61,762 nucleotides of DNA from a virus (Duplodnaviria > Caudoviricetes): IMG/VR virus record IMGVR_UViG_3300020182_000034, positions 1 to 61,762 of that record; one strand, written 5' to 3'. Shown piece after piece: positions 1-61,762 of the stretch (its first letter is position 1; every line of letters begins with the position of its first letter). A program made the position numbers and the translations under genes. The notes beneath the pieces were generated by a model. It searched no databases and was not told the origin of the DNA. It saw only the letters and a program-made list of their open reading frames with translations.

Positions 1-2482
1 TAGTAATCGTATAAATACCTTTCTCAATTTTGATCGTATCTCCCGCAGCAAAAACTGACGTTAAATCCTGATTAACATACAAAGTTGTAGTACCTTGCGT
101 AATTCTACCTTTAGCAGTCAGCAAATTAAGAACTTTAGATTTCAACAAGTCACCTTCTTGTACTTCTATATCTAACTTCGCACCAGGACTCGTAGTACCA
201 ATACCTACATTACCATTGGAGTCGATACGCATCGCTTCTGTAAAGCCACTTTTAAGGAATCGTAAAGCATTATCAGTATTGTTGTAAACAATGCCTCCAT
301 TTAATTCTTTATCAGCGTCTCCAAATGAAATACCAGCATTGCCATTCGCTCCGCTTACAATAGAAGCATAAGTGTTTGTGTTGGCTAATGTTGTATCCCT
401 TACTTGAAGCTTTTGAGAAGGACTCGTAGTACCAATACCTACATTGCCGTTTAACCCGATACGCATTCGTTCAGCGTTTACTTCGTTCGACTGCGTAACA
501 AAAGCTAAATACCCATCACTTGCAGTTGTGTGAGAGGATACGATCCTGCTCGAGACTCTGCTGACTCCATTCAGATCACCACAAGTATTAAAGTCAATAG
601 AAGCGAAAGTATTTGCGCCGGAATAAAGATTCTCAACAAGAAGTGTCGATGGCCCTTTCTGACCGACAAGAATGGATGGATCGTATACAACTTGACTGTC
701 ACCCACTAAAGATAGTCCGCTACTAGGACTCGTAGTACCAATACCTACATTGCCGTCGGAATTGATACGCATTCTTTCCTCCTCAGCAGGTCCACTTCTT
801 GTAGAGAATGTAATATGTTTCCCCGCCTCAAGGTTTGCGATATCAAAAACTGATGCCTTAGGATGAGTACTACTGTAGCGCCTGAATCCTGCAGATCCTG
901 CAGGGTATTCATCATTTCCAAGAAGCAAAAGGGTCAAAGCACCCTGTTCATCGCTTGTGTTTGCAACAGACAGTCTAACATCACCGTCCGCATTAGATCC
1001 TTGCACGTCTAATTTAGCGCCAGGACTCGCAGTACCAATACCAACATTGCCGTCAGTATTAATAAACATACCCCCATCGAGACTTTGGTCGCCACTTGTC
1101 GTTATTGCTAAATTTCTATTGTTTGTGTTGACGTGAGCGATTCCGCTTCCTTGACCAATTCCGTTCGCACCTTCCCAACTACTATCTTGAAAAATATCTA
1201 ACAAGGAGGCACTTTCATCTTCAACCCTTGATATTCTGAAAGCTCGAGTGTCCGCCGCTACATTCGCTATGTGCAATCGGGACGTGGGAACGGTTGCGCC
1301 GATACCTACATTGCCTGAGGAAGTGATACGCATCTTAGCACTACCAGAGCCGTGAGGTAGTCCATTACCCAGAACTGTCGTAACATGTTCTGTGTGGAAC
1401 TCAATACCACCATTATCGGCAGACCCAGTTCCGAAGCCTGCTTTAAGTATCAAGTTACTCCCTGTAACAGAATTTCCACCGTCAGATACACCTTGACTAG
1501 TAGGTGCTTGTATAACACCCGTTGCACCCCTAATGCCTACTGTAAGGTCACCGTCAACTGTAAGTTTAGAGCTAGGAGTCGTAGTACCAATACCTACATT
1601 GCCGCCTATAAAATAAGAATGTCCTTCAGAATTTAAGAACACCTTTAAATTACCCAACGCATTGCCCAGTTGAAGATTACCAATTTTATTTGTCCCATGC
1701 CCTATGGAGGCATGAGATATTGCAGTCGCGCCTGATAAAGTAGTAACCGCAACAGTTTGGGATGCGCCCGTGTCTGAATGAATTTGTAATTTCCTGCTAG
1801 GACTCGTAGTACCAATACCTACATTACCTCCATCTTGTATGAATATTCCGTTTTCATCATCATCAAAAAGAGATAGTCCCGCAGAATCCCTGGCGGTAAT
1901 CTTATCCGTAAATATGTATTTTCCATCAGCCACTCCAATATTTTCGCTAGAATTCCAAGAAGCTGTAGAGCTAGACCAGTCAATTGTTTTGTCTGTAGAA
2001 CCTTTTAAGGTAATTCCTCCTCCGTGTGCGGTTATGTCTGTTGGAGCGTCAACCTGCCCCAGTTCAATATTTTTATCATCAACAGACAAGGTCGTTGAGT
2101 TGATAATGGTTTGCGTGCCGTCCAAGGTTAAATCTCCGCCAACATACAAGTCTCCTTCAACAACTCCCGCCCCTCCCACATACAACTTGTTACCTACTTG
2201 ATTAATTGAAAGTTGATCGTCTTCCCCCACCGATAAAGATCCGCTAATACGAGCGCTTCCGTTGAGAGTGGTGAATCCATCAACATCCATATTCCCAGTG
2301 ATCGTAGCATTACCACTGATCGTCGAATTCCCTTGGATCGTCGAATTCCCTTGGATTAAGGAATCTTTCTTAGATATGAAGTCATTTTCTATAATAACTA
2401 ATTGACCTGTTGATTGGATATCATCTATCCAGATAGTTTTTCCGCTGATAATGTCTGAATTGAATATGTTTTTAGAGCTCAT
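1..2482 (-). CDS. Long tail fibre protein with GNVGIGTTSP-anchored modules (3' partial, runs off the window; absent from the ORF track)
   Basis: ATG at 2482 reads MSSKNIFNSDIISGKTIWIDDIQ...; contains GDLTLDGTQTIINSTTLSVDDKNIELG and seven in-frame (RMRI)xxxGNVGIG(T/A)xxP repeats typical of phage fibres. Confidence 0.85.
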   Translation of the reverse strand, partial: MSSKNIFNSDIISGKTIWIDDIQSTGQLVIIENDFISKKDSLIQGNSTIQGNSTISGNATITGNMDVDGFTTLNGSARISGSLSVGEDDQLSINQVGNKLYVGGAGVVEGDLYVGGDLTLDGTQTIINSTTLSVDDKNIELGQVDAPTDITAHGGGITLKGSTDKTIDWSSSTASWNSSENIGVADGKYIFTDKITARDSAGLSLFDDDENGIFIQDGGNVGIGTTSPSRKLQIHSDTGASQTVAVTTLSGATAISHASIGHGTNKIGNLQLGNALGNLKVFLNSEGHSYFIGGNVGIGTTTPSSKLTVDGDLTVGIRGATGVIQAPTSQGVSDGGNSVTGSNLILKAGFGTGSADNGGIEFHTEHVTTVLGNGLPHGSGSAKMRITSSGNVGIGATVPTSRLHIANVAADTRAFRISRVEDESASLLDIFQDSSWEGANGIGQGSGIAHVNTNNRNLAITTSGDQSLDGGMFINTDGNVGIGTASPGAKLDVQGSNADGDVRLSVANTSDEQGALTLLLLGNDEYPAGSAGFRRYSSTHPKASVFDIANLEAGKHITFSTRSGPAEEERMRINSDGNVGIGTTSPSSGLSLVGDSQVVYDPSILVGQKGPSTLLVENLYSGANTFASIDFNTCGDLNGVSRVSSRIVSSHTTASDGYLAFVTQSNEVNAERMRIGLNGNVGIGTTSPSQKLQVRDTTLANTNTYASIVSGANGNAGISFGDADKELNGGIVYNNTDNALRFLKSGFTEAMRIDSNGNVGIGTTSPGAKLDIEVQEGDLLKSKVLNLLTAKGRITQGTTTLYVNQDLTSVFAAGDTIKIEKGIYTIT
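185..1825. repeat. Dispersed 27-bp repeat AGGACTCGTAGTACCAATACCTACATT (encodes NVGIGTTSP on the minus strand)
   Basis: Identical copies at 185, 419, 725, 1799; near-identical at 1022 and 1574; degenerate at 1286; spacings 234, 306, 297, 264, 288, 225 are all multiples of 3. Confidence 0.9.
2318..2356. repeat. 18-bp tandem duplication GATCGTCGAATTCCCTTG (IQGNST x2)
   Basis: Read directly; in frame within the fibre gene. Confidence 0.9.
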
Positions 2483-2490
2483 TTTAATGT

Positions 2491-2497
2491 ATTACAC
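2491..2497 (-). promoter_or_regulatory. GTGTAAT motif, putative phage late promoter
   Basis: 8 nt upstream of ATG 2482; the same motif recurs before other structural genes. Confidence 0.55.
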
Positions 2498-2507
2498 AGT
2501 TTTTGGT

Positions 2508-4733
2508 TTATCTGACCGCATGAGTGTGAATTTTGCAGGCAGATTTTAAGGTTGACCCGAACACTATATTGTAAGAGTTTTGAGATATACCTGAAACGAG
2601 ATGAGGTATCAGCGGCCCATTAACCTCAATTCCTGCAGAAACAACAGGCGTAGACGGAAAAGTGTTTGGAAAATTAACTTGATAGGAATCTTGTCCAGGA
2701 ATTAAATCTGTAATGAATGACTGGGTTGTTGTTTTATTAACTGACGATTGACCTGTCGCTCTTACTGATGTGTGGATTTTATAAGAATCATTTGGTAGGG
2801 ACATTCCAAAATTAACATAATACTCTGAATTATTAACACCTGATATAAAGTACGGCACTATAGCTCCACCTTCATTATTTTCTAAAGAAAGCGTTACTGC
2901 AGGTTTTTCTCCAAAAGTTTTTGGGAAATCAATTTTGTACGCGTCGCTACCCCCGACCAGATCGGTAACAAAAGATACCACCTCATCAGAACCCCCAAAA
3001 ACTCTCTCCCATTTTCCATCCTCCCCTGTAGTCAATAAGCATTCTAAATAAGCGTCTCCAGTAACAGATAATTCTCCAATAGGGGCGTCGGTATTAATTC
3101 CAAGAAAACCTTCTTTTGATAACCTTACCTGTTCAACCCCGCTTGTGTAAAAAATTATATTATCTCCGTTTCGCTCATCAAGAGATATGGAGGTTGAAGC
3201 TCCCGCAGTTAAGCTTATTTTGTTGTCAGTAAATTGAATAAAAGTGTCTGCATCTCCTAAGTGGTATAAATTCTCCCCAAGGTAAAGGTCTTCGGCAATT
3301 GTTTCGCTCCCTTCAATCAATGAATTGCCAGTCTGAGTTCTGTTTCCGCTTAAGAATGTATTTCCAACTCGATAGGAAGTTCCTACCAACGAATAATCTC
3401 CAGTCATAAAAGAATTTCCAATCAAATGAAAATCTCCAGTGTGCCAAAAATCACCCCTCATGTTTACGTTTCCTGTTTGGATTGTGTTTCCAATAATAAA
3501 CTCAGAACCCTCTCTGTAGGAATTTCCGGTTTGACTTAAATTTCCAAGCAGATTCAAGCTTCCAGTTTGATAAACATCTCCTGTGTAAAAAGAGTTTCCT
3601 GTGATGTGAATATCTCCCACAATAGAAGAATCTCCAACTCTCAAATAGTTCCCTTCGAGCCTTGAGTTTCCTGTCGCACTAACATCTCCGACAAAACAAG
3701 AATCTCCTGACACATGCAATGTACAATGAGGATCTATAGACTTAGTGAATTCATGAGTCTCCACTCCTGAAAAATTAAAGTGCGAGATTTTCCAAAAATT
3801 ACCTGTAATTATTTTTTCTGCAATTAATCTATACTTGGAATATTTTATGGGGTAATAGTTGTCTAAAGAAAATGATGTAGCTTCTCCTATGTTATTATAT
3901 TCGGTTGAGCTTAAATTCTGAACTTCGTGAATAGTCCTCCAGTCTTGCCCGTTATTCGAAGCGACAACCTTTAAGTTTTCTGCCGAATTTTCTATATCAG
4001 ATCTAAAGATTGAGAAACCTTTGTAATTGAAGGGTGTCGGAAAATCTATACCAACCCAGCAGCCGCCCATTTCTCTATGTATGTCATCTGGAGAAAAAGA
4101 ATGCCCATCCAAAGATAAATCGTTCTCAAGGTTCTGCTGCGAGCTTGGCATGTTTGAGTTATAGTATCCAGAAGGTTCATATATTGGGTAAGAAGATACA
4201 GAAGTGTTTAAGTTTGGCTGACCAATCCCGATAAAATCTAATCCGTCTGTATAAGTTGACTCGTCAATTCCTCCTCCGTAATTATATTGAGTGTATCCAT
4301 CTGAATAATTTGGGTAATCACTAAAAACATCCCTCACTACCCTTCTGTCTGTAAAATGTAAACCAACTCCCAGTCTTTCGAAAAGGCCGCTTTGACCAAC
4401 AAAAATGTTTCCACTTATATCTCCTGTTTCTGTTATATCAATAATTTCGTTCATGTATATATTATTCAAAAATGTACATGAATCTGCGAATGTTTTTTCT
4501 CCGCTAATTAATTGATTGCCTGTTAGGAATACTGAATTATCTAATATGGATTTTTTTAAATTTTTATATTGTATTTTTTCATTATATTCTCCAGAATTTG
4601 ATAGCAAGAATAGTACTTCATTGTCTTTATTGCCTTGCGTATTAATTGATGCGCTGTACGGAAAAGGTTCTAAGCCATCAGACACAAGTTTTTTTGTGTG
4701 AATTAAATTTGATATTCTGTTATCTTTATTCAT
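2508..4733 (-). CDS. Putative tail fibre/virion appendage protein with (T/I)GN/GD beta-strand repeats, a discoidin-like insert and two C-terminal FPxTF repeats
   Basis: 741 aa; GFLGINTDAP fibre motif; VVASNNGQDW...KYSKYRL resembles F5/8 type C; paralogous to the adjacent ORF. Confidence 0.6.
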   Translation of the reverse strand: MNKDNRISNLIHTKKLVSDGLEPFPYSASINTQGNKDNEVLFLLSNSGEYNEKIQYKNLKKSILDNSVFLTGNQLISGEKTFADSCTFLNNIYMNEIIDITETGDISGNIFVGQSGLFERLGVGLHFTDRRVVRDVFSDYPNYSDGYTQYNYGGGIDESTYTDGLDFIGIGQPNLNTSVSSYPIYEPSGYYNSNMPSSQQNLENDLSLDGHSFSPDDIHREMGGCWVGIDFPTPFNYKGFSIFRSDIENSAENLKVVASNNGQDWRTIHEVQNLSSTEYNNIGEATSFSLDNYYPIKYSKYRLIAEKIITGNFWKISHFNFSGVETHEFTKSIDPHCTLHVSGDSCFVGDVSATGNSRLEGNYLRVGDSSIVGDIHITGNSFYTGDVYQTGSLNLLGNLSQTGNSYREGSEFIIGNTIQTGNVNMRGDFWHTGDFHLIGNSFMTGDYSLVGTSYRVGNTFLSGNRTQTGNSLIEGSETIAEDLYLGENLYHLGDADTFIQFTDNKISLTAGASTSISLDERNGDNIIFYTSGVEQVRLSKEGFLGINTDAPIGELSVTGDAYLECLLTTGEDGKWERVFGGSDEVVSFVTDLVGGSDAYKIDFPKTFGEKPAVTLSLENNEGGAIVPYFISGVNNSEYYVNFGMSLPNDSYKIHTSVRATGQSSVNKTTTQSFITDLIPGQDSYQVNFPNTFPSTPVVSAGIEVNGPLIPHLVSGISQNSYNIVFGSTLKSACKIHTHAVR

Positions 4734-6433
4734 TATCCTAGTCTTTTTGTTCCTTGAGCGCTGGAAAAAGTGTGTATTGTATAATCTTGGTTAACATTGG
4801 TGCCGAAAATAATTTTATATGAACTATTATTTACACTAGATATTGCATAAGGAATTATGTTGTTTGGACCTTCTATGGTAACTGTCACTATAGGTTTGGA
4901 TGAATAGCCGAATGGAAAGGTTATTTCGTGTTCGTTTGAGTCTTGCTGGATCCTTGTGCTGAACCTTTGTATTCCATGCCTATTTGACGCATGATCCGAG
5001 CATGTTACTTGCGGAAAGTTAGAATAATGAATAGCATTTACTTCATCCAAGACTGACGGAGATAAAGCTGTTGTGTGCAAGTGGTAATGTTTGTCTGGAA
5101 GTGTGGAACCTAGTTTTAAAACAAAATCTCTAGTGCTTACATTCGATATGATTAAGGGAAGAATTATTCCTCCGTTTTCGTGCTGTAATTCCGCAGATAT
5201 AATAGGCTTTACTTTGAATGTTTTTGGTAGTTCAATTTTGTATTCTTCTTCACCCTCTTTCAGGTGGGTTTTGAAGGCTACAGTTTCGTCATCCCCTCCA
5301 AAGACTTTTCTAAATTTTCTGCCACAATCTCGGTCGTAGGCAAAAGCGTTTTCCAGAAACGCTTCTCCAGTTACGGATAGTTCAGCTATTGGGGTCGTCG
5401 TGTTTATGCCTATAAACCCCTCTTTTGTTTGGCGCATTTGTTCTTCGCCGCTTGTAAAAAATTTGACTGATTCTTCTCCGTTTTCTTCTAAGCTGATGCT
5501 CGTTGTTGTTCCAGCCTCTATATCTATTTTATTGTTTGTCAATCTAACAAGGGTGTCTTCATCATTTTTGTGATAAACGGTTTGACCTAAGTAAATATCA
5601 TCACTGACTGTTTGATCTCCGAATAAGAGCGAATTGCCCGTGAGCGTTAAGCTTCCGCTGTAAAAGTCTTGGCCTTGTTGGTTTAGGTCTCCAGTTTTGG
5701 TCGACGTTCCCTCTTCAAATAAATTATTAAGTAATGACGTGTTCCCGGTGATAGTTAACTCTCCAGAAGAAAATTTATTTCCGGTCTGCGAGGAGTCCCC
5801 TAGGATAAAATCGCTACCCTTCCTTAACACATCTCCACTCGCAATGGACAACCCTTGGTGGTATACATTTCCTATATTGTATGCATTTCCAGCTTGATCG
5901 ATGTCTCCAGCAATTAATAAATCACCCGATAAACTCGTATGCCCAATAATTAAAGAGCTGCCTTCGTGTTGCAAGTTTCCTGTTTGAGTTGTGTTTCCAA
6001 AAAAACAAGAGTCTCCAGATATCTCAAGAGAACAATTTATATCAGACTCTCTTTCGAAAAAACTGCTTCCAATGCCAACGTTGTTAAACAATCCGCTTTC
6101 GGAAACAAAAATATAACCGCTCATATCTCCATTGCTGGATTTAAATTCATTAACGTTTACGCGGCTCAAGAAAGTGCATGGGTCTGCAAATATTTTGGAC
6201 CCACTAATCAGTTGATTACCTGTGAGGTATATTGAGTTGTCAAGTACTGAGTTTTTTAAATTAGAGTAAGAAATTTTTTCATTTCTAATTTTTGGTCTAG
6301 CCAGTAGGAAGTCAATGCTTTTGTCTCGTTGCGTTGCCAACTCTATAGTGGCTGAAGCAGGAAACGGTTCAAGCGTTAAGTCGGAAACTAATATCTCCTT
6401 CTCTTGTAAATCTGAAATTCTTTTATTGGGCAT
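4733..6433 (-). CDS. Putative tail fibre/virion appendage protein, paralogue of 2508..4733
   Basis: Start moved to ATG 6433 (MPNKRISDL aligns with the paralogue's MNKDNRISNL); shares LTGNQLISGxKxFAD, GFIGINTxxPIxELSVTG and C-terminal repeats. Confidence 0.6.
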   Translation of the reverse strand: MPNKRISDLQEKEILVSDLTLEPFPASATIELATQRDKSIDFLLARPKIRNEKISYSNLKNSVLDNSIYLTGNQLISGSKIFADPCTFLSRVNVNEFKSSNGDMSGYIFVSESGLFNNVGIGSSFFERESDINCSLEISGDSCFFGNTTQTGNLQHEGSSLIIGHTSLSGDLLIAGDIDQAGNAYNIGNVYHQGLSIASGDVLRKGSDFILGDSSQTGNKFSSGELTITGNTSLLNNLFEEGTSTKTGDLNQQGQDFYSGSLTLTGNSLLFGDQTVSDDIYLGQTVYHKNDEDTLVRLTNNKIDIEAGTTTSISLEENGEESVKFFTSGEEQMRQTKEGFIGINTTTPIAELSVTGEAFLENAFAYDRDCGRKFRKVFGGDDETVAFKTHLKEGEEEYKIELPKTFKVKPIISAELQHENGGIILPLIISNVSTRDFVLKLGSTLPDKHYHLHTTALSPSVLDEVNAIHYSNFPQVTCSDHASNRHGIQRFSTRIQQDSNEHEITFPFGYSSKPIVTVTIEGPNNIIPYAISSVNNSSYKIIFGTNVNQDYTIHTFSSAQGTKRLG

Positions 6434-6450
6434 GGCAGGTCTTTTAATTA

Positions 6451-6477
6451 TACACTTAATTGCCAAAAAGGTGTAAT
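6451..6477. promoter_or_regulatory. Back-to-back GTGTA motifs (TACAC-N15-GTGTA) between divergent genes
   Basis: tacac 6451-6455 and gtgtaat 6471-6477; ATGs at 6433 (-) and 6485 (+). Confidence 0.6.
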
Positions 6478-6484
6478 CAGTTTA

Positions 6485-7612
6485 ATGACTGAAATATCTC
6501 CTAATAGAATTACCTATGAAAGGCTCGGGATTTTGGTCTCAGATTTTCCCGCATACAAGACTCAAGGATCTACTTTTCAGAATTTAATTAGAGTTCAGGA
6601 TGTGAATTATGCGTTCTCTCATCCAGCTTTAGATATAAAATCTATAGGTTCTGACAACCTTGTCGCTCGAGACGGCGAATCTCCTATAGTCAGGCAGGCG
6701 GACGTTAATTGCGATATGTCTTATCTTTTTTCAAGTGGAGAAAACGAGGAAGCCATCGGTCTTCATCTGGGCCCAAGTTACACAATAATGAAAAACTTCT
6801 TTGACGAGCAGGATCATGATGATGTTAATTTAATGATAGTGGTTGCAAGCGATGCATGCCACGCAGATTTAAATCATATAGAGGATCAGCAAAAATTTGA
6901 AGGTTATAATGTCATAGGTGTTGGTAATTGTTTTTTAAATAATTATGCATATCAGGCGTCAGTGGGTCAACTACCTTCTGTGTCAATATCGTACGACGCA
7001 AGCAATATGAAGTTCGACACTTACGAGGACTCTAACCCACCCACTTTGCCATCAATAAAATTGGGGGTTGATAATCAATTTTCCTCAGAAGTCATAACGA
7101 TAAATAAAAATACATTCGATCCTGGAGAAGTTCCTGGAGCTAACGTTGTTATGCCTGGAGATATTCTTGTTGAGATTACAAAAAAAGCAGGAAATTACGG
7201 AGGGGTCCCACTCGAAAAAGTGAATGCAGCAATTCAAAACATATCTATCGAGGTTCCTATTGAGCGTCAAACTATTTATGGTTTTGGTAGCAATTATGTT
7301 TTTGATAGAAAATTAAAACTTCCGATTATTGGATCTAGCTCAATTGATATGATCGTTCGAGAGTTTGATGAGGGCCAAATTGATTCTTTTTTCACCCAGG
7401 GATCTATGTATGATATGGTCATCAAGCATAACAGTCGAAATTTTGAAGATGGCGAGGTTAGGCTTGCTTCTACAGTCAACACTTTTAAAATTGAAGACGC
7501 TCAGCTAAAGCAACAAAATTATAGAGCAGGTATTCAGGGAGAACTTTCCGTTTCTACCTCATTCTCTTTCGGAATAAGCTCCACAAAAGGCTTAAAGCTT
7601 TATAGGCAATAA
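6485..7612 (+). CDS. Tail tube-like protein, paralogue of 7663..9678
   Basis: Shares RVQxxNY, GxNE, VIxxGNxFxxNYxxxASVGxxP, PGDI and IQxxSIxVPxxR blocks with the 671-aa ORF. Confidence 0.55.
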   Translation: MTEISPNRITYERLGILVSDFPAYKTQGSTFQNLIRVQDVNYAFSHPALDIKSIGSDNLVARDGESPIVRQADVNCDMSYLFSSGENEEAIGLHLGPSYTIMKNFFDEQDHDDVNLMIVVASDACHADLNHIEDQQKFEGYNVIGVGNCFLNNYAYQASVGQLPSVSISYDASNMKFDTYEDSNPPTLPSIKLGVDNQFSSEVITINKNTFDPGEVPGANVVMPGDILVEITKKAGNYGGVPLEKVNAAIQNISIEVPIERQTIYGFGSNYVFDRKLKLPIIGSSSIDMIVREFDEGQIDSFFTQGSMYDMVIKHNSRNFEDGEVRLASTVNTFKIEDAQLKQQNYRAGIQGELSVSTSFSFGISSTKGLKLYRQ

Positions 7613-7640
7613 AAAACCCGCCTGTTTAAAGGCGGGTTTT
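7611..7640. terminator. Bidirectional intrinsic terminator
   Basis: AAAACCCGCCT-gtttaa-AGGCGGGTTTT hairpin with A/T tracts, between convergent genes. Confidence 0.85.
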
Positions 7641-7662
7641 CGTGAGAGGTTTGGGTTAAATT

Positions 7663-9678
7663 TTACGAATATTCGTTTTGAATTGTTAGGGCGTTTCTTG
7701 ATCCAAGGAGGAAGATTCCTCTCGCTTTATCTTCTGGCCCACCAATTTGAGCGGTGAATGTAAGGTCTACCGATTTGTTATCTCCAATGCTTGAGCTAAA
7801 GGACTCTCCTTCAAGAAGGGCTCCTTTGATAACATACTGCATTGCTACAGGGCCATCACCAAGAGGGCTTGGTTCGCGCAAAGTAAATACTAAATCGTGC
7901 TCTTCTGTGTTCCATATTAAGTCAGCTATATTTCCTTCTTTTAAATCTGCCAAAATAGCGTTTACGGATATTGAAACATTTACGGGGTAGTCGAGAACTC
8001 GACTGTATCCGTATGGAGTTCCCAGCCTGTTTAATACAGATCTTGAAAGAGGAACGTCGATACTAAAGCTTTGAATATGGGCTGAACCCGCAACGGAATA
8101 GTCTTCGTTGGGGTCGTCGTTAATTCCCACAACATCTCCATCATTAAAGACGCCAGACTCTTCAATATCCCAATAGTTGGTATCTGAAGCTCCAGGAGTG
8201 TTGTTTTCGTTGCCCGCAGTCAAGGATTTGTAAATTTTTGTTGTTACTTTTTGCCAGTAAGCGGAAGAAGTTAACTTTATATCCGCAGTAATGTCTGTAG
8301 CAATATCAGATAAAACAGCAACTGTCCATCCAGCAGCGCCCGAAGGAGTTCCTACTCCAGCAACTGCTCCACTTGTGCTTTTGTAATACTTGCTGTCCAC
8401 CGCGTCAAAGACTAGGTCTCCCGCGACGTAAGTGGTGGTGTCGTCATAGGCCACTGGCAGTGTATTTATTTTATAATAAGAAGTTGGGGTTGCGGCATCT
8501 TTATAGATTTCATCTTTTGTTAAGGTGAGTGTTCCATCGTTGACCAGCACGCTGTTGATAAAAGTTCCCACTTTTTCGAAGAAATTATCTCCAAGCTTGA
8601 CGTGAACAACCGCCGCATCTGTAAAGTCAATTACGCTACTGCTTGTATCCTGAAGATTAGATAAGCTTAATTTTGTTACCTCTGTTGCTGCAGCTTGCTC
8701 GCTAGTACTAGCCTGCAAAACCTTAACTCTATCTCCAAGTTTGTATTCCTTACTTGACGACCAATCATCAAGATATGGAGCTGAAAAACCTCCAACTGTA
8801 TCTCCATAACCTGCACCCCCTCGAGGGTCATTTCCTGGAAGAAGTTCAAATTCTGCAGCTCGGCCATCTGTTCCAAGAGATAATGTTATATCTCCAGGGC
8901 GCAAACAAGACCAACCTTCTGTTTCCGCATCTGTGTCTGAGGCGCTGTCGTTTAAGACTCCACTAACTGCAGGCGGAATGCTAAACTCAGAACCTTCTAT
9001 AGGTGTACCATAATTTGTATTAACAGCAGGAATCGCAAGGTCTTTTGATCCCACATAACTTCTTAAATTCAATCCATCAACAGTTACATTTGCAGTTGGC
9101 ATGCCTCCTACAGAAGCCTCTATTGAATAATTTGATACAAACCCATTTCCTAAAGCAATAACAGTTTGATTGTCTGTGTCAGAATTACCTACTGCATCAT
9201 GACCTTCGCATGTAGTAAGTATATAAAAGTTTTTTCCTGCTGAATTGATTGCAGCTCCACAAGTAACTCCGTCAACAATTTCGCTTGATAAAGCGCTTTT
9301 GTCTCCAGAAACGTTCATGCCCATTAATTTTTCGTTAATTCCGTTGGTCAAATAATATGAAAAGTCGAGAGTGACTGTGGGCGGCTCAATTGATACAGAA
9401 TCAACACGAGCAAGTTGGCCAAATTGATTAACGTCTTGTCTATTTAAAGAAAAGCTGTAATTTGCGCTTTGTACCCTTCTGAGTTGTTGAATTCCAGTTC
9501 TTACGGACCCTCCTGCCGCGATTGCTTCTGCATCTGTTTTGTGTGTTGTTTTTACAACTGGAGTTGCGTCCCAGTTAGATGATGCGCTAAAATGATCGCC
9601 TGTTGCGTCAACTGTACCAATGTACAGCGCCTCGCTTTGATAAATTACTCTTGCTCGTCCTGGTAGATTGTTTGCCAT
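7663..9678 (-). CDS. Probable major tail tube protein with an internal CBM5/12-like insertion
   Basis: 671 aa; strong terminator downstream; sits by head-tail and chaperone genes; insert has WSSSKEYKLGDRV and YDDTTTYVAGDLV motifs. Confidence 0.6.
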   Translation of the reverse strand: MANNLPGRARVIYQSEALYIGTVDATGDHFSASSNWDATPVVKTTHKTDAEAIAAGGSVRTGIQQLRRVQSANYSFSLNRQDVNQFGQLARVDSVSIEPPTVTLDFSYYLTNGINEKLMGMNVSGDKSALSSEIVDGVTCGAAINSAGKNFYILTTCEGHDAVGNSDTDNQTVIALGNGFVSNYSIEASVGGMPTANVTVDGLNLRSYVGSKDLAIPAVNTNYGTPIEGSEFSIPPAVSGVLNDSASDTDAETEGWSCLRPGDITLSLGTDGRAAEFELLPGNDPRGGAGYGDTVGGFSAPYLDDWSSSKEYKLGDRVKVLQASTSEQAAATEVTKLSLSNLQDTSSSVIDFTDAAVVHVKLGDNFFEKVGTFINSVLVNDGTLTLTKDEIYKDAATPTSYYKINTLPVAYDDTTTYVAGDLVFDAVDSKYYKSTSGAVAGVGTPSGAAGWTVAVLSDIATDITADIKLTSSAYWQKVTTKIYKSLTAGNENNTPGASDTNYWDIEESGVFNDGDVVGINDDPNEDYSVAGSAHIQSFSIDVPLSRSVLNRLGTPYGYSRVLDYPVNVSISVNAILADLKEGNIADLIWNTEEHDLVFTLREPSPLGDGPVAMQYVIKGALLEGESFSSSIGDNKSVDLTFTAQIGGPEDKARGIFLLGSRNALTIQNEYS

Positions 9679-9746
9679 AATATTGTTTGATTAAAAATTG
9701 GTTTCTGTTAATGTTACATTTTTTCTATAAGAAAGGGAAGAAAATT

Positions 9747-10595
9747 TTATGATCTAGAGTATCTTAAGCTCGTAACTTCAAAATCTACGAATCCAGCAAA
9801 CAGGGACGAGTCTACATTTTTACTTACCCTGTCGCTTAATTTTGAAACTCTTGACTGCTCGACGTGAAATAATGGGCGCCTTTGTAGGGAAATGAATTGT
9901 TTGTAATTAAAGTCTATAACGTCTCCATATTCATTCAATGGATAATCTTCAAAATTTAATTTAGCGAAAACTTCGTTCTTTGCGTCTGCAAAAACAGACA
10001 GTGCTCCGTCAAGTTGATAGGTATTATCTGCAAAAATAACACATCTTATACTTGTTGTTGTTTTATCTTCTCCTCCAAACGCATAGGGTTCGTTTTCTGA
10101 AAGCTCTGGATTAACAAAGATCGCGGGTACAACTTGTTTGTATGGAGCTATTCCTGCAAGCTCTTGTTTGAATCGCCCATTGGTATCGAATTTACTTTCA
10201 ACAATTAACTGCTCTTCTGTTTGGTTTGTTATATAAAAATTAAAATCTTTTACCGCGTACGATCCTTGGAGCGTTGTTTTATTCGCCGGAAATGTTGAGT
10301 CCATAATGACCCTTCCATTATCAAAATCAAACATTAAATTGTGGTCACCGCGATTAATTGGGCTTCCGTTATCAAGGATTTGAGTGGGTATATTTGCGCC
10401 CTCTATACTTGAATCATAAACCCATTGTTTGTGTGGACTGCTGTACGATACTAGTCCTGCAGCAAGCCTGTCGTCAGATGTGTTTGGATAAAGAGTAGAG
10501 GTGTAATTAGTATAAGCTTCGGCCTTGCTTGTTATAAAGTGATCCGCCCATAACATAAAGCTTGTTGTTAGTTCGTGTTGAAATTGAGGTTTCAT
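9747..10595 (-). CDS. Virion structural protein, possible tail terminator/completion protein
   Basis: 282 aa; directly upstream of the tube gene (synteny only). Confidence 0.4.
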   Translation of the reverse strand: MKPQFQHELTTSFMLWADHFITSKAEAYTNYTSTLYPNTSDDRLAAGLVSYSSPHKQWVYDSSIEGANIPTQILDNGSPINRGDHNLMFDFDNGRVIMDSTFPANKTTLQGSYAVKDFNFYITNQTEEQLIVESKFDTNGRFKQELAGIAPYKQVVPAIFVNPELSENEPYAFGGEDKTTTSIRCVIFADNTYQLDGALSVFADAKNEVFAKLNFEDYPLNEYGDVIDFNYKQFISLQRRPLFHVEQSRVSKLSDRVSKNVDSSLFAGFVDFEVTSLRYSRS

Positions 10596-11219
10596 TTAAA
10601 AATATTTTTTAGATACTCTTGAAGCGTCTATAGAAATTAGGTCGTGCTCGAAAGAATTCAACAAGGATATCACATATGGTATTTTAACTCTACCTCCTGC
10701 GCTTAATTTTGTATTTTGTATTCCCACTTCGGATCTACTTACACTTGATTTTTTATGCATGTACTGACCTAAATTAGGAATCCCCGCTCCCTCCAACTCT
10801 CGAAGCCAGCTCGAACCTTTAGCCCAAGGCATTGGTGTCATTTTATACAAGTCCCTGGCAGAAGGAGCTGATACGGTATAACTCCACGTGAACCCCATAT
10901 TACTAAACTTTCTGTATTTCAAAAAAATATTTATTTTTTCAAGCGACCTCTCTATGTCTGCGATGGGATCTGCGCCGCTATCGAAACCTATAAAGCCAAA
11001 TAAATTTCCACGAGGAACAGAGTTTGATACGTTTGAGGCTGAGGGGCCACCCTTGAGCTCTCTAGTTACTGGGTGATTTAAAAAATCATTCATAAATTTT
11101 CTGTGCAAATCTCTAAATTGTTTTTCCAACATCATTCTTACTTCTGAATTTATGCTGTTGTTTTTTTGCAACTCTTTCTTGATTGCAATTTTTAGATTCC
11201 TACTGATTGGCGCAGACAT
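10596..11219 (-). CDS. Basic hypothetical protein, possible neck/tail-completion protein
   Basis: 207 aa; position between closure-like and terminator-like genes. Confidence 0.35.
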   Translation of the reverse strand: MSAPISRNLKIAIKKELQKNNSINSEVRMMLEKQFRDLHRKFMNDFLNHPVTRELKGGPSASNVSNSVPRGNLFGFIGFDSGADPIADIERSLEKINIFLKYRKFSNMGFTWSYTVSAPSARDLYKMTPMPWAKGSSWLRELEGAGIPNLGQYMHKKSSVSRSEVGIQNTKLSAGGRVKIPYVISLLNSFEHDLISIDASRVSKKYF

Positions 11220-11680
11220 TATACTTCAATAGGTCTTAAAAATAAAGTATTAAATTGAACCACATCAAAAAGTCCATGAGGCCTTGGGTCCGATTCAATG
11301 TGAAACATTCTTCCATCCAGCTCAATTCTTTTTGAATCTTTTATATATTTATAGTCTTCTATCTTTAATTTGATTCTTACCATACTGTTTGGGTCTGGCC
11401 TTGTAACCTTGACTTGGGCGTCTGTTTCTCCAAAATATTCCAAACTTCTATCTGAGTCGTAACGAATTCTTGCCTTAAAGATCCTTTTTACGGGAACGTT
11501 TTCTATACTTGTTGTCTGCGATCCTCCTGAGTTGTACAAATAATTATAATTAGGGTCCGTGCTGATTATAACTTTTTGAGCTTCTTTGTATACCACGACG
11601 TCTCTTCCGAACGTGTCGTGAAGGTCGAGTAGGTTCGCCGCAATATGGGCTCTATCTGATGATGATAAGAATTTTGCCAT
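11219..11680 (-). CDS. Possible head-closure/head-tail adaptor protein
   Basis: Start moved to ATG 11680 (MAKFLSS), 7 nt after GTGTAAA; beta-rich C-terminus RIELDGRMFHIESDPRP resembles head-closure proteins. Confidence 0.45.
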   Translation of the reverse strand: MAKFLSSSDRAHIAANLLDLHDTFGRDVVVYKEAQKVIISTDPNYNYLYNSGGSQTTSIENVPVKRIFKARIRYDSDRSLEYFGETDAQVKVTRPDPNSMVRIKLKIEDYKYIKDSKRIELDGRMFHIESDPRPHGLFDVVQFNTLFLRPIEV

Positions 11681-11689
11681 GAACACTTT

Positions 11690-11714
11690 TACACTAAAGA
11701 TTTTTTTTTGTGTA
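11690..11714. promoter_or_regulatory. Second back-to-back TACAC-N15-GTGTA element between divergent genes
   Basis: tacac 11690-11694 and gtgta 11710-11714; same spacing as at 6451. Confidence 0.6.
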
Positions 11715-11752
11715 TATCGATATAGGTACAAGGATCTACAACAATAATATAT

Positions 11753-12040
11753 ATGGACGCAGAAGACATTTTTAAAAAATGTTGCCACAGGAATACGGTT
11801 TCCCTTTTTAAGGGTTTCCTCGTTATGCTTGAGGATTTACATAAGGAGCATCAAATCAACTTTAATAAATTAAGAAATAATTTACCAGAAGGCTGCGTGC
11901 CTCTCGTTGATCAAGCAGACTACTTTAGTTTTGATAAATTACAACATCTTAGAAAGAGAACTCTAGATATTGGCAATGAAACTATTAGAAATATCGAAAT
12001 GGATTTAGATAATTATACTATAGGCTTTACATTTAAATAA
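11753..12040 (+). CDS. Hypothetical protein
   Basis: 95-aa ORF that tiles between the GTGTA motif and the next gene. Confidence 0.6.
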   Translation: MDAEDIFKKCCHRNTVSLFKGFLVMLEDLHKEHQINFNKLRNNLPEGCVPLVDQADYFSFDKLQHLRKRTLDIGNETIRNIEMDLDNYTIGFTFK

Positions 12041-12051
12041 CAAGAAAAATT

Positions 12052-12861
12052 ATGTCAGACACAGCAACTCCTACAATTAACGATACCCGCAAAAAGATGC
12101 GCGAAATTTACAGCTTCACTTTTGAAAAAGAAGAGAAGTTTAAAAAAACAGAAACGAAAAAGGTAATCAACCCCGAAACTAAAGAAGAAGAAGAATTGTC
12201 TGTCACCAAAGAAGTTTCTGAAGCAGTTCCTTACAGGTTGATTATGAAGCAACCAACACGAAGACAGATCGAGGACGCGGAGTTAGAGTTTAGTGTTGAG
12301 ATGAGCAACTGCATCAAGCGGGGAATACTCACCAAGGCAATGCTTGCTAAAAAATATAGTGATACAGGAGGCCTTCTTGCCGAAGAAGATGCAAAAGCTT
12401 TAACTAAAATGTACGTCGAGTACGGACAGCTTTCTCAGGAAAGTGAAAAGCTTCAAATCAAGAACGTCAAAACAGATAAGGATACCGAACGCCTAAAGGA
12501 AATTTCTGGAGAAATAGCTCTTTTAAGAAAAGATATTATTGGCGTAGAAACATCGTACTCAAATTTATTTAATCACACTGCGGATGTGCGAGCTGAGAAT
12601 AAGGTTATTCAATGGTATATATTAAATCTCACTTTCGTTCAAAAAGGTGATGAAGAAGGGATGAATCCTTTGTTTGAGGGTCGAGACTTTGAGCAAAAGC
12701 TTCAAGTGTATTACGACCTCGAAGAGGAGGGTAATGACCTTTATGACATAGTTGGCGGCAAGGTCGCTGCGTTTTTTAGTTTCTGGTATTACAGTTCTGG
12801 CGCGGTATCGACCGAGGACTTTAAGAAGTTGGATGACGATATTGAAAGCGGTAGTATTTAA
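12052..12861 (+). CDS. Putative tail assembly chaperone
   Basis: 269 aa, acidic and coiled-coil; two genes upstream of the tape measure. Confidence 0.45.
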   Translation: MSDTATPTINDTRKKMREIYSFTFEKEEKFKKTETKKVINPETKEEEELSVTKEVSEAVPYRLIMKQPTRRQIEDAELEFSVEMSNCIKRGILTKAMLAKKYSDTGGLLAEEDAKALTKMYVEYGQLSQESEKLQIKNVKTDKDTERLKEISGEIALLRKDIIGVETSYSNLFNHTADVRAENKVIQWYILNLTFVQKGDEEGMNPLFEGRDFEQKLQVYYDLEEEGNDLYDIVGGKVAAFFSFWYYSSGAVSTEDFKKLDDDIESGSI

Positions 12862-12866
12862 TATAT

Positions 12867-13853
12867 GTGGAATCGACCAAGCGCAGGAAAATATTTAGGG
12901 ATGTAGTTCGAGGATACTCGACCACTACTCTAGACGAAGACTTTATTTATATAAAGCACTTGACTCCGCACGACCAAGTCGAGTTGGAGGAAATTGAAGA
13001 GAGCTATTTTAATATAGCTCTGCGCAAGGGTGTGCCCACGGAAGAAGATATGGTTATGTATCTCACAAGCGAGGGTCAATGGACCGACGCTGACGAAAAG
13101 GTTATTTCTGATACAACCATGTATCTTGAAAGTTTAAAAAAGGCCTTGGATAAGATCATACTCAAGCGAGATATGGACCGACAAAGAAGCATTATAAAAA
13201 AAGAAGAGCAAAAGCTTCAAGAAAAGCAAATACAAAAAATTAATTTAATAGGAAATACTTGTGAGAAATATGCAAAAGAAAGATTAAATGATTTTTATAT
13301 GATTAAAAGTTTTTATAAAGATAAAGATTTATTGATTCCTTTGTTTAGTCAGAATGAATTTGATGAATTAGAGCATCAAGATCTTAAACGAGTGATTAAT
13401 ATTTACAACGATATATTTCTAGGATTTAATGAAGAAAATATACAACATACTATATTAGAAGATTTTTATAATCCATATTTAAGTTTTGCTGAAGATAGTA
13501 TGCAATTTTATGGCAAGCCGTTTTGTAATTTAACATATAATCAAATAAGATTAATAGTTTATACTAGAGTGTTTAAAAATATATTTGATAATAATGAAAA
13601 TATACCAGATAACATAAGAAAAGATCCCGCGAAACTGTTGGAGTTTGGGGGTTCATCTAGGGAGGAGCGGGACAAGGTAAGTGAGAAATTATCTAACGGC
13701 AGCGCAGGAACTCTTGTTGGCGCGACGGATGAGGATTATGAAAACCTTGGAATCGAAAAACCCAAGGGGGGAATAAGTCTTCACGAAGAAGCCAAAAAGA
13801 AAGGCGGAACTTTAAATATGGAAGATTTAATGAAATTACATGGAGTAGGATAG
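12867..13853 (+). CDS. Putative tail assembly chaperone (second)
   Basis: 328 aa, helical; directly upstream of the tape measure; GTG start. Confidence 0.45.
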   Translation: MESTKRRKIFRDVVRGYSTTTLDEDFIYIKHLTPHDQVELEEIEESYFNIALRKGVPTEEDMVMYLTSEGQWTDADEKVISDTTMYLESLKKALDKIILKRDMDRQRSIIKKEEQKLQEKQIQKINLIGNTCEKYAKERLNDFYMIKSFYKDKDLLIPLFSQNEFDELEHQDLKRVINIYNDIFLGFNEENIQHTILEDFYNPYLSFAEDSMQFYGKPFCNLTYNQIRLIVYTRVFKNIFDNNENIPDNIRKDPAKLLEFGGSSREERDKVSEKLSNGSAGTLVGATDEDYENLGIEKPKGGISLHEEAKKKGGTLNMEDLMKLHGVG

Positions 13854-13858
13854 TTTTG

Positions 13859-13865
13859 GTGTATA
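13859..13865 (+). promoter_or_regulatory. GTGTA motif upstream of the tape measure gene
   Basis: GTGTATAAATA in the 38-bp intergenic gap. Confidence 0.55.
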
Positions 13866-13891
13866 AATACCTTATAACGGAATAAGGTAAT

Positions 13892-16800
13892 ATGTCTATA
13901 AATCTCAATGTAACAGGTAATACGCAACCGCTTGAAGCGGCTGTTAATGCTGCGATAAATCGTATTCGCAAGACGCCGATTAAAATAACCGTAGATGACA
14001 AGGGAGCTACTCAGCCGCTTGGAAATATGAAGCGCGGAGCTGACGAGTTCAGTAAGTCGATGGAAGCGGCTAACTCTCGTATTATTGCTTTTGGTGCGAG
14101 TATGGCGATAATTAATGGAGTAGCTGACGGCTTTAAAGCTTTAGTTAAAAACGTAGTCGAGGTCGAAAAAGCTCTTGCTGATATCAATGTAGTGATGAAT
14201 TTATCTACAGCGAATTTAGAAAAATTCTCAAACGGATTGTTTAAAACCGCCAAAGAAACTGGAGCAGCTTTTAACGTTGCCGCTGAAGCAGCTACCGAGT
14301 ATGCCCGTCAAGGCTTAACGATGGAAGAGTCTTTAAAAAGAACTCGAGATGCTCTTATTTTGACTCGATTAACTGGGATGGATTCTGCAAACGCAGTAAA
14401 AGCTTTGACTGCAGCCATGAATACTTATGGAGACCAAATAAAAGATACCACCGAATTGGTAAGTAAATTTGCCGCTGTTGATGTTAAATTTGCGGTTAGC
14501 GCTGAGGATTTTGCGGATGCTATATCTCGTACTGGACAAGCAGCAAGAAGCGCTGGAGTAGATATTGATGAATTGGTTGGTCTTGTTACTGCAGCTCAAC
14601 AACAAACCGCTCGAGGCGGTAAAGTGATCGGAAATTCTTTTAAAACGATATTTACTCGGATCGGAAGGTCGGACACTCTTAATCAATTAGAAAATTTAGG
14701 TATCGCTGTAAGAGACCTAGAAGGTAACACTCTTGGAGCGAAAAGAATTTTAACAGATCTAGCCAATACTTTCGACAAACTTACAGCTTCTCAACAGAAT
14801 CAAATCGCACAAACAGTTGGTGGAGTTTTTCAAATCAACGTATTGAAAGCTGTGCTGAGTGACGCCGCAAAGCAAAACGGTATACTTGCAAACGCTACTC
14901 AAATTTCTTCAGGAGCTACTACAGAAGCAATAGATAAAAACGATCAATTAAGACAGACTATGTCTGCAATGGCCACAGAAACCGGACTAGCTTTAAAGGA
15001 ATTAAGTGCACAGATTGGAGAAATTATGCTTGCTCCAGGAATGGAAAAGGTTTTGAATGTTTTTAAGGGATTGGCTGAAGGAGCAAATGAAATGCTCGGC
15101 GGTGGAGAATCCACTGGTAGCGATTTCGCTCAAGGTTTTTTAAAGGGCTTGGGTAATATCATAACTGGTCCAGGGTTGGTCGTTATTTCCGCAGTATTTA
15201 TAAAGTTATTTGCTAAAGCTTTGGTTTATGCGAATCAAAGTCTGAAATCTTTAATTGGGGTGACAAGCGAAGCTCACAAGCAAAAGGCAATACAAACTTC
15301 TCTTGTTACTTTGTTTGGGCAAAACGCAGCGATCAGTAAGGAAATGTTGCGAACCGATATTTCCAGAACAGAAAAAGAAAGAATAATTCTTGGGCTTTTA
15401 AAGGCACAAGTTATAGAGGCTAATATGTTAAACTCTGTATCGAAAAGTGTTGCCGGCGGTTTATATACAAGAGGGTATAACGCAAACCTTGCTCCTCGAA
15501 AGGGAAGAGCCGGCGGACACGTTCCAAATTTTGCAGATCCAGAACGCGAGCAAGCTGCGCGGGGAGGATATGCGGCCGGAACAATTCGTTCGATGAATAT
15601 GCCTGGCGAAGGTTCGGTTATATACAACAGCGCAGAAAAAGTAAAGAATTTCAAAGGCATGAGCCAACCTGCAATTATGCCTCCTCATTCAAGCAAGGCT
15701 GGAAAAAACTATCAGCAAGCATTTGGGGATGTTCATGGATTCGATCCATATGCTGCGGGGGGGCATGTGCCGAACTTTGCGCGAAAAAAATCAACCAAAA
15801 CCGCTCATATCAACCAAGACTCTGCAAAATATATTGGATTGACCGCTTCAAACTCTAACGATAGAATGGGAAGCCTTTTCGCAACCGCTGGAAAGGGACA
15901 GAGCAATGTTTTTGACGCCAATAATGAACCATATAAAAAGGCCGCCCTTAAGTCTAAGGGCGCAAAAATAGACTATGAATTTTATTCTTTAGACGACTCT
16001 GAAAAAAGGAAATATTACAATTCAAAAGTAGAATCTGGACTAAAGGAAGATTTGCAGCGAGCTAGCCATGGAATAATGAATCAGCTTCTTAAAACTTTAT
16101 CTTCTAAAGATCAAAATTTTATAGCAAAAAAAGCGGATTTAAGTAAAGATTTACCCGAGAATAAAATGTCTGTTTCTGCTGGACACATTTTTGAAGCTGC
16201 AGCAAAAACTATACTTAGATCAATTGGAGCTGAGTCCGCTATTCCTGAGAGAGCCTCTGCAAGAATAGATTTTTTAAAAAACCAAGAACTTTACGAGCTT
16301 TTCGGAGTCAAAGGAGATAAGGGGTCGGGAGGCGCAGAGGCTAAACTAAATAACAATAAAAGAAATGCAAAAAGTTTTGCAAGAAAAATATACGATCTAG
16401 AGATTGGCAGTAAGGGCGCCACTTCTTTTAGTAAAACTTCTAAATTACCAAAACCCAAGGCGTCAAATTCCAGACCGTTTTTTCAGCCACAACTAATGGG
16501 TAATAATGCCGAAGGCCACATTCCCAACTTCGCCAATCCACTCTCAGATGCAATAGGTCGAGAAAAAGCTGCTGGCGTTCCAGTTTCGCAAATCCGCGTT
16601 GGCTCTCACCCAGCCCTTATGGGCAAAAGTAATCCAATTGGTTTAGGCGTAACTAATACACACGATGAACCAAACGGTCTGCGCGATGTAATTGGTGCAG
16701 CAGGCGGGTTTGTGCCGAATTATGCAGAGCCCGGCTTCCAAAGAACAGATGTAAACATTAAAGGCAGGAGAAAGCAAGATAAGCTTGTCGAAAAATTAAA

Positions 16801-19800
16801 TCGAGAGCTAGAAAAGTATACAAACGCCTTTAAAAAAGGTCAACTCTCTCAGAAAAACTTAACCCAAGGAATAAAAAACCTTAATCAAAAATACGGCTTA
16901 AGCGAACAAACACAAAAGAGAGTCTTGAAAGAGACGAACAACTCTATAACTGCAACTCAAAAACTTAATGCAGCAAGACTAAGTACTACAAAAGCTTTAA
17001 GCGGCGGCACCAAGGGAGCTATGGGGCTATGGGGAAAGACGAACTCGAAAATAGAATCGTCCGCTTTAGGTAAAGGTTTAAGCTCCACAGGCGGCCAAAT
17101 GGGCTTGATGATGGGAGCCCCTATGCTCGCCGGAATGCTTCAAGGCGAAGGAGTTGGAACAGTAAGCGACTCCAGTTATAAAGCCGGAGGAGCGCTTCAG
17201 GGGTTGGGCACTGGCGCCGCAATGGGTATGATGTTTGGACCGTTAGGTACTATTGTGGGAGGTACTATTGGCGCTTTCAAGGGTCTTGTGGACGCATCCA
17301 GCGAACTCAAGGAAGCTCAAGAAAAAGCCGCTAAAGCTCAAAGAGAGTCAAGTGTTCAAACTGGTGCTGCTCTAGCCCAATCATTAGCCCCCGCTTTAGC
17401 TAAAACAAATTTTGGAAAAAGTGGTTCGGTGGAATTTTCTTTCGGAGGAAAACAGCAAAAGGTAGATGTAGATAATTTTAATAAATTATCCGCACGAAAC
17501 GTCGAAACGGGGCGATTTGGTATGAAAATGGGAGAAAATGTTAGGAGTCAAATGTTAGGAGGCCTTGGTTTGGATATGCAAGATATACTTAGAAGAGGAG
17601 CGGGTTCTCCGTCTGCAATTTCAGGGATATTAAAAGAATCTGGAATAAATGTTTCAAGAGAGCAACTTGATGCAGCGGTTTATTCAGGAAAAATGATCAA
17701 GGGGGAAGATCAAGGAGATGTTATACAGGTTCGAGAGAGAAGGAGTTCAGGAGAACAAATTAAAAGAATTGAAGATCAAATCTTAGCTCAAATGGGATCT
17801 GCCGCTAGGCCTGAAGCAATCAAGACTGCACTCGATCAATTACCTGAGGATATGAAAATCCAAACTGCAGCGCTAAAAGAAGGCTCAACTGCAGGAGGGA
17901 GGAGCTTTAAGAAAGGCGCTCTCGAATATTTTACTCCCGAAGAATTAAAAAAACAAATCGACGAAGGAAACCCTGCAGAGGTAGCAACAGCTTATGCGGA
18001 TATTTTAAAACAAATCGAGGTTCAGAATACGTTAAACGAAAAAAATAATCAAGCCGTCATCCTTCAATTAGATCTTCAAAAGCTTCAAGTTGCAGCGCAA
18101 CAAGCTGCAGTGATGAATCAGTTAAAAATAAAAGGCAAATACTCAAAAATCGCAGACAATTTAAGTTTTGAGCAAAAAATAATGGGGAGCTTTGCGACAG
18201 ATCTTCAGAAGTCTCAAAATAAATATTTAACATCGTTGAATAAAGCCAGGGAGACAAAAGCTCTTTCCGCCGCCAAGGCTGATGACGCGTTAAGATCTGA
18301 TATTCAGGGAAAATTAAAAACTGGACAATACTCAGAAATTGAAACGAATTTAAAGAAGGAACTTTTCAAAGAAAGCGCTGGAACAGCGTCAGAGCAAGAT
18401 GTAACTGACGCATTGGCACTCAAGAACGGTAAAGAATTGTTGGAAATCTTAAACAGAATAAAAATAAATAACAAAGAAAATACAGCCATACAAAATTTGG
18501 TTAATCAACTCATTGATAGCTCTGTCACTAAACGAAATAACGAGCTAGATGTTTCCAATAAAATATTCAGAAATACGAAAAACCAGATCGGTAGGGAAAA
18601 GGTTATAAATGATATACTCGCAGGTCGATCTCAAATTATAAAAGATTTAGAAAGGAAAAATCGCATGTCTTCAGAAGGCCTTCGGTCTTCCCAGAAAATC
18701 CGAGGGTTTACCGAACAAGTTGCCGCAGCAAAAAGGTTAAATGCTGTAGGTCCAGGATACCAAACCAAAAGAGAAAGAGAAAATTTTACAATGTCCGAGA
18801 AAGGATTTGGATTAGAGTCTCAAATCAAAACCCTCGAAGAAAATAAAGCAAAATCTATAGGGGAGCAGGAGTTGGCTAAAACAAAAGTGGAAGATGTTGA
18901 TCTTAAAAGGTTGACTCAATTAACTAGAATTAAGGACGAAGGTTTTATCTCTAAAGAAGAATTTCGAGAGCGAGAAAACCTAAAAATATTAGTCGAACAA
19001 AGAGCTAAAAAACTAGAAGAAATCGAACAAAAAATAAAAAACATAAACTCCGAAACGGACAGCGAAATAGACAAAGCGAAAACACTTTTAGATAAAGAGA
19101 AAGAAAGACTCGAAATCAAAAGAAAACACGAAACTGGACCTGGGGCATTTGGTAATGGATTAGCGGGCGGCATGAAAAGCATGGCCGAACAAGTTGAAAC
19201 AATGGACTATGAGCTTGGAACAAAGCTTCCTCAGTCATTTGCTAATGGTTTATCTGGTGCGTTCATTTCGGCGATAAATGGAGCCCAGGATTTAAATGAC
19301 GCTCTAAGGGATGCGGGAACTAATTTTTTAAAACTAATCCAGGAAGCCATGATGCAAAAAATGGTGATGCAAATGATGGGAGGGTTGGGATTTTCTCAAG
19401 GAGGTAATGTTCGCAATTATTCAAAAGGCGGAAGTGTTCCTGCAAAAGTTTCAAATGGAGAGTATTTAATGAGTCGAGAGGCTGTAAATAAATACGGAGG
19501 ATCATTTATGCACGGACTAAACGCAAGAGGCGAAGCTCCCGGATTTTCTTCTGGAGGTAAAACTCCTCAACAAGGATCCGCGTTGGCCGCTAATTTTGGC
19601 GGAGCCGAAGGTTATAAATCCGGCAAGAGATACCAATCTCAAGCAATGTCTTCATTTTTCTATAGTGGACAATCTGGCAATCCTGGACTACAGGAAGATG
19701 CAGATGAAATGCGAAAAATATTATCAGAAAGAGAACAAGCTCGATTAAAAGCTGAAGCCGAAGCGAAGGCAAAAAAACAAAGAAGAAGAGAGAGATTGGG

Positions 19801-20536
19801 AATGGTCGCCGGAATTGTTGCGACTTCCTTTGCCAGTTCTATGATGGATCAAGCATTCAACGGATTAACTCCTGAAGCTAAGGGCGCCGGATATACAAAT
19901 GACACTCCTGATGGAGTACAAACGATAACAAATGAGAGTGGAGACTCAAGATCCTTGCTTCCTGGAAAACCAGTTCCTGCTGGTTGGACCGCAAAGCCCA
20001 CTCGAGAAAACAAAATTAAAAAATGGGGGAAAAAAGCCTGGGATAGTGAGTATAATTTTGCAAATTATAATAATTGGGGGTCAGGGTCAAAGCCAAAAAT
20101 CAGTAACGAATACAATGGAGGATTGATAAAAGGGTACGCAAGTGGAGGGCATATCTCTGGAAAAACCGGTATCGATCAAATTCCAGCCATGCTTAGTGAG
20201 GGCGAGTACGTAATTCGCGCAAGCTCTGCAAGACAAATTGGAAAATCTAATCTTGATAAAATCAATGCAGGAAAATTCTACAATGGAGGAGAAGTTTCTC
20301 AGACACCAAGCCAGTCCGAATCCTCAACCTCTCAAGGTAACACAAACAACATAAACATTTCCGTAAACGTAGAAAATGGCTCCACGAAAGATTCCAGCGA
20401 CGATTCAAAGAATAACGAAAATAATTCAGAGGATGCGGAAAAACAGGCCAAGATGGCCCAAAAGATAAAACAACAAGTTGTGTCGGTTATTATAGAAGAG
20501 CAACGAACCGGAGGCCTCTTGAGCAAAGGTAAATGA
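13892..20536 (+). CDS. Tail tape measure protein (TP901-type N-terminal core)
   Basis: 2214 aa; EYARQG, IGNSFKTIFTR and LENLGIAVRD motifs; Ala/Gly-rich hydrophobic segments, coiled coils and C-terminal IPAMLSEGEYVI. Confidence 0.9.
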   Translation: MSINLNVTGNTQPLEAAVNAAINRIRKTPIKITVDDKGATQPLGNMKRGADEFSKSMEAANSRIIAFGASMAIINGVADGFKALVKNVVEVEKALADINVVMNLSTANLEKFSNGLFKTAKETGAAFNVAAEAATEYARQGLTMEESLKRTRDALILTRLTGMDSANAVKALTAAMNTYGDQIKDTTELVSKFAAVDVKFAVSAEDFADAISRTGQAARSAGVDIDELVGLVTAAQQQTARGGKVIGNSFKTIFTRIGRSDTLNQLENLGIAVRDLEGNTLGAKRILTDLANTFDKLTASQQNQIAQTVGGVFQINVLKAVLSDAAKQNGILANATQISSGATTEAIDKNDQLRQTMSAMATETGLALKELSAQIGEIMLAPGMEKVLNVFKGLAEGANEMLGGGESTGSDFAQGFLKGLGNIITGPGLVVISAVFIKLFAKALVYANQSLKSLIGVTSEAHKQKAIQTSLVTLFGQNAAISKEMLRTDISRTEKERIILGLLKAQVIEANMLNSVSKSVAGGLYTRGYNANLAPRKGRAGGHVPNFADPEREQAARGGYAAGTIRSMNMPGEGSVIYNSAEKVKNFKGMSQPAIMPPHSSKAGKNYQQAFGDVHGFDPYAAGGHVPNFARKKSTKTAHINQDSAKYIGLTASNSNDRMGSLFATAGKGQSNVFDANNEPYKKAALKSKGAKIDYEFYSLDDSEKRKYYNSKVESGLKEDLQRASHGIMNQLLKTLSSKDQNFIAKKADLSKDLPENKMSVSAGHIFEAAAKTILRSIGAESAIPERASARIDFLKNQELYELFGVKGDKGSGGAEAKLNNNKRNAKSFARKIYDLEIGSKGATSFSKTSKLPKPKASNSRPFFQPQLMGNNAEGHIPNFANPLSDAIGREKAAGVPVSQIRVGSHPALMGKSNPIGLGVTNTHDEPNGLRDVIGAAGGFVPNYAEPGFQRTDVNIKGRRKQDKLVEKLNRELEKYTNAFKKGQLSQKNLTQGIKNLNQKYGLSEQTQKRVLKETNNSITATQKLNAARLSTTKALSGGTKGAMGLWGKTNSKIESSALGKGLSSTGGQMGLMMGAPMLAGMLQGEGVGTVSDSSYKAGGALQGLGTGAAMGMMFGPLGTIVGGTIGAFKGLVDASSELKEAQEKAAKAQRESSVQTGAALAQSLAPALAKTNFGKSGSVEFSFGGKQQKVDVDNFNKLSARNVETGRFGMKMGENVRSQMLGGLGLDMQDILRRGAGSPSAISGILKESGINVSREQLDAAVYSGKMIKGEDQGDVIQVRERRSSGEQIKRIEDQILAQMGSAARPEAIKTALDQLPEDMKIQTAALKEGSTAGGRSFKKGALEYFTPEELKKQIDEGNPAEVATAYADILKQIEVQNTLNEKNNQAVILQLDLQKLQVAAQQAAVMNQLKIKGKYSKIADNLSFEQKIMGSFATDLQKSQNKYLTSLNKARETKALSAAKADDALRSDIQGKLKTGQYSEIETNLKKELFKESAGTASEQDVTDALALKNGKELLEILNRIKINNKENTAIQNLVNQLIDSSVTKRNNELDVSNKIFRNTKNQIGREKVINDILAGRSQIIKDLERKNRMSSEGLRSSQKIRGFTEQVAAAKRLNAVGPGYQTKRERENFTMSEKGFGLESQIKTLEENKAKSIGEQELAKTKVEDVDLKRLTQLTRIKDEGFISKEEFRERENLKILVEQRAKKLEEIEQKIKNINSETDSEIDKAKTLLDKEKERLEIKRKHETGPGAFGNGLAGGMKSMAEQVETMDYELGTKLPQSFANGLSGAFISAINGAQDLNDALRDAGTNFLKLIQEAMMQKMVMQMMGGLGFSQGGNVRNYSKGGSVPAKVSNGEYLMSREAVNKYGGSFMHGLNARGEAPGFSSGGKTPQQGSALAANFGGAEGYKSGKRYQSQAMSSFFYSGQSGNPGLQEDADEMRKILSEREQARLKAEAEAKAKKQRRRERLGMVAGIVATSFASSMMDQAFNGLTPEAKGAGYTNDTPDGVQTITNESGDSRSLLPGKPVPAGWTAKPTRENKIKKWGKKAWDSEYNFANYNNWGSGSKPKISNEYNGGLIKGYASGGHISGKTGIDQIPAMLSEGEYVIRASSARQIGKSNLDKINAGKFYNGGEVSQTPSQSESSTSQGNTNNINISVNVENGSTKDSSDDSKNNENNSEDAEKQAKMAQKIKQQVVSVIIEEQRTGGLLSKGK

Positions 20537-22881
20537 GTTTTTCAAATTATGAACAAACCGTTATCATAAATGGAGTTTCCTTATCAGGAGTTCAAGACGT
20601 AAACGGTAGTTATGGAATAAGCGAAAAACCCATAAGGGTCGCCGGCGTCGGATTTGTTGATGCTTTAATAGACTCTCCTCTTGAGGGAAGCTTCACCATA
20701 ACCAGAAAAATGGTTAGCAGCGATCCACTGCTGGCGTCAAACGTTTTAGGATCTTATGATTTTGACGAGCAAGAAATAAGCGGGGCTATATTGTACGACA
20801 ATGCGCAAAAGGGATTCGGCTTTACAAGAGGCAGGGTTTCAAGATATGCTGTGTCTTGTTCTGTGGGAGAGATTCCCACAATAGAAACTGAAGTTAGAGT
20901 GTTTGGTCAATTGGGCGCCTCAGTGTTGAACAATGATTTAATCAAAATGCGTGAGGGCTCTACTTTCTTGCCATTTAACGGAGATAATGTTTATTTAACT
21001 AATGAAGATGAGTCTGTAATTGTCGATCGTTCCGAAAATTTCAAAACACAATGGAACGATCAAGCTCTCTTGATAAACCAGGACGCTTACAATCGACTAT
21101 CCCCTGAGACCAGACTTGTTAAAAGTGGCGCCGCTTTTTCTGCAGGCATAAACCTTGAAAACAACAACCCTTTGCAGGGCTCTTTGAGGTATTCTGACTG
21201 GTTTTTTATCGCTCAAAAAAATACAACCAACGAGCTTCGGTTTAATTTAAATTTTCCCCCATCAACAATGAGTAATGATGATCTTGAATCTTGGGTTTAT
21301 AATTTAGATATTGGATGGTTATACATTTCAGCATTAGGGCTGAATCACGAAACCTATCGAGAGTTGTGGTTTAGTTCTGCCATTTCAGTAGATGGCCAAT
21401 CAGAAGCAGTTTGGATGTACACAGACGAAAACATCCTTTCGTCCAGTGGAGCTGTATGGTTCTCGGGAAATGATCAAAGCATTATTTCTGAAGGGTGGTC
21501 GATTTTTTTTGCAGACCCCTTTGAAGAGTATAAGGCTATATTTTATCACTTTGAGGAATTGAAGTGGTATGGGTTATATGATTTACCAGGCACATTTTCG
21601 CTCACTCATTTAACTTCCTTAAATGGTCGAGATTTAAGCGCACTTCCTTTATCCGCGAACGATATAAAAAGCGTAGCCCCTAAAAACAGCATCAAAAGAC
21701 TGTTTGCGTTTGGAGATTCGTATTCAGATTCTGGGAATTACCCAGACAGTCTGTGGCTAGACAGGCAAAAAGTTTGGTGTCAGTACGTTGCAGGTTTAAT
21801 GTTCCTTGATTTTGAACCTTCAAGTGAGGGCGGCAGGAATTACGCATTTGGCGGTGCAAGACTGATAGAAAATGTGGACCAGGGGAATGGAGTGGTCGTC
21901 CCTTCAATACTCTCCCAAATTAATTCTGTTGCAGAACCATTTCTTGAAAATGATCTTATTTGTTTTTTTGGCGGTGGAAATGATTATATTGGTCATAGTG
22001 AGTCTGCGAGCTATATATCTCAAAATTACCTGCAATGTATACAAGCTCTGTACGACAATGGAGCTAGGAATTTAGTTTTATTGAATATGCTTGATTTGTA
22101 TTCAATGCCGTCAGTTGTGGATCCCTCCGCAACTCAAGTATCTATAGACGTTAATGAATCTATATCTAGTATCCCAAGCTTGTTTGCTGATGCGAATATA
22201 TATATTTATGATTTTTACTCAAAACTGAATGATATACTTGCTGACCCGGTCAGTTATGGAATTAGTGATTCGCCGTTCTACGATGACACCCACTTGAATC
22301 AGCAGGTTCATTCTGAAATCGCCAACCAAATATATACAACCTTCATAGCTCAAGTACAGCCTGACATTCTAGCCTTGGGAAAAGACTCTTTTGATTTGTA
22401 CGATAAAGCAATCAATCCTCATCCTCCTATACAATTTCCCGACCAATCAAGCATAAAGGTTAAGGTTAGTGATTTTGAAATAGATGCAATCAGTGATTTC
22501 AGTTTCAGCAGAACTTTAAACTTGTCCCCGATTTACGCAATACATCAGGGCGATTCCCAAGACTGGGAAAACGGTAAGTCATCTCTTCCGAATTTAGAAC
22601 CTGTGCAAATAGATACTCAGTATCCAATAGAAACAGACATAAATTTCACAATGATCGCTCAAAGCTACCAAATCAGAGAAATCAAGGATAGAATTCAGTC
22701 CGCACCAAAAAGCGATGTGTCAATAGAAATAAGGGATTCAAAGACCAATGAAATGATCAGCCACCTTGTCGGAGAAAACGTTAGATTAATAAGCGAATCC
22801 ATAACTTCATCTGTTGCTGAGGAAATGTCTATATCTTTAACTTACAAAGGTTACGAAGCTTCTCACAACCCAGTTTCATGA
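20533..22881 (+). CDS. Tail protein (tube/Dit-like ends) with an inserted Trp-rich module and SGNH/GDSL hydrolase
   Basis: FAFGDSYSDSG, NYAFGGA, GGGND and DDTH are the four SGNH blocks; SCSVGEIP recalls ASVGxxP of the tube paralogues. Confidence 0.7.
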   Translation: MSFSNYEQTVIINGVSLSGVQDVNGSYGISEKPIRVAGVGFVDALIDSPLEGSFTITRKMVSSDPLLASNVLGSYDFDEQEISGAILYDNAQKGFGFTRGRVSRYAVSCSVGEIPTIETEVRVFGQLGASVLNNDLIKMREGSTFLPFNGDNVYLTNEDESVIVDRSENFKTQWNDQALLINQDAYNRLSPETRLVKSGAAFSAGINLENNNPLQGSLRYSDWFFIAQKNTTNELRFNLNFPPSTMSNDDLESWVYNLDIGWLYISALGLNHETYRELWFSSAISVDGQSEAVWMYTDENILSSSGAVWFSGNDQSIISEGWSIFFADPFEEYKAIFYHFEELKWYGLYDLPGTFSLTHLTSLNGRDLSALPLSANDIKSVAPKNSIKRLFAFGDSYSDSGNYPDSLWLDRQKVWCQYVAGLMFLDFEPSSEGGRNYAFGGARLIENVDQGNGVVVPSILSQINSVAEPFLENDLICFFGGGNDYIGHSESASYISQNYLQCIQALYDNGARNLVLLNMLDLYSMPSVVDPSATQVSIDVNESISSIPSLFADANIYIYDFYSKLNDILADPVSYGISDSPFYDDTHLNQQVHSEIANQIYTTFIAQVQPDILALGKDSFDLYDKAINPHPPIQFPDQSSIKVKVSDFEIDAISDFSFSRTLNLSPIYAIHQGDSQDWENGKSSLPNLEPVQIDTQYPIETDINFTMIAQSYQIREIKDRIQSAPKSDVSIEIRDSKTNEMISHLVGENVRLISESITSSVAEEMSISLTYKGYEASHNPVS

Positions 22882-23795
22882 GCTCTCCATTCTTAAGGTT
22901 TGAGGAGGGCAAGATTTCTCTTGGTGGTAAAGATTTGCTCGTTAATTCAGCCAACCTTTCAATATCCCCATCTTTGGAAATTGAAAGAGTATATGGAGAT
23001 TTTGATCCAGAAATTGTGGGAGCCAAAACAGAGTTCGCTAAATTTGCTCCGACCACAGGACTGAATGGTAAGTTGGATATATCTTTTTATATATCCGCCG
23101 ACACTTTTGCTGAAGGAGGAATTACTAATTCTATTAATAAATTATTTGAAATAAAAAACGGCATGTCTGAAGGGCCTATACATTTAAATACTGTCGGTCG
23201 ATATTCTTTTGATAGTATGTACTTAACTTCTTTTTCTTTTGAGCTTACTCCATTTCAAGTCATTAAGGCTAGTGCTTCTTATTTAATATATGGATCTATT
23301 CAAAAAACTAATGGAAAGAGATTTGTTAGATTGGATGCGAATTATGCACATGGACTAAAATCGTTTGGAGAAATGAAAGCTGGAGGTGCAATATCTAATG
23401 TATCTATTGGCAGTCAATTTGAAATTAGTCTTTTGAGGTATAATATAATTGTGAATAGAAAATTACATACTCATATTCGCGGCTCAGAACATACCAGAAT
23501 TAATACTTCTTCGAGAGGGGTCGTTCCGCACAGAGTTAGTGTCGAAAGTATAGAGTCTGAGATGAGTGTTGATTGTAATGATATCCCCGACAACTTAAAT
23601 GCATACGGAGACCAACAAATAGGTAACTCGCCCGAAGGGTTGTACGACTCTACGATTAGCGCTTTTTTGTACTCCTTGAAGGGGCAAAAAATTGCCAAGT
23701 TTTCGTCCACCGGCAAGATACAATCCGAATCCATGTCTATTTCTGAAGGGTCGAACGCTTCTTGCAATATAACAATCAAGGAGATCATTAAGTAA
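22878..23795 (+). CDS. Minor tail protein (possibly tube-like fold)
   Basis: 305 aa, beta-rich, ATGA-coupled within the tail operon. Confidence 0.45.
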   Translation: MSSPFLRFEEGKISLGGKDLLVNSANLSISPSLEIERVYGDFDPEIVGAKTEFAKFAPTTGLNGKLDISFYISADTFAEGGITNSINKLFEIKNGMSEGPIHLNTVGRYSFDSMYLTSFSFELTPFQVIKASASYLIYGSIQKTNGKRFVRLDANYAHGLKSFGEMKAGGAISNVSIGSQFEISLLRYNIIVNRKLHTHIRGSEHTRINTSSRGVVPHRVSVESIESEMSVDCNDIPDNLNAYGDQQIGNSPEGLYDSTISAFLYSLKGQKIAKFSSTGKIQSESMSISEGSNASCNITIKEIIK

Positions 23796-26700
23796 TGAGC
23801 GATCAATTGAACCCTTACGGCCCGGCAAGTACCAATATATCTAATTACAGTGGAGTTTTTGAGACCGGAGCGAGCTATAGCAAATTTGATTTTGTTTATA
23901 ACCCGCAGGACGGCCTGTATTATTATGCAACAAAGGATTTAACTATCGGCGGGGAATTGGAGATATCTGGAAAAAATAGATTTTTATTTGTTCCCGATGG
24001 ACCTGTGATAGAAAATCAAGTTTGTCATTATGTATACGATGAGTGGAATGAGTTGGGATTGCTTAATCAGGGGTTGCAAGTTGGGCAGACTATCAATATT
24101 CAGGGTTCACTACTCAACTCTAATGGTGATTATGAAGTGCTTGAGGTTGAGGAAAATGTTGATTCTTACTATAACCCAGTCGCGGAAAAAACATTAATAT
24201 CGACACTAGGCTTAACTGCTGTTGAAGGTGCGGATTTTTGGCACAAATCCTCTTGGTTTTTTTCGCCCAATAAAGGGGAAGCTGATGAAATTAGCGGGGG
24301 AGATTTAAATTATACATCCGATTCTTTGGGTAACTGGGTTTATAATACCGTTATCGGGTGGTTCTTTGTCTCTTTAAGTGATAGCTCTGAAAAAAGCTTT
24401 TGGTTTTTTCTTCCTCACTCGGGCGAAAGGTTGATTGATAATGGAGTTTGGTTGTGGGCTTCTATAGACACTTTGGGCTCAAATGTATCCAGTAGTAATT
24501 CATTTTTGTATTTAGGCCCAGAAAATAAAGCTAATGATTACGAATCCTATATCAGTAATGATGGTGGCTTGTTGGATTATTTCATGAGTGGGGCGGACTG
24601 GAACTATGGAGATGGAACTGTCGCAGTCAACACGAAGACTATTGCAGAGTTTGGAAAATCTCACTGGGAAGCGTTTGGACTTAAAGAAGAAAGGGTTATG
24701 CCTCAGGTTGAAATGCTGGGGCCAGAGGGTTGGCTGCACTGCACCAAGTCTTTTCTAGATAAGTACTCTGTATGTTTTTATAATTTTAACAATAACAAGT
24801 GGTACGCTAGATTATCCGGTGGCGCCGATTCATTCACCTCTATTCCCTCTGACGAAATTGCCGCAACTTTAAATAGCTCAAAACCCCCCTCCTCCTTTGT
24901 CCCTAATAGGTTAACCGACGGAATATCTGCGAGAATTGCAGTTCGAGGTGTCGACGATTCGATATCGATATCTCAGCTAGAAGAACCTTCTGATCAAACA
25001 ATTATTATTTCAAGCGTTGATTCTGAAATAAATTCAAACCAAGACGCGTGGACCTCTGATAGGTTCTTTTTTGACGCCGACTACGGATCAACTGTAAATT
25101 TTAAAACAAATAATGATAAGTACGAATTTGGTAATGGTTATTATTCAATAAAGCCAAAAGGTATTAATTCTCTTTCTTTCTCTGCTGATCTAACATTTAA
25201 AAATAGGACCAATAGGGAAGCTAACGCTATTATTCATTTCGTGGAAAGCCATCAGGGGCAATTGGAGAAGGACTCTTCATCTTCTAATTTGGAGTATAGC
25301 CAGGGAATATCTGGCTTTAGATGGGGTGGATCCTCCACGTTTCACCCATATGATACATTAGATAATCAATCAAAGACTTTTTACTGCGATAATTTTTCGC
25401 ACAGTTTAGATTTCGAAAATAGCAATAATATACAATTAACCCTTAAAAATTTTAATACTTCATTGCTTTATAAGTCTGAATCTTTATTTACTAAAAAGGC
25501 TGAAGATTTTGATGAAAGTTCTTACTATTCAAGGAATGATGTTGTTTTTTATACAGGTAATCATCAGTACTACTATTTTCATAGCGGAGATTATTCTGAT
25601 GAAAATATAGTTGGACCTCCAGCTTTAATGCATGACGAGTGGACTCGAGAAAGCGGTTACTGCTCTGAGATCAATAAAGACGCTTGGACTAGGGAGTTTT
25701 ATTGGAAACCGTCTCTTGGGTTGACCGTGTCTCAATCTCCGCAGCTTTTGGATATGAATATGAACGGGTCTTACTCTCAAATTCATAAAGATGGTATAAA
25801 TAATAATTTATTAAACCTGGAGTTGAATTTTAATAATAGAGATGATGCTGAAGTTTATGCTATACTTCACTTTTTAGAACAGCATTACGGAGCAGTACCT
25901 TTCTTGTTTTCCCCTCCCGCACCTTACGAAAAAAAGAAAGCCTTTATTTGCCAGGAATGGTCTCACGCTTATAATTTTAAGAACAATCATAGTGTTTCTG
26001 CGAGGTTTGAACAGTTTCCTATAGCATTAACTAGCGAAGACATAATTAATGAAATACCTCCGGCGATAACCACTAAGGGGGAATTGATATTTGAACCTTC
26101 TATTGAAATTTCATCGCAAGATGAACAGTTTACCTGGGATTCTGTCAGAAAAAAGAGGGTATATATTGAAAATATTGGAGGCACAGATGTTGAAATTGAT
26201 TATATAAGATTGAACTCCGAGGATTCAGCTATTAATGTATTGGGTAGGCCGCGCCTTGGAAGAAATTACATGACTCCTGGCATCCCTGAGCTTGAAGGTT
26301 CGGTGGTACACGCCAAAGCAATTTTCTTGGCCATTATGGGATTTGAAATGTCAGACAGCCTTTTCGACGATTACTCCGAATCTCTTGCGTTCTGGACTGC
26401 TCGAGATTTTGTGTTTGAGTTGATAAATTCAGAAACTTTCTTAGCGTCTTCTCCTTCTGAATCTAAGATACAAGTTTTATACAGAGATCTATTAAATCGA
26501 ATTGCCGATCAGGTTGGTATGGATTATTTTTTAAACGTCGCATCAATGTCGATTGTTGTTAATGGTCTGCTTGGGTCTGCCGAGTACAACTTTGCAAAAG
26601 TAATGCCCCTCAATTCCGAGAGAAGGGGCCTACTCGTTACTATTCCTCCTGATAAATTATTCGAGCTAAATCTTCACGGAAAACCCGTAAAGCTTACGTC

Positions 26701-28948
26701 TTTTGATGGTGGGATCCAAGGTTTTGAAACTGTTCTCGATGAAGAAGTTAGGCGTTTTTTACAATACCCAAATGGAGCGATAAAAGATATTAATCTTAAC
26801 GAGTATCACGAATATACCTACTTCGTAGGCACCTCTGCGTTTGTAGCTTATGGATCCAATTTGGTTCCCGCATATTCTAGAGTTTATATAGATTTACTGT
26901 ACGACAACCCATTGGGGGATGTTCCCGCATTTTTTCTTGAGGATCTCTATGGAGAAATTGTGAACTGGACCGATGATGAAGGAAATGTCGGTGGGAATTT
27001 AAAAATTGAATCCACTAATAAGTGGGTAATTGGAAATTTGGAAGTGCAGGTTGATGAATCAATCGTCAAGGGAGAGGTTAAAGCTTGGGTGACGTCTAAT
27101 GACGACCAGTTAGCATCAATAATAGAAGAAGAGAATGAAGGCTGGAGGAGTACAAAAAAGATTAGTGGCCCTGCTATTTTAAGCTTTCTTGATGTAGATT
27201 ATAGTGGCTGGTTTTACCAATTTGGTAATCTTTCTGGTTACTCAAAAAAGAATCCTGCGGGCATTGTCTTGCCTCGCTCTCAAGATTCTGACCCTGCCAA
27301 TTTCATGTTTAAGGATGCAATTAATTGCGCGGCAAAATTCAAGGTCGGAGAAAGTTTTGAAGTTAATGATTATTTGGGACTCTGGGTAACTTACGAATTT
27401 AAAACATTCTCAGAGCAAGGGGGCGGCCTTTTATCTCCAAGGTCGTTTGATCCTCAAGTCATGCTTTCAAGTCAAGACTCGTTGGCTATTGATGGCTCTG
27501 TTTCTTTGGGTGTTTGTAATTCTGCAAATCATACTTTATTAAGCATAGAGCAGATGACTGTTGAGTCTACACCCAATGGGTATGCGTACGGGTGGGTACA
27601 AAAAGGAATTATGAAGATTCATTCTTCTTTTTTAACGGAGGCAGAGACATTTAGCGACGAATCTAATCAAAACCTAGATACGGTTTTGCTGGGTGCGGAG
27701 CAATGGCTTTGTCAAGCTAACGCCTCATGCTTTATTGTTGACAATGAAGGCCTGGGTAATATAGAATTTAAGGTGGGGGATATTGCGTATGAATACGGTA
27801 TAGTTTATGACTCTGAATTGGATAATTACAGCGTTGTTAACAAAAATAATGATTACGATGCAAAAGGCGTTTCTTTGGATACCGCTTACGACGTCCTGCT
27901 AAAAACAAAAACAAAAAGAAAGGCTTTTCGAAAGTTCGTCATGGAAGGAGACGTTCCTTGCTTTCAGATTTGGAGGCACTTGGTCAGAACTTCTACTCAA
28001 GAAAGTCAAGTCGAAGATTTTTACGCGTCACAGTATCTTCCCGACGGTAATACTTTAGGGTTTCCATTTGGTCAGTATAAGGCGGAAAGGTCCGCGCTAC
28101 CTTACCTTCCGAGTAGTCCAGGAATTGAGCTTAAGCTTAATTTTGGAACTCTCGATATCAACCCAAGATTGAAAGCGATTATTTTAAAGGCTGCCGAAAC
28201 ATGGAAATCTTGCGTGTTGGACGCGCTAACTATTCGAGTTGATATCGTAGAGGATACTTCTGGCGATTCTACTTTAGCGGCTGTATATACCCATACGGAT
28301 CTCGATTTTACTGAATACGGAATGAAGCCTGTTGGGAAAAATCATCTTTTCCGCAGCTCCGCACTACTTGTCTATAATCCAAATTTTCTTTTTACTGATA
28401 AATGGTTGAAAGAAGATGAAGATGGAGACTCTTCGGCCGGCTCAGTTGCTTATCATGAATTTGGACACATATTTGGAATAACTTCAATGCAAAACAAAGA
28501 CCGTTTGAACCTCTACAGTGCCGACACTAAAGATTTATACGACCATTTTGAAATGACAGAAAAGTTTGGCGCCCAATACATTGGGGCTAAGGGTGTCGAG
28601 AAATGGAAAGAGTTGATAATTCATAAGGGTTTTGATGACCCAGTCCAATATTTTTACGAAAGCATACCTCTTAATGAGGCGAGGTATTTTGAGAACGCAG
28701 ATGGCTCGATCGGATCTAAGGAAAAAACAGATTATCACATATCTGAATATCCAAAGTTTGAAAAAGATGGGATACGGGTTCAACCCACTTTTTCTGAAGC
28801 TTTAATGACTACATTTTTAGGGAAGGGTGCAACGCCGACACCCTCAATAATAACCCTTGGACTTTTAGAAGATTTGGGGTACGAGGTGGATTATGGTGCC
28901 GCATGCTCTAATGATGACCCTTCTTTAGAAATAGATATAGAGATATAA
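23795..28948 (+). CDS. Multidomain distal tail protein: two lambda gpM-like domains, Trp-rich module, DUF4214-like segment and C-terminal HEXXH metalloprotease
   Basis: FGNGY..KGIN..LTF..AIIHFVESHQG and KDGIN..LNF..AILHFLEQHYGAVPFLFSPP..CQEW..SARFEQ; YHEFGHIFG..HISE..ALMT..ITLGLLEDLGY. Confidence 0.7.
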   Translation: MSDQLNPYGPASTNISNYSGVFETGASYSKFDFVYNPQDGLYYYATKDLTIGGELEISGKNRFLFVPDGPVIENQVCHYVYDEWNELGLLNQGLQVGQTINIQGSLLNSNGDYEVLEVEENVDSYYNPVAEKTLISTLGLTAVEGADFWHKSSWFFSPNKGEADEISGGDLNYTSDSLGNWVYNTVIGWFFVSLSDSSEKSFWFFLPHSGERLIDNGVWLWASIDTLGSNVSSSNSFLYLGPENKANDYESYISNDGGLLDYFMSGADWNYGDGTVAVNTKTIAEFGKSHWEAFGLKEERVMPQVEMLGPEGWLHCTKSFLDKYSVCFYNFNNNKWYARLSGGADSFTSIPSDEIAATLNSSKPPSSFVPNRLTDGISARIAVRGVDDSISISQLEEPSDQTIIISSVDSEINSNQDAWTSDRFFFDADYGSTVNFKTNNDKYEFGNGYYSIKPKGINSLSFSADLTFKNRTNREANAIIHFVESHQGQLEKDSSSSNLEYSQGISGFRWGGSSTFHPYDTLDNQSKTFYCDNFSHSLDFENSNNIQLTLKNFNTSLLYKSESLFTKKAEDFDESSYYSRNDVVFYTGNHQYYYFHSGDYSDENIVGPPALMHDEWTRESGYCSEINKDAWTREFYWKPSLGLTVSQSPQLLDMNMNGSYSQIHKDGINNNLLNLELNFNNRDDAEVYAILHFLEQHYGAVPFLFSPPAPYEKKKAFICQEWSHAYNFKNNHSVSARFEQFPIALTSEDIINEIPPAITTKGELIFEPSIEISSQDEQFTWDSVRKKRVYIENIGGTDVEIDYIRLNSEDSAINVLGRPRLGRNYMTPGIPELEGSVVHAKAIFLAIMGFEMSDSLFDDYSESLAFWTARDFVFELINSETFLASSPSESKIQVLYRDLLNRIADQVGMDYFLNVASMSIVVNGLLGSAEYNFAKVMPLNSERRGLLVTIPPDKLFELNLHGKPVKLTSFDGGIQGFETVLDEEVRRFLQYPNGAIKDINLNEYHEYTYFVGTSAFVAYGSNLVPAYSRVYIDLLYDNPLGDVPAFFLEDLYGEIVNWTDDEGNVGGNLKIESTNKWVIGNLEVQVDESIVKGEVKAWVTSNDDQLASIIEEENEGWRSTKKISGPAILSFLDVDYSGWFYQFGNLSGYSKKNPAGIVLPRSQDSDPANFMFKDAINCAAKFKVGESFEVNDYLGLWVTYEFKTFSEQGGGLLSPRSFDPQVMLSSQDSLAIDGSVSLGVCNSANHTLLSIEQMTVESTPNGYAYGWVQKGIMKIHSSFLTEAETFSDESNQNLDTVLLGAEQWLCQANASCFIVDNEGLGNIEFKVGDIAYEYGIVYDSELDNYSVVNKNNDYDAKGVSLDTAYDVLLKTKTKRKAFRKFVMEGDVPCFQIWRHLVRTSTQESQVEDFYASQYLPDGNTLGFPFGQYKAERSALPYLPSSPGIELKLNFGTLDINPRLKAIILKAAETWKSCVLDALTIRVDIVEDTSGDSTLAAVYTHTDLDFTEYGMKPVGKNHLFRSSALLVYNPNFLFTDKWLKEDEDGDSSAGSVAYHEFGHIFGITSMQNKDRLNLYSADTKDLYDHFEMTEKFGAQYIGAKGVEKWKELIIHKGFDDPVQYFYESIPLNEARYFENADGSIGSKEKTDYHISEYPKFEKDGIRVQPTFSEALMTTFLGKGATPTPSIITLGLLEDLGYEVDYGAACSNDDPSLEIDIEI

Positions 28949-28949
28949 A

Positions 28950-30119
28950 ATGACAAATGAATCCCACTCAAACTTAAATAAACAGTTAAGTTCATTAACT
29001 CCCGACACCCTTTTGGAATTTTTTGAAATAGATTTTAGCTCCCTGCAGGCAAATTTCGATCAGTTCAAGCAGGATTACGGCGTAAACTTTGGGGCAGAAC
29101 CTATCTACCGATTTTGCCCCATGATAAATGGCACGAATCCGATAATTTGGCTTGGAGAATCCTACCAGCCTTTACCCATAAAGATTGAAGGTTTCGAGAG
29201 TAAGGGCGAGGGAGGGTTGGCCAGGCCAACTTTGAGCATTGCAAATCCAGAAGGTATATTTTCAAGAATAGTGTATTCAAATAATGATTTTAACAACTGC
29301 AAGGTTACGAGAAAAAGAACTTTTGCGAGGTTTTTAGATTTTAACAATTTCCAGAATAGAAATTTAAACGAAAAAGACCAAAACCCGTTTGGAAAAAGCG
29401 ATCCTGACGCCCATTTAGGAAAAGATGTATACTATATTAATAGAAAAGTTTCTGAGGATAAAAATGCCATAGTTTTTGAGCTAGTATCCCCTTTGGAGAT
29501 GGAAGGAGCTAAGATTCCCGCCAGAACGATCTTATCCAACCATTGCCCGTGGAACTATAGATGCTCTGTAGGTTGTCAATACATAGGTTTGCCTATAGAG
29601 ACTGTCGAAGGTAAAGATCTTACCGAAAATTTCGCAAATAATGAATCAGAAATTGATAACTTCGGAAACAATACAGCTTTAGTTAATAATAATTTGGGAA
29701 AAGTGGACCCTGAAAGATATCCCGGCATGATAAAGTCAATACCCGAATGGAGCCCTTTTGGGCATAGCTATGTTGCAGCAATAGGTTTTGAGGAAGGCTC
29801 CTCTGATGACATTAAGAAATACCAAATGGGAGACTTAGTTAAAATTGAAAATAACACTTCCTTGAACCCATACATGAACACGCCCCAAGTTTTCGTGTGC
29901 ACATCTACCCATTCAAACCCAAGATTGTTTCACCCATACTTTAGCAAGGATCATTGGCTAAAGGATGAATGTTCAAAAGAGCTAGACTCTTGCAAGAAGA
30001 GGTTTCCGCCTCGAGGGGAAAATGAAAAATATCAAGCATACACTCGTGTAAAAGGGCACATCCCCCAGCCATTAAGATTTGGAGGTTTTCCGGGCACGGA
30101 AGAGTATCCTTTTGAATAG
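28950..30119 (+). CDS. Lambda gpL-like minor tail tip protein
   Basis: YQPLPIKIEGFE, RPTLSIAN, VTRKRTFARFLD, FELVSPLE, CPWNYR..CQYIG, DECSK..SCKKRF, FGGFPG; Cys pattern of gpL. Confidence 0.85.
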   Translation: MTNESHSNLNKQLSSLTPDTLLEFFEIDFSSLQANFDQFKQDYGVNFGAEPIYRFCPMINGTNPIIWLGESYQPLPIKIEGFESKGEGGLARPTLSIANPEGIFSRIVYSNNDFNNCKVTRKRTFARFLDFNNFQNRNLNEKDQNPFGKSDPDAHLGKDVYYINRKVSEDKNAIVFELVSPLEMEGAKIPARTILSNHCPWNYRCSVGCQYIGLPIETVEGKDLTENFANNESEIDNFGNNTALVNNNLGKVDPERYPGMIKSIPEWSPFGHSYVAAIGFEEGSSDDIKKYQMGDLVKIENNTSLNPYMNTPQVFVCTSTHSNPRLFHPYFSKDHWLKDECSKELDSCKKRFPPRGENEKYQAYTRVKGHIPQPLRFGGFPGTEEYPFE

Positions 30120-30441
30120 TCGACTCTCAAAAGAAATACTTGATGAGATAGCAGATTACGCTAAAAGGTTTAGGCTTGAGGAGTCTTGCGGTCTTGTGGT
30201 TGAAGAGGGAGATTGTTTAAGGTTTGTTGCATGTAAAAACCTCAGCAGGCGCAGGGATATGCATTTTTTAATCAATCCAGAGATTTTAATTGAAAACAAT
30301 GTTTTTTGTATTTATCATTCTCATGTGAACCATTCTCCTTCTCCTTCCAAACTTGATATTAAAAGCTCAAATGATTTATGTATTCCTTATTTGATATATA
30401 GTTTGAGAGATGATGACTTTTATTTTTATAATTGTGTATAA
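30112..30441 (+). CDS. Lambda gpK-like JAB/MPN domain protein (no NlpC/P60 domain)
   Basis: EESCGL and IYHSH..PSPSKLD JAMM motif; start uncertain (TTG 30112 or 30079). Confidence 0.8.
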   Translation: MNSRLSKEILDEIADYAKRFRLEESCGLVVEEGDCLRFVACKNLSRRRDMHFLINPEILIENNVFCIYHSHVNHSPSPSKLDIKSSNDLCIPYLIYSLRDDDFYFYNCV

Positions 30442-30451
30442 AGTATAAGGA
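30434..30451 (+). promoter_or_regulatory. GTGTA motif and TAAGGA Shine-Dalgarno-like site upstream of the gpI/gpJ-like gene
   Basis: GTGTATAAAGTATAAGGA before GTG 30458. Confidence 0.5.
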
Positions 30452-30457
30452 AATAAG

Positions 30458-33400
30458 GTGAAAAAAGTATATTTACATGGCAGTTTAGGTATGAAGTTTG
30501 GCAAGTCTTGGTGTCTTGATGTCAAGAGCATTCCCGAGGCTTTAAGGGCCATCGATTGCAACAAAGAAGGGTTTCTTGATTACTTTCTGGCGGATATTGT
30601 TGATACTCAATACGTTATATTAAAAAAAGATGCAAAGGATATAAAAAACAAGAAGGACTTTTCCGACAACTTAGTCAAGGAAAAGTCTGAAGCTATCGGA
30701 ATTTTAACCTTTGAGGAAATACATTTAGTGCCAATTGTTCAAGGTGGGGCTCCGGTAGGAGCCGCGATCTCTGCATGGGCTGTGGAGTTTTTCACCGTTC
30801 AAACTTTGATTAATATTGTAATTATGACTGCAATAAGTTACGGAATAGCAATGTTGACCAAGCCTCCAGATCCAGAAACCAAGGATATTAAAACTATAAC
30901 CTCCAAATCATATGTACTTAATGGAGCTAAAAACAGGGCAGCCCAGGGCATTGCTGTACCAATAGGTTACGGAAGATTAATGGTTGGCTCTTCAAATATA
31001 GGCATGAAGATTGATGTTAAAAGGTATCTTAAAAACAGATCTAATGACTCAAGAGTATTAGAGTCCTATTCTTCTACCAAGTTTCTTGATATATTATGCG
31101 AAGGGCCCATAGAGGGTTTTGTTAGTCAGAGGGGCGAAAAGCTCAGAAAGGAGGATTGGGAGAAATCCATCTTTTTAAACAAAGTTCCTATTAGGGGTGA
31201 AGATGGTCGATTCAACTACATACTTTCTGAGAGCACGTCTCAAGGAGAAGAGGGCGGACTTAGCGAAGAAAAACTAACAGATATTCCTAGACCCATCGGC
31301 CTTGCTCTTGGCGAGGAGTTTTCAGCTTCTTCATCTGTAGTGTCTAGGGGTATAAATTATATCAAAGAGCACAACTTACAACTTTATGGACCAATGCCCT
31401 ACCCTCTGGCCGGGAGCCCCTTTAATGAGACGGTGACTGATGCAGGTGGCTTGATTAGTTATTCAATATCGAAGGAGGCGGGAGCTAAGGTTTGTTCTCA
31501 TTTAGTCAAAAATGTGAACGTTAATAAAGTAACATTTACTTTTCAATGCAGGTTGTCATACCACAATATAGAAGGTACCACTTTTCCTGAGACGTGCAGC
31601 TTTGTAATATTAGTTGAGCGATATAATGGCGAGTTTAATATTTTAGACCCCGAAAATTCCGGGTGTCTCGTAACTGTCCCAGAGTTCGCAGATAATATTA
31701 CCACCCAGAATTCTATTGCCGCATCCAAGAAGTGGGAGTTTGGTCTCGATTACTTCAAAAACCTTGGTCCGTTATCAGCGGAGAGGTATCCGGATATGGT
31801 GGGTGCATATGCAATGCTTCTTCTTGCTAGTGAGGGATCAGCAGCGGGTCAGACCAGTAAGAAATTCCAAAAAACCTGGGAACAATTTGTTGACCTAAAC
31901 CAAGAAGTTTCTAAGGCTTACAAAGAAACAGTGATAAATGAAAAGTATTTTTCAGTTTCAGGTATTGCAACTGATCCTTTTGAGTTTCAAATTGAATGCG
32001 ATTTCGCTTTCAATTTAGACACTGTCGAGATTAACGAGGGTATCACCTTTAAAATTATAAAGCTTAGTCCTGAACTTGACCCAAGCGTGGACGCCTCGGA
32101 TAATATAATTGCCGGAATGCGCAAGGTTAGATTCTTAAGTTTATCGCATATTCAAGAAGGTGTTGTTTGCGACATGATGTATCCGCATACCGCGATATGC
32201 TCTGTGGAGTTTGATAGCAAAAATTTCGAATCAACTCCAGAAAGAGCTTACCACGTGAAGCTTAAGAAAGTTTTAATTCCTTCTAATTATGACCCAGTCC
32301 TAAGAAAATATATTAATCAGTCTGGAGAAAAAACTCCCTGGAACGGACTATTTAAGGGGCAGGAAAATAGCTCTCAGTCTCTGTATTCAGTTGAGGATTC
32401 AAATAAATATTGGACAGATAATCCCGCGTGGATATTATTCGATTTGATTGACAATCCTAGGTTCGGGGTTTCTAGGTATGGGCTTGAGCCTGGCAGTATT
32501 GATAAGTGGCAATTGTTTAAAATATCAAAATATTGTGATGAGTTTGTTGACACTGGCTACAATGTGGAAACGAAAACAAAAATCCCAAGAGCTTTTTATA
32601 CAGATAACATAGTTAAGTATGATGATGAATATAATATAGTTGATAATGATTACGGATATATTGAGGTCGACATAAGTCCCGAACAATGGTTTTTTAATGA
32701 AGAAAATGTCGCCATACTTGAATCAAAGGGTTTCGGAAGAAGAGATTATAAGCCCGCAGGATTAAATCGCTATACACTCTGCAATACCGAGTCTATTGTT
32801 AACTCCGTCTTTCAGGATATAGTTCGAAGGGATGCAACAAGCGAAGAGCTTGATGACTTTTTACAAAATTCTTTTAGCGTTGGAACGGTTGCTGATTTAT
32901 TGGTAAACGAGCTCTCGGAAGACAGCCAATCTCCAGCGTTCTCTCCGAACTCTGTTTTTTCAAATGGGGATTTTATTAAAGAATTTGGAGACGGACGACA
33001 GTTTGCAGGAAAGAAAATAGCTTTTTATTCAGCCTCGCATAGTTTTGAGACTTATTCCGAACAAATCAAGCGCAAAATTCACAAGGACTCCTGCCTCGGC
33101 TCCGAGAACAAAATAATAGAGGAAAGGATTTTGTTAAGTTCAGATCCAATAACTAGAAAAATCATTGTTTCTGGGCCCAACTTTGAGGAGGATTTTAAAT
33201 GCTTGACTCACCAAGGCTCAAACGTATCTCTTGGAGGTTGTGCGTGCCAAATTAATCACCCGTTGATTGAGCCTCGATTTTCTTGTAATTTGTATATCAC
33301 TGACCAGTTGGAGGCTTTAGAAGCTCTCAACCATTTAACCTCGGTCTTTAGAGGTATGATAAGCTACTATGATGGAAAAATAAGTGCGAATATAGACCGC

Positions 33401-35854
33401 CCAAAAAAGCCCCAAGCTTTATTTACCAACTCGAACATTAGCAAAGAAGGATTTTCTTATGCAGGTACCCACAAAAATCAAAAATACACAAGCTCGCTTG
33501 TGAGGTTTAACAATAAGGAGAAACAATTTTCTTCCGACGTAATATTTGAGGAAGATTCTCGAGCAACCCAAGTCTTAGGCTTCTCTCAGAAAGAAAGTAT
33601 AGGGTTTGGGATAACTTCAGAATCTCAGGCCAGAAGGTTTGCTAGATGGGTGCTTTCTACCTCGAATTTAGAGCTTGACGCAATATCATTCAAGACATCT
33701 TTGCAGGCAAACTTATTATCCCCAGGCTCTATCTTTGAAGTTTCCGACGAAATGAGAGTTGGAAAGCATAAAAGTGGTAGAATAGTTGATGTCGGTACGG
33801 AGCAAATAATGTCGTTTCTCGACCATGATTATGAAGAGTATGTTAATCAAGACGTCGGCTTACTTAGTTATTGGAACGAGTCTGTTGAGCCTAATCCTGA
33901 TAATGAGCTATCAAAGCTTCAGTGGGGGCGACAACATTGGACCCTAGTTGGTCAATATGAATTTATTACCACCACTATAGATCTTGAAGATAGCTCAGAA
34001 ATATCGCTTGAAGACGGAACGTCAGAGCTTATTGAGGAAGTGAGGATCCCCATCAGAACGATGTTTTTTAAAACTGTTGAAAGGTTAGGCCTTAGTCCGT
34101 TTTTAATTTTAGATAAATCTTTAGATAGTTTTCCAAACCTATCAAGAGTGGAGCTTTCTGTTTCAGTCGGACTTTCCCAACATTCTTATGAAACCATTAA
34201 TGATAGAGCTAATACAGAAAAAAGCTCTTTCGATCAAGACGCAGAAATTGAAAACATCAGCTCTCCACAGCTGCTTAAATTTGACGCAAGGGTCACGAGC
34301 TTGAGAGAGACGGGGGAAACGTCCCATTTGGTCGATTCCACAGGGGTGATAGATAGCCTTTCTTTAAAGTTAAGCTTTAAGCCTTTAGTTAAAGATAATA
34401 GATTTGAGGTTGTTCGTCACAAGTTTGAGGATGGATCTAGGGTTAGGTTTGTATCTGGAGGTATTCTACCCGCAGGTTTGGATGGAGATAGGGTTCTTGA
34501 TCGGTCTTATTTTGTCATAAATATCACCGACCACTCTTTTCAAATCTCAGAAGTTGCTAATGGATTGCCTGTCATAATTCATGACCAAGGGAAGGATTCG
34601 TTCTTAAACAATGGAGGGGACCATTTCGTATGCCCAGAGAGCATGACTGGAGAAATTGACGACATAACCCTCGAGTCTTTCAATCAAATACAAAAAGGAT
34701 CAACTTTTTCTATTAGTGGGCACACGGATCTAGAAAGCAATTCAGCTCTCGGCGCCAGGCTTCTTGATTCTGCGAATTTATTAGCTATTGGTGTTGAGGG
34801 TCTTGATTTCGTGGAGTATAAATCTTGGCAGAATTCAACTATTTTTGGGAATGTTTATATTTCTAGTAGAGACTGGGTTTATGCAGAAGATCTTGGTTGG
34901 GTATACATTAAAAGCATGATTGAGGCAGCCTGGAATAAGCGATGGGGCTTTATTAATGAAATAGGTTGGGTTTTCTTTAACAGCTCACTTAGGGGCTGGA
35001 TTTATTTTCAATGCTTCGAGGGTCACTTAACCATTAACCCTTGGGTTTATAAAAAAAATGAGCAGTTGTTTATAACAGACTCAGACTTATTGGATAAAAA
35101 AGTTTTAGATTACGCGTTCTTGGGTGGGTACGCCAATAATCCATCAGGAAAGAGGTTTGTTATTAGATCTATAAATGGTGAAGGATACTGGCTTGTTTTG
35201 GATAGAGAGTTAAAAGAGGGAGTACAGACTTTAGAGACTGCTCCTTCGGTAGTGGGAGCTATTCCTTCGAACATTGATGAAACCACCGCTTCGTCCAACC
35301 CGGGTTTAAGGGAGTCTGCCATATCAAACATATCATATACCTTATTGGATTACTCAAAACAAAGCGTAGATTCTGCGAGCATTACTTTCCCTCAAGGTCA
35401 TGGTCTCGAAATTCAATATAATTTAAAAATGCATATCAGCGGCGTTGATAGTGGGGATCCGGCTTTTGATGCATTAATAAATAAAGAATGGAGCACTATA
35501 TATGTTGACGACAATAATGTTGAGCTAGTTGGTTCTGAGGGGATCGTTGAACTTTTGAAGGAGAACTCTTTTCAATTTGTTGATCTTGGTAGCGCTACTT
35601 ATATAGCAAGGTTGGAAAGTGTTTTTTCAAACTTATTGCCTTCAAAGCTGTATAGAACTTTGTCTGTCAAGGAAGTTTCCAGTTCGGAGTTTGAGGTTAG
35701 CGGAATGGAGTACAATCTCGCAAAGTTTAAATCAATAGATGAAAATACACCGGTAAGGATTCCGTATTTTCCTATTCCTCCTCAGGCCGATATGAGTGTA
35801 CCTGAGTCACCAACCCTTTTAGAATTAGAAGATAATACCTATAGGGGCAACTAG
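30458..35854 (+). CDS. Fused gpI-like and gpJ-like (N-terminal part) tail tip/host-specificity protein
   Basis: KVYLHGSLGMKFG..SIPEALRAI (gpI-like); VPIGYGR, LCEGPIEG, YPHTA, WTDNPAW, EPRFSCN, GITSESQARR (gpJ-like). Confidence 0.85.
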   Translation: MKKVYLHGSLGMKFGKSWCLDVKSIPEALRAIDCNKEGFLDYFLADIVDTQYVILKKDAKDIKNKKDFSDNLVKEKSEAIGILTFEEIHLVPIVQGGAPVGAAISAWAVEFFTVQTLINIVIMTAISYGIAMLTKPPDPETKDIKTITSKSYVLNGAKNRAAQGIAVPIGYGRLMVGSSNIGMKIDVKRYLKNRSNDSRVLESYSSTKFLDILCEGPIEGFVSQRGEKLRKEDWEKSIFLNKVPIRGEDGRFNYILSESTSQGEEGGLSEEKLTDIPRPIGLALGEEFSASSSVVSRGINYIKEHNLQLYGPMPYPLAGSPFNETVTDAGGLISYSISKEAGAKVCSHLVKNVNVNKVTFTFQCRLSYHNIEGTTFPETCSFVILVERYNGEFNILDPENSGCLVTVPEFADNITTQNSIAASKKWEFGLDYFKNLGPLSAERYPDMVGAYAMLLLASEGSAAGQTSKKFQKTWEQFVDLNQEVSKAYKETVINEKYFSVSGIATDPFEFQIECDFAFNLDTVEINEGITFKIIKLSPELDPSVDASDNIIAGMRKVRFLSLSHIQEGVVCDMMYPHTAICSVEFDSKNFESTPERAYHVKLKKVLIPSNYDPVLRKYINQSGEKTPWNGLFKGQENSSQSLYSVEDSNKYWTDNPAWILFDLIDNPRFGVSRYGLEPGSIDKWQLFKISKYCDEFVDTGYNVETKTKIPRAFYTDNIVKYDDEYNIVDNDYGYIEVDISPEQWFFNEENVAILESKGFGRRDYKPAGLNRYTLCNTESIVNSVFQDIVRRDATSEELDDFLQNSFSVGTVADLLVNELSEDSQSPAFSPNSVFSNGDFIKEFGDGRQFAGKKIAFYSASHSFETYSEQIKRKIHKDSCLGSENKIIEERILLSSDPITRKIIVSGPNFEEDFKCLTHQGSNVSLGGCACQINHPLIEPRFSCNLYITDQLEALEALNHLTSVFRGMISYYDGKISANIDRPKKPQALFTNSNISKEGFSYAGTHKNQKYTSSLVRFNNKEKQFSSDVIFEEDSRATQVLGFSQKESIGFGITSESQARRFARWVLSTSNLELDAISFKTSLQANLLSPGSIFEVSDEMRVGKHKSGRIVDVGTEQIMSFLDHDYEEYVNQDVGLLSYWNESVEPNPDNELSKLQWGRQHWTLVGQYEFITTTIDLEDSSEISLEDGTSELIEEVRIPIRTMFFKTVERLGLSPFLILDKSLDSFPNLSRVELSVSVGLSQHSYETINDRANTEKSSFDQDAEIENISSPQLLKFDARVTSLRETGETSHLVDSTGVIDSLSLKLSFKPLVKDNRFEVVRHKFEDGSRVRFVSGGILPAGLDGDRVLDRSYFVINITDHSFQISEVANGLPVIIHDQGKDSFLNNGGDHFVCPESMTGEIDDITLESFNQIQKGSTFSISGHTDLESNSALGARLLDSANLLAIGVEGLDFVEYKSWQNSTIFGNVYISSRDWVYAEDLGWVYIKSMIEAAWNKRWGFINEIGWVFFNSSLRGWIYFQCFEGHLTINPWVYKKNEQLFITDSDLLDKKVLDYAFLGGYANNPSGKRFVIRSINGEGYWLVLDRELKEGVQTLETAPSVVGAIPSNIDETTASSNPGLRESAISNISYTLLDYSKQSVDSASITFPQGHGLEIQYNLKMHISGVDSGDPAFDALINKEWSTIYVDDNNVELVGSEGIVELLKENSFQFVDLGSATYIARLESVFSNLLPSKLYRTLSVKEVSSSEFEVSGMEYNLAKFKSIDENTPVRIPYFPIPPQADMSVPESPTLLELEDNTYRGN

Positions 35855-35862
35855 ACATAAAT

Positions 35863-38800
35863 ATGGCAACTACTATACTTGGGGTAAAATTTAAAATTAA
35901 CGACTTAAGCGCTAATTATGAATTAATTGGAACTTCTGACAATTACTCATTCTCTTATAACCTAGGTAAGGGTGCAGACCTTGTGGAGGAAGGCGGAAGC
36001 AATGAATATAGCAAGTCTGTAGATCTTTATGGTAATTATGGATTGTTTAATGTTAGAGTGTTTGCCGTCAACTCTGTCGGTATTAGGTCTCAATTTATAC
36101 AGGAAAACATATCTATCTCCGCTCCAGAGTTTGACGGAACTTTTTCATTTTCAAATATATCTATAAGCAATAATACCGAAATAGAAGGTTTAGTTTTAAA
36201 TTCCCCAACAAGGGAAGATAATTCATTAATTGTTAGCTCAGAGTATCGAGGTAGGTCTTTTTTATTGAATTGGGAAATATCTCCTCCACCCGGCCACCCC
36301 AAAGAAGGGGAATCTGTATCTTCAGAAATGATATCTGACCCTTTCTTTGGGCACTTCGAAATCAAGATTCAAAACGGAGACCCCTCCGCGGAAGTCTTGA
36401 CACTAAATAACTCCGAACCTTTTAAGATTTATTTAAAAACTGATGACGTTGATTTTGAACTCGCTAACTACTCTCAGTTTTCTCTTGGTATTAATGAGGA
36501 TATTTTTAATGATATAAGTTTTGATAGAAATTTTGATATAGAGGTTAAGTGTTTTGACTCTTTAGGAGGGTCCTCCACTGGATTGATGGTTGCATTTAAC
36601 CCAAAACCGGTATTAAGCAACTTCCTTCACTCTTTCTCATCTTCGCTATCATCTTTTAGTTGGACTTCTGAAAGTTTAGACCTTAAGGACGTCTTGGTTA
36701 AATGCATCGCTGTTGATAGCTCTCACGAGTTAAGTGACAAATCGGACTTGGTCGCAAGTTACGAACATATAGAAAGCTTGAACTCCGCCCCTTTGTATAC
36801 ATCTATAAATGGACAACTATATAATGCGGGTGATAAGGTTTTATATTCTGATGAAAATGTATATGAGGCGTTGCAATCTCATACCACAACCCAATTAACT
36901 TCGCCAAACAATACAATCTACTGGTTAAATATAGGGCCAAGGGTTGCCGTGGACTTCAGTGAACAGTTCACTTCTAGCAAAAACTCTTTCAAGAAATATC
37001 AGCTTTGGGGGTTTTCGTATTATTTCTCCTTTCAACCTTTCGACGCTTACGGAGAGGGCGATATTTTTAATTTGACAAAAAACGGACTACAGCTTCAGGA
37101 TTCTGGGGAAGAGTTAATGCCTACAACTTCAGAGGTTGAGATTCAAGACTTGCAGTTCAGGGAAAGAGGTTCAGACTTAGTATTTGGCTGGAGAATTGTT
37201 GATCAAGATGGGCAAGATGTTGACCTTGATCAATATAAATACGCATTATCATCAACAGAAGTTCCTCAATCATTAGGCATTTCTTTGAGCCTTTTTGACG
37301 AAGATTCCCAGCAGCCTTTATACACGTTTCCGGCGGGACAAAATTCTAAAACTAAATATCTTGATAGCTCCAACAGTATAGCCGAATTAAATAATCTTTC
37401 TAGTGCCTCTGTTTTCAACACCTTTGAGTATACGAGGGAGATTAATAACAGCATATATTTGGATGGGGGTTTTCCCGCAAACGCGGCAGAGTTTGATTCT
37501 GAGCTTGTATATAGCCCTGACCAGTTATCGAGTTTAGTTTTCATTCAGGGTGGAACTGATAATTATTTATATAAGTCCATCACGCAGAACTCTGCAACAA
37601 ACCCTTATGCCAGACCTTTATACACTAGCTGGTCTAGTAATGAAGATTTTTACTCTTCTAAACCTGGAGTCTCTGCTGATATTGTAGAGTTTAACGGTAG
37701 TCTATATACAATACTGCAAGATGTAGGTCCAAGCTCCCCTTTCTCTCTCGGAATTTTCAACGAAAACAATTCGTACTCTGTTGGGGATTTGGTTGTTCAC
37801 CCAAGTCAATATCTTGAAGTTTTTGACCCTTCTTTACCTTACAGAAGGGGGGAACTCGTCATGTCTCAAGGGTCAGCTTTTGAATGTTTAATTACTCAAA
37901 CAGAGGGCAACGCTGTGAACCCATACTCGTCCGAGACTTTTTGGGAGAAAAAATTATTTGTCGTCGATGTTCATTGCGCGGTTTTTGAGATGGTTCACGA
38001 CGCATCTGCAGACCAATTCGGCGAAACTCCCGGGTCTTCGAATTCTGCTTGGCAAGCAATTGATCCCGAAAACTCACCCCAACATTTTCACCTGTTCGCT
38101 GCGAAGTACTCGCTTGATATATCTGAGTGGTCTAGTTTTACCTATTTTGCTTACGGACAACTTGTTGTTTTTAAAAATGATATTTGGGTCTGCATTCAAG
38201 CCCATAACCAAAACCAACTTCCAGTGGACAGTAAGGTTCCTGATGAAAGCGAAAGTTTTTGGTCTCAGAACGACTTGTCTACCTCTTTGGATATATTTAC
38301 AGAAAATCAAGTCGGAGATTTAGCTTTTTATAATAATTCATTGTATAAGTGCATATCCGATAATCCAACAGGAGCTCCAATTAGGGCCGAACAGTCAACA
38401 GATAGAGAGTCGCTGTCTAATTATCAAGACTGTCAATGGTTACCTTTTTGGGAGCAAAATGACGATTATGGCCCTGTGTTTGGGCACATAGGTATTCCAG
38501 AAAAAGGAAAAAGGGACGTTGTTGCATCCGTTAGCCTTTTGAATAATTTTGGAGAAATTTTAAATTCAAAAAGTGTTGTTGCCACCAACCCTCCGCCAAA
38601 AATATTACCACAGGGGTTTAGTGTTGATAGCACAAGTATGGCGTCAAGGATTAAGTTTAATTTTAATTACGATCAAGGGTTCCAAGAAAAGACTACGAAG
38701 GTTAATCTGTATAGGTCTAGCGTTCAGGATTTTGATATAACTGGATCTGACAAGTTTCCTCTTGAGCATATTGGTGAAGATTCTACATTCGTAAAGTCTG

Positions 38801-41800
38801 TGTTGGGCGCTGGGGACGCAACATTTGGAGATAATGTTACTGAAATTTTTGACGAGCCTCCTTTGCATATAAACTTGGAAGGTATAGAGGAGGCTACTGG
38901 TTATTATTATAAAATTTTACCTTTTGATGATTTTGGGTCTGGAGAATTGTTTAGGGTGAACCCTAGTAATAACGGGGGGCTTGATAAAATTATAGTTTAT
39001 CCAAAAAACTTTCACAGTCAAAACCCGACAGCCCCAATTGGCGAAATCCCCAAGGCAAAACAGCCCAACCTGGGTCCAGATGGAGGTATAATTTTATACG
39101 AATCTATTCCTGGTCCGGTACAGAATTTAACTGGAGATACCGCATTCGTAAATTATTTTTTAAATTGGGATATTCCTGGCTCAGAGAAGGACGAAAACAA
39201 TAACTTTATCAAAAAAATTCCTAATGACGTTGATTATTATGAAGTTTGGGAGTCTACGGGTAGATATATAAGTTATAGCTTGGACGGAGGGTCAACTTCG
39301 CTCCTTTTAGAAGAAGCAAATAATCTGAATGGCTACAGAAGAATCCTTGGGGACCTTGAAAGCTATGGAAGTGTGCCTGTCGAAGAAATTGATATTGCAG
39401 AAAGTATAGTTGATGCAAGAAATATATTTGATGTTGATGCTCGATCTTTATCTTTGGAAGCTACTCACAAGGGAGAGGTCAATGACCGAAGATTCTTTTG
39501 GGTTAGGCCTGTAGATTTTGCGGGCAACAAGGGACCTTTCGTTGGGTCTTCTTCCGGTGGGGATTATGTTGAAGGTTTGGAGCTAACATTAGGACAAGCA
39601 AAAACTACAGATATTGCAGACTTTGAGCAAAATATAACAAAAACATTTCCTAATACAGTAGCTTTAGTTCCGAATGATCCTTTTAAGAATCAATCTCCCG
39701 ACAGCTCATCTATATCTTGGGAGGGTCATTATTTGTATAATAACGGAACTGGTTATTATATTTCTGCAGGCAGCACAGACGACAAGTTTGTTTATTTTAC
39801 AGGAAGCTCTTTAGAGCTAACCACAAACCAAAAGGAGCAAGAATTAAAGCTGGGTCAAGCTGGGGGAGGGGCTCTTGACGACTCCAAAAATAATCCCCTT
39901 AGGAATGTAGTTTTTACTGGAGATTACAATTCTGTAAATTATCATCCCGCTGGACAGGGAGAGGGTACTGACAATGAACTTCCGGCAGTAGTAGATGATA
40001 GCGATTTTATAATAGCAAGAAATGCAAACGGCGTGGCCTCTCCAATGTGGCATGCGTTCGCCAACGCATTGATTGGTAGTGCTCACATAGAGAACGCAGC
40101 TATTACAAATGCAAAAATTCATAATTTAACTGCAGATAAAATTAGAAGCGCAGAAATAAAAGGTCAAGATATTCAGATAGGCCTTAGTGGAAGCACTCCT
40201 GATGGTCAAATTAGGAGCGCTGGATTTGAAGGTCTTGCCGATACAGGTAAGGGTTTTGTGGTTAGTGGCGATGGAAGTTTCGTTTTCGCCGCTGATGATG
40301 GAAGGTTATATTTTGACGACGGAGAGCTAGTGTTGGAGGGAAAATTAAGACAAGTTGATGGAAAAGAATACACGTTCATAGATCTCAACGCTTCCCCATC
40401 CTCTTTCTTTTATAATGAAATGTCTGACGGAACCTATGATCCCGATCACTCTGAGGATGATTGTATTATTTCTGCCAATTTTCAAAACAGCTCGATAGAC
40501 GCGACCGAGGTTAGGTTTAAAGTGTCTGCCCCAGGCGGTTATGAATTTATTAAGTATTCCGATCACACAGCAGGAAAATACGATATAAGCGGGTTTACTT
40601 ATGACCCAGGCTATAATTTTACCAATGGAGAACCAAAGGTTGCAAAAGCAAAGTTCGAGGTTACCGGATTTGACAAGATGATCAAAGCGTTCGATGATCA
40701 GTTAACTACAATTATCGTTTCAGCATCTGGGGAAAAAACTTCTTACGAAAAATCTATACCAATAAACTTTATTGCAGATGGAGCTGCAGCTATATATGCA
40801 GAATTGAGTGTTGATCAACAGGTATATAAGTATAACTATGATGGTATTTTTGCTGATGATAATAAAAATTTAAATTTAAGTAGTTCTGTTTTTAATGTTT
40901 CAGATGTTGGTGTTATAAGTTATACATATTCTACTGGTAAAAGTTTATCTAGTTTGGAGGAAGTTGTTTCTAATGGTGATAACTGTGAGATAATTGATTT
41001 TCATAATGATGGTTTGGGCTCGTATGAGAATACTCCATTTGTTGCTCAGTTGGAAGTTGAAGATGCTGATGGTATTTTGCTTGCTTCTGATTTTGTTTCT
41101 GTGTATGGTAATATGCCAGGCAAGGATTCGTATACTGTATACCTAACAAACGAAAATCATACATATCCTGCTACCGAAGATGGAGCAGTAACCACAACCG
41201 AACTCGCGAATGTCGGCACCGAGATAAAATTCTCTAGAGGTATCGAAGAGTATTCTTTCTCGGAAAATGGTGCCGATTTAACTTTTAGTACTGGAGTGAT
41301 TTCCTCATCCGATGGAGGTGTTGAAGTTTCTATTGATAGAACAAATCCTGGCAGCCCAATTATTCGGATATCTGAATACCCAGTAGGTAGCAATGAGGGT
41401 TATCTTACTATTCCTATATATGATAATGGATACCCTAATCAAAGCGTTAGTTTTGAGAAAGTATATACATACTCAAAGGCAACGGAAGGTGTTGATGCTA
41501 GAAAGGTGGATTTAACCGCAGATCAACAAGTGGTAACTTATAACTCTGAGGGGACATCTCTTACATCTCCAATTACTTTTATAACATTAACTGCTGCAAG
41601 CAAAAATACAAAGGGCTCAAGCGTAGAATATAAATTTACTAAGGGAGTTGGTTTTTTAGGATCGTTGAAAGATGTATCGGGCGGTGATTATGATGGAGAT
41701 TGGATCGCGAGCAATGAGGTTCATTATTATCCTCCAACTAGTAGGGCAGGTAGTTTTAACTCAGACACGATTAAGGTCGAAATTCGCGAAGTTGAGGGGA

Positions 41801-44682
41801 TCACATTGGCAGAAGATATACTGAGTGTTTACGCAGTACAAGATGGCTCTGATGTTATTACAGCGATATTAAGTAATGAAGCGCATGCTTTAACAAGAGA
41901 TAGTAATGGGGTTGTTAATTATTCCGGAAGTGGAACTAAGATACAAGTATTTCAGGGTGCGGTAGCACTAGCTTACGAAGGTAATCCTGGCAACAGCAAG
42001 TTCGAAGTTTCCGTATCGGCGACTGATATTTCCGCAAATCAAGACGCAAGCGACAAAAGCCTGTTTAATGCTGCGTCAGCACTAACCACTGACAGCAAGA
42101 GCGCAAAAATAGAGTTCACAATAACCGGAAAAAATTCAGAAGGAGTAAGCTTTTCAATAGTTAAAGATCAGACATTTTCAGTTTCCGATCAGGGGGCCAG
42201 TGGCTCTAGTGGGTCCACCCCAGTTTACCGAGGTGTTTGGAAGAGCGATGAACAATATTACGGCCCAACAGCCAATTCTAAAAGAGCGGATATAGTATAT
42301 AGAGATCAGGAGAGTAAGTACTTTATAGCTCTTAAGGATCACCTTTCCAGTCCAGACTTTATTTACGACAAAGGCGCTGGTAATTGGACAACATTTGGCA
42401 CAGAGTTCGAAAGTGTTGCGACTAAATTGTTACTAGCTGAGGACGCAATTATAACTCAAAGTTTAACGATGGGATCTGCAGACCCATCAAACCCTAACGC
42501 AGGAACTGGGGGAGTTATAAAAACGGTAGGAAAAGAATTTGGAAATGGGGTCACGGGATTCTTCTTTGGGAACGAAGGATCAAGCCCACAGTTTGACGTA
42601 GGGGGAAGCAGTTCTTATATTAGATTTAATTCTGAGGAGGATAGAGTTGAGATTAAAGGATCGTTGACTGTTAATAGTGTTGATTACGGGGCAGGATTAA
42701 GCCGCGAATCTACAACTGGCCCTGACGCTTCATTTATTGGTGGTGGGTACGAAAATAAAATAACAGGGTCACAGGTGGGCTCAGCTGGACTCGCCTCTTC
42801 AATAATTGGCGGAGCAAAAAACGAAATCAGCGGAAGATTTTCTGTTGTTTGTGGAGGTTTTGAGAATATGGTCGGGGACAATTTTTCTGCAATCGTTGCT
42901 GGATATAATAATGAAATGCCAAATCTTGAGGTTGACAATCAAGGAGCTAACTTTATCGGAGCAGGAGTGGGCAATACAGTTGACGGAGGAACCTCTCAAT
43001 CCATAATAAATGGAAGCAATAATGTTATTTCTCAAACTGGACTATGGAATAAAAGCACGCCACTGTCAGACCCTCAGCAGGGTTGGCTGTCTCCAGGTTT
43101 TTTAGGAGAGTTTAGTGGTTACGGATTGCTCAGTAGACATAATGTTAGCGCTAATTTTATACAAGAAAGGCCAGGTTGGGTCGAAAATTCTTGGTGGCCA
43201 TCATATCAGCAAGAAGATTGGGGCGATTCTTCGCTTGGGGAAGAAATTTTCTTTGGCACGTTCCGAGGCATAAACAAATCTTCGTGGGTTTACTCCGTGG
43301 ATTTCGGTTGGAGTTATTTTGCAGATAGGGATCAAGAGGTATACGACGATTCACATTATCAAGTCTATAATAATTTGTATGGTTATGCATACCCCAGCAT
43401 AGATGGCATGTGGGTTCACATGCAAGGTTTCAATACCGCTCATATAGGTTGGTATTTTTGGTTCAAGAGCGAAGATGTCGCCCTCAAGTCTTACCCAGGG
43501 CAAGACAAGGTCATACGATTGTCTCGCCTAATGGCAGATGGTACTTACTTGGATTATTTTTTAAGAAAAAATGCAACTTCTGGGCGCATCGAGTTGACCG
43601 CAGGCGGCCCCAACCCCTGGGTTGATGCGATCGACTATTCGACTGGCGCCACTTTTACCGGAACAGACACTGACGGCGACGGTATAGATGACGGCGTTGA
43701 TACAGACAACACAGACGGACCACTTGCAGATTCAGATGGAGATGGAGTAATTAATCAGAACGATAATTTTCCAAACAATCCAAACCGCGCAAGCGGAACG
43801 GACACTGACGGCGACGGTATAGATGACGAATTTGATACAGACAACACAGACGGACCACTTGCAGATTCAGATGGAGACGGAGTGATTAATCAAAACGATA
43901 ATTTTCCAAACAATCCAAACCGCGCAAGCGGAACGGACACTGACGGCGACGGTATAGATGACGAATTTGAGATTTTTACCCCAGCAAGTAGAACGGAGCT
44001 TGAAGGCGCGGTGAACGAGTGGGTTGCAGATGAAGCATCTGCGACAATAACGTATGGAGATATTAATACGTGGAACGTAAGTAATATTACAAGTATGTGG
44101 GCGCTTTTTATGAGCAAGGTTGATTTCAATTCAGACATAAGTAATTGGGATGTAAGTAATGTAACAACAATGAGTTACATGTTCTCAAACGCAAGAGCGT
44201 TTAATCAAAACATAAGCTCTTGGAACACATCTTCGGTCATAAGTATGTACTCTATGTTTCAGGATGCATATGCATTTAATCAAAATATTGGCGGCTGGAA
44301 CATTAGCAATGTTGAGAATATAGGCGGCATGTTTCATCAAGCAACCTCTTTTGATCAAGACATAAGCTCTTGGAACACATCTAAGGTTACAGATATGAGC
44401 TGGACATTTAAGGGTGCCGAATCTTTTGATCAAAACATTGGTAATTGGAACATTAGTAGTGGCCCAAGTATGAATGAAATGTTTGCACAGGTAACCCTAA
44501 GCGTAGCAAATTACGATGCGATATTAAATGGATTTAAAACTTCAGTTTCCCAGGGAGCAGGTAGTTCTTATGTATTCTTTGCCGGGGGCTCGTCGCAATA
44601 TTCAAGCGCGGGTCAGGCAGCAAGGACCGCTCTTCGAGTCACTTATAATTGGAATATAACGGACGGTGGGCTACAGGCCTAG
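35863..44682 (+). CDS. Giant central fibre/host-specificity protein (gpJ C-terminal-like) with FN3-like, CBM-like, TSP3 and DUF285/BspA-like repeats
   Basis: VRVFAVNSVGIRS, FFWVRPVDFAGNKGP, HIENAAITNAKIHNLTADKI; DTDGDGIDD repeats; FNQNISSWNTSxVxxM repeats. Confidence 0.8.
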   Translation: MATTILGVKFKINDLSANYELIGTSDNYSFSYNLGKGADLVEEGGSNEYSKSVDLYGNYGLFNVRVFAVNSVGIRSQFIQENISISAPEFDGTFSFSNISISNNTEIEGLVLNSPTREDNSLIVSSEYRGRSFLLNWEISPPPGHPKEGESVSSEMISDPFFGHFEIKIQNGDPSAEVLTLNNSEPFKIYLKTDDVDFELANYSQFSLGINEDIFNDISFDRNFDIEVKCFDSLGGSSTGLMVAFNPKPVLSNFLHSFSSSLSSFSWTSESLDLKDVLVKCIAVDSSHELSDKSDLVASYEHIESLNSAPLYTSINGQLYNAGDKVLYSDENVYEALQSHTTTQLTSPNNTIYWLNIGPRVAVDFSEQFTSSKNSFKKYQLWGFSYYFSFQPFDAYGEGDIFNLTKNGLQLQDSGEELMPTTSEVEIQDLQFRERGSDLVFGWRIVDQDGQDVDLDQYKYALSSTEVPQSLGISLSLFDEDSQQPLYTFPAGQNSKTKYLDSSNSIAELNNLSSASVFNTFEYTREINNSIYLDGGFPANAAEFDSELVYSPDQLSSLVFIQGGTDNYLYKSITQNSATNPYARPLYTSWSSNEDFYSSKPGVSADIVEFNGSLYTILQDVGPSSPFSLGIFNENNSYSVGDLVVHPSQYLEVFDPSLPYRRGELVMSQGSAFECLITQTEGNAVNPYSSETFWEKKLFVVDVHCAVFEMVHDASADQFGETPGSSNSAWQAIDPENSPQHFHLFAAKYSLDISEWSSFTYFAYGQLVVFKNDIWVCIQAHNQNQLPVDSKVPDESESFWSQNDLSTSLDIFTENQVGDLAFYNNSLYKCISDNPTGAPIRAEQSTDRESLSNYQDCQWLPFWEQNDDYGPVFGHIGIPEKGKRDVVASVSLLNNFGEILNSKSVVATNPPPKILPQGFSVDSTSMASRIKFNFNYDQGFQEKTTKVNLYRSSVQDFDITGSDKFPLEHIGEDSTFVKSVLGAGDATFGDNVTEIFDEPPLHINLEGIEEATGYYYKILPFDDFGSGELFRVNPSNNGGLDKIIVYPKNFHSQNPTAPIGEIPKAKQPNLGPDGGIILYESIPGPVQNLTGDTAFVNYFLNWDIPGSEKDENNNFIKKIPNDVDYYEVWESTGRYISYSLDGGSTSLLLEEANNLNGYRRILGDLESYGSVPVEEIDIAESIVDARNIFDVDARSLSLEATHKGEVNDRRFFWVRPVDFAGNKGPFVGSSSGGDYVEGLELTLGQAKTTDIADFEQNITKTFPNTVALVPNDPFKNQSPDSSSISWEGHYLYNNGTGYYISAGSTDDKFVYFTGSSLELTTNQKEQELKLGQAGGGALDDSKNNPLRNVVFTGDYNSVNYHPAGQGEGTDNELPAVVDDSDFIIARNANGVASPMWHAFANALIGSAHIENAAITNAKIHNLTADKIRSAEIKGQDIQIGLSGSTPDGQIRSAGFEGLADTGKGFVVSGDGSFVFAADDGRLYFDDGELVLEGKLRQVDGKEYTFIDLNASPSSFFYNEMSDGTYDPDHSEDDCIISANFQNSSIDATEVRFKVSAPGGYEFIKYSDHTAGKYDISGFTYDPGYNFTNGEPKVAKAKFEVTGFDKMIKAFDDQLTTIIVSASGEKTSYEKSIPINFIADGAAAIYAELSVDQQVYKYNYDGIFADDNKNLNLSSSVFNVSDVGVISYTYSTGKSLSSLEEVVSNGDNCEIIDFHNDGLGSYENTPFVAQLEVEDADGILLASDFVSVYGNMPGKDSYTVYLTNENHTYPATEDGAVTTTELANVGTEIKFSRGIEEYSFSENGADLTFSTGVISSSDGGVEVSIDRTNPGSPIIRISEYPVGSNEGYLTIPIYDNGYPNQSVSFEKVYTYSKATEGVDARKVDLTADQQVVTYNSEGTSLTSPITFITLTAASKNTKGSSVEYKFTKGVGFLGSLKDVSGGDYDGDWIASNEVHYYPPTSRAGSFNSDTIKVEIREVEGITLAEDILSVYAVQDGSDVITAILSNEAHALTRDSNGVVNYSGSGTKIQVFQGAVALAYEGNPGNSKFEVSVSATDISANQDASDKSLFNAASALTTDSKSAKIEFTITGKNSEGVSFSIVKDQTFSVSDQGASGSSGSTPVYRGVWKSDEQYYGPTANSKRADIVYRDQESKYFIALKDHLSSPDFIYDKGAGNWTTFGTEFESVATKLLLAEDAIITQSLTMGSADPSNPNAGTGGVIKTVGKEFGNGVTGFFFGNEGSSPQFDVGGSSSYIRFNSEEDRVEIKGSLTVNSVDYGAGLSRESTTGPDASFIGGGYENKITGSQVGSAGLASSIIGGAKNEISGRFSVVCGGFENMVGDNFSAIVAGYNNEMPNLEVDNQGANFIGAGVGNTVDGGTSQSIINGSNNVISQTGLWNKSTPLSDPQQGWLSPGFLGEFSGYGLLSRHNVSANFIQERPGWVENSWWPSYQQEDWGDSSLGEEIFFGTFRGINKSSWVYSVDFGWSYFADRDQEVYDDSHYQVYNNLYGYAYPSIDGMWVHMQGFNTAHIGWYFWFKSEDVALKSYPGQDKVIRLSRLMADGTYLDYFLRKNATSGRIELTAGGPNPWVDAIDYSTGATFTGTDTDGDGIDDGVDTDNTDGPLADSDGDGVINQNDNFPNNPNRASGTDTDGDGIDDEFDTDNTDGPLADSDGDGVINQNDNFPNNPNRASGTDTDGDGIDDEFEIFTPASRTELEGAVNEWVADEASATITYGDINTWNVSNITSMWALFMSKVDFNSDISNWDVSNVTTMSYMFSNARAFNQNISSWNTSSVISMYSMFQDAYAFNQNIGGWNISNVENIGGMFHQATSFDQDISSWNTSKVTDMSWTFKGAESFDQNIGNWNISSGPSMNEMFAQVTLSVANYDAILNGFKTSVSQGAGSSYVFFAGGSSQYSSAGQAARTALRVTYNWNITDGGLQA
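43660..43970 (+). repeat. 135-bp tandem repeat (about 2.3 copies) encoding thrombospondin type-3-like Asp-rich repeats
   Basis: Units start at 43660, 43795 and 43930 and are nearly identical. Confidence 0.9.
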
Positions 44683-44701
44683 TAATAAAAATAATTAAAA
44701 A

Positions 44702-45679
44702 ATGATTAACCAACCCTCATCAACACAAGGTTTCAGTGATTATCATGATGATAATAATTTTATTGGCGCTGGCGTCGACAACCAAATAATAAACAGCCAA
44801 AGATGCTCGATCTTGCAGGGCTCTTCAAACTTTATTAGCGGCAAATATAATTGCCACGCAATAGGTGACTACATGGGCACCGACTTTATAACGTTTCAGG
44901 CTGGGGAGTATATTGAATTACAAGACAATTCTTTTAATATTGGTTGCTATAATGGAACTTATTCCTGGGGGCCGATGTTTGCAAAAAGAGGTTTGTCTGT
45001 CACTCACGACGCAGTTTTTGATCGAGAGGTTAGAATTGGTAGCACTAGAAATAGAAATCTCCAGCCGACAGGTTTTTACCCTAACGATTCTTGGATTACC
45101 GGCGCAGCAGGACAAAACGGTGAGCATCACTTCGGAAATGAAGTTGGCTACTTGGACTTTGATGCACAGCTAGACTCAAGCACAATGACTGCAGAATGGG
45201 GGGCAAGAATTCACAATGGATTTATTGTTCACGATAAACCTCTAGGAGAGCCCGACGCAATCGTCTTGAGAGATCAAACCTCTGACATTTTCATAACTTC
45301 AGACCCAAATAAAACAGACAAAATCTCAAACCTCAACGTAGAAGGGGATGTGGTAGCGTTCGGATCATCAGATGAAAGACTTAAGGATAATATATCCTTA
45401 ATAAAGGACCCTCTTGGTAAGGTTTTACTTCTTGACGCTATAGAGTTTGACTGGAATTCTAAACAGCAAGCTTATCGCGGTCACGACTTAGGGTTAATAG
45501 CTCAGCAAGTAGAAGCTGTAGCTCCAGAACTAGTAATCACTAGGTGCGACGGGTACAAAGCAATCAAGTACGAGAAAATAAATTCTTTAGTTGTTGGGGC
45601 TATCAAGCAACAACAAGAGATGATTGATTCCATGAAAGAAGAACTCAAAGAATTAAAAGATAAAATCAATCATTCATAA
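44702..45679 (+). CDS. Tail fibre/spike protein with C-terminal intramolecular chaperone (peptidase S74-like)
   Basis: SSDERLKDNI..FDW..GLIAQQVEAVAPELV..YEKI..AIKQ followed by a coiled coil. Confidence 0.85.
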   Translation: MINQPSSTQGFSDYHDDNNFIGAGVDNQIINSQRCSILQGSSNFISGKYNCHAIGDYMGTDFITFQAGEYIELQDNSFNIGCYNGTYSWGPMFAKRGLSVTHDAVFDREVRIGSTRNRNLQPTGFYPNDSWITGAAGQNGEHHFGNEVGYLDFDAQLDSSTMTAEWGARIHNGFIVHDKPLGEPDAIVLRDQTSDIFITSDPNKTDKISNLNVEGDVVAFGSSDERLKDNISLIKDPLGKVLLLDAIEFDWNSKQQAYRGHDLGLIAQQVEAVAPELVITRCDGYKAIKYEKINSLVVGAIKQQQEMIDSMKEELKELKDKINHS

Positions 45680-46448
45680 CCTTCATTAGAACTCTTGCTT
45701 GAGTCGCCGGTATATCAGAGAAGTCATTCCAGTCTTTTACTGAATCGTTTTTATATTTTCCATCCTTCCACCAATCCCTAAGTATAACTTTAAACTCTTC
45801 AAAGCTAGAACAATTCAATTTGTCTTTAGCTAGGTTCTCTATCATTGAGTGTGGAGTAAGTGTTGGTTGGGAGTTTGATTGACCTCCGAACGATTTAGTG
45901 TTTGACTTGTCTATTTCGTCGTCTCCAACAATATGCACATTAAGAAAGTTTCTTACGCAACGAACAAAAGCTCTATTGCAGGCTATTGTTTCTAGAAATT
46001 TAGTAGCAAAACTGCTTGTATTATCTAATGTTGCGTTTGCTATATCCTGAAAAACCACTTCTCCATTTCCTGTTTCATAATTAGGCAGAAACTTAACCCT
46101 ACAGGTAACAGCTACATGATCAAACCCACACTTAACAACGTCGTATGATACATCTGAAAATCCTCGCAGTTTTGCAAGCTCTTTGATTCCGCTTAATTTT
46201 ATTAATAATTGATGGTCACCTAGCCCAACTATACTTCTTGGTAAATCTTTCTTTCTTAGGTCGAACCACGATCTATTTGGGAATAGGTGCTCGTCCTTTA
46301 TCATAGACCTCCAGTTGACAGATCCATCTTCATCGAATATATAATCTACGTTGTCTAGCAGTCCAAATTCATTTCTTCTAAAAAGTCCAGGACCTTCTTT
46401 ATAGTTTTTGATGTACTCTGTTTCAGTTTGTTTTGTCTTTGTTACCAT
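45666..46448 (-). CDS. Putative ssDNA-annealing recombinase (Rad52/Sak/RecT-like)
   Basis: GIKELAKLRGF..VAVTCRV..ETIACNRAFVRCVRNFLNV..DDEI resembles the SSAP core; inference only. Confidence 0.4.
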   Translation of the reverse strand: MVTKTKQTETEYIKNYKEGPGLFRRNEFGLLDNVDYIFDEDGSVNWRSMIKDEHLFPNRSWFDLRKKDLPRSIVGLGDHQLLIKLSGIKELAKLRGFSDVSYDVVKCGFDHVAVTCRVKFLPNYETGNGEVVFQDIANATLDNTSSFATKFLETIACNRAFVRCVRNFLNVHIVGDDEIDKSNTKSFGGQSNSQPTLTPHSMIENLAKDKLNCSSFEEFKVILRDWWKDGKYKNDSVKDWNDFSDIPATQARVLMKVMND

Positions 46449-47607
46449 GATTGTTTTCGTTGTAAATTCTTAATATGTTTAAGTCTTCCCAGAACTCCGG
46501 GCAGTCAATGATTTTATTGTGATTTCCTTGTTTGTCATATTTCCAGGCAGCTTTACTGTTGTAAATTTGACCTCCAGCTATTATCTTCATTGAGCATTTA
46601 TAACGAGAATTATCGCACACTTTGTTCGAGTTGTCAAGATCTTTTTTTGTTTTTGTTTTTATAAACATGATTGGCCAGTCAAAAAATTTAATTCTTAATT
46701 CATTTATGTTTTCTTCATTTTTGCACAAAAGATTTAATTTAATTCCTAATTTTTCTATTGCTGTAAAATATTTAGGATTGTCTTTTTCTGATACATAGTA
46801 GTTTATTAAATTGATATTATCTTTTATTACTCGCAAATACTTTAATTCCATAGGTTGATCTAGGAATATATTACATTTTCTATCGTACGCCCACTTTGCG
46901 ATATTGGGTTGATCGAAGCATTCGTGCCCCCAAATGTTAACAGGTTGCCCTTTGGCGAACGTCTTTGGCATGATATGGTTTGGTACAACTGATATGGATG
47001 GAGTTTTGTATTCAACCCCCATGTGAAGTGTTTCGACGCTATCTATGTTATGTTTGATATTTAACAAATTAAGTACCGACCTTGCAATAGTCTCAGGTTT
47101 AATAAAATTAATTGTCTTCGGGGACTCCTTGCTTGAAAATGAAGGCTTTAGCCCTCCCCTGTCCGACTCTATTAAAATTTGATTGTTTTTATCTCCCCAG
47201 TATGGACCACAACATTCTTTGTAGAGAACACTGTATAGGCAGACTAGTTTTTTGTTAAATCCTGATGCCACGTGCGTAGTGAATGAGTCGTTGCCAAAAT
47301 GAAGTAGTGATTTTTCAATGACGTAAGCAGTTTGCCTTATGGAGGTGTTGCCATTATAGTGATTACATTCTTTGACGGCTTTATCTTCTTTAGCTCCAAC
47401 CTGTACAACTTCTATCCCTTCCTCTTTTAAGTAGGGGCTAATCAACGTCATTACATCTGGAAAATAATCATAATTCTTTGCCTCCATTCCGCTGCTCGCA
47501 TGCAGGGTTATGTATTTTTTAAAAGGTATCGGAAAGAATGAAGTTTCTATATGGGGCTTGCCTATTTTAACCCCACAAGATAGCGCGTATTGTTCTATTA
47601 AGTGCAT
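46423..47607 (-). CDS. Glycosyltransferase family 9-like protein (C-terminal lobe plus an unknown domain)
   Basis: YITLHASS..KNY, VVQVG, TSIRQTAYVI..HFGNDSFTTHVASGFNKKLVCLY. Confidence 0.7.
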   Translation of the reverse strand: MHLIEQYALSCGVKIGKPHIETSFFPIPFKKYITLHASSGMEAKNYDYFPDVMTLISPYLKEEGIEVVQVGAKEDKAVKECNHYNGNTSIRQTAYVIEKSLLHFGNDSFTTHVASGFNKKLVCLYSVLYKECCGPYWGDKNNQILIESDRGGLKPSFSSKESPKTINFIKPETIARSVLNLLNIKHNIDSVETLHMGVEYKTPSISVVPNHIMPKTFAKGQPVNIWGHECFDQPNIAKWAYDRKCNIFLDQPMELKYLRVIKDNINLINYYVSEKDNPKYFTAIEKLGIKLNLLCKNEENINELRIKFFDWPIMFIKTKTKKDLDNSNKVCDNSRYKCSMKIIAGGQIYNSKAAWKYDKQGNHNKIIDCPEFWEDLNILRIYNENNHGNKDKTN

Positions 47608-49502
47608 ATTTCGAATTGTATTTTATCTTTTCCATTATGCATATAGTTAAGTATTCTTTGCGTTCCAATAAAAGGCAAGAACGCGACTTCAAAGAATCCA
47701 TCGTGATCTCTCTGCCCCTCCATCACCGTTAAGTTGTCCAAGCTTTTTGTGTAAGGTATAACTTTATGAATAAAAGGGTTGCCGTCGAGAATGTCGAAGT
47801 ATTCCGGCTTGGTGGCGAAATATATATTGTAATCTGGGTATGTTAACTTTATGTTCTCCAGTAGGGATGTGCATAAATATATATCTCCAATGCTCTGGGG
47901 CATTGATATTAACAACCTCTTTCCTTCGTCGTCTTTATCTAATATCTCCGAGAAATCTACTTTGTTATTTTTTTTATTATTTTCCGTTGCCACTTGCTTG
48001 AAGTACTTCAATACATCTTTTCTTGGCGAGCTTTCAGATAGTTTTTTCATCCAATGCTTATAGCCGTCGTCCGACTCGTCCAGCTCTACGTCCAATATGT
48101 TTTTGTATATATCCTTGATCCAGTTTGAGTCACTTTTAATTTCTGGAGGTTCATAGTCAGGGTTCTTTGGCTTAACCTTAAAGTCAAAATCCCAGTCAAC
48201 AACCTCTGCCGAGTCAATAATGCCTTCAAGCTTTGAGCCTATAGCTTCTATTCCGTAATTATTAACAACAAATTCTCTAGCCTTCTTCCCTAGGCTTTCT
48301 TTTTTATTAGAGCTCATCCTCAAGACTTTTCTTAATTGGTTAGCTATGCTTTCTGGGTCGGTGCTTGCTTTTATAAATTGCGTTCCAGGCTCTCTATACT
48401 CTGTCCAACTAAGCGGCAATCCTCCAGACTCTTCCGAGCAGGAATCCTCCCCACAGCTATAGTTGGTTGCAAGGGTCACCAGCTCTGTTAGTTTGGCTTC
48501 TTGTATGGGTATCTCTTGTCCACCACTAGTAAAGGGGTGGCAGTATACGTCCATTAAGTTATAGATTTGATTTAATTGAGTTTCGCTTGCTCCGGTTTTA
48601 GTGTCTGGGGTTTTTTGTGATTTCTCGGACCCACAAAAAGGACAGTCCTGGTCTCCCTCTCTAAAGCTCTTTACCTCAAAACTTTTGCATTCCTTGCATA
48701 CATAAGTTGTTAAAACTCGAGATGGGTCAATGCTTTTTTCCTTTATTAATCGAGGTATATCCCAACCTTCCCCCCAGTTTGTGTGGAGTAGCAATTTCGC
48801 GGAAACTTCTGGATTTTTGTCGCAAAAAATTTTAAACCCTTCCAGCAAGTTTGGTACGCTTTTCCTTAATTGGTTTCTAAATACAAAGCCTATAACAAAG
48901 TCATCTTCCAGTTTGAAGTATTGCCTCATCTTGGTCCGCTCATCAACAGGAAGTTTGAAAAAGTTTTTTGAGTCTATTGCTCCATGTAGGGTTTGGACAT
49001 GCTCGTGCCCAATTTCGTTTAAGGATTTTTGGGCGAAAGTGGCCCAGGTGAAGTAGTTCTTAATTTTTGAGGCGTTCTTTATGGCTTCTGGCAGTATAGG
49101 TAAACTGTCAAGCGTTGTCCACACCATGCAGTTAATCTTGTTCCACCATTTTTTTTCAGTAAATCCAGAGAAAGCCCATATATCCTCTATGCCTATATAC
49201 ACATCAGGCTTTTCCCTTTCTATTATTTTGTCTATAGTGTGGGATCCGTAAGAGGCTGCTCTAGACAGTCCTGGATCTTGGCTAATTTTTTGTAAAAACG
49301 CAGCATCGTTAGGTAGTGAACCCTCACATTTCCACGGCAAAGTTTCTAGAGATGGGTCTCCCCATTTTTTGCCATTTGCGAATTCAACTAAATCGTACTT
49401 GCCTGTTTTCTGCAAGTAAAGAAGTATGTTCTTCGCGTTTTTGCCAAAGCCCGTTAAGGCCTTGCAGTGGTTGCTATGTATTAATACTTTTTTTTTGCTC
49501 AT
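47598..49502 (-). CDS. GT4-like glycosyltransferase fused to a zinc ribbon, DUF4214-like segment and GT9 N-terminal lobe
   Basis: TGFG, RNQLRK, IYNLMDVYCHPFTSGGQEIPIQEA; CKEC..CPFC; SIGDIYL..YPD..I.FAT..ILDGNPFIHKVI. Confidence 0.75.
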   Translation of the reverse strand: MSKKKVLIHSNHCKALTGFGKNAKNILLYLQKTGKYDLVEFANGKKWGDPSLETLPWKCEGSLPNDAAFLQKISQDPGLSRAASYGSHTIDKIIEREKPDVYIGIEDIWAFSGFTEKKWWNKINCMVWTTLDSLPILPEAIKNASKIKNYFTWATFAQKSLNEIGHEHVQTLHGAIDSKNFFKLPVDERTKMRQYFKLEDDFVIGFVFRNQLRKSVPNLLEGFKIFCDKNPEVSAKLLLHTNWGEGWDIPRLIKEKSIDPSRVLTTYVCKECKSFEVKSFREGDQDCPFCGSEKSQKTPDTKTGASETQLNQIYNLMDVYCHPFTSGGQEIPIQEAKLTELVTLATNYSCGEDSCSEESGGLPLSWTEYREPGTQFIKASTDPESIANQLRKVLRMSSNKKESLGKKAREFVVNNYGIEAIGSKLEGIIDSAEVVDWDFDFKVKPKNPDYEPPEIKSDSNWIKDIYKNILDVELDESDDGYKHWMKKLSESSPRKDVLKYFKQVATENNKKNNKVDFSEILDKDDEGKRLLISMPQSIGDIYLCTSLLENIKLTYPDYNIYFATKPEYFDILDGNPFIHKVIPYTKSLDNLTVMEGQRDHDGFFEVAFLPFIGTQRILNYMHNGKDKIQFEICT

Positions 49503-50068
49503 TAAAATGGAGCGGAATCGCTGTCAGAGCTTTCGGGTCGAACCTCTTCTTTTTGCTCGTTTTTGTATTTTTGTATATTTTTAATCTCCTCTTTCCTTCT
49601 GTGCTCGTACAGTTTGGACAAGTAAAATCTAAAGAATTCATCAAGATTTTCAACCTCTCCGGGTTCAAGGGGCACTCTAAATGTTTGGCTACCATTCCTC
49701 GTAAATGTTATCCCGAAAGCTGGCAATATGGTACTTTCTCCCTTTTGGTTTTTTACAGATTTATCCCACGGTACGAATTTAATTGAAGTCTTGTTCTCTT
49801 CAAAACTGTGAAAGGCTGAGTACTCATACCTCTTTCGTAGGGCGCTTAATATCCCACCAATCTCAAATTCGTTGAATTTTAAATTTATATTTTTTTCGGG
49901 GTTTTCTTTATTGCCAGAGAAGCTTCCAGATCTTTTTTTATCATCCCAGTTGTATTGCTGGATTGCGCTTGCATAAACGACAGGCTCTTTGTTTCTGTTG
50001 ACACCTATCTTGAAATTAAATGCGCACCCTGCGTTTTTGCTGTTTGGTTTATATAATGTAATACTCAT
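49502..50068 (-). CDS. Whirly/PC4-like ssDNA-binding protein with an acidic PF tail
   Basis: Start moved to ATG 50068; LYK..A, QYNW, LKFNEFEIGGIL, AFH and VPLEPGE pattern; ends SSDSDSAPF. Confidence 0.5.
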   Translation of the reverse strand: MSITLYKPNSKNAGCAFNFKIGVNRNKEPVVYASAIQQYNWDDKKRSGSFSGNKENPEKNINLKFNEFEIGGILSALRKRYEYSAFHSFEENKTSIKFVPWDKSVKNQKGESTILPAFGITFTRNGSQTFRVPLEPGEVENLDEFFRFYLSKLYEHRRKEEIKNIQKYKNEQKEEVRPESSDSDSAPF

Positions 50069-50073
50069 AACAG

Positions 50074-50101
50074 ATAATATGAGTAAAGATAAATTTATCA
50101 A
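50074..50101 (-). promoter_or_regulatory. Sigma70-like promoter TTGATA-N16-TATTAT
   Basis: -35 at 50101-50096, -10 at 50079-50074, ATG 5 nt downstream. Confidence 0.5.
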
Positions 50102-50949
50102 CTATTAATTAAGTCTATATGGTTGCACCAATCTTCTTCGTTGTACAGTGCGTCGTACCTCCTGTAGCTAGATGTCCATATATGCCTCGGCAGGTTGCGT
50201 ATTCTTATTATGTCAAAATGTTTTTTCATCAAGCTTGACGATGGCTCTTGGGATGAGCTGTCGAATTTTTTTCTTTGTTTATCAAAATAGGTTTCAATGA
50301 TGGCGTTACACAGCAGTTGCTCTGGAAAACCAAACTGGGTTTTTCCCTCGCATAATGAATAAGCTCTCTCAAAGGCGTCCTTCATTCTAATTCTTGATCC
50401 AGCAACAATGTGGTCAGACGGGTGGAATTTATGCTGCTTGTCGAATCTAAAATATATATTGGAGGTTATTATCTTGAACCAGTCTTTTTTTGAGTTTCTT
50501 ATTAGTAGGTTTACCAAAGGATCCAGCACTGGAAAGCTCTCATCGGATCTTAATTTAATGCAAAAACTCCCAGAAGCCTCATTGATTCCTGATAGAGTTG
50601 TGGCGTGTTGGTATATCCACGGAGCCTGCTTCCCAGACCTCTTTCTAAACTTTGGGAGGTCTGAATATTTATTTACCACCAACTTGATTTTGCCTTTGTA
50701 CAGATCAAGTTTGCCGGTGTCGTCGTCGTCCCAACAGCTCACTATAACCTCGCCGTACTTCAGATAATCTGGTATTGTCTTTATTGACCTTTCGTTTAGG
50801 GGGCCTTGTATTATTATAGACACGCTTTTTTCGTAGTCACCTATTGACCCTAATAGGTTGCTGTACAGATTGAACGCGAACCTGTCCCATGGGCTAACAT
50901 GGGATTCGTGATTTAAGTAATTGTTAAATAATTCTTTATCATTGTTCAT
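50098..50949 (-). CDS. WavE-like lipopolysaccharide synthesis protein
   Basis: SIIIQGP, EVIVSCW, Q..TTLSG, IKLRSD, FHPSDHIVAG, FPEQ. Confidence 0.7.
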   Translation of the reverse strand: MNNDKELFNNYLNHESHVSPWDRFAFNLYSNLLGSIGDYEKSVSIIIQGPLNERSIKTIPDYLKYGEVIVSCWDDDDTGKLDLYKGKIKLVVNKYSDLPKFRKRSGKQAPWIYQHATTLSGINEASGSFCIKLRSDESFPVLDPLVNLLIRNSKKDWFKIITSNIYFRFDKQHKFHPSDHIVAGSRIRMKDAFERAYSLCEGKTQFGFPEQLLCNAIIETYFDKQRKKFDSSSQEPSSSLMKKHFDIIRIRNLPRHIWTSSYRRYDALYNEEDWCNHIDLINS

Positions 50950-51368
50950 TTTAAATAGTCAGAGCATAGGCCAAAGCATATAGGCCCCGAGTATTCCCTG
51001 GCGTCCTCTACCACTAATACGCTTTTGTTGCAAACCCTTTTTCCTGGATATGTCCATATGAAATTTTTAGAGGTTAACGTATAATCATCGTTTTCGTGCC
51101 AGAAATAATTTAAGACTTTAAACTCTGATAGCAAGTCGATCGCTTCAAGATTTTTGCAATGAATCCACAACTTTCTGAAATTATTAAGCAAAAAGCTTAG
51201 GTCTATTTTATATTGGGGCTCGTCGTGACCTAGCCATATCTTCTTGTCGGCCCAAATATCTATCTCAACGTCAAAGCCTAGGTTTAGAGCTTGAGCTATC
51301 TGGTCGGGACTATTTTCTCTATCTTTGTCTGGGCCAAATACATTACCCCTATGAGCTACAAATATCAT
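50946..51368 (-). CDS. Short glycerophosphodiester phosphodiesterase-like protein
   Basis: VAHRGN..EN..GFDVEIDIW..LGHD..WIHCKN. Confidence 0.75.
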   Translation of the reverse strand: MIFVAHRGNVFGPDKDRENSPDQIAQALNLGFDVEIDIWADKKIWLGHDEPQYKIDLSFLLNNFRKLWIHCKNLEAIDLLSEFKVLNYFWHENDDYTLTSKNFIWTYPGKRVCNKSVLVVEDAREYSGPICFGLCSDYLK

Positions 51369-52725
51369 GTTTTAAAAAGGTGTCTAGGTCTTCCGGGGTT
51401 CCGATGCCCCACATTTTTTCTATATGAAAGGTCTTAACTCTCGCTCCGTCAAGAAGGGCTTCGTTGTATACCGGACAAACGTAAAATTCATTATTAACTC
51501 TTATGTTTTTGTTGATCATTCTTTCCGCATACCTAACATAATCTTCTCCCTTTTTCCAAAAATAAATTCCCACCGTAGCGTGGTTGCTAATAGGCTTCTT
51601 TTCTGCAACTTCCACAACAAAACCTTCTTCGTTTAGTTTTGCGTAACTCCACTTCGGATGAGTGGAATTGAAGGTTAAAATCGAGGCATCTATATCGTCC
51701 GCAGATGATGCATACATATATTGATTGCTGTCCCACTCTACATACTGATCTGAGTTTGCTAAAACAAGAGGTTCGTTATTGTTAATGAGCTCTTTGGCTA
51801 GTAGAGTTGTACATGCCGCCCCCTCAGTTATGCCTTCCACTTGCACTATTTTGCAGTTTGGAGCTATTAAATTCAGAGTGTGCTTTAGGGAGTATTTTTC
51901 GTAGTGTTCTTTTTGCACTATGAATATATGCTGAGCATCTATATTTAAATTCTCCACGACCCTCTGGATCATTGGTTTTCCATTAACATCTATCAAAGGT
52001 TTTGGGAAAGTGTAACCAGCTTGCTCGAATCTAGACCCAGCTCCAGCCATAGGTATTAATACGTTCATTTTGCCTCCTTGCCATTTTGGTGAAATTTCAG
52101 ACTCTTTCTCTGCATTTATTATAGTACTACAAATCTTATCATATGTCAAGTCAGCGCAATCTTTTATCGCACAAAGAAAGCCGCCACTCCTCAACGCGCC
52201 CTTTCTGCCTATGTGGGAGTCCTCGATAATAACCGTTTCGTCAGGATTGGCGCCAGCCTTTATCATGCACTTCATATACACCTCCGCGTTAGGCTTTGGT
52301 TTGCTAACGTCCTCATTGGAATACAAAAAGTCTATATACTCAAAGAAGCCTTTTCTTATTAGCATTAATTTCGACGTCTCTCTTATGGAGTTTGTTGCGC
52401 ATGCAATCTTGTAACCCTTGTTTCTTAACTTTATTAATATAGATTGTATTCTTTTATCTTTTTTATAGGCATTTATCTCTCCCAGTGTTTTCTCCTGCTT
52501 GAGTTGCCAAACTTGATTGTGGCAGTCTTGCGGCAAATTCTTTTCCTTGGTGAGTTTTTTTAGTTTTTGAGTTGTTGTTAATGCATCATATTTGCAAAGA
52601 TGTTCTTCTTTACTTATTGTATATTGATCTCCTATTTCAGAAAGAGCTTTATTGAGTGCAATATAATGTAATTCGCGCGACTCAACTAATACTCCATCTA
52701 AATCAAATATAATTAATTTAATCAT
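51349..52725 (-). CDS. HAD-family phosphatase fused to a sugar nucleotidyltransferase-like domain
   Basis: FDLDGVLV, KPKP, IEDS; then IPMAGAGSRF..PKPLIDVNGKPMI..GIGTPEDL; start moved to 52725 (ATGA overlap). Confidence 0.85.
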   Translation of the reverse strand: MIKLIIFDLDGVLVESRELHYIALNKALSEIGDQYTISKEEHLCKYDALTTTQKLKKLTKEKNLPQDCHNQVWQLKQEKTLGEINAYKKDKRIQSILIKLRNKGYKIACATNSIRETSKLMLIRKGFFEYIDFLYSNEDVSKPKPNAEVYMKCMIKAGANPDETVIIEDSHIGRKGALRSGGFLCAIKDCADLTYDKICSTIINAEKESEISPKWQGGKMNVLIPMAGAGSRFEQAGYTFPKPLIDVNGKPMIQRVVENLNIDAQHIFIVQKEHYEKYSLKHTLNLIAPNCKIVQVEGITEGAACTTLLAKELINNNEPLVLANSDQYVEWDSNQYMYASSADDIDASILTFNSTHPKWSYAKLNEEGFVVEVAEKKPISNHATVGIYFWKKGEDYVRYAERMINKNIRVNNEFYVCPVYNEALLDGARVKTFHIEKMWGIGTPEDLDTFLKHDICSS

Positions 52726-53414
52726 ATGTGATATTGCCTCCAATGTTTAATTCCATGAGTGTTGGATATGTTTAAATATTGTTCAGTTTTCTTTTTTAAA
52801 TTGTAACAGCTTAAATATTTAAATGACAGGGAATTTTTTGATTGATATATTTTATTGTCCGAAGGAAAGAGTCCGTCTGTAGCTGCAACGTTAAATTCTC
52901 TTGATATATAGTTTTGGAATGCGTGTGGGCCTACTATTTGTAATCCCGGGTATATGTTTTTTCCTTTGATTAAGCGAGATACAGAAAGTATTCTTTTTGA
53001 TATAAAATTAATAGCATTAAGGAAAAGTTTACTTTCTTTTTTGCCAGAAATAAGCATGTAGCTTATATTCTTATGTCCAAGGTCAAAGAAAATATTTTCA
53101 TTGCAATCTAATTCTTTTAAGTTTATTTTTTTTGATAAATTAAAAGGTTCCATGTCAAAATCAAACCATATTCCTCCGTTTTTATAAATGTATGAAATTC
53201 TAAAAAAATCAGCTATAGCTGTTCCATTGGTTAAGCAATCATAACTTACCTTTGCTGTGGGGAAGTTTTTGAAAAAGTTGTATACATCTTTATCTGAAAA
53301 GTATTTTACTTCAAAACCATTATTTAATCTTTTCCATTTATCGATAGTTTCTTCGCAGTTTTTGCAGGTTTTTATATCTGGCTTAAACGATGTAAATAAA
53401 ACTTTTGGTATCAT
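52722..53414 (-). CDS. Glycosyltransferase family 32-like (DxD, OCH1-like)
   Basis: MIPK.., ADFFR..IYKNGGIWFDFD, GP. Confidence 0.8.
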   Translation of the reverse strand: MIPKVLFTSFKPDIKTCKNCEETIDKWKRLNNGFEVKYFSDKDVYNFFKNFPTAKVSYDCLTNGTAIADFFRISYIYKNGGIWFDFDMEPFNLSKKINLKELDCNENIFFDLGHKNISYMLISGKKESKLFLNAINFISKRILSVSRLIKGKNIYPGLQIVGPHAFQNYISREFNVAATDGLFPSDNKIYQSKNSLSFKYLSCYNLKKKTEQYLNISNTHGIKHWRQYHI

Positions 53415-54226
53415 AAATTTTGTGGTTGAGATTGTATAAATTCGTTAAATTTTAAACTTTCACTACAAAATTTGTGGTCTTGTAAATATTTAGGGAGCTT
53501 ATTTTTTTCATGACGCTTAAGTGATTTTATCCACTTATTTAAGTTTTGGTTTCCTCTGATAATTAAATTATCTTTTATGTAGTGTGGGAATTTTTTTTTG
53601 TTGTCTATGGTTCTATGTTCTATTTTAAATTTTTGACGAGAAATATTTTTGCTGTAAGATGGGTGGTATATATAAATATCTTTTGGTGTTAGTGGGTTTC
53701 TGAAAATATTACCAGGGTAATCTATATGATTGCAGTGGATTCTAGATGTTTTTACTTTACTTAAATTGAGATTTGATAATTTAAAGAATCTGCCCATAGG
53801 CTTCCATTCTTCGTAAAATTCTAAACCGTTCCAAAATAATTTGTGGGTTGGGTTTACTGAGGTAACTCCTGATTTTAGGATATTAATTAAATCGTCTATT
53901 TCTTTTTCATGAAAAATTTCATCTCCATCTCCGTTGATGTACCAGTCTGGGTTGTATTGTTTTGCTTTTTCTAGGGTAAAATGCCTGTGGTCTACTTGCG
54001 CTTTTCCGTTAAAATGATAAAGTTTGATTTTATTAAGAGGATCTGGTATAGATTTTATATAATCGATGGTATTATCCGAGCTTCTTGCGCTTTTACCGGT
54101 CTTGATGCCGCTTTCCCAACAACCTTCTGTTATGATAATTTTTGAGCAAAAAGAATAAAGACTTAATACGGATTCTCTTATAAAGTCTTCTTCGTTATAG
54201 CATTGTATTCCAGCTACAATTTTCAT
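53411..54226 (-). CDS. Glycosyltransferase family 2-like
   Basis: YNEEDFI, SSDNT, DWYINGDGDE. Confidence 0.75.
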   Translation of the reverse strand: MKIVAGIQCYNEEDFIRESVLSLYSFCSKIIITEGCWESGIKTGKSARSSDNTIDYIKSIPDPLNKIKLYHFNGKAQVDHRHFTLEKAKQYNPDWYINGDGDEIFHEKEIDDLINILKSGVTSVNPTHKLFWNGLEFYEEWKPMGRFFKLSNLNLSKVKTSRIHCNHIDYPGNIFRNPLTPKDIYIYHPSYSKNISRQKFKIEHRTIDNKKKFPHYIKDNLIIRGNQNLNKWIKSLKRHEKNKLPKYLQDHKFCSESLKFNEFIQSQPQNL

Positions 54227-54759
54227 TTTTTCACTAAAGCTGCGATCATTTGACCTCCTTGCGTTTCTTTAATGACTTTGTATTTCTCAAGAATGGATCT
54301 ATAATGTTTTCTGCCTGGGTGCCAGTCATGCATAAAGATAATGCAGTCATTATTTATAAAATCGTACATATATCTAGCGCACTGAGGCCTAGCTCTTCCG
54401 TCTATTAATATTTTTGTGAATTTTTTATTAATTTTCGAACCTGTTTCTATGTATTCTTTGTAGGCTTTGTATATTTTAGTTGTATAGAGTTGGTTCCATT
54501 TTGTTGCGTGTTTTTGATCTGGATCTTCTGGTCTTACGACTGGAACTGTATGCATTGTGACATTTTTTGGCGCAATTTCTTTAACTGAATTAGCCCACTT
54601 AAGGTCTGATTCGATACTATAGTATTCTTTTACATATTTAGGGAAAAACATAGTGCTACCTCCGCAGCCGTATTCCAGCATTACGTCATCTTTATTTAAA
54701 AAACTTAATAAAAGATTAATTTCCCCTCGAGACATCCATGGTTGATTTGGTACATTCAT
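54223..54759 (-). CDS. Class I SAM-dependent methyltransferase (glycan O-methyltransferase-like)
   Basis: MLEYGCGGST, YSIESD..W, ILIDGRAR, IFMHD. Confidence 0.75.
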   Translation of the reverse strand: MNVPNQPWMSRGEINLLLSFLNKDDVMLEYGCGGSTMFFPKYVKEYYSIESDLKWANSVKEIAPKNVTMHTVPVVRPEDPDQKHATKWNQLYTTKIYKAYKEYIETGSKINKKFTKILIDGRARPQCARYMYDFINNDCIIFMHDWHPGRKHYRSILEKYKVIKETQGGQMIAALVKK

Positions 54760-55658
54760 TTTAAGTATTTGTTTATTGCGTGGGTTCTGATTTCATTAAA
54801 GGTTTCATCGTTCCATATAAAGTCATCTTGATAAGAGGTGTATACATCTTGGTCGCACCAACCTGCTTCCCTGAAATTATTAGGTCTACTGTGTTCTCCA
54901 ACTTCCCCTATGTATTCAAAATTATTTGTGAATGTCGAAACTTTAATCATACCTCTTGAAATTAAAGCTGATGATGTACATGAATCTTGACTTGATACTA
55001 TTTTATTTGGATCAATGCCAAATTGTGACATATATTCAAGTATTTTTAAATGCGGTCGAGCTCTATATTCTTGAGGCAATAAAGCCCAAAAACCTTCCAT
55101 GATGTCTAGGATTTTTTGGTAGGAACTTCTTCTCATTGCATAAGCCCACATGTGATCCATTAAAATTAATTTATCTTTATTTTTTTTTTGGTCTTTTAAT
55201 GTAGTTTTTGAATCTAGGTTGTCTATGTAATTGATATATGAATATCTGTGGCTTTTTTTTGATCTATGGTGTTCGCCGAAACAATTGATCATTGCAACTC
55301 TTTCATCATCTTTAAATAATTCAATAAGTCTGTCTATTTGCTGTATGTAGTGAGGCTGTAATACGGAATCATCTTCAATTAATATCAAGAATTCATTCTT
55401 CTTGAAAACCATTTCCCTTGAGAGTTTCATGATTCCTGCTACCCCAAGATTCACTTTTGGTATAAAGTTTTTAGAATGAGGTATTATTTCCTTTGATAGA
55501 TTAATACATTTTTGCACGGCAGGAATTTCTTGTTGGAATCTTGGCGCATCAATAAAACAATAAACTTCCCTGTCCCAGCATTGTGGAGATAGAGACTCTA
55601 AAACTTTTTTGAAATAATCAGGTCTATTATAAGCCGTTAATACTATCGGGGTTTTCAT
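54756..55658 (-). CDS. GT-A fold glycosyltransferase (GT2-like)
   Basis: PIVLTAYNRPDY, FIDAP, NLG, LILIEDD. Confidence 0.75.
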   Translation of the reverse strand: MKTPIVLTAYNRPDYFKKVLESLSPQCWDREVYCFIDAPRFQQEIPAVQKCINLSKEIIPHSKNFIPKVNLGVAGIMKLSREMVFKKNEFLILIEDDSVLQPHYIQQIDRLIELFKDDERVAMINCFGEHHRSKKSHRYSYINYIDNLDSKTTLKDQKKNKDKLILMDHMWAYAMRRSSYQKILDIMEGFWALLPQEYRARPHLKILEYMSQFGIDPNKIVSSQDSCTSSALISRGMIKVSTFTNNFEYIGEVGEHSRPNNFREAGWCDQDVYTSYQDDFIWNDETFNEIRTHAINKYLK

Positions 55659-56442
55659 TGTAGATTGTAGAGTTGTGCCCTTGGTTTTTCCATTTTTTCC
55701 CGCCCTTGCATAATATGGTTTTTATATTTCCAAAAGAATTTGTTCCTGTCAATTGTTTGTACTTGCAGTTTTTTCTGTTCAAATGAACGGTGAGTACAGA
55801 TTCTGGTACTTGAGACATATACTCTGGATAACCTTCGTTTTGCATGAAAGTTAAAGCTTCGCTTACTCCGTTAATACTTAGCATATATTTCTCCATTTCT
55901 CTTGAGTGGCCGATTGCGAATTGGTCGTTTATTTGATTCGGTAGGGAAGCCTTGTCGTAAATAAAGCTGAACGAGAATATCTTTCGCATCTCTTGTTCGT
56001 GGTTGTATATATTTGAGCTCTCAAAAAAAGGCAGTCTAATACATCTTGATCGAATGCAATCTTGTATTTCGTGCTTCTTTATTCTTTCTAAAACTTGAAT
56101 GTCCGGTCTTAGCCTGATGATTATGTCGTACTTAAGTTTTTTTAGGGATTCGTACTGTGTCATTACCTGGTGAGCTGATCTCATGTTTGCTAACATAGGG
56201 ATTAGTCCAGGACTAGGTTTTACCTGAATAGATGGATCTATGTCCAGCAAACCTGGGGTACACGGATCTAGAGAAGTCCAAGATTTGGGTTTGTAATAGG
56301 AGTAGAAGGATTGATAATCCTCGTCGCTCCATGTTGAGAAAAATATATCTGGATTTAGGTCCCTAATTAAGTTGTTGACTATAGAATCCCTGGATGACTC
56401 CCAGTCTCCAAGTTTACCGCTAAAGCATAGTGCTACTTTCAT
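55627..56442 (-). CDS. Glycan-biosynthesis-associated protein (KVALCFSG..RxRPD family)
   Basis: MKVALCFSG, DIFFSTW, YDIIIRLRPD, INDQFAIG, PES. Confidence 0.55.
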   Translation of the reverse strand: MKVALCFSGKLGDWESSRDSIVNNLIRDLNPDIFFSTWSDEDYQSFYSYYKPKSWTSLDPCTPGLLDIDPSIQVKPSPGLIPMLANMRSAHQVMTQYESLKKLKYDIIIRLRPDIQVLERIKKHEIQDCIRSRCIRLPFFESSNIYNHEQEMRKIFSFSFIYDKASLPNQINDQFAIGHSREMEKYMLSINGVSEALTFMQNEGYPEYMSQVPESVLTVHLNRKNCKYKQLTGTNSFGNIKTILCKGGKKWKNQGHNSTIYNENPDSINGL

Positions 56443-57389
56443 TCTTTTATATATTCCGTGATGTCCCTCTGTGCTACAAGTTTCTCTATATTGTCTAATA
56501 AGTGAGGGTATAATCTGTAGGCGGGGTTTTTTATGCAGTTCTTTAACATGGTCCCCGCCATACTCGCGTCGTAATGAAGTGGAAGCGTGAACCTATCATT
56601 GATCAACCACCTGGCTAGGTACGAGTATTGTACTACTCCGTACTGCGTGCAGTATTTAGAAAAAGTGAAAACCGGCTTTCCGTGGTGATAAGGTATATAC
56701 CTGATTCCGGAGTCTATAGCCAGCATAGCAGAGCATCTTGATGATATGTCAAATATGCCCTCAAGCGTGTCGCTGATAAAATGCAGTCTAGGGTTATCGC
56801 TAAGCATTAGAGATTCGTATTTACCTTTAGACTCTTCATTGTACAATACGACAACATCAAGTTCCTGCGTTATGTTCTCCAATAGTCGCGATATGTACCA
56901 ACCCTCCATATTGGAGTCCGCCCCTTCTCTCGCGTAAAGGTGAGCAAGTATGAACTTACTGGGTAATTCATGCTTTAGCGAGCCAACAATCTCTGGCTTG
57001 GGGAATACATTAAAATGCTTGAACCAGTCGTAGTCGTGATTCATCCATTCCAGGGAGTCAACATGTAGGTCATAAAATCTATCGTAAGAGTCTGTCATTC
57101 GCTCGCGGTCCACATTCGGAACGTTCTCAATGGACCCCCTGTAATCCTCCTCTGGAAAATTAGAGGATTTTATTCTCAAGCTTTTATACTTCTTGCTTTT
57201 TAGAACAAACACCTTGTTGAAGTGTGAGGGCCATACTTTCGAGAGTAGTCCTGATTGAGTTTCACTTCCCTCTGTGTCAGACCACAAGTCTATCTCGCAA
57301 TCTCCGTGAAGCTCTCTTATCGCAGGGATAAACCTGTTTGCCAACAAGTGGTCCCCTAACCCTCCCTCCATTCGCACGGAAATTCTCAC
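56439..57389 (-). CDS. GT-B glycosyltransferase (GT9-like)
   Basis: EGGLGDHL and LAIDSGIRYI..GKPVF. Confidence 0.6.
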   Translation of the reverse strand: MRISVRMEGGLGDHLLANRFIPAIRELHGDCEIDLWSDTEGSETQSGLLSKVWPSHFNKVFVLKSKKYKSLRIKSSNFPEEDYRGSIENVPNVDRERMTDSYDRFYDLHVDSLEWMNHDYDWFKHFNVFPKPEIVGSLKHELPSKFILAHLYAREGADSNMEGWYISRLLENITQELDVVVLYNEESKGKYESLMLSDNPRLHFISDTLEGIFDISSRCSAMLAIDSGIRYIPYHHGKPVFTFSKYCTQYGVVQYSYLARWLINDRFTLPLHYDASMAGTMLKNCIKNPAYRLYPHLLDNIEKLVAQRDITEYIKE

Positions 57390-57700
57390 TGGCGCTGCCC
57401 CCTTATTAAGCTATTCTTATCACCAAGGATAACGGTAGTTAGTTGGGTTAATGTTTTATTGCATGTCTTCTTTCTTCTTATGTGTTTGGCTCTAGACAGC
57501 CTACCCAGGCTTGCAGAGATCTTACCGTACGACATCCCTCCCAGGTCGCTACCTATTCTCTCGTTCGAAAAAAATATAGGTTTACCGTGGGAAGCCTTGC
57601 ATACGAGATAGTTATAAACAACTAGATCATTTCCGATCAATTTGCCAGACACAACATCTTCTTGTATTACTAATGGAATTTGCATAAATGTTTTCATCAT
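57386..57700 (-). CDS. Winged helix-turn-helix protein
   Basis: DLVVYNYL..FFSNERIGSDLG.MSYGKISASLGRL..HI matches the wHTH pattern seen in phage replication-initiator N-termini. Confidence 0.6.
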   Translation of the reverse strand: MMKTFMQIPLVIQEDVVSGKLIGNDLVVYNYLVCKASHGKPIFFSNERIGSDLGGMSYGKISASLGRLSRAKHIRRKKTCNKTLTQLTTVILGDKNSLIRGQRQ

Positions 57701-57705
57701 GTTCG

Positions 57706-57734
57706 ATAATACATTAAGATTGCTTTTTTGTCAA
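57706..57734 (-). promoter_or_regulatory. Sigma70 promoter TTGACA-N17-TATTAT driving the leftward operon
   Basis: -35 at 57734-57729, -10 at 57711-57706, ATG 5 nt downstream. Confidence 0.75.
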
Positions 57735-57739
57735 GCTGA

Positions 57740-57780
57740 ATTCAAATAATTGAACAAGCCACATTCAAATAATTGAACAA
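57740..57780. repeat. Two 18-bp direct repeats ATTCAAATAATTGAACAA, each with the palindrome TTCAA-N4-TTGAA (operator or iteron)
   Basis: Copies at 57740-57757 and 57763-57780; period 23 bp. Confidence 0.85.
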
Positions 57781-57840
57781 CGTTAATAGTATAGATAAAC
57801 AATAATATAGATTTTATTTTATATATATAAATATAAGATA

Positions 57841-57869
57841 TTGACAACTGATGAAAAATATGTTATATT
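57841..57869 (+). promoter_or_regulatory. Sigma70 promoter TTGACA-N17-TATATT with extended -10 TG
   Basis: -35 at 57841-57846, -10 at 57864-57869, ATG at 57876. Confidence 0.75.
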
Positions 57870-57875
57870 GTGAGA

Positions 57876-58217
57876 ATGAAATTTTTAGATCTAAGTGATG
57901 GTAAGTATTTTTTAGTAAAATGCTCTGACTGGTCTGCTGTTATTCAGGCAGACAACGAAACAGATGCGTGCACTAATTCTTTAAGAAATATGATTGACAA
58001 ACACGGGGGAGAATTAAAACTATCTTCTGTAATAATTTCTCAAGAACTAAACCCCGACATCTTCGAGCAGCTTAATCGGGCAAGGGAGAATGAGGATTTA
58101 GATTACGACGAGGATCCGTATGATGAATATGTATCTTACCATTCGGTAGCTATGATGCTTGCAAACGCAGGAATGCACGACCTATCTTCCAACGTAAAGA
58201 CAATATTCGGAGCATAA
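57876..58217 (+). CDS. Hypothetical protein
   Basis: Start moved from GTG 57870 to ATG 57876 because the GTG abuts the -10 box. Confidence 0.6.
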   Translation: MKFLDLSDGKYFLVKCSDWSAVIQADNETDACTNSLRNMIDKHGGELKLSSVIISQELNPDIFEQLNRARENEDLDYDEDPYDEYVSYHSVAMMLANAGMHDLSSNVKTIFGA

Positions 58218-58218
58218 T

Positions 58219-58767
58219 ATGAGTCTCATAGGTATTTCAGGATTAGCGAGGTCAGGGAAGGATTCTTTTTACGAAAGAAGCGTTCCTTTCTTGAAGGAGA
58301 AAAACTTAAAGTGCAAGAGGTTAGCTTTTGCGGACGAACTCAAGAGAGAGTGCAATTTATTACTAAGGAGGTACACAAACGTGTCTGCATTCACGACAGA
58401 CAACGAAGAAAAGAAGATGGTTAGGCCCCTACTAATATCTTACGGAACCCATATTCGAAGGAGAATAAACCCCAACTGCTGGATAGAGTCCATAGAGCCG
58501 GAAGTTATAAATAAACTTGAGCAAGGTTACGCAGTATTCATAACTGATGTTAGGTATCAAAACGAAATAGAGTGGCTGCATAAACTAAAAGGAAAAACAG
58601 TGCACATCGAGAGGGTCGGAGTGAAACCCCCAAACAGGGAGGAAGAACTTAACGACCCAATCTTAAAGAAGAAATCCACAGTAAGATTACAGTGGGACGA
58701 CTTCCTGGAAAATGAAGATGAAGAAATATCGAAAAAAGTAAAAGAAACCTTAGAATCTATTTTATGA
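58219..58767 (+). CDS. Deoxynucleoside monophosphate kinase
   Basis: IGISGLARSGKD P-loop, LAFADELK, R..L..YGT..R, ITDVRYQNE. Confidence 0.8.
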   Translation: MSLIGISGLARSGKDSFYERSVPFLKEKNLKCKRLAFADELKRECNLLLRRYTNVSAFTTDNEEKKMVRPLLISYGTHIRRRINPNCWIESIEPEVINKLEQGYAVFITDVRYQNEIEWLHKLKGKTVHIERVGVKPPNREEELNDPILKKKSTVRLQWDDFLENEDEEISKKVKETLESIL

Positions 58768-59369
58768 ACGAAGAAAAAACCGACCAGCAAATAATCCAAG
58801 AACTACAAGAAGATATTAACGTAGAGGAAAACTTAAACCATTTAGTAGACAGGCACAGTGGGATATATTTAGACATGGTAAACGCTTTTGCTAGCCCCAA
58901 CAATCAATTCATTGACCACAAGGAACTGGTTAACGACAAGTACTACAAGATATACAATACGGCCATAAAGTTTGATGAAACCAAAGGAGCCAAGTTCAGC
59001 ACTTACCTCGGAAACGAAACAAAATGGATGTGCTTAAACATATACAACAAAAACAAAAGAAAACCTTTATTTTCTAGCGAATTTATAGAAAATATGGCAG
59101 GAGAGGAAGATACTTCGTGCGACACCATATCGGAGAGCATAAAAGAGGATATGTTTAATAAAGTTTTATCAATAATAAAAAAGCACCCAGACAAGAGGGT
59201 CGAAAAGATATTCACAATGAGATACATAACAGGAAACAAAAACAAAGTAATGCCATGGAGGAGTATAGGAAGCAAGGTAAACTTGAGTATTCAAGGTTGC
59301 ATAAACGTCCACAACTCGGCAGTAAAACACATACAGGAGAAATTGGTGGGAGAATTAAATTTTGAATAA
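58764..59369 (+). CDS. Phage-encoded sigma70-family RNA polymerase sigma factor
   Basis: Region 2.3-like AIKFDETKGAKFSTY; region 4-like IFTMRY..MPWRSIGSKVNLSIQGCINVHNSAVKHI. Confidence 0.75.
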   Translation: MNEEKTDQQIIQELQEDINVEENLNHLVDRHSGIYLDMVNAFASPNNQFIDHKELVNDKYYKIYNTAIKFDETKGAKFSTYLGNETKWMCLNIYNKNKRKPLFSSEFIENMAGEEDTSCDTISESIKEDMFNKVLSIIKKHPDKRVEKIFTMRYITGNKNKVMPWRSIGSKVNLSIQGCINVHNSAVKHIQEKLVGELNFE

Positions 59370-59748
59370 ATATATAGCACTGGGAAACCTAACAAGAGAC
59401 CCTGAATTAAAAAACGTTAAAAACGACAATAAGGTCTGCAGTTTTAGTATCGCGATAAATAACAAGCTCAACGACACAACCTTCTACGTAGATGTAGAAA
59501 CCTGGAACAAGACAGCAGAGAACTGCTCTAGATTCCTATCGAAGGGAAGGAAGGTTCTTATTGAGGGAAGGTTACAACTGAACACTTGGCAATCAAAGAC
59601 CGGAGAAAACAGGAGCAAGGTGTATTGCGTGGCGGACATGGTGACGTTCTTAGACAAGTCCACAGAACCCAAAAAAGATAGTATTGCAGAACAAGTGGCC
59701 TCCAAAATCATGGAAGAAGAGGACGATTTCGCAGATATACCGTTTTAA
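59362..59748 (+). CDS. ssb: Single-stranded DNA-binding protein
   Basis: MNK..LGNLTRDPEL, W.KTAE....LSKGRKVLIEGRLQ, acidic tail DDFADIPF. Confidence 0.95.
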   Translation: MNKYIALGNLTRDPELKNVKNDNKVCSFSIAINNKLNDTTFYVDVETWNKTAENCSRFLSKGRKVLIEGRLQLNTWQSKTGENRSKVYCVADMVTFLDKSTEPKKDSIAEQVASKIMEEEDDFADIPF

Positions 59749-59753
59749 TAATT

Positions 59754-60809
59754 ATGAAAAATATAATATACAAAGGGCCGCTAAACTCATTATCTTTTGG
59801 CAACGTGTCCTACAACTTACTAAAAGCTATGTACAAAGAGGGTATGGATGTATCTATATTTCCAAGTGGTAATATAGATGTTAGTGCGTTTGGGAAAGTA
59901 GAGGAAGGTTTTAAGTCTTGGATGGAGCAAGGAATAAACGATAGATTTTCCTCGATGAAGTCTTCGGATACTACATTGCAGATGTGGCACTTAAACGGTT
60001 CGGAGAATAGGGTGTCATCAAAACAGATTCTGTATACATTTTACGAACTTGACAATCCGACAGAGTCGGAAAGGAACCTCGCAAGTTTCCAAGATAAAGT
60101 GGTATTCAGCTCTTCTCAAGCTCAGTCGTTATTTTCAGGGTCAGGCTTTGCCCCGTTAGGGTTTGATGATTCTTTTTGTAAGACTAATAAAACGTACCTA
60201 CAGGACAAGGTTCACTTTGGGCTGATGGGTAAGTTTGAAAAGAGAAAGCATACTGAGAAAATAATAAGATCATGGATAAAGAAATACGGAAATAATTTTA
60301 AATACCAATTAACTTGCTGCGTAACGAACCCGTTCTTTAAGAAAGAACAAATGGAATCCTTACTAAGTAACATTTTAGAAGGAAAGAGGTATGGAAACAT
60401 AAACTTCCTGCCATTCCTGCCTAAGAATTCACAAGTTAACGATTACCTAAATTCAATAGATATAGACTTGGGGGGAATGAGTGGCGCAGAAGGCTGGAAC
60501 CTTCCTTCTTTTAACGCTACCTGTTTAGGCAAGTGGAGTATAGTATTAAACTCTAGCTCGCACAAGGATTGGGCGAATAAAGATAACTCTATTCTCGTGA
60601 ATCCAAACGGAAAAGAGCCATGTTACGACAATGTGTTTTTCAAGGAAGGTGCTGAGTTCAACCAGGGCAATATATATACATTTGATCAAGATGAATTTAT
60701 ATCAGCAATGGAAAAAGCTGAAACAAAATGTAATATAAACAACATTGAAGGTGAAAAATTAAAAGAAAAATTCACTTATAGCAACACCTTAAAGAAAATA
60801 TTAGAATAA
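59754..60809 (+). CDS. GT4-like glycosyltransferase
   Basis: PLGFD, GKFEKRK, SGAEGWNLPSFNATCLGK. Confidence 0.7.
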   Translation: MKNIIYKGPLNSLSFGNVSYNLLKAMYKEGMDVSIFPSGNIDVSAFGKVEEGFKSWMEQGINDRFSSMKSSDTTLQMWHLNGSENRVSSKQILYTFYELDNPTESERNLASFQDKVVFSSSQAQSLFSGSGFAPLGFDDSFCKTNKTYLQDKVHFGLMGKFEKRKHTEKIIRSWIKKYGNNFKYQLTCCVTNPFFKKEQMESLLSNILEGKRYGNINFLPFLPKNSQVNDYLNSIDIDLGGMSGAEGWNLPSFNATCLGKWSIVLNSSSHKDWANKDNSILVNPNGKEPCYDNVFFKEGAEFNQGNIYTFDQDEFISAMEKAETKCNINNIEGEKLKEKFTYSNTLKKILE

Positions 60810-61153
60810 TGCCACTATATACATACGAGCATCCCGAAACAGAAGAGACTGTAGATATTATACAGTCAATGAAAGAGGATCATATATATATTGACGACAA
60901 AGGGTTGCAGTGGAGAAGGGTGTTTTATGCCCCGAGAGCTTCAATAGACTCAAGCATAGACCCTTTTGACAAAGAAGCTTTTAAGTCTAAAACTTTTAAC
61001 AAAAAAGGTTCGTACAACGACGTTCTTGAAAAAAGCAAGGAACTAGGCCAAATGAGGAAGGATAAGCTAGGTTACGATCCAGTTCAAAAAAAATACTTCG
61101 AGGATTATAGCAGCAAGAGAAGGGGTATCAAACACCCACAGGATAATAGTTAA
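60809..61153 (+). CDS. Small protein with FmdB-like N-terminus lacking the Cys ligands
   Basis: MPLYTYEHPET..DIIQSM..RRVF. Confidence 0.45.
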   Translation: MPLYTYEHPETEETVDIIQSMKEDHIYIDDKGLQWRRVFYAPRASIDSSIDPFDKEAFKSKTFNKKGSYNDVLEKSKELGQMRKDKLGYDPVQKKYFEDYSSKRRGIKHPQDNS

Positions 61154-61160
61154 GAAATAA

Positions 61161-61167
61161 GTGTAAT
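61161..61167 (+). promoter_or_regulatory. GTGTAAT motif
   Basis: 10 nt upstream of ATG 61178. Confidence 0.55.
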
Positions 61168-61177
61168 AACTCCCGAT

Positions 61178-61762
61178 ATGCCTACGGGAGAATTTAAAAA
61201 CAATCCGTTATACACGGATATAACGAAGCTGGATCACCTTTCGCCTTCGCCGAACTTCACATACAACTGGAATAAAGCTTCTGGTCGTTGGGAGCCGGCG
61301 GGAGGAATGAAGATCGAGAATCTTAATGTTGAGGAATTAAACATTGATTTAACCTCAACGAATAGCATACTTCAAGGTATTGCTAGAAATGTTTCAGACA
61401 TAGAGGGCCTAATACCTTCTATATCCGGGGAGCTTTCTGTTTCAAATTCTCAAGGAATTGAAGCTCATCGCTTACTTTCTGGCATATCAGGAGAACTCTC
61501 AAGCTTAGAAACAGAAGACGTAGAGACACATCGCTTACTCTCTGGCATATCTGGAGAACTTTCAAATATACACGTTGATGTCGAACTTGACAACGATACC
61601 GAAGCTCATCGCTTACTTTCTGGCATATCAGGAGAACTCTCAAGCCTAGAAACAGAAGACGTAGAGACACATCGCTTACTCTCTGGCATATCTGGAGAAC
61701 TTTCAAATATACACGTTGATGTCGAACTTGACAACGATACCGAAGCTCATCGCTTACTCTCT
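61178..61762 (+). CDS. Repeat-containing protein, possibly structural (3' partial; absent from the ORF track)
   Basis: MPTGEFKNNPLYTD... open to the window end; repeats HRLLSGISGELS. Confidence 0.75.
   Translation, partial: MPTGEFKNNPLYTDITKLDHLSPSPNFTYNWNKASGRWEPAGGMKIENLNVEELNIDLTSTNSILQGIARNVSDIEGLIPSISGELSVSNSQGIEAHRLLSGISGELSSLETEDVETHRLLSGISGELSNIHVDVELDNDTEAHRLLSGISGELSSLETEDVETHRLLSGISGELSNIHVDVELDNDTEAHRLLS
61460..61762 (+). repeat. 141-bp tandem repeat made of alternating 63- and 78-bp subunits
   Basis: Units start at 61460, 61601 and 61742; core CATCGCTTACTYTCTGGCATATCWGGAGAACTYTCAA. Confidence 0.9.

Follow-up and report, generated by a model that had tools for sequence, protein, structure and literature searches.

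A 188-aa protein of an uncultured marine phage with a Whirly-type fold and distant sequence homology to plant Whirly proteins

Described Whirly-fold proteins and the phage gene

The Whirly proteins of plants (StWHY1/PBF-2 p24, StWHY2 and AtWHY1-3; PF08536) have been termed plant-specific or plant-unique (PMC9070903; bioRxiv 10.64898/2026.10.24.761589). WHY2 is reported to bind and melt DNA on the sheets of its tetramer (PMC7549692), and Whirly proteins are reported to stimulate RecA strand exchange (bioRxiv 10.64898/2026.10.24.761589). The KGKAAL motif of higher-plant Whirly is described as functioning in both ssDNA binding and 24-mer assembly, while the C-terminal Glu271-Trp272 of StWHY1 is described as folding onto the Whirly domain and lowering ssDNA binding (PMC9070903). 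Most PC4-like domains, such as those of YdbC, SP_0782, Pur-alpha, MRP1/2 and a T5 protein, are of "type II", with one repeat per chain and pairing by dimerisation; the T5 protein has been implicated in recombination-dependent replication (PMC7549692).

A Whirly fold encoded by phages is known from ChmC of the chimalliviruses (PhiPA3 gp61 / PhiKZ gp67), a homotetramer with a beta-beta-beta-alpha repeat. Its ligand is single-stranded nucleic acid, with a higher affinity for ssRNA (58 nM) than for ssDNA (184 nM) (PMC11077065). ChmC forms condensates via a 50-70-residue disordered region (N/G-rich and S/D/E-rich), serves the phage nucleus and is presented in that account as having no sequence similarity to known proteins (PMC11077065). 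Other phage proteins bear the label "Whirly transcription factor". These labels are automatic database annotations, the proteins are shorter than the one reported here, and no papers describing them were found. Phage proteins with a Whirly fold or a "Whirly" label are thus already on record, which an earlier note on this DNA had missed.

The gene analyzed here comes from an uncultured marine phage and lies in the window, the whole 61,762-nt stretch of DNA that was analyzed (Table 1). Each motif that had been quoted for its 188-aa product, together with the ending SSDSDSAPF, is present in the translation in the claimed order: LYK (residues 5-7), QYNW (38-41), LKFNEFEIGGILS (63-75), AFH (85-87), IKFVP (96-100), FGITF (118-122) and VPLEPGE (132-138). 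A threshold of E ≤ 0.001 leaves 191 relatives out of 240 candidates. With the same threshold the wider family comprises 473 cluster representatives (clustered at 50% identity), and 322 IMG/VR stretches carry a family member. A PHROGs search with the protein gave one weak match (phrog_8750, E 0.025), and 76 relatives gave four unannotated single-member matches (E 0.003-0.006). NCBIfam yielded no matches to the protein and tblastn none in 50,697 phage records. The family is absent from PHROGs and from cultured-phage records, and this abundant marine-phage gene could now receive a name.

Table 1. Features of the window discussed in the text
Feature	Coordinates	Strand	Basis or remark
Whirly-like protein CDS, 188 aa	49505..50068	(-)	ORF and translation; stop codon 49502..49504
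Whirly-type domain, residues 1-135	49664..50068	(-)	AF2 model, Foldseek, family profile vs PDB Whirly (residues 55-156)
Long C-terminal helix, residues 136-175	49544..49663	(-)	AF2 model
Low-confidence tail, residues 176-188, ending SSDSDSAPF	49505..49543	(-)	pLDDT 74 then 60 in the last two blocks
Sigma-70-like promoter candidate, TTGATA-16-TATTAT, 10/12	50074..50101	(-)	Consensus match; conserved in relatives
634-aa glycosyltransferase-like gene, downstream	47598..49502	(-)	ATG overlaps the Whirly-like stop codon (TAATG)
394-aa GT9/heptosyltransferase-like gene, same operon	46423..47607	(-)	In 66/75 loci with enough flank
Conserved 260-aa gene, operon end	45666..46448	(-)	In 71/75 loci with enough flank
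DNA-metabolism/regulator module	57870..61153	(+)	Six genes; synteny in relatives
Canonical OB-fold SSB, 128 aa, ending EEEDDFADIPF	59362..59748	(+)	PF00436, E 1.7e-25

Fold, distant homology, predicted tetramer and tail

The AF2 model of the 188-aa protein (pLDDT 91.8, pTM 0.81) has the Whirly fold, that is, two antiparallel four-stranded sheets with a helix after each in one chain. The domain consists of two beta-sheet/helix repeats, with strands in residues 2-65, a helix at 67-79 and further strands in 83-134; with both repeats in one chain it is of "type I", as is Whirly, in contrast to most PC4-like domains. When the model was compared with the PDB using Foldseek, plant Whirly ranked first: 16 matches had E ≤ 0.001, the best 10 of these 16 were all plant Whirly structures and the best of all was 3r9y (E 4.4e-5, TM 0.52/0.60). 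MRP1/2 appeared at rank 17 (E 1.2e-3) and Pur-alpha was also placed behind Whirly, the MRP and Pur-alpha scores being 30 to 100 times weaker. The alignments to Whirly structures cover 170-185 columns with TM values of 0.5-0.6, an rmsd of about 6 Å and 12-15% identity. In BFVD the top match was an uncultured-phage "Whirly transcription factor" (A0A6J5NR37, 141 aa; E 3.1e-5, TM 0.53/0.69), and an Atlas cluster has 75 members, 63% of them viral, with PF08536 in 13%.

Sequence profiles point to the same family. The A2 profile, built from 76 diverse family members, had seven matches among PDB sequences at E ≤ 10. Six of these were plant Whirly (4kop, 1.5e-4; 3n1h and 3r9y, 1.7e-4; 1l3a, 7e-4; 4koo, 0.024; 4koq, 0.026), and the seventh was an unrelated chain (E 2.1). 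The A1 profile of 46 close relatives had no PDB matches, and a phmmer search of the PDB with the 188-aa protein returned BamA alone (E 0.35), which was judged spurious. Comparison with the Whirly Pfam profile had a divided outcome. The 188-aa protein had no Pfam match at E ≤ 10, so neither PF08536 nor PF00436, and the PF08536 HMM had no match in the window; among the 76 relatives, however, eight matched PF08536 (E ≤ 0.1, best 5e-5). When the ten members farthest from it were scanned one at a time, two matched at 22.2 and 18.7 bits, just below the gathering score of 23 bits. A homologue search that started from the two relatives most similar to Whirly gave back those two alone. Judged by the A2 profile, sequence kinship to solved Whirly proteins is detectable. 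A Whirly-type fold and distant Whirly sequence homology are therefore supported for the 188-aa protein; of the original reading as a Whirly-like ssDNA-binding protein, these parts stand, while a direct PF08536 match is absent.

The motif correspondence that had been drawn with plant proteins holds in the A2 alignment, where phage E.G..IS, FH and ..GE are paired with plant TEVGSLIS, FFH and VPVTKAE. The HMMER alignment begins at about residue 55 and pairs phage residues 55-57 with plant YDW. A match between QYNW (38-41) of the phage protein and QYDW of plants would imply some 16 inserted loop residues, which the phage protein may carry after W41, and the equivalence of LYK with YKGKAAL has the length of the structural alignment as its sole basis. 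KGKAAL does not occur in the 188-aa translation, the first strand of which is LYKPNSKNAGCAF; algal Whirly-like proteins are described as likewise without this motif (PMC9070903). The phage protein further differs from plant Whirly in having no transit peptide, and in having one long C-terminal helix and an SSB-like ...PF tail. An acidic, aromatic C-terminus is common to both. Strongly conserved positions on the sheets of the phage family are K7, W41, F50, K64 and H87.

A homotetramer held together by helices, the "whirligig" of plant Whirly, is predicted for the 188-aa protein. The four-copy model scored 0.91, 0.91 and 0.92 (best control, 0.02), and the runs had at least 85% of contacts in common with partner pLDDT of at least 84. 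In the calibration, which used two copies and not four, the mark was reached by 20 of 30 solved pairs vs 1 of 23 single chains. The predicted interface is made up of helix 67-84 and residues 135-161 (the first half of the long C-terminal helix), and the residues that are invariant in the family, E67/E69/G71 and P136/G137/E138, fall within it. The four-copy score could stem from solved Whirly tetramers that the model has memorized.

E. coli SSB ends in DDDIPF, a tip that recruits many partners, and T7 gp2.5 requires its C-terminal Phe. The claim of an SSB-type tail on the 188-aa protein was borne out across the family. The tail is probably disordered and has only two acidic residues in this protein, and PF is the C-terminal end of 88 sequences among the 120 close members. 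A terminal aromatic residue combined with two or more acidic residues in the last eight was found in 67/120 close and 37/79 distant members vs 8/791 control ORF products of the same loci, and the two distant members that match PF08536 end in DDEIPF(L) and DDGEIPF. Such a tail is missing from 26 of the 120 close members and is thus dispensable in some lineages. Compared with OB-fold SSBs, the acidic Pro-Phe end is similar (SDSAPF here, FADIPF in the SSB of this phage), the predicted tetramer, a design that these SSBs have as well, would show four tails, and coating of single strands and recruitment of partners are presumed for both; the phage Whirly-like protein differs in its fold (Whirly, not OB) and in a much shorter linker before the tip. 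The family joins residual Whirly sequence similarity with a tip like that by which bacterial SSB docks its partners.

Gene neighborhood, proposed role and origin

The Whirly-like gene heads a glycosyltransferase operon and overlaps the beginning of the gene that follows it, two points that the earlier note had missed. In 55 of 63 distinct relatives the next gene is a homologue of the glycosyltransferase-like gene at 47598, mostly with overlapping stop and start codons (a 1-nt overlap in 28), while in 7 of the 63 both glycosyltransferase genes are absent and the 260-aa gene follows directly. The glycosyltransferase matches of the operon genes are LPS-type and group-1 transferases. A variable sugar-nucleotide/glycosyltransferase island is located upstream of the Whirly-like gene.

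The 260-aa protein may be a single-strand annealing protein of the Rad52/Sak type, although the lead is weak. Its AF2 model (pLDDT 84.3) has human RAD52 as top Foldseek matches (E 0.013), and its Atlas neighbors include Sak (0.89) and Rad52 (0.88). PF04098 and PF06378 had no match in the window, Pfam and PHROGs had no relevant match to 33 homologues, and the family profile had a single irrelevant match in the PDB (E 0.55); tblastn against phages gave no matches, and a wider homologue search returned close relatives only, none of them named. Because HMM support is lacking, the Rad52/Sak reading is drawn solely from the Foldseek match and the language-model neighbors.

The canonical SSB that had been claimed for the same phage was identified by its PF00436 match, 9.3 kb from the Whirly-like gene. 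It belongs to a module encoding a 115-aa ORF, a dNMP kinase, a sigma-like protein, SSB, a glycosyltransferase-like protein (351 aa) and a regulator-like protein (114 aa). In distant relatives, a dNMP kinase - sigma-like - SSB - regulator-like module is found directly upstream of the Whirly-like gene on the same strand, and a homologue of the gene at 60809 is the upstream neighbor in 18 of 80 loci. Genes for Pol III alpha, a DnaB-like helicase and a RecA-like protein occur together in each of three relatives (200-211 kb, rated 100% complete), and a polymerase of family A or B was found in none of them; the lineage has a bacterial-type replisome with a RecA-like recombinase. A search for gp32 was silent, as was its control, and a tRNA search of the window found none.

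With slightly better than even confidence, we favor the explanation that the protein is a tetrameric single-strand-binding accessory factor of phage replication or recombination. It is a distant phage homologue of Whirly, with two four-stranded sheets and a helix after each, and its four copies would join via helix 67-84 together with the first part of the long C-terminal helix, leaving a flexible acidic tail that ends in ...APF. The tetramer may bind ssDNA on its lysine- and aromatic-rich sheets, like plant WHY2. The free tail may fold back on this binding surface, like the bacterial SSB tip, and after DNA binding could become a docking peptide for replication or recombination proteins. The gene would be transcribed from its own sigma-70-type promoter or, in relatives, with the SSB module, and its product would serve alongside the canonical SSB as an accessory factor for single-strand binding or recombination. 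We infer ssDNA binding because of the fold and of the Lys, aromatic and His residues that the family conserves (K7, W41, F50, K64 and H87), and we likewise infer what the tail does and a part for the protein in replication or recombination. The glycosyltransferase operon offers no obvious replication context, which counts against this explanation.

The protein could instead bind RNA, as a Whirly-fold protein of the type of MRP1/2 from trypanosomes or ChmC from jumbo phages that controls translation, stability or annealing of phage mRNA. ChmC and MRP1/2 are Whirly-fold relatives that bind RNA, the former with a preference for ssRNA (PMC11077065), MRP1/2 stands just behind Whirly in the fold search, and the gene is the first of an operon, with its end overlapping the start codon of the gene behind it. 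We nevertheless consider RNA binding unlikely as the main role. The A2 profile matches plant Whirly, not MRP or Pur-alpha, and the ...PF tip, the linkage to an SSB module in distant relatives and the bacterial-type replisome all point to DNA. While a phage-encoded Whirly fold is common to ChmC and the 188-aa protein, the latter has only about 13 low-confidence residues after its last helix, ending in a short SSB-like tip, in place of the disordered region of ChmC, and the marine-phage family retains detectable sequence similarity to plant Whirly. The tblastn search of the 50,697 phage records, which may not include ChmC-bearing phages, gave no match that would indicate kinship with ChmC.

A second alternative, which we judge quite improbable, is that the protein is an SSB-tip decoy. 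Its four tails would capture host SSB-docking proteins, with DNA binding being secondary, and would thereby aid host takeover or blunt a defense that senses SSB or ssDNA. Such a role would fit a family whose most recurrent non-domain feature is the tail, in a phage whose replication is already served by a canonical SSB and which has a candidate early-type promoter before the gene. The conserved positions on the sheets, however, suggest a ligand-binding domain and not a mere scaffold, and the domain is kept in members without a tail.

Plant PBF-2 was originally described as a transcription factor. The phage protein might accordingly be the transcription factor of its operon, or else a partner of the glycosyltransferases that holds or melts DNA for sugar modification. 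The frequent adjacency to the 47598 homologue, the dNMP kinase and additional glycosyltransferase-like gene in the neighboring module and the upstream sugar-nucleotide island are in keeping with such a partnership, but the relatives in which the 260-aa gene takes the place of both glycosyltransferase genes are not, and the LPS-type and group-1 matches give no sign of acting on DNA. No link between the Whirly fold and glycosylation was found in the portions of the literature covered, and we think this pair of roles has little likelihood. Finally, the likeness could be convergent or due to chance, and the protein a small, beta-rich phage protein without kinship to Whirly. The missing direct Pfam match and the low identity to Whirly structures could be cited for this reading, but it is very improbable because the fold and profile searches, which are independent, both favor Whirly and each rank it first, relatives reach 22.2 bits on PF08536 and the aligned motifs coincide.

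With a distant relative in this marine phage, Whirly, though termed plant-specific, extends to phages as well, where its branch is large. A broader reading, which we hold to be doubtful, is that Whirly is not a plant invention but descends from non-OB "hub" proteins for single-strand binding, an old class of phages or bacteria. The phage tetramer, with its SSB-type tip, would be a survivor of this class beside the canonical SSB, working with RecA and a replisome of bacterial type; the conserved C-terminal Glu-Trp of plant Whirly would be a relic of the tail; and organelles would have taken Whirly from a phage, in parallel with Twinkle and the T7-like RNA polymerase. If ssDNA binding and partner recruitment by the phage protein are real, phages would have solved the SSB problem a second time, without an OB fold, the family would offer a tractable bacterial-side model for the cooperation of Whirly with RecA and SSB, and the origin of Whirly would become testable by phylogeny.

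Promoter and expression

It had also been proposed that the gene has its own promoter. A candidate site is present, with a -10 hexamer that ends 5 nt from the ATG of the Whirly-like gene, although promoter-like sites in the window are no more common than in shuffled sequences (3 found, 3.0 expected). Support for the site comes from its conservation in relatives and not from this statistic: a match of at least 10/12 was found in 31 of 51 distinct upstream regions of relatives vs 40 of 552 controls, and in none of the 14 relatives in which a 60809 homologue directly precedes the gene. The claim therefore stands for the presence of the site and its retention in relatives without that preceding gene, while the window statistic is at chance level. 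Metatranscriptome contigs from two runs of one study, which carry no start, strand or level and in which DNA carry-over is possible, cover positions 49570-49985 and 49841-50086 at the gene, as well as parts of the neighboring genes.

Homology to plant Whirly proteins

Every residue string that an earlier note had quoted for the Whirly-like protein was found in the translation, in the order stated. A TTG start would give a product of 199 aa; the ATG start is common to 46 of 46 aligned relatives (MS.S.YKPN). Neither this protein nor the 260-aa product of the neighbouring gene 45666 has a match among 50,697 deposited phage genomes, and the family is absent from PHROGs. The source phage is uncultured, IMG/VR rates the contig as 44% complete, and marine metagenomes from 13 studies contain DNA near-identical to the window. 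The family includes 191 relatives at 90% clustering (from 240 candidates) and, after clustering at 50% identity, 473 representatives with E ≤ 0.001, 202 of these at E ≤ 1e-10; IMG/VR yielded 322 confirmed stretches out of 381 candidates. Only 6 of 113 candidates were confirmed in prokaryotic genomes (one per species, 185,579 species), all on MAG contigs assigned to unrelated phyla, one of 210,818 bp. Most probably these contigs are phage DNA that was mis-binned into bacterial MAGs; the family thus looks phage-borne, and the assignments are no reliable guide to the host. The MAG assignments are Coraliomargarita, Woesebacteria, Thermodesulfobacteriota, Flavobacteriaceae, Cellvibrionales and Flavobacteriales.

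Searched singly, the protein matched nothing in Pfam or NCBIfam, PF08536 run on the window gave no match, phmmer against the PDB failed to find Whirly, and a profile of 46 close relatives had no match in the PDB. In contrast, a profile of 76 diverse members matched seven PDB sequences at E ≤ 10, six of them plant Whirly proteins (AtWHY2, 1.5e-4; StWHY2, 1.7e-4; PBF-2, 7e-4; AtWHY1, 0.024; AtWHY3, 0.026) and the seventh an unrelated chain (2.1). PF08536 was matched by 8 of the 76 members at E ≤ 0.1 (best 5e-5) and, when the ten most distant members were scanned singly, by two, which score 22.2 and 18.7 bits, just under the 23-bit cut-off; one distant member's match covers profile positions 23-134 of 136. 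As the wider family gives matches that the single protein does not, we regard the homology question as settled: the protein is a real but distant Whirly homologue just outside the Pfam family boundary, a relationship that we hold to be highly probable. The order of plant motifs given in the earlier note stands for the second half of the domain, where phage E.G..IS, FH and ..GE....L are aligned with plant TEVGSLIS, FFH and VPVTKAEFAV, but KGKAAL is missing from the first strand and from the translation as a whole. The HMMER alignment begins near residue 55 and places plant YDW opposite phage residues 55-57, so equating QYNW (38-41) with QYDW would need a loop insertion of about 16 residues.

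The AlphaFold model (46 relatives; pLDDT 91.8, pTM 0.81) consists of two units rich in strands, with a helix at the end of each; the second of these helices spans residues 136 to 175. Foldseek against the PDB gave 16 matches at E ≤ 0.001, the best ten of which are all Whirly structures (best E-value: 4.4e-5, TM 0.52/0.60), followed by MRP1/2 (1.2e-3) and Pur-alpha (2.5e-3). A protein from an uncultured phage, given the automatic label "Whirly transcription factor", is the best viral structural match, and a related cluster in a protein-language-model atlas carries PF08536 in 13% of its members. Four-copy models scored 0.91, 0.91 and 0.92 versus 0.02 for the best of three controls, with at least 85% of contacts common to the runs and partner pLDDT of at least 84; in a calibration using two copies and its own alignments, the mark was reached by 20 of 30 solved pairs versus 1 of 23 solved single chains. 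In the predicted interface, helix 67-84 lies against residues 135-161 of the neighbour, and the invariant E67, E69, G71, P136, G137 and E138 found there belong to motifs common to plant Whirly. Because Whirly tetramers are solved structures, this result may be model recall, and we take it as likeness to Whirly and not as assembly.

Features of the window bearing on the Whirly-like gene
Feature	Position	Strand	Remarks
Whirly-like CDS	50068 to 49505, stop 49504..49502	-	ORF of 188 residues
Promoter candidate TTGATA-16-TATTAT	ends 5 nt before Whirly-like ATG		10 of 12
634-aa GT-like ORF and 394-aa ORF	46423..49502	-	ORFs overlap by 10 nt
260-aa gene	45666..46448	-	conserved downstream of Whirly-like gene
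Sugar-nucleotide/glycosyltransferase island	50098..57389	-	WavE-like, HAD + nucleotidyltransferase fusion, DXD GT, GT2-like
Sigma-70-like protein, 201 aa	58764..59369	+	TIGR02985, phrog_351
Canonical OB-fold SSB	59362..59748		ends EEEDDFADIPF

The C-terminal tail and the canonical SSB

The last ~13 residues, modelled with low confidence, end in acidic and serine residues and then APF. The acidic PF tail described in the earlier note is present in the translation (SSDSDSAPF), and it recurs across the family. PF is the ending of 88 of the 120 close relatives and PI or PL that of 6, and the other 26 lack a tail and stop where the helix ends; the last residue of 79 full-length distant representatives is F in 25, W in 14 and Y in 1. 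Proteins whose final residue is aromatic and whose last eight residues include two or more acidic ones make up 67/120 close and 37/79 distant members versus 8/791 other ORF products of the same loci, every relative being taken singly with kinship ignored. The two distant members nearest Pfam Whirly end in DDEIPF(L) and DDGEIPF, very nearly the canonical SSB tip. The tails of E. coli SSB, T7 gp2.5 and T4 gp32 serve both autoregulation and docking. A conserved C-terminal Glu-Trp of StWHY1 is reported to touch a lysine of the Whirly domain, and its mutation to raise ssDNA binding (PMC9070903). The phage tail may therefore be the counterpart of this autoregulatory motif, an SSB-like docking tip, or both; recruitment of a partner by this putative docking tail falls a little short of an even chance.

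The earlier note had also claimed a canonical SSB, and the window does encode one. Both genes are seen in 30 of the 80 related loci, and there SSB tips in [IV]PF occur with Whirly-like ends in [AV]PF, [MP]PF with CPI, and EFEF with a tail-less Whirly-like protein. Such joint change suggests a shared co-evolving partner, but because the pairing probably reflects only about three independent lineages, it is a hint and not a test. Directly upstream of the SSB gene is the sigma-70-like gene, whose product matches TIGR02985 "Sig70_bacteroi1" (E-value: 4e-7, far below its cut-off) and phrog_351 (7e-5) and may direct the phage's own late transcription.

Gene neighbourhood and promoters

ORFs were called in 80 related IMG/VR loci and matched to window genes. 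Gene order on the downstream side of the Whirly-like gene hardly varies: the 634-aa GT-like gene (47598), the GT9-like gene (46423) and the 260-aa gene. A 47598 homologue follows directly in 55 of 63 distinct relatives, overlapping by 1 nt in 28 (TAATG in the window), and of the 75 loci whose flank is long enough, 71 have a 45666 homologue; both GT genes are missing from 7 of the 63, where the 260-aa gene comes directly after the Whirly-like gene. Only the C-terminal half of heptosyltransferase models finds a match, at residues 60-147 of the 394-aa ORF, and by eye the end of the 634-aa ORF resembles the absent N-terminal half; together the two could represent one GT9-type enzyme, split or frameshifted, that relatives also retain as two ORFs. 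The upstream side is variable. More distant relatives carry the Whirly-like gene directly after, and on the same strand as, a module of dNMP kinase, sigma-like, SSB, GT-like 351-aa and regulator-like 114-aa genes, which in the window is inverted and 8-11 kb away; the window and close relatives have the glycosyltransferase island upstream. The island lies between the Whirly-like gene and this module, with the dNMP kinase nearby, and its content varies among relatives; G+C falls to 28.5% at 53000-53999 of the window.

The claim that the gene has its own promoter holds in part: the window's match alone is no better than shuffles give, but the motif is conserved in relatives. With relatives counted without phylogenetic independence, a motif scoring 10/12 or better lay within 70 nt in 31/51 distinct upstream regions not directly preceded by a 60809 homologue (four being perfect 12/12), in 40/552 upstream regions of other genes and in 0/14 regions where the gene abuts a 60809 homologue. 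This pattern indicates two modes of transcription for the Whirly-like gene, either as the first gene of a unit of its own that takes in the GT genes and the 260-aa gene, or jointly with the SSB module. Motifs of this kind are also seen before 57386, 58764 and 60809 homologues, which suggests a single putative early or middle promoter class.

The 45666 family comprises 2879 clusters at E ≤ 0.001, and the 260-aa protein has no Pfam, PHROG or NCBIfam match. Its AF2 model (pLDDT 84.3) has an alpha-beta-beta-beta-alpha core, with human RAD52 chains (E-values: 0.013-0.06) and yeast Mgm101 (0.16) as best PDB matches; among named atlas clusters, Sak (0.89) and Rad52 (0.88) come nearest but stay under the atlas's 0.9 line, and no HMM supports a Rad52/Sak identity. 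That it is a Rad52/Sak-like annealing protein, perhaps a new one, is a weak lead and less likely than not; if true, the conserved pairing would strengthen a recombination role for the Whirly-like protein.

Predicted role and known relatives

Three relatives of 200-211 kb that are rated 100% complete, and whose Whirly-like proteins are 53-55% identical, all carry genes for a Pol III alpha-type polymerase (about 870 aa), a DnaB-like helicase and a RecA-like protein; a family A or B DNA polymerase was found in none of them. Replication in this lineage is therefore by a replisome of bacterial type, and it is in such replisomes that SSB tips are put to use. The best reading, somewhat better than an even bet, is that a Whirly-type tetramer would bind single strands, that its SSB-like tip would act in autoregulation and docking, and that the protein, made early, would work alongside the phage's canonical SSB during replication, recombination or repair. 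A parallel is the cooperation of Whirly, SSB and RecA reported from plant organelles (bioRxiv 10.64898/2026.10.24.761589). Binding of single-stranded nucleic acid is likely, and DNA is moderately favoured over RNA as the main putative ligand.

An RNA binder of the ChmC/MRP kind, to which the MRP1/2 matches point from behind those to Whirly, is unlikely. ChmC is described as a phage Whirly-fold homotetramer that prefers RNA and for which no sequence similarity to known proteins could be detected (PMC11077065). An SSB-tip decoy, a reading that speaks to the tail and not to the conserved domain, is still less probable; so, to the same degree, is a protein that partners or regulates the glycosyltransferases, perhaps in DNA glycosylation, a reading that suits the downstream gene order and not the relatives that lack both GT genes. 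Chance likeness would fit the empty single-protein searches and, beside the profile and fold matches, is very improbable.

Whirly-fold and PC4-like proteins in phages are already described, and databases label some uncultured-phage proteins "Whirly"; phage T5 is reported to have a PC4 homologue (PMC7549692), and Shedu defence nucleases sPC4/Whirly sensor domains (bioRxiv 10.1101/2023.08.10.552793). The fold, the superfamily and its occurrence in phages are thus known; what is new is a large unannotated family that attaches an SSB tip to a Whirly domain and that is present beside a canonical SSB. Full-text searches of open-access papers gave none on an SSB-tailed Whirly homologue from a phage and none discussing a phage origin of Whirly. 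The finding should be moderately surprising to specialists in plant Whirly and phage replication, and the origin of Whirly becomes a testable question.

Elsewhere in the window, 13892..44682 (+) holds four very large ORFs (2214, 1717, 1798 and 2939 aa), and further tail-fibre-like ORFs with PHROG tail-fibre matches lie at the left end; the share of the phage genome given to fibre-like proteins is unusually large.
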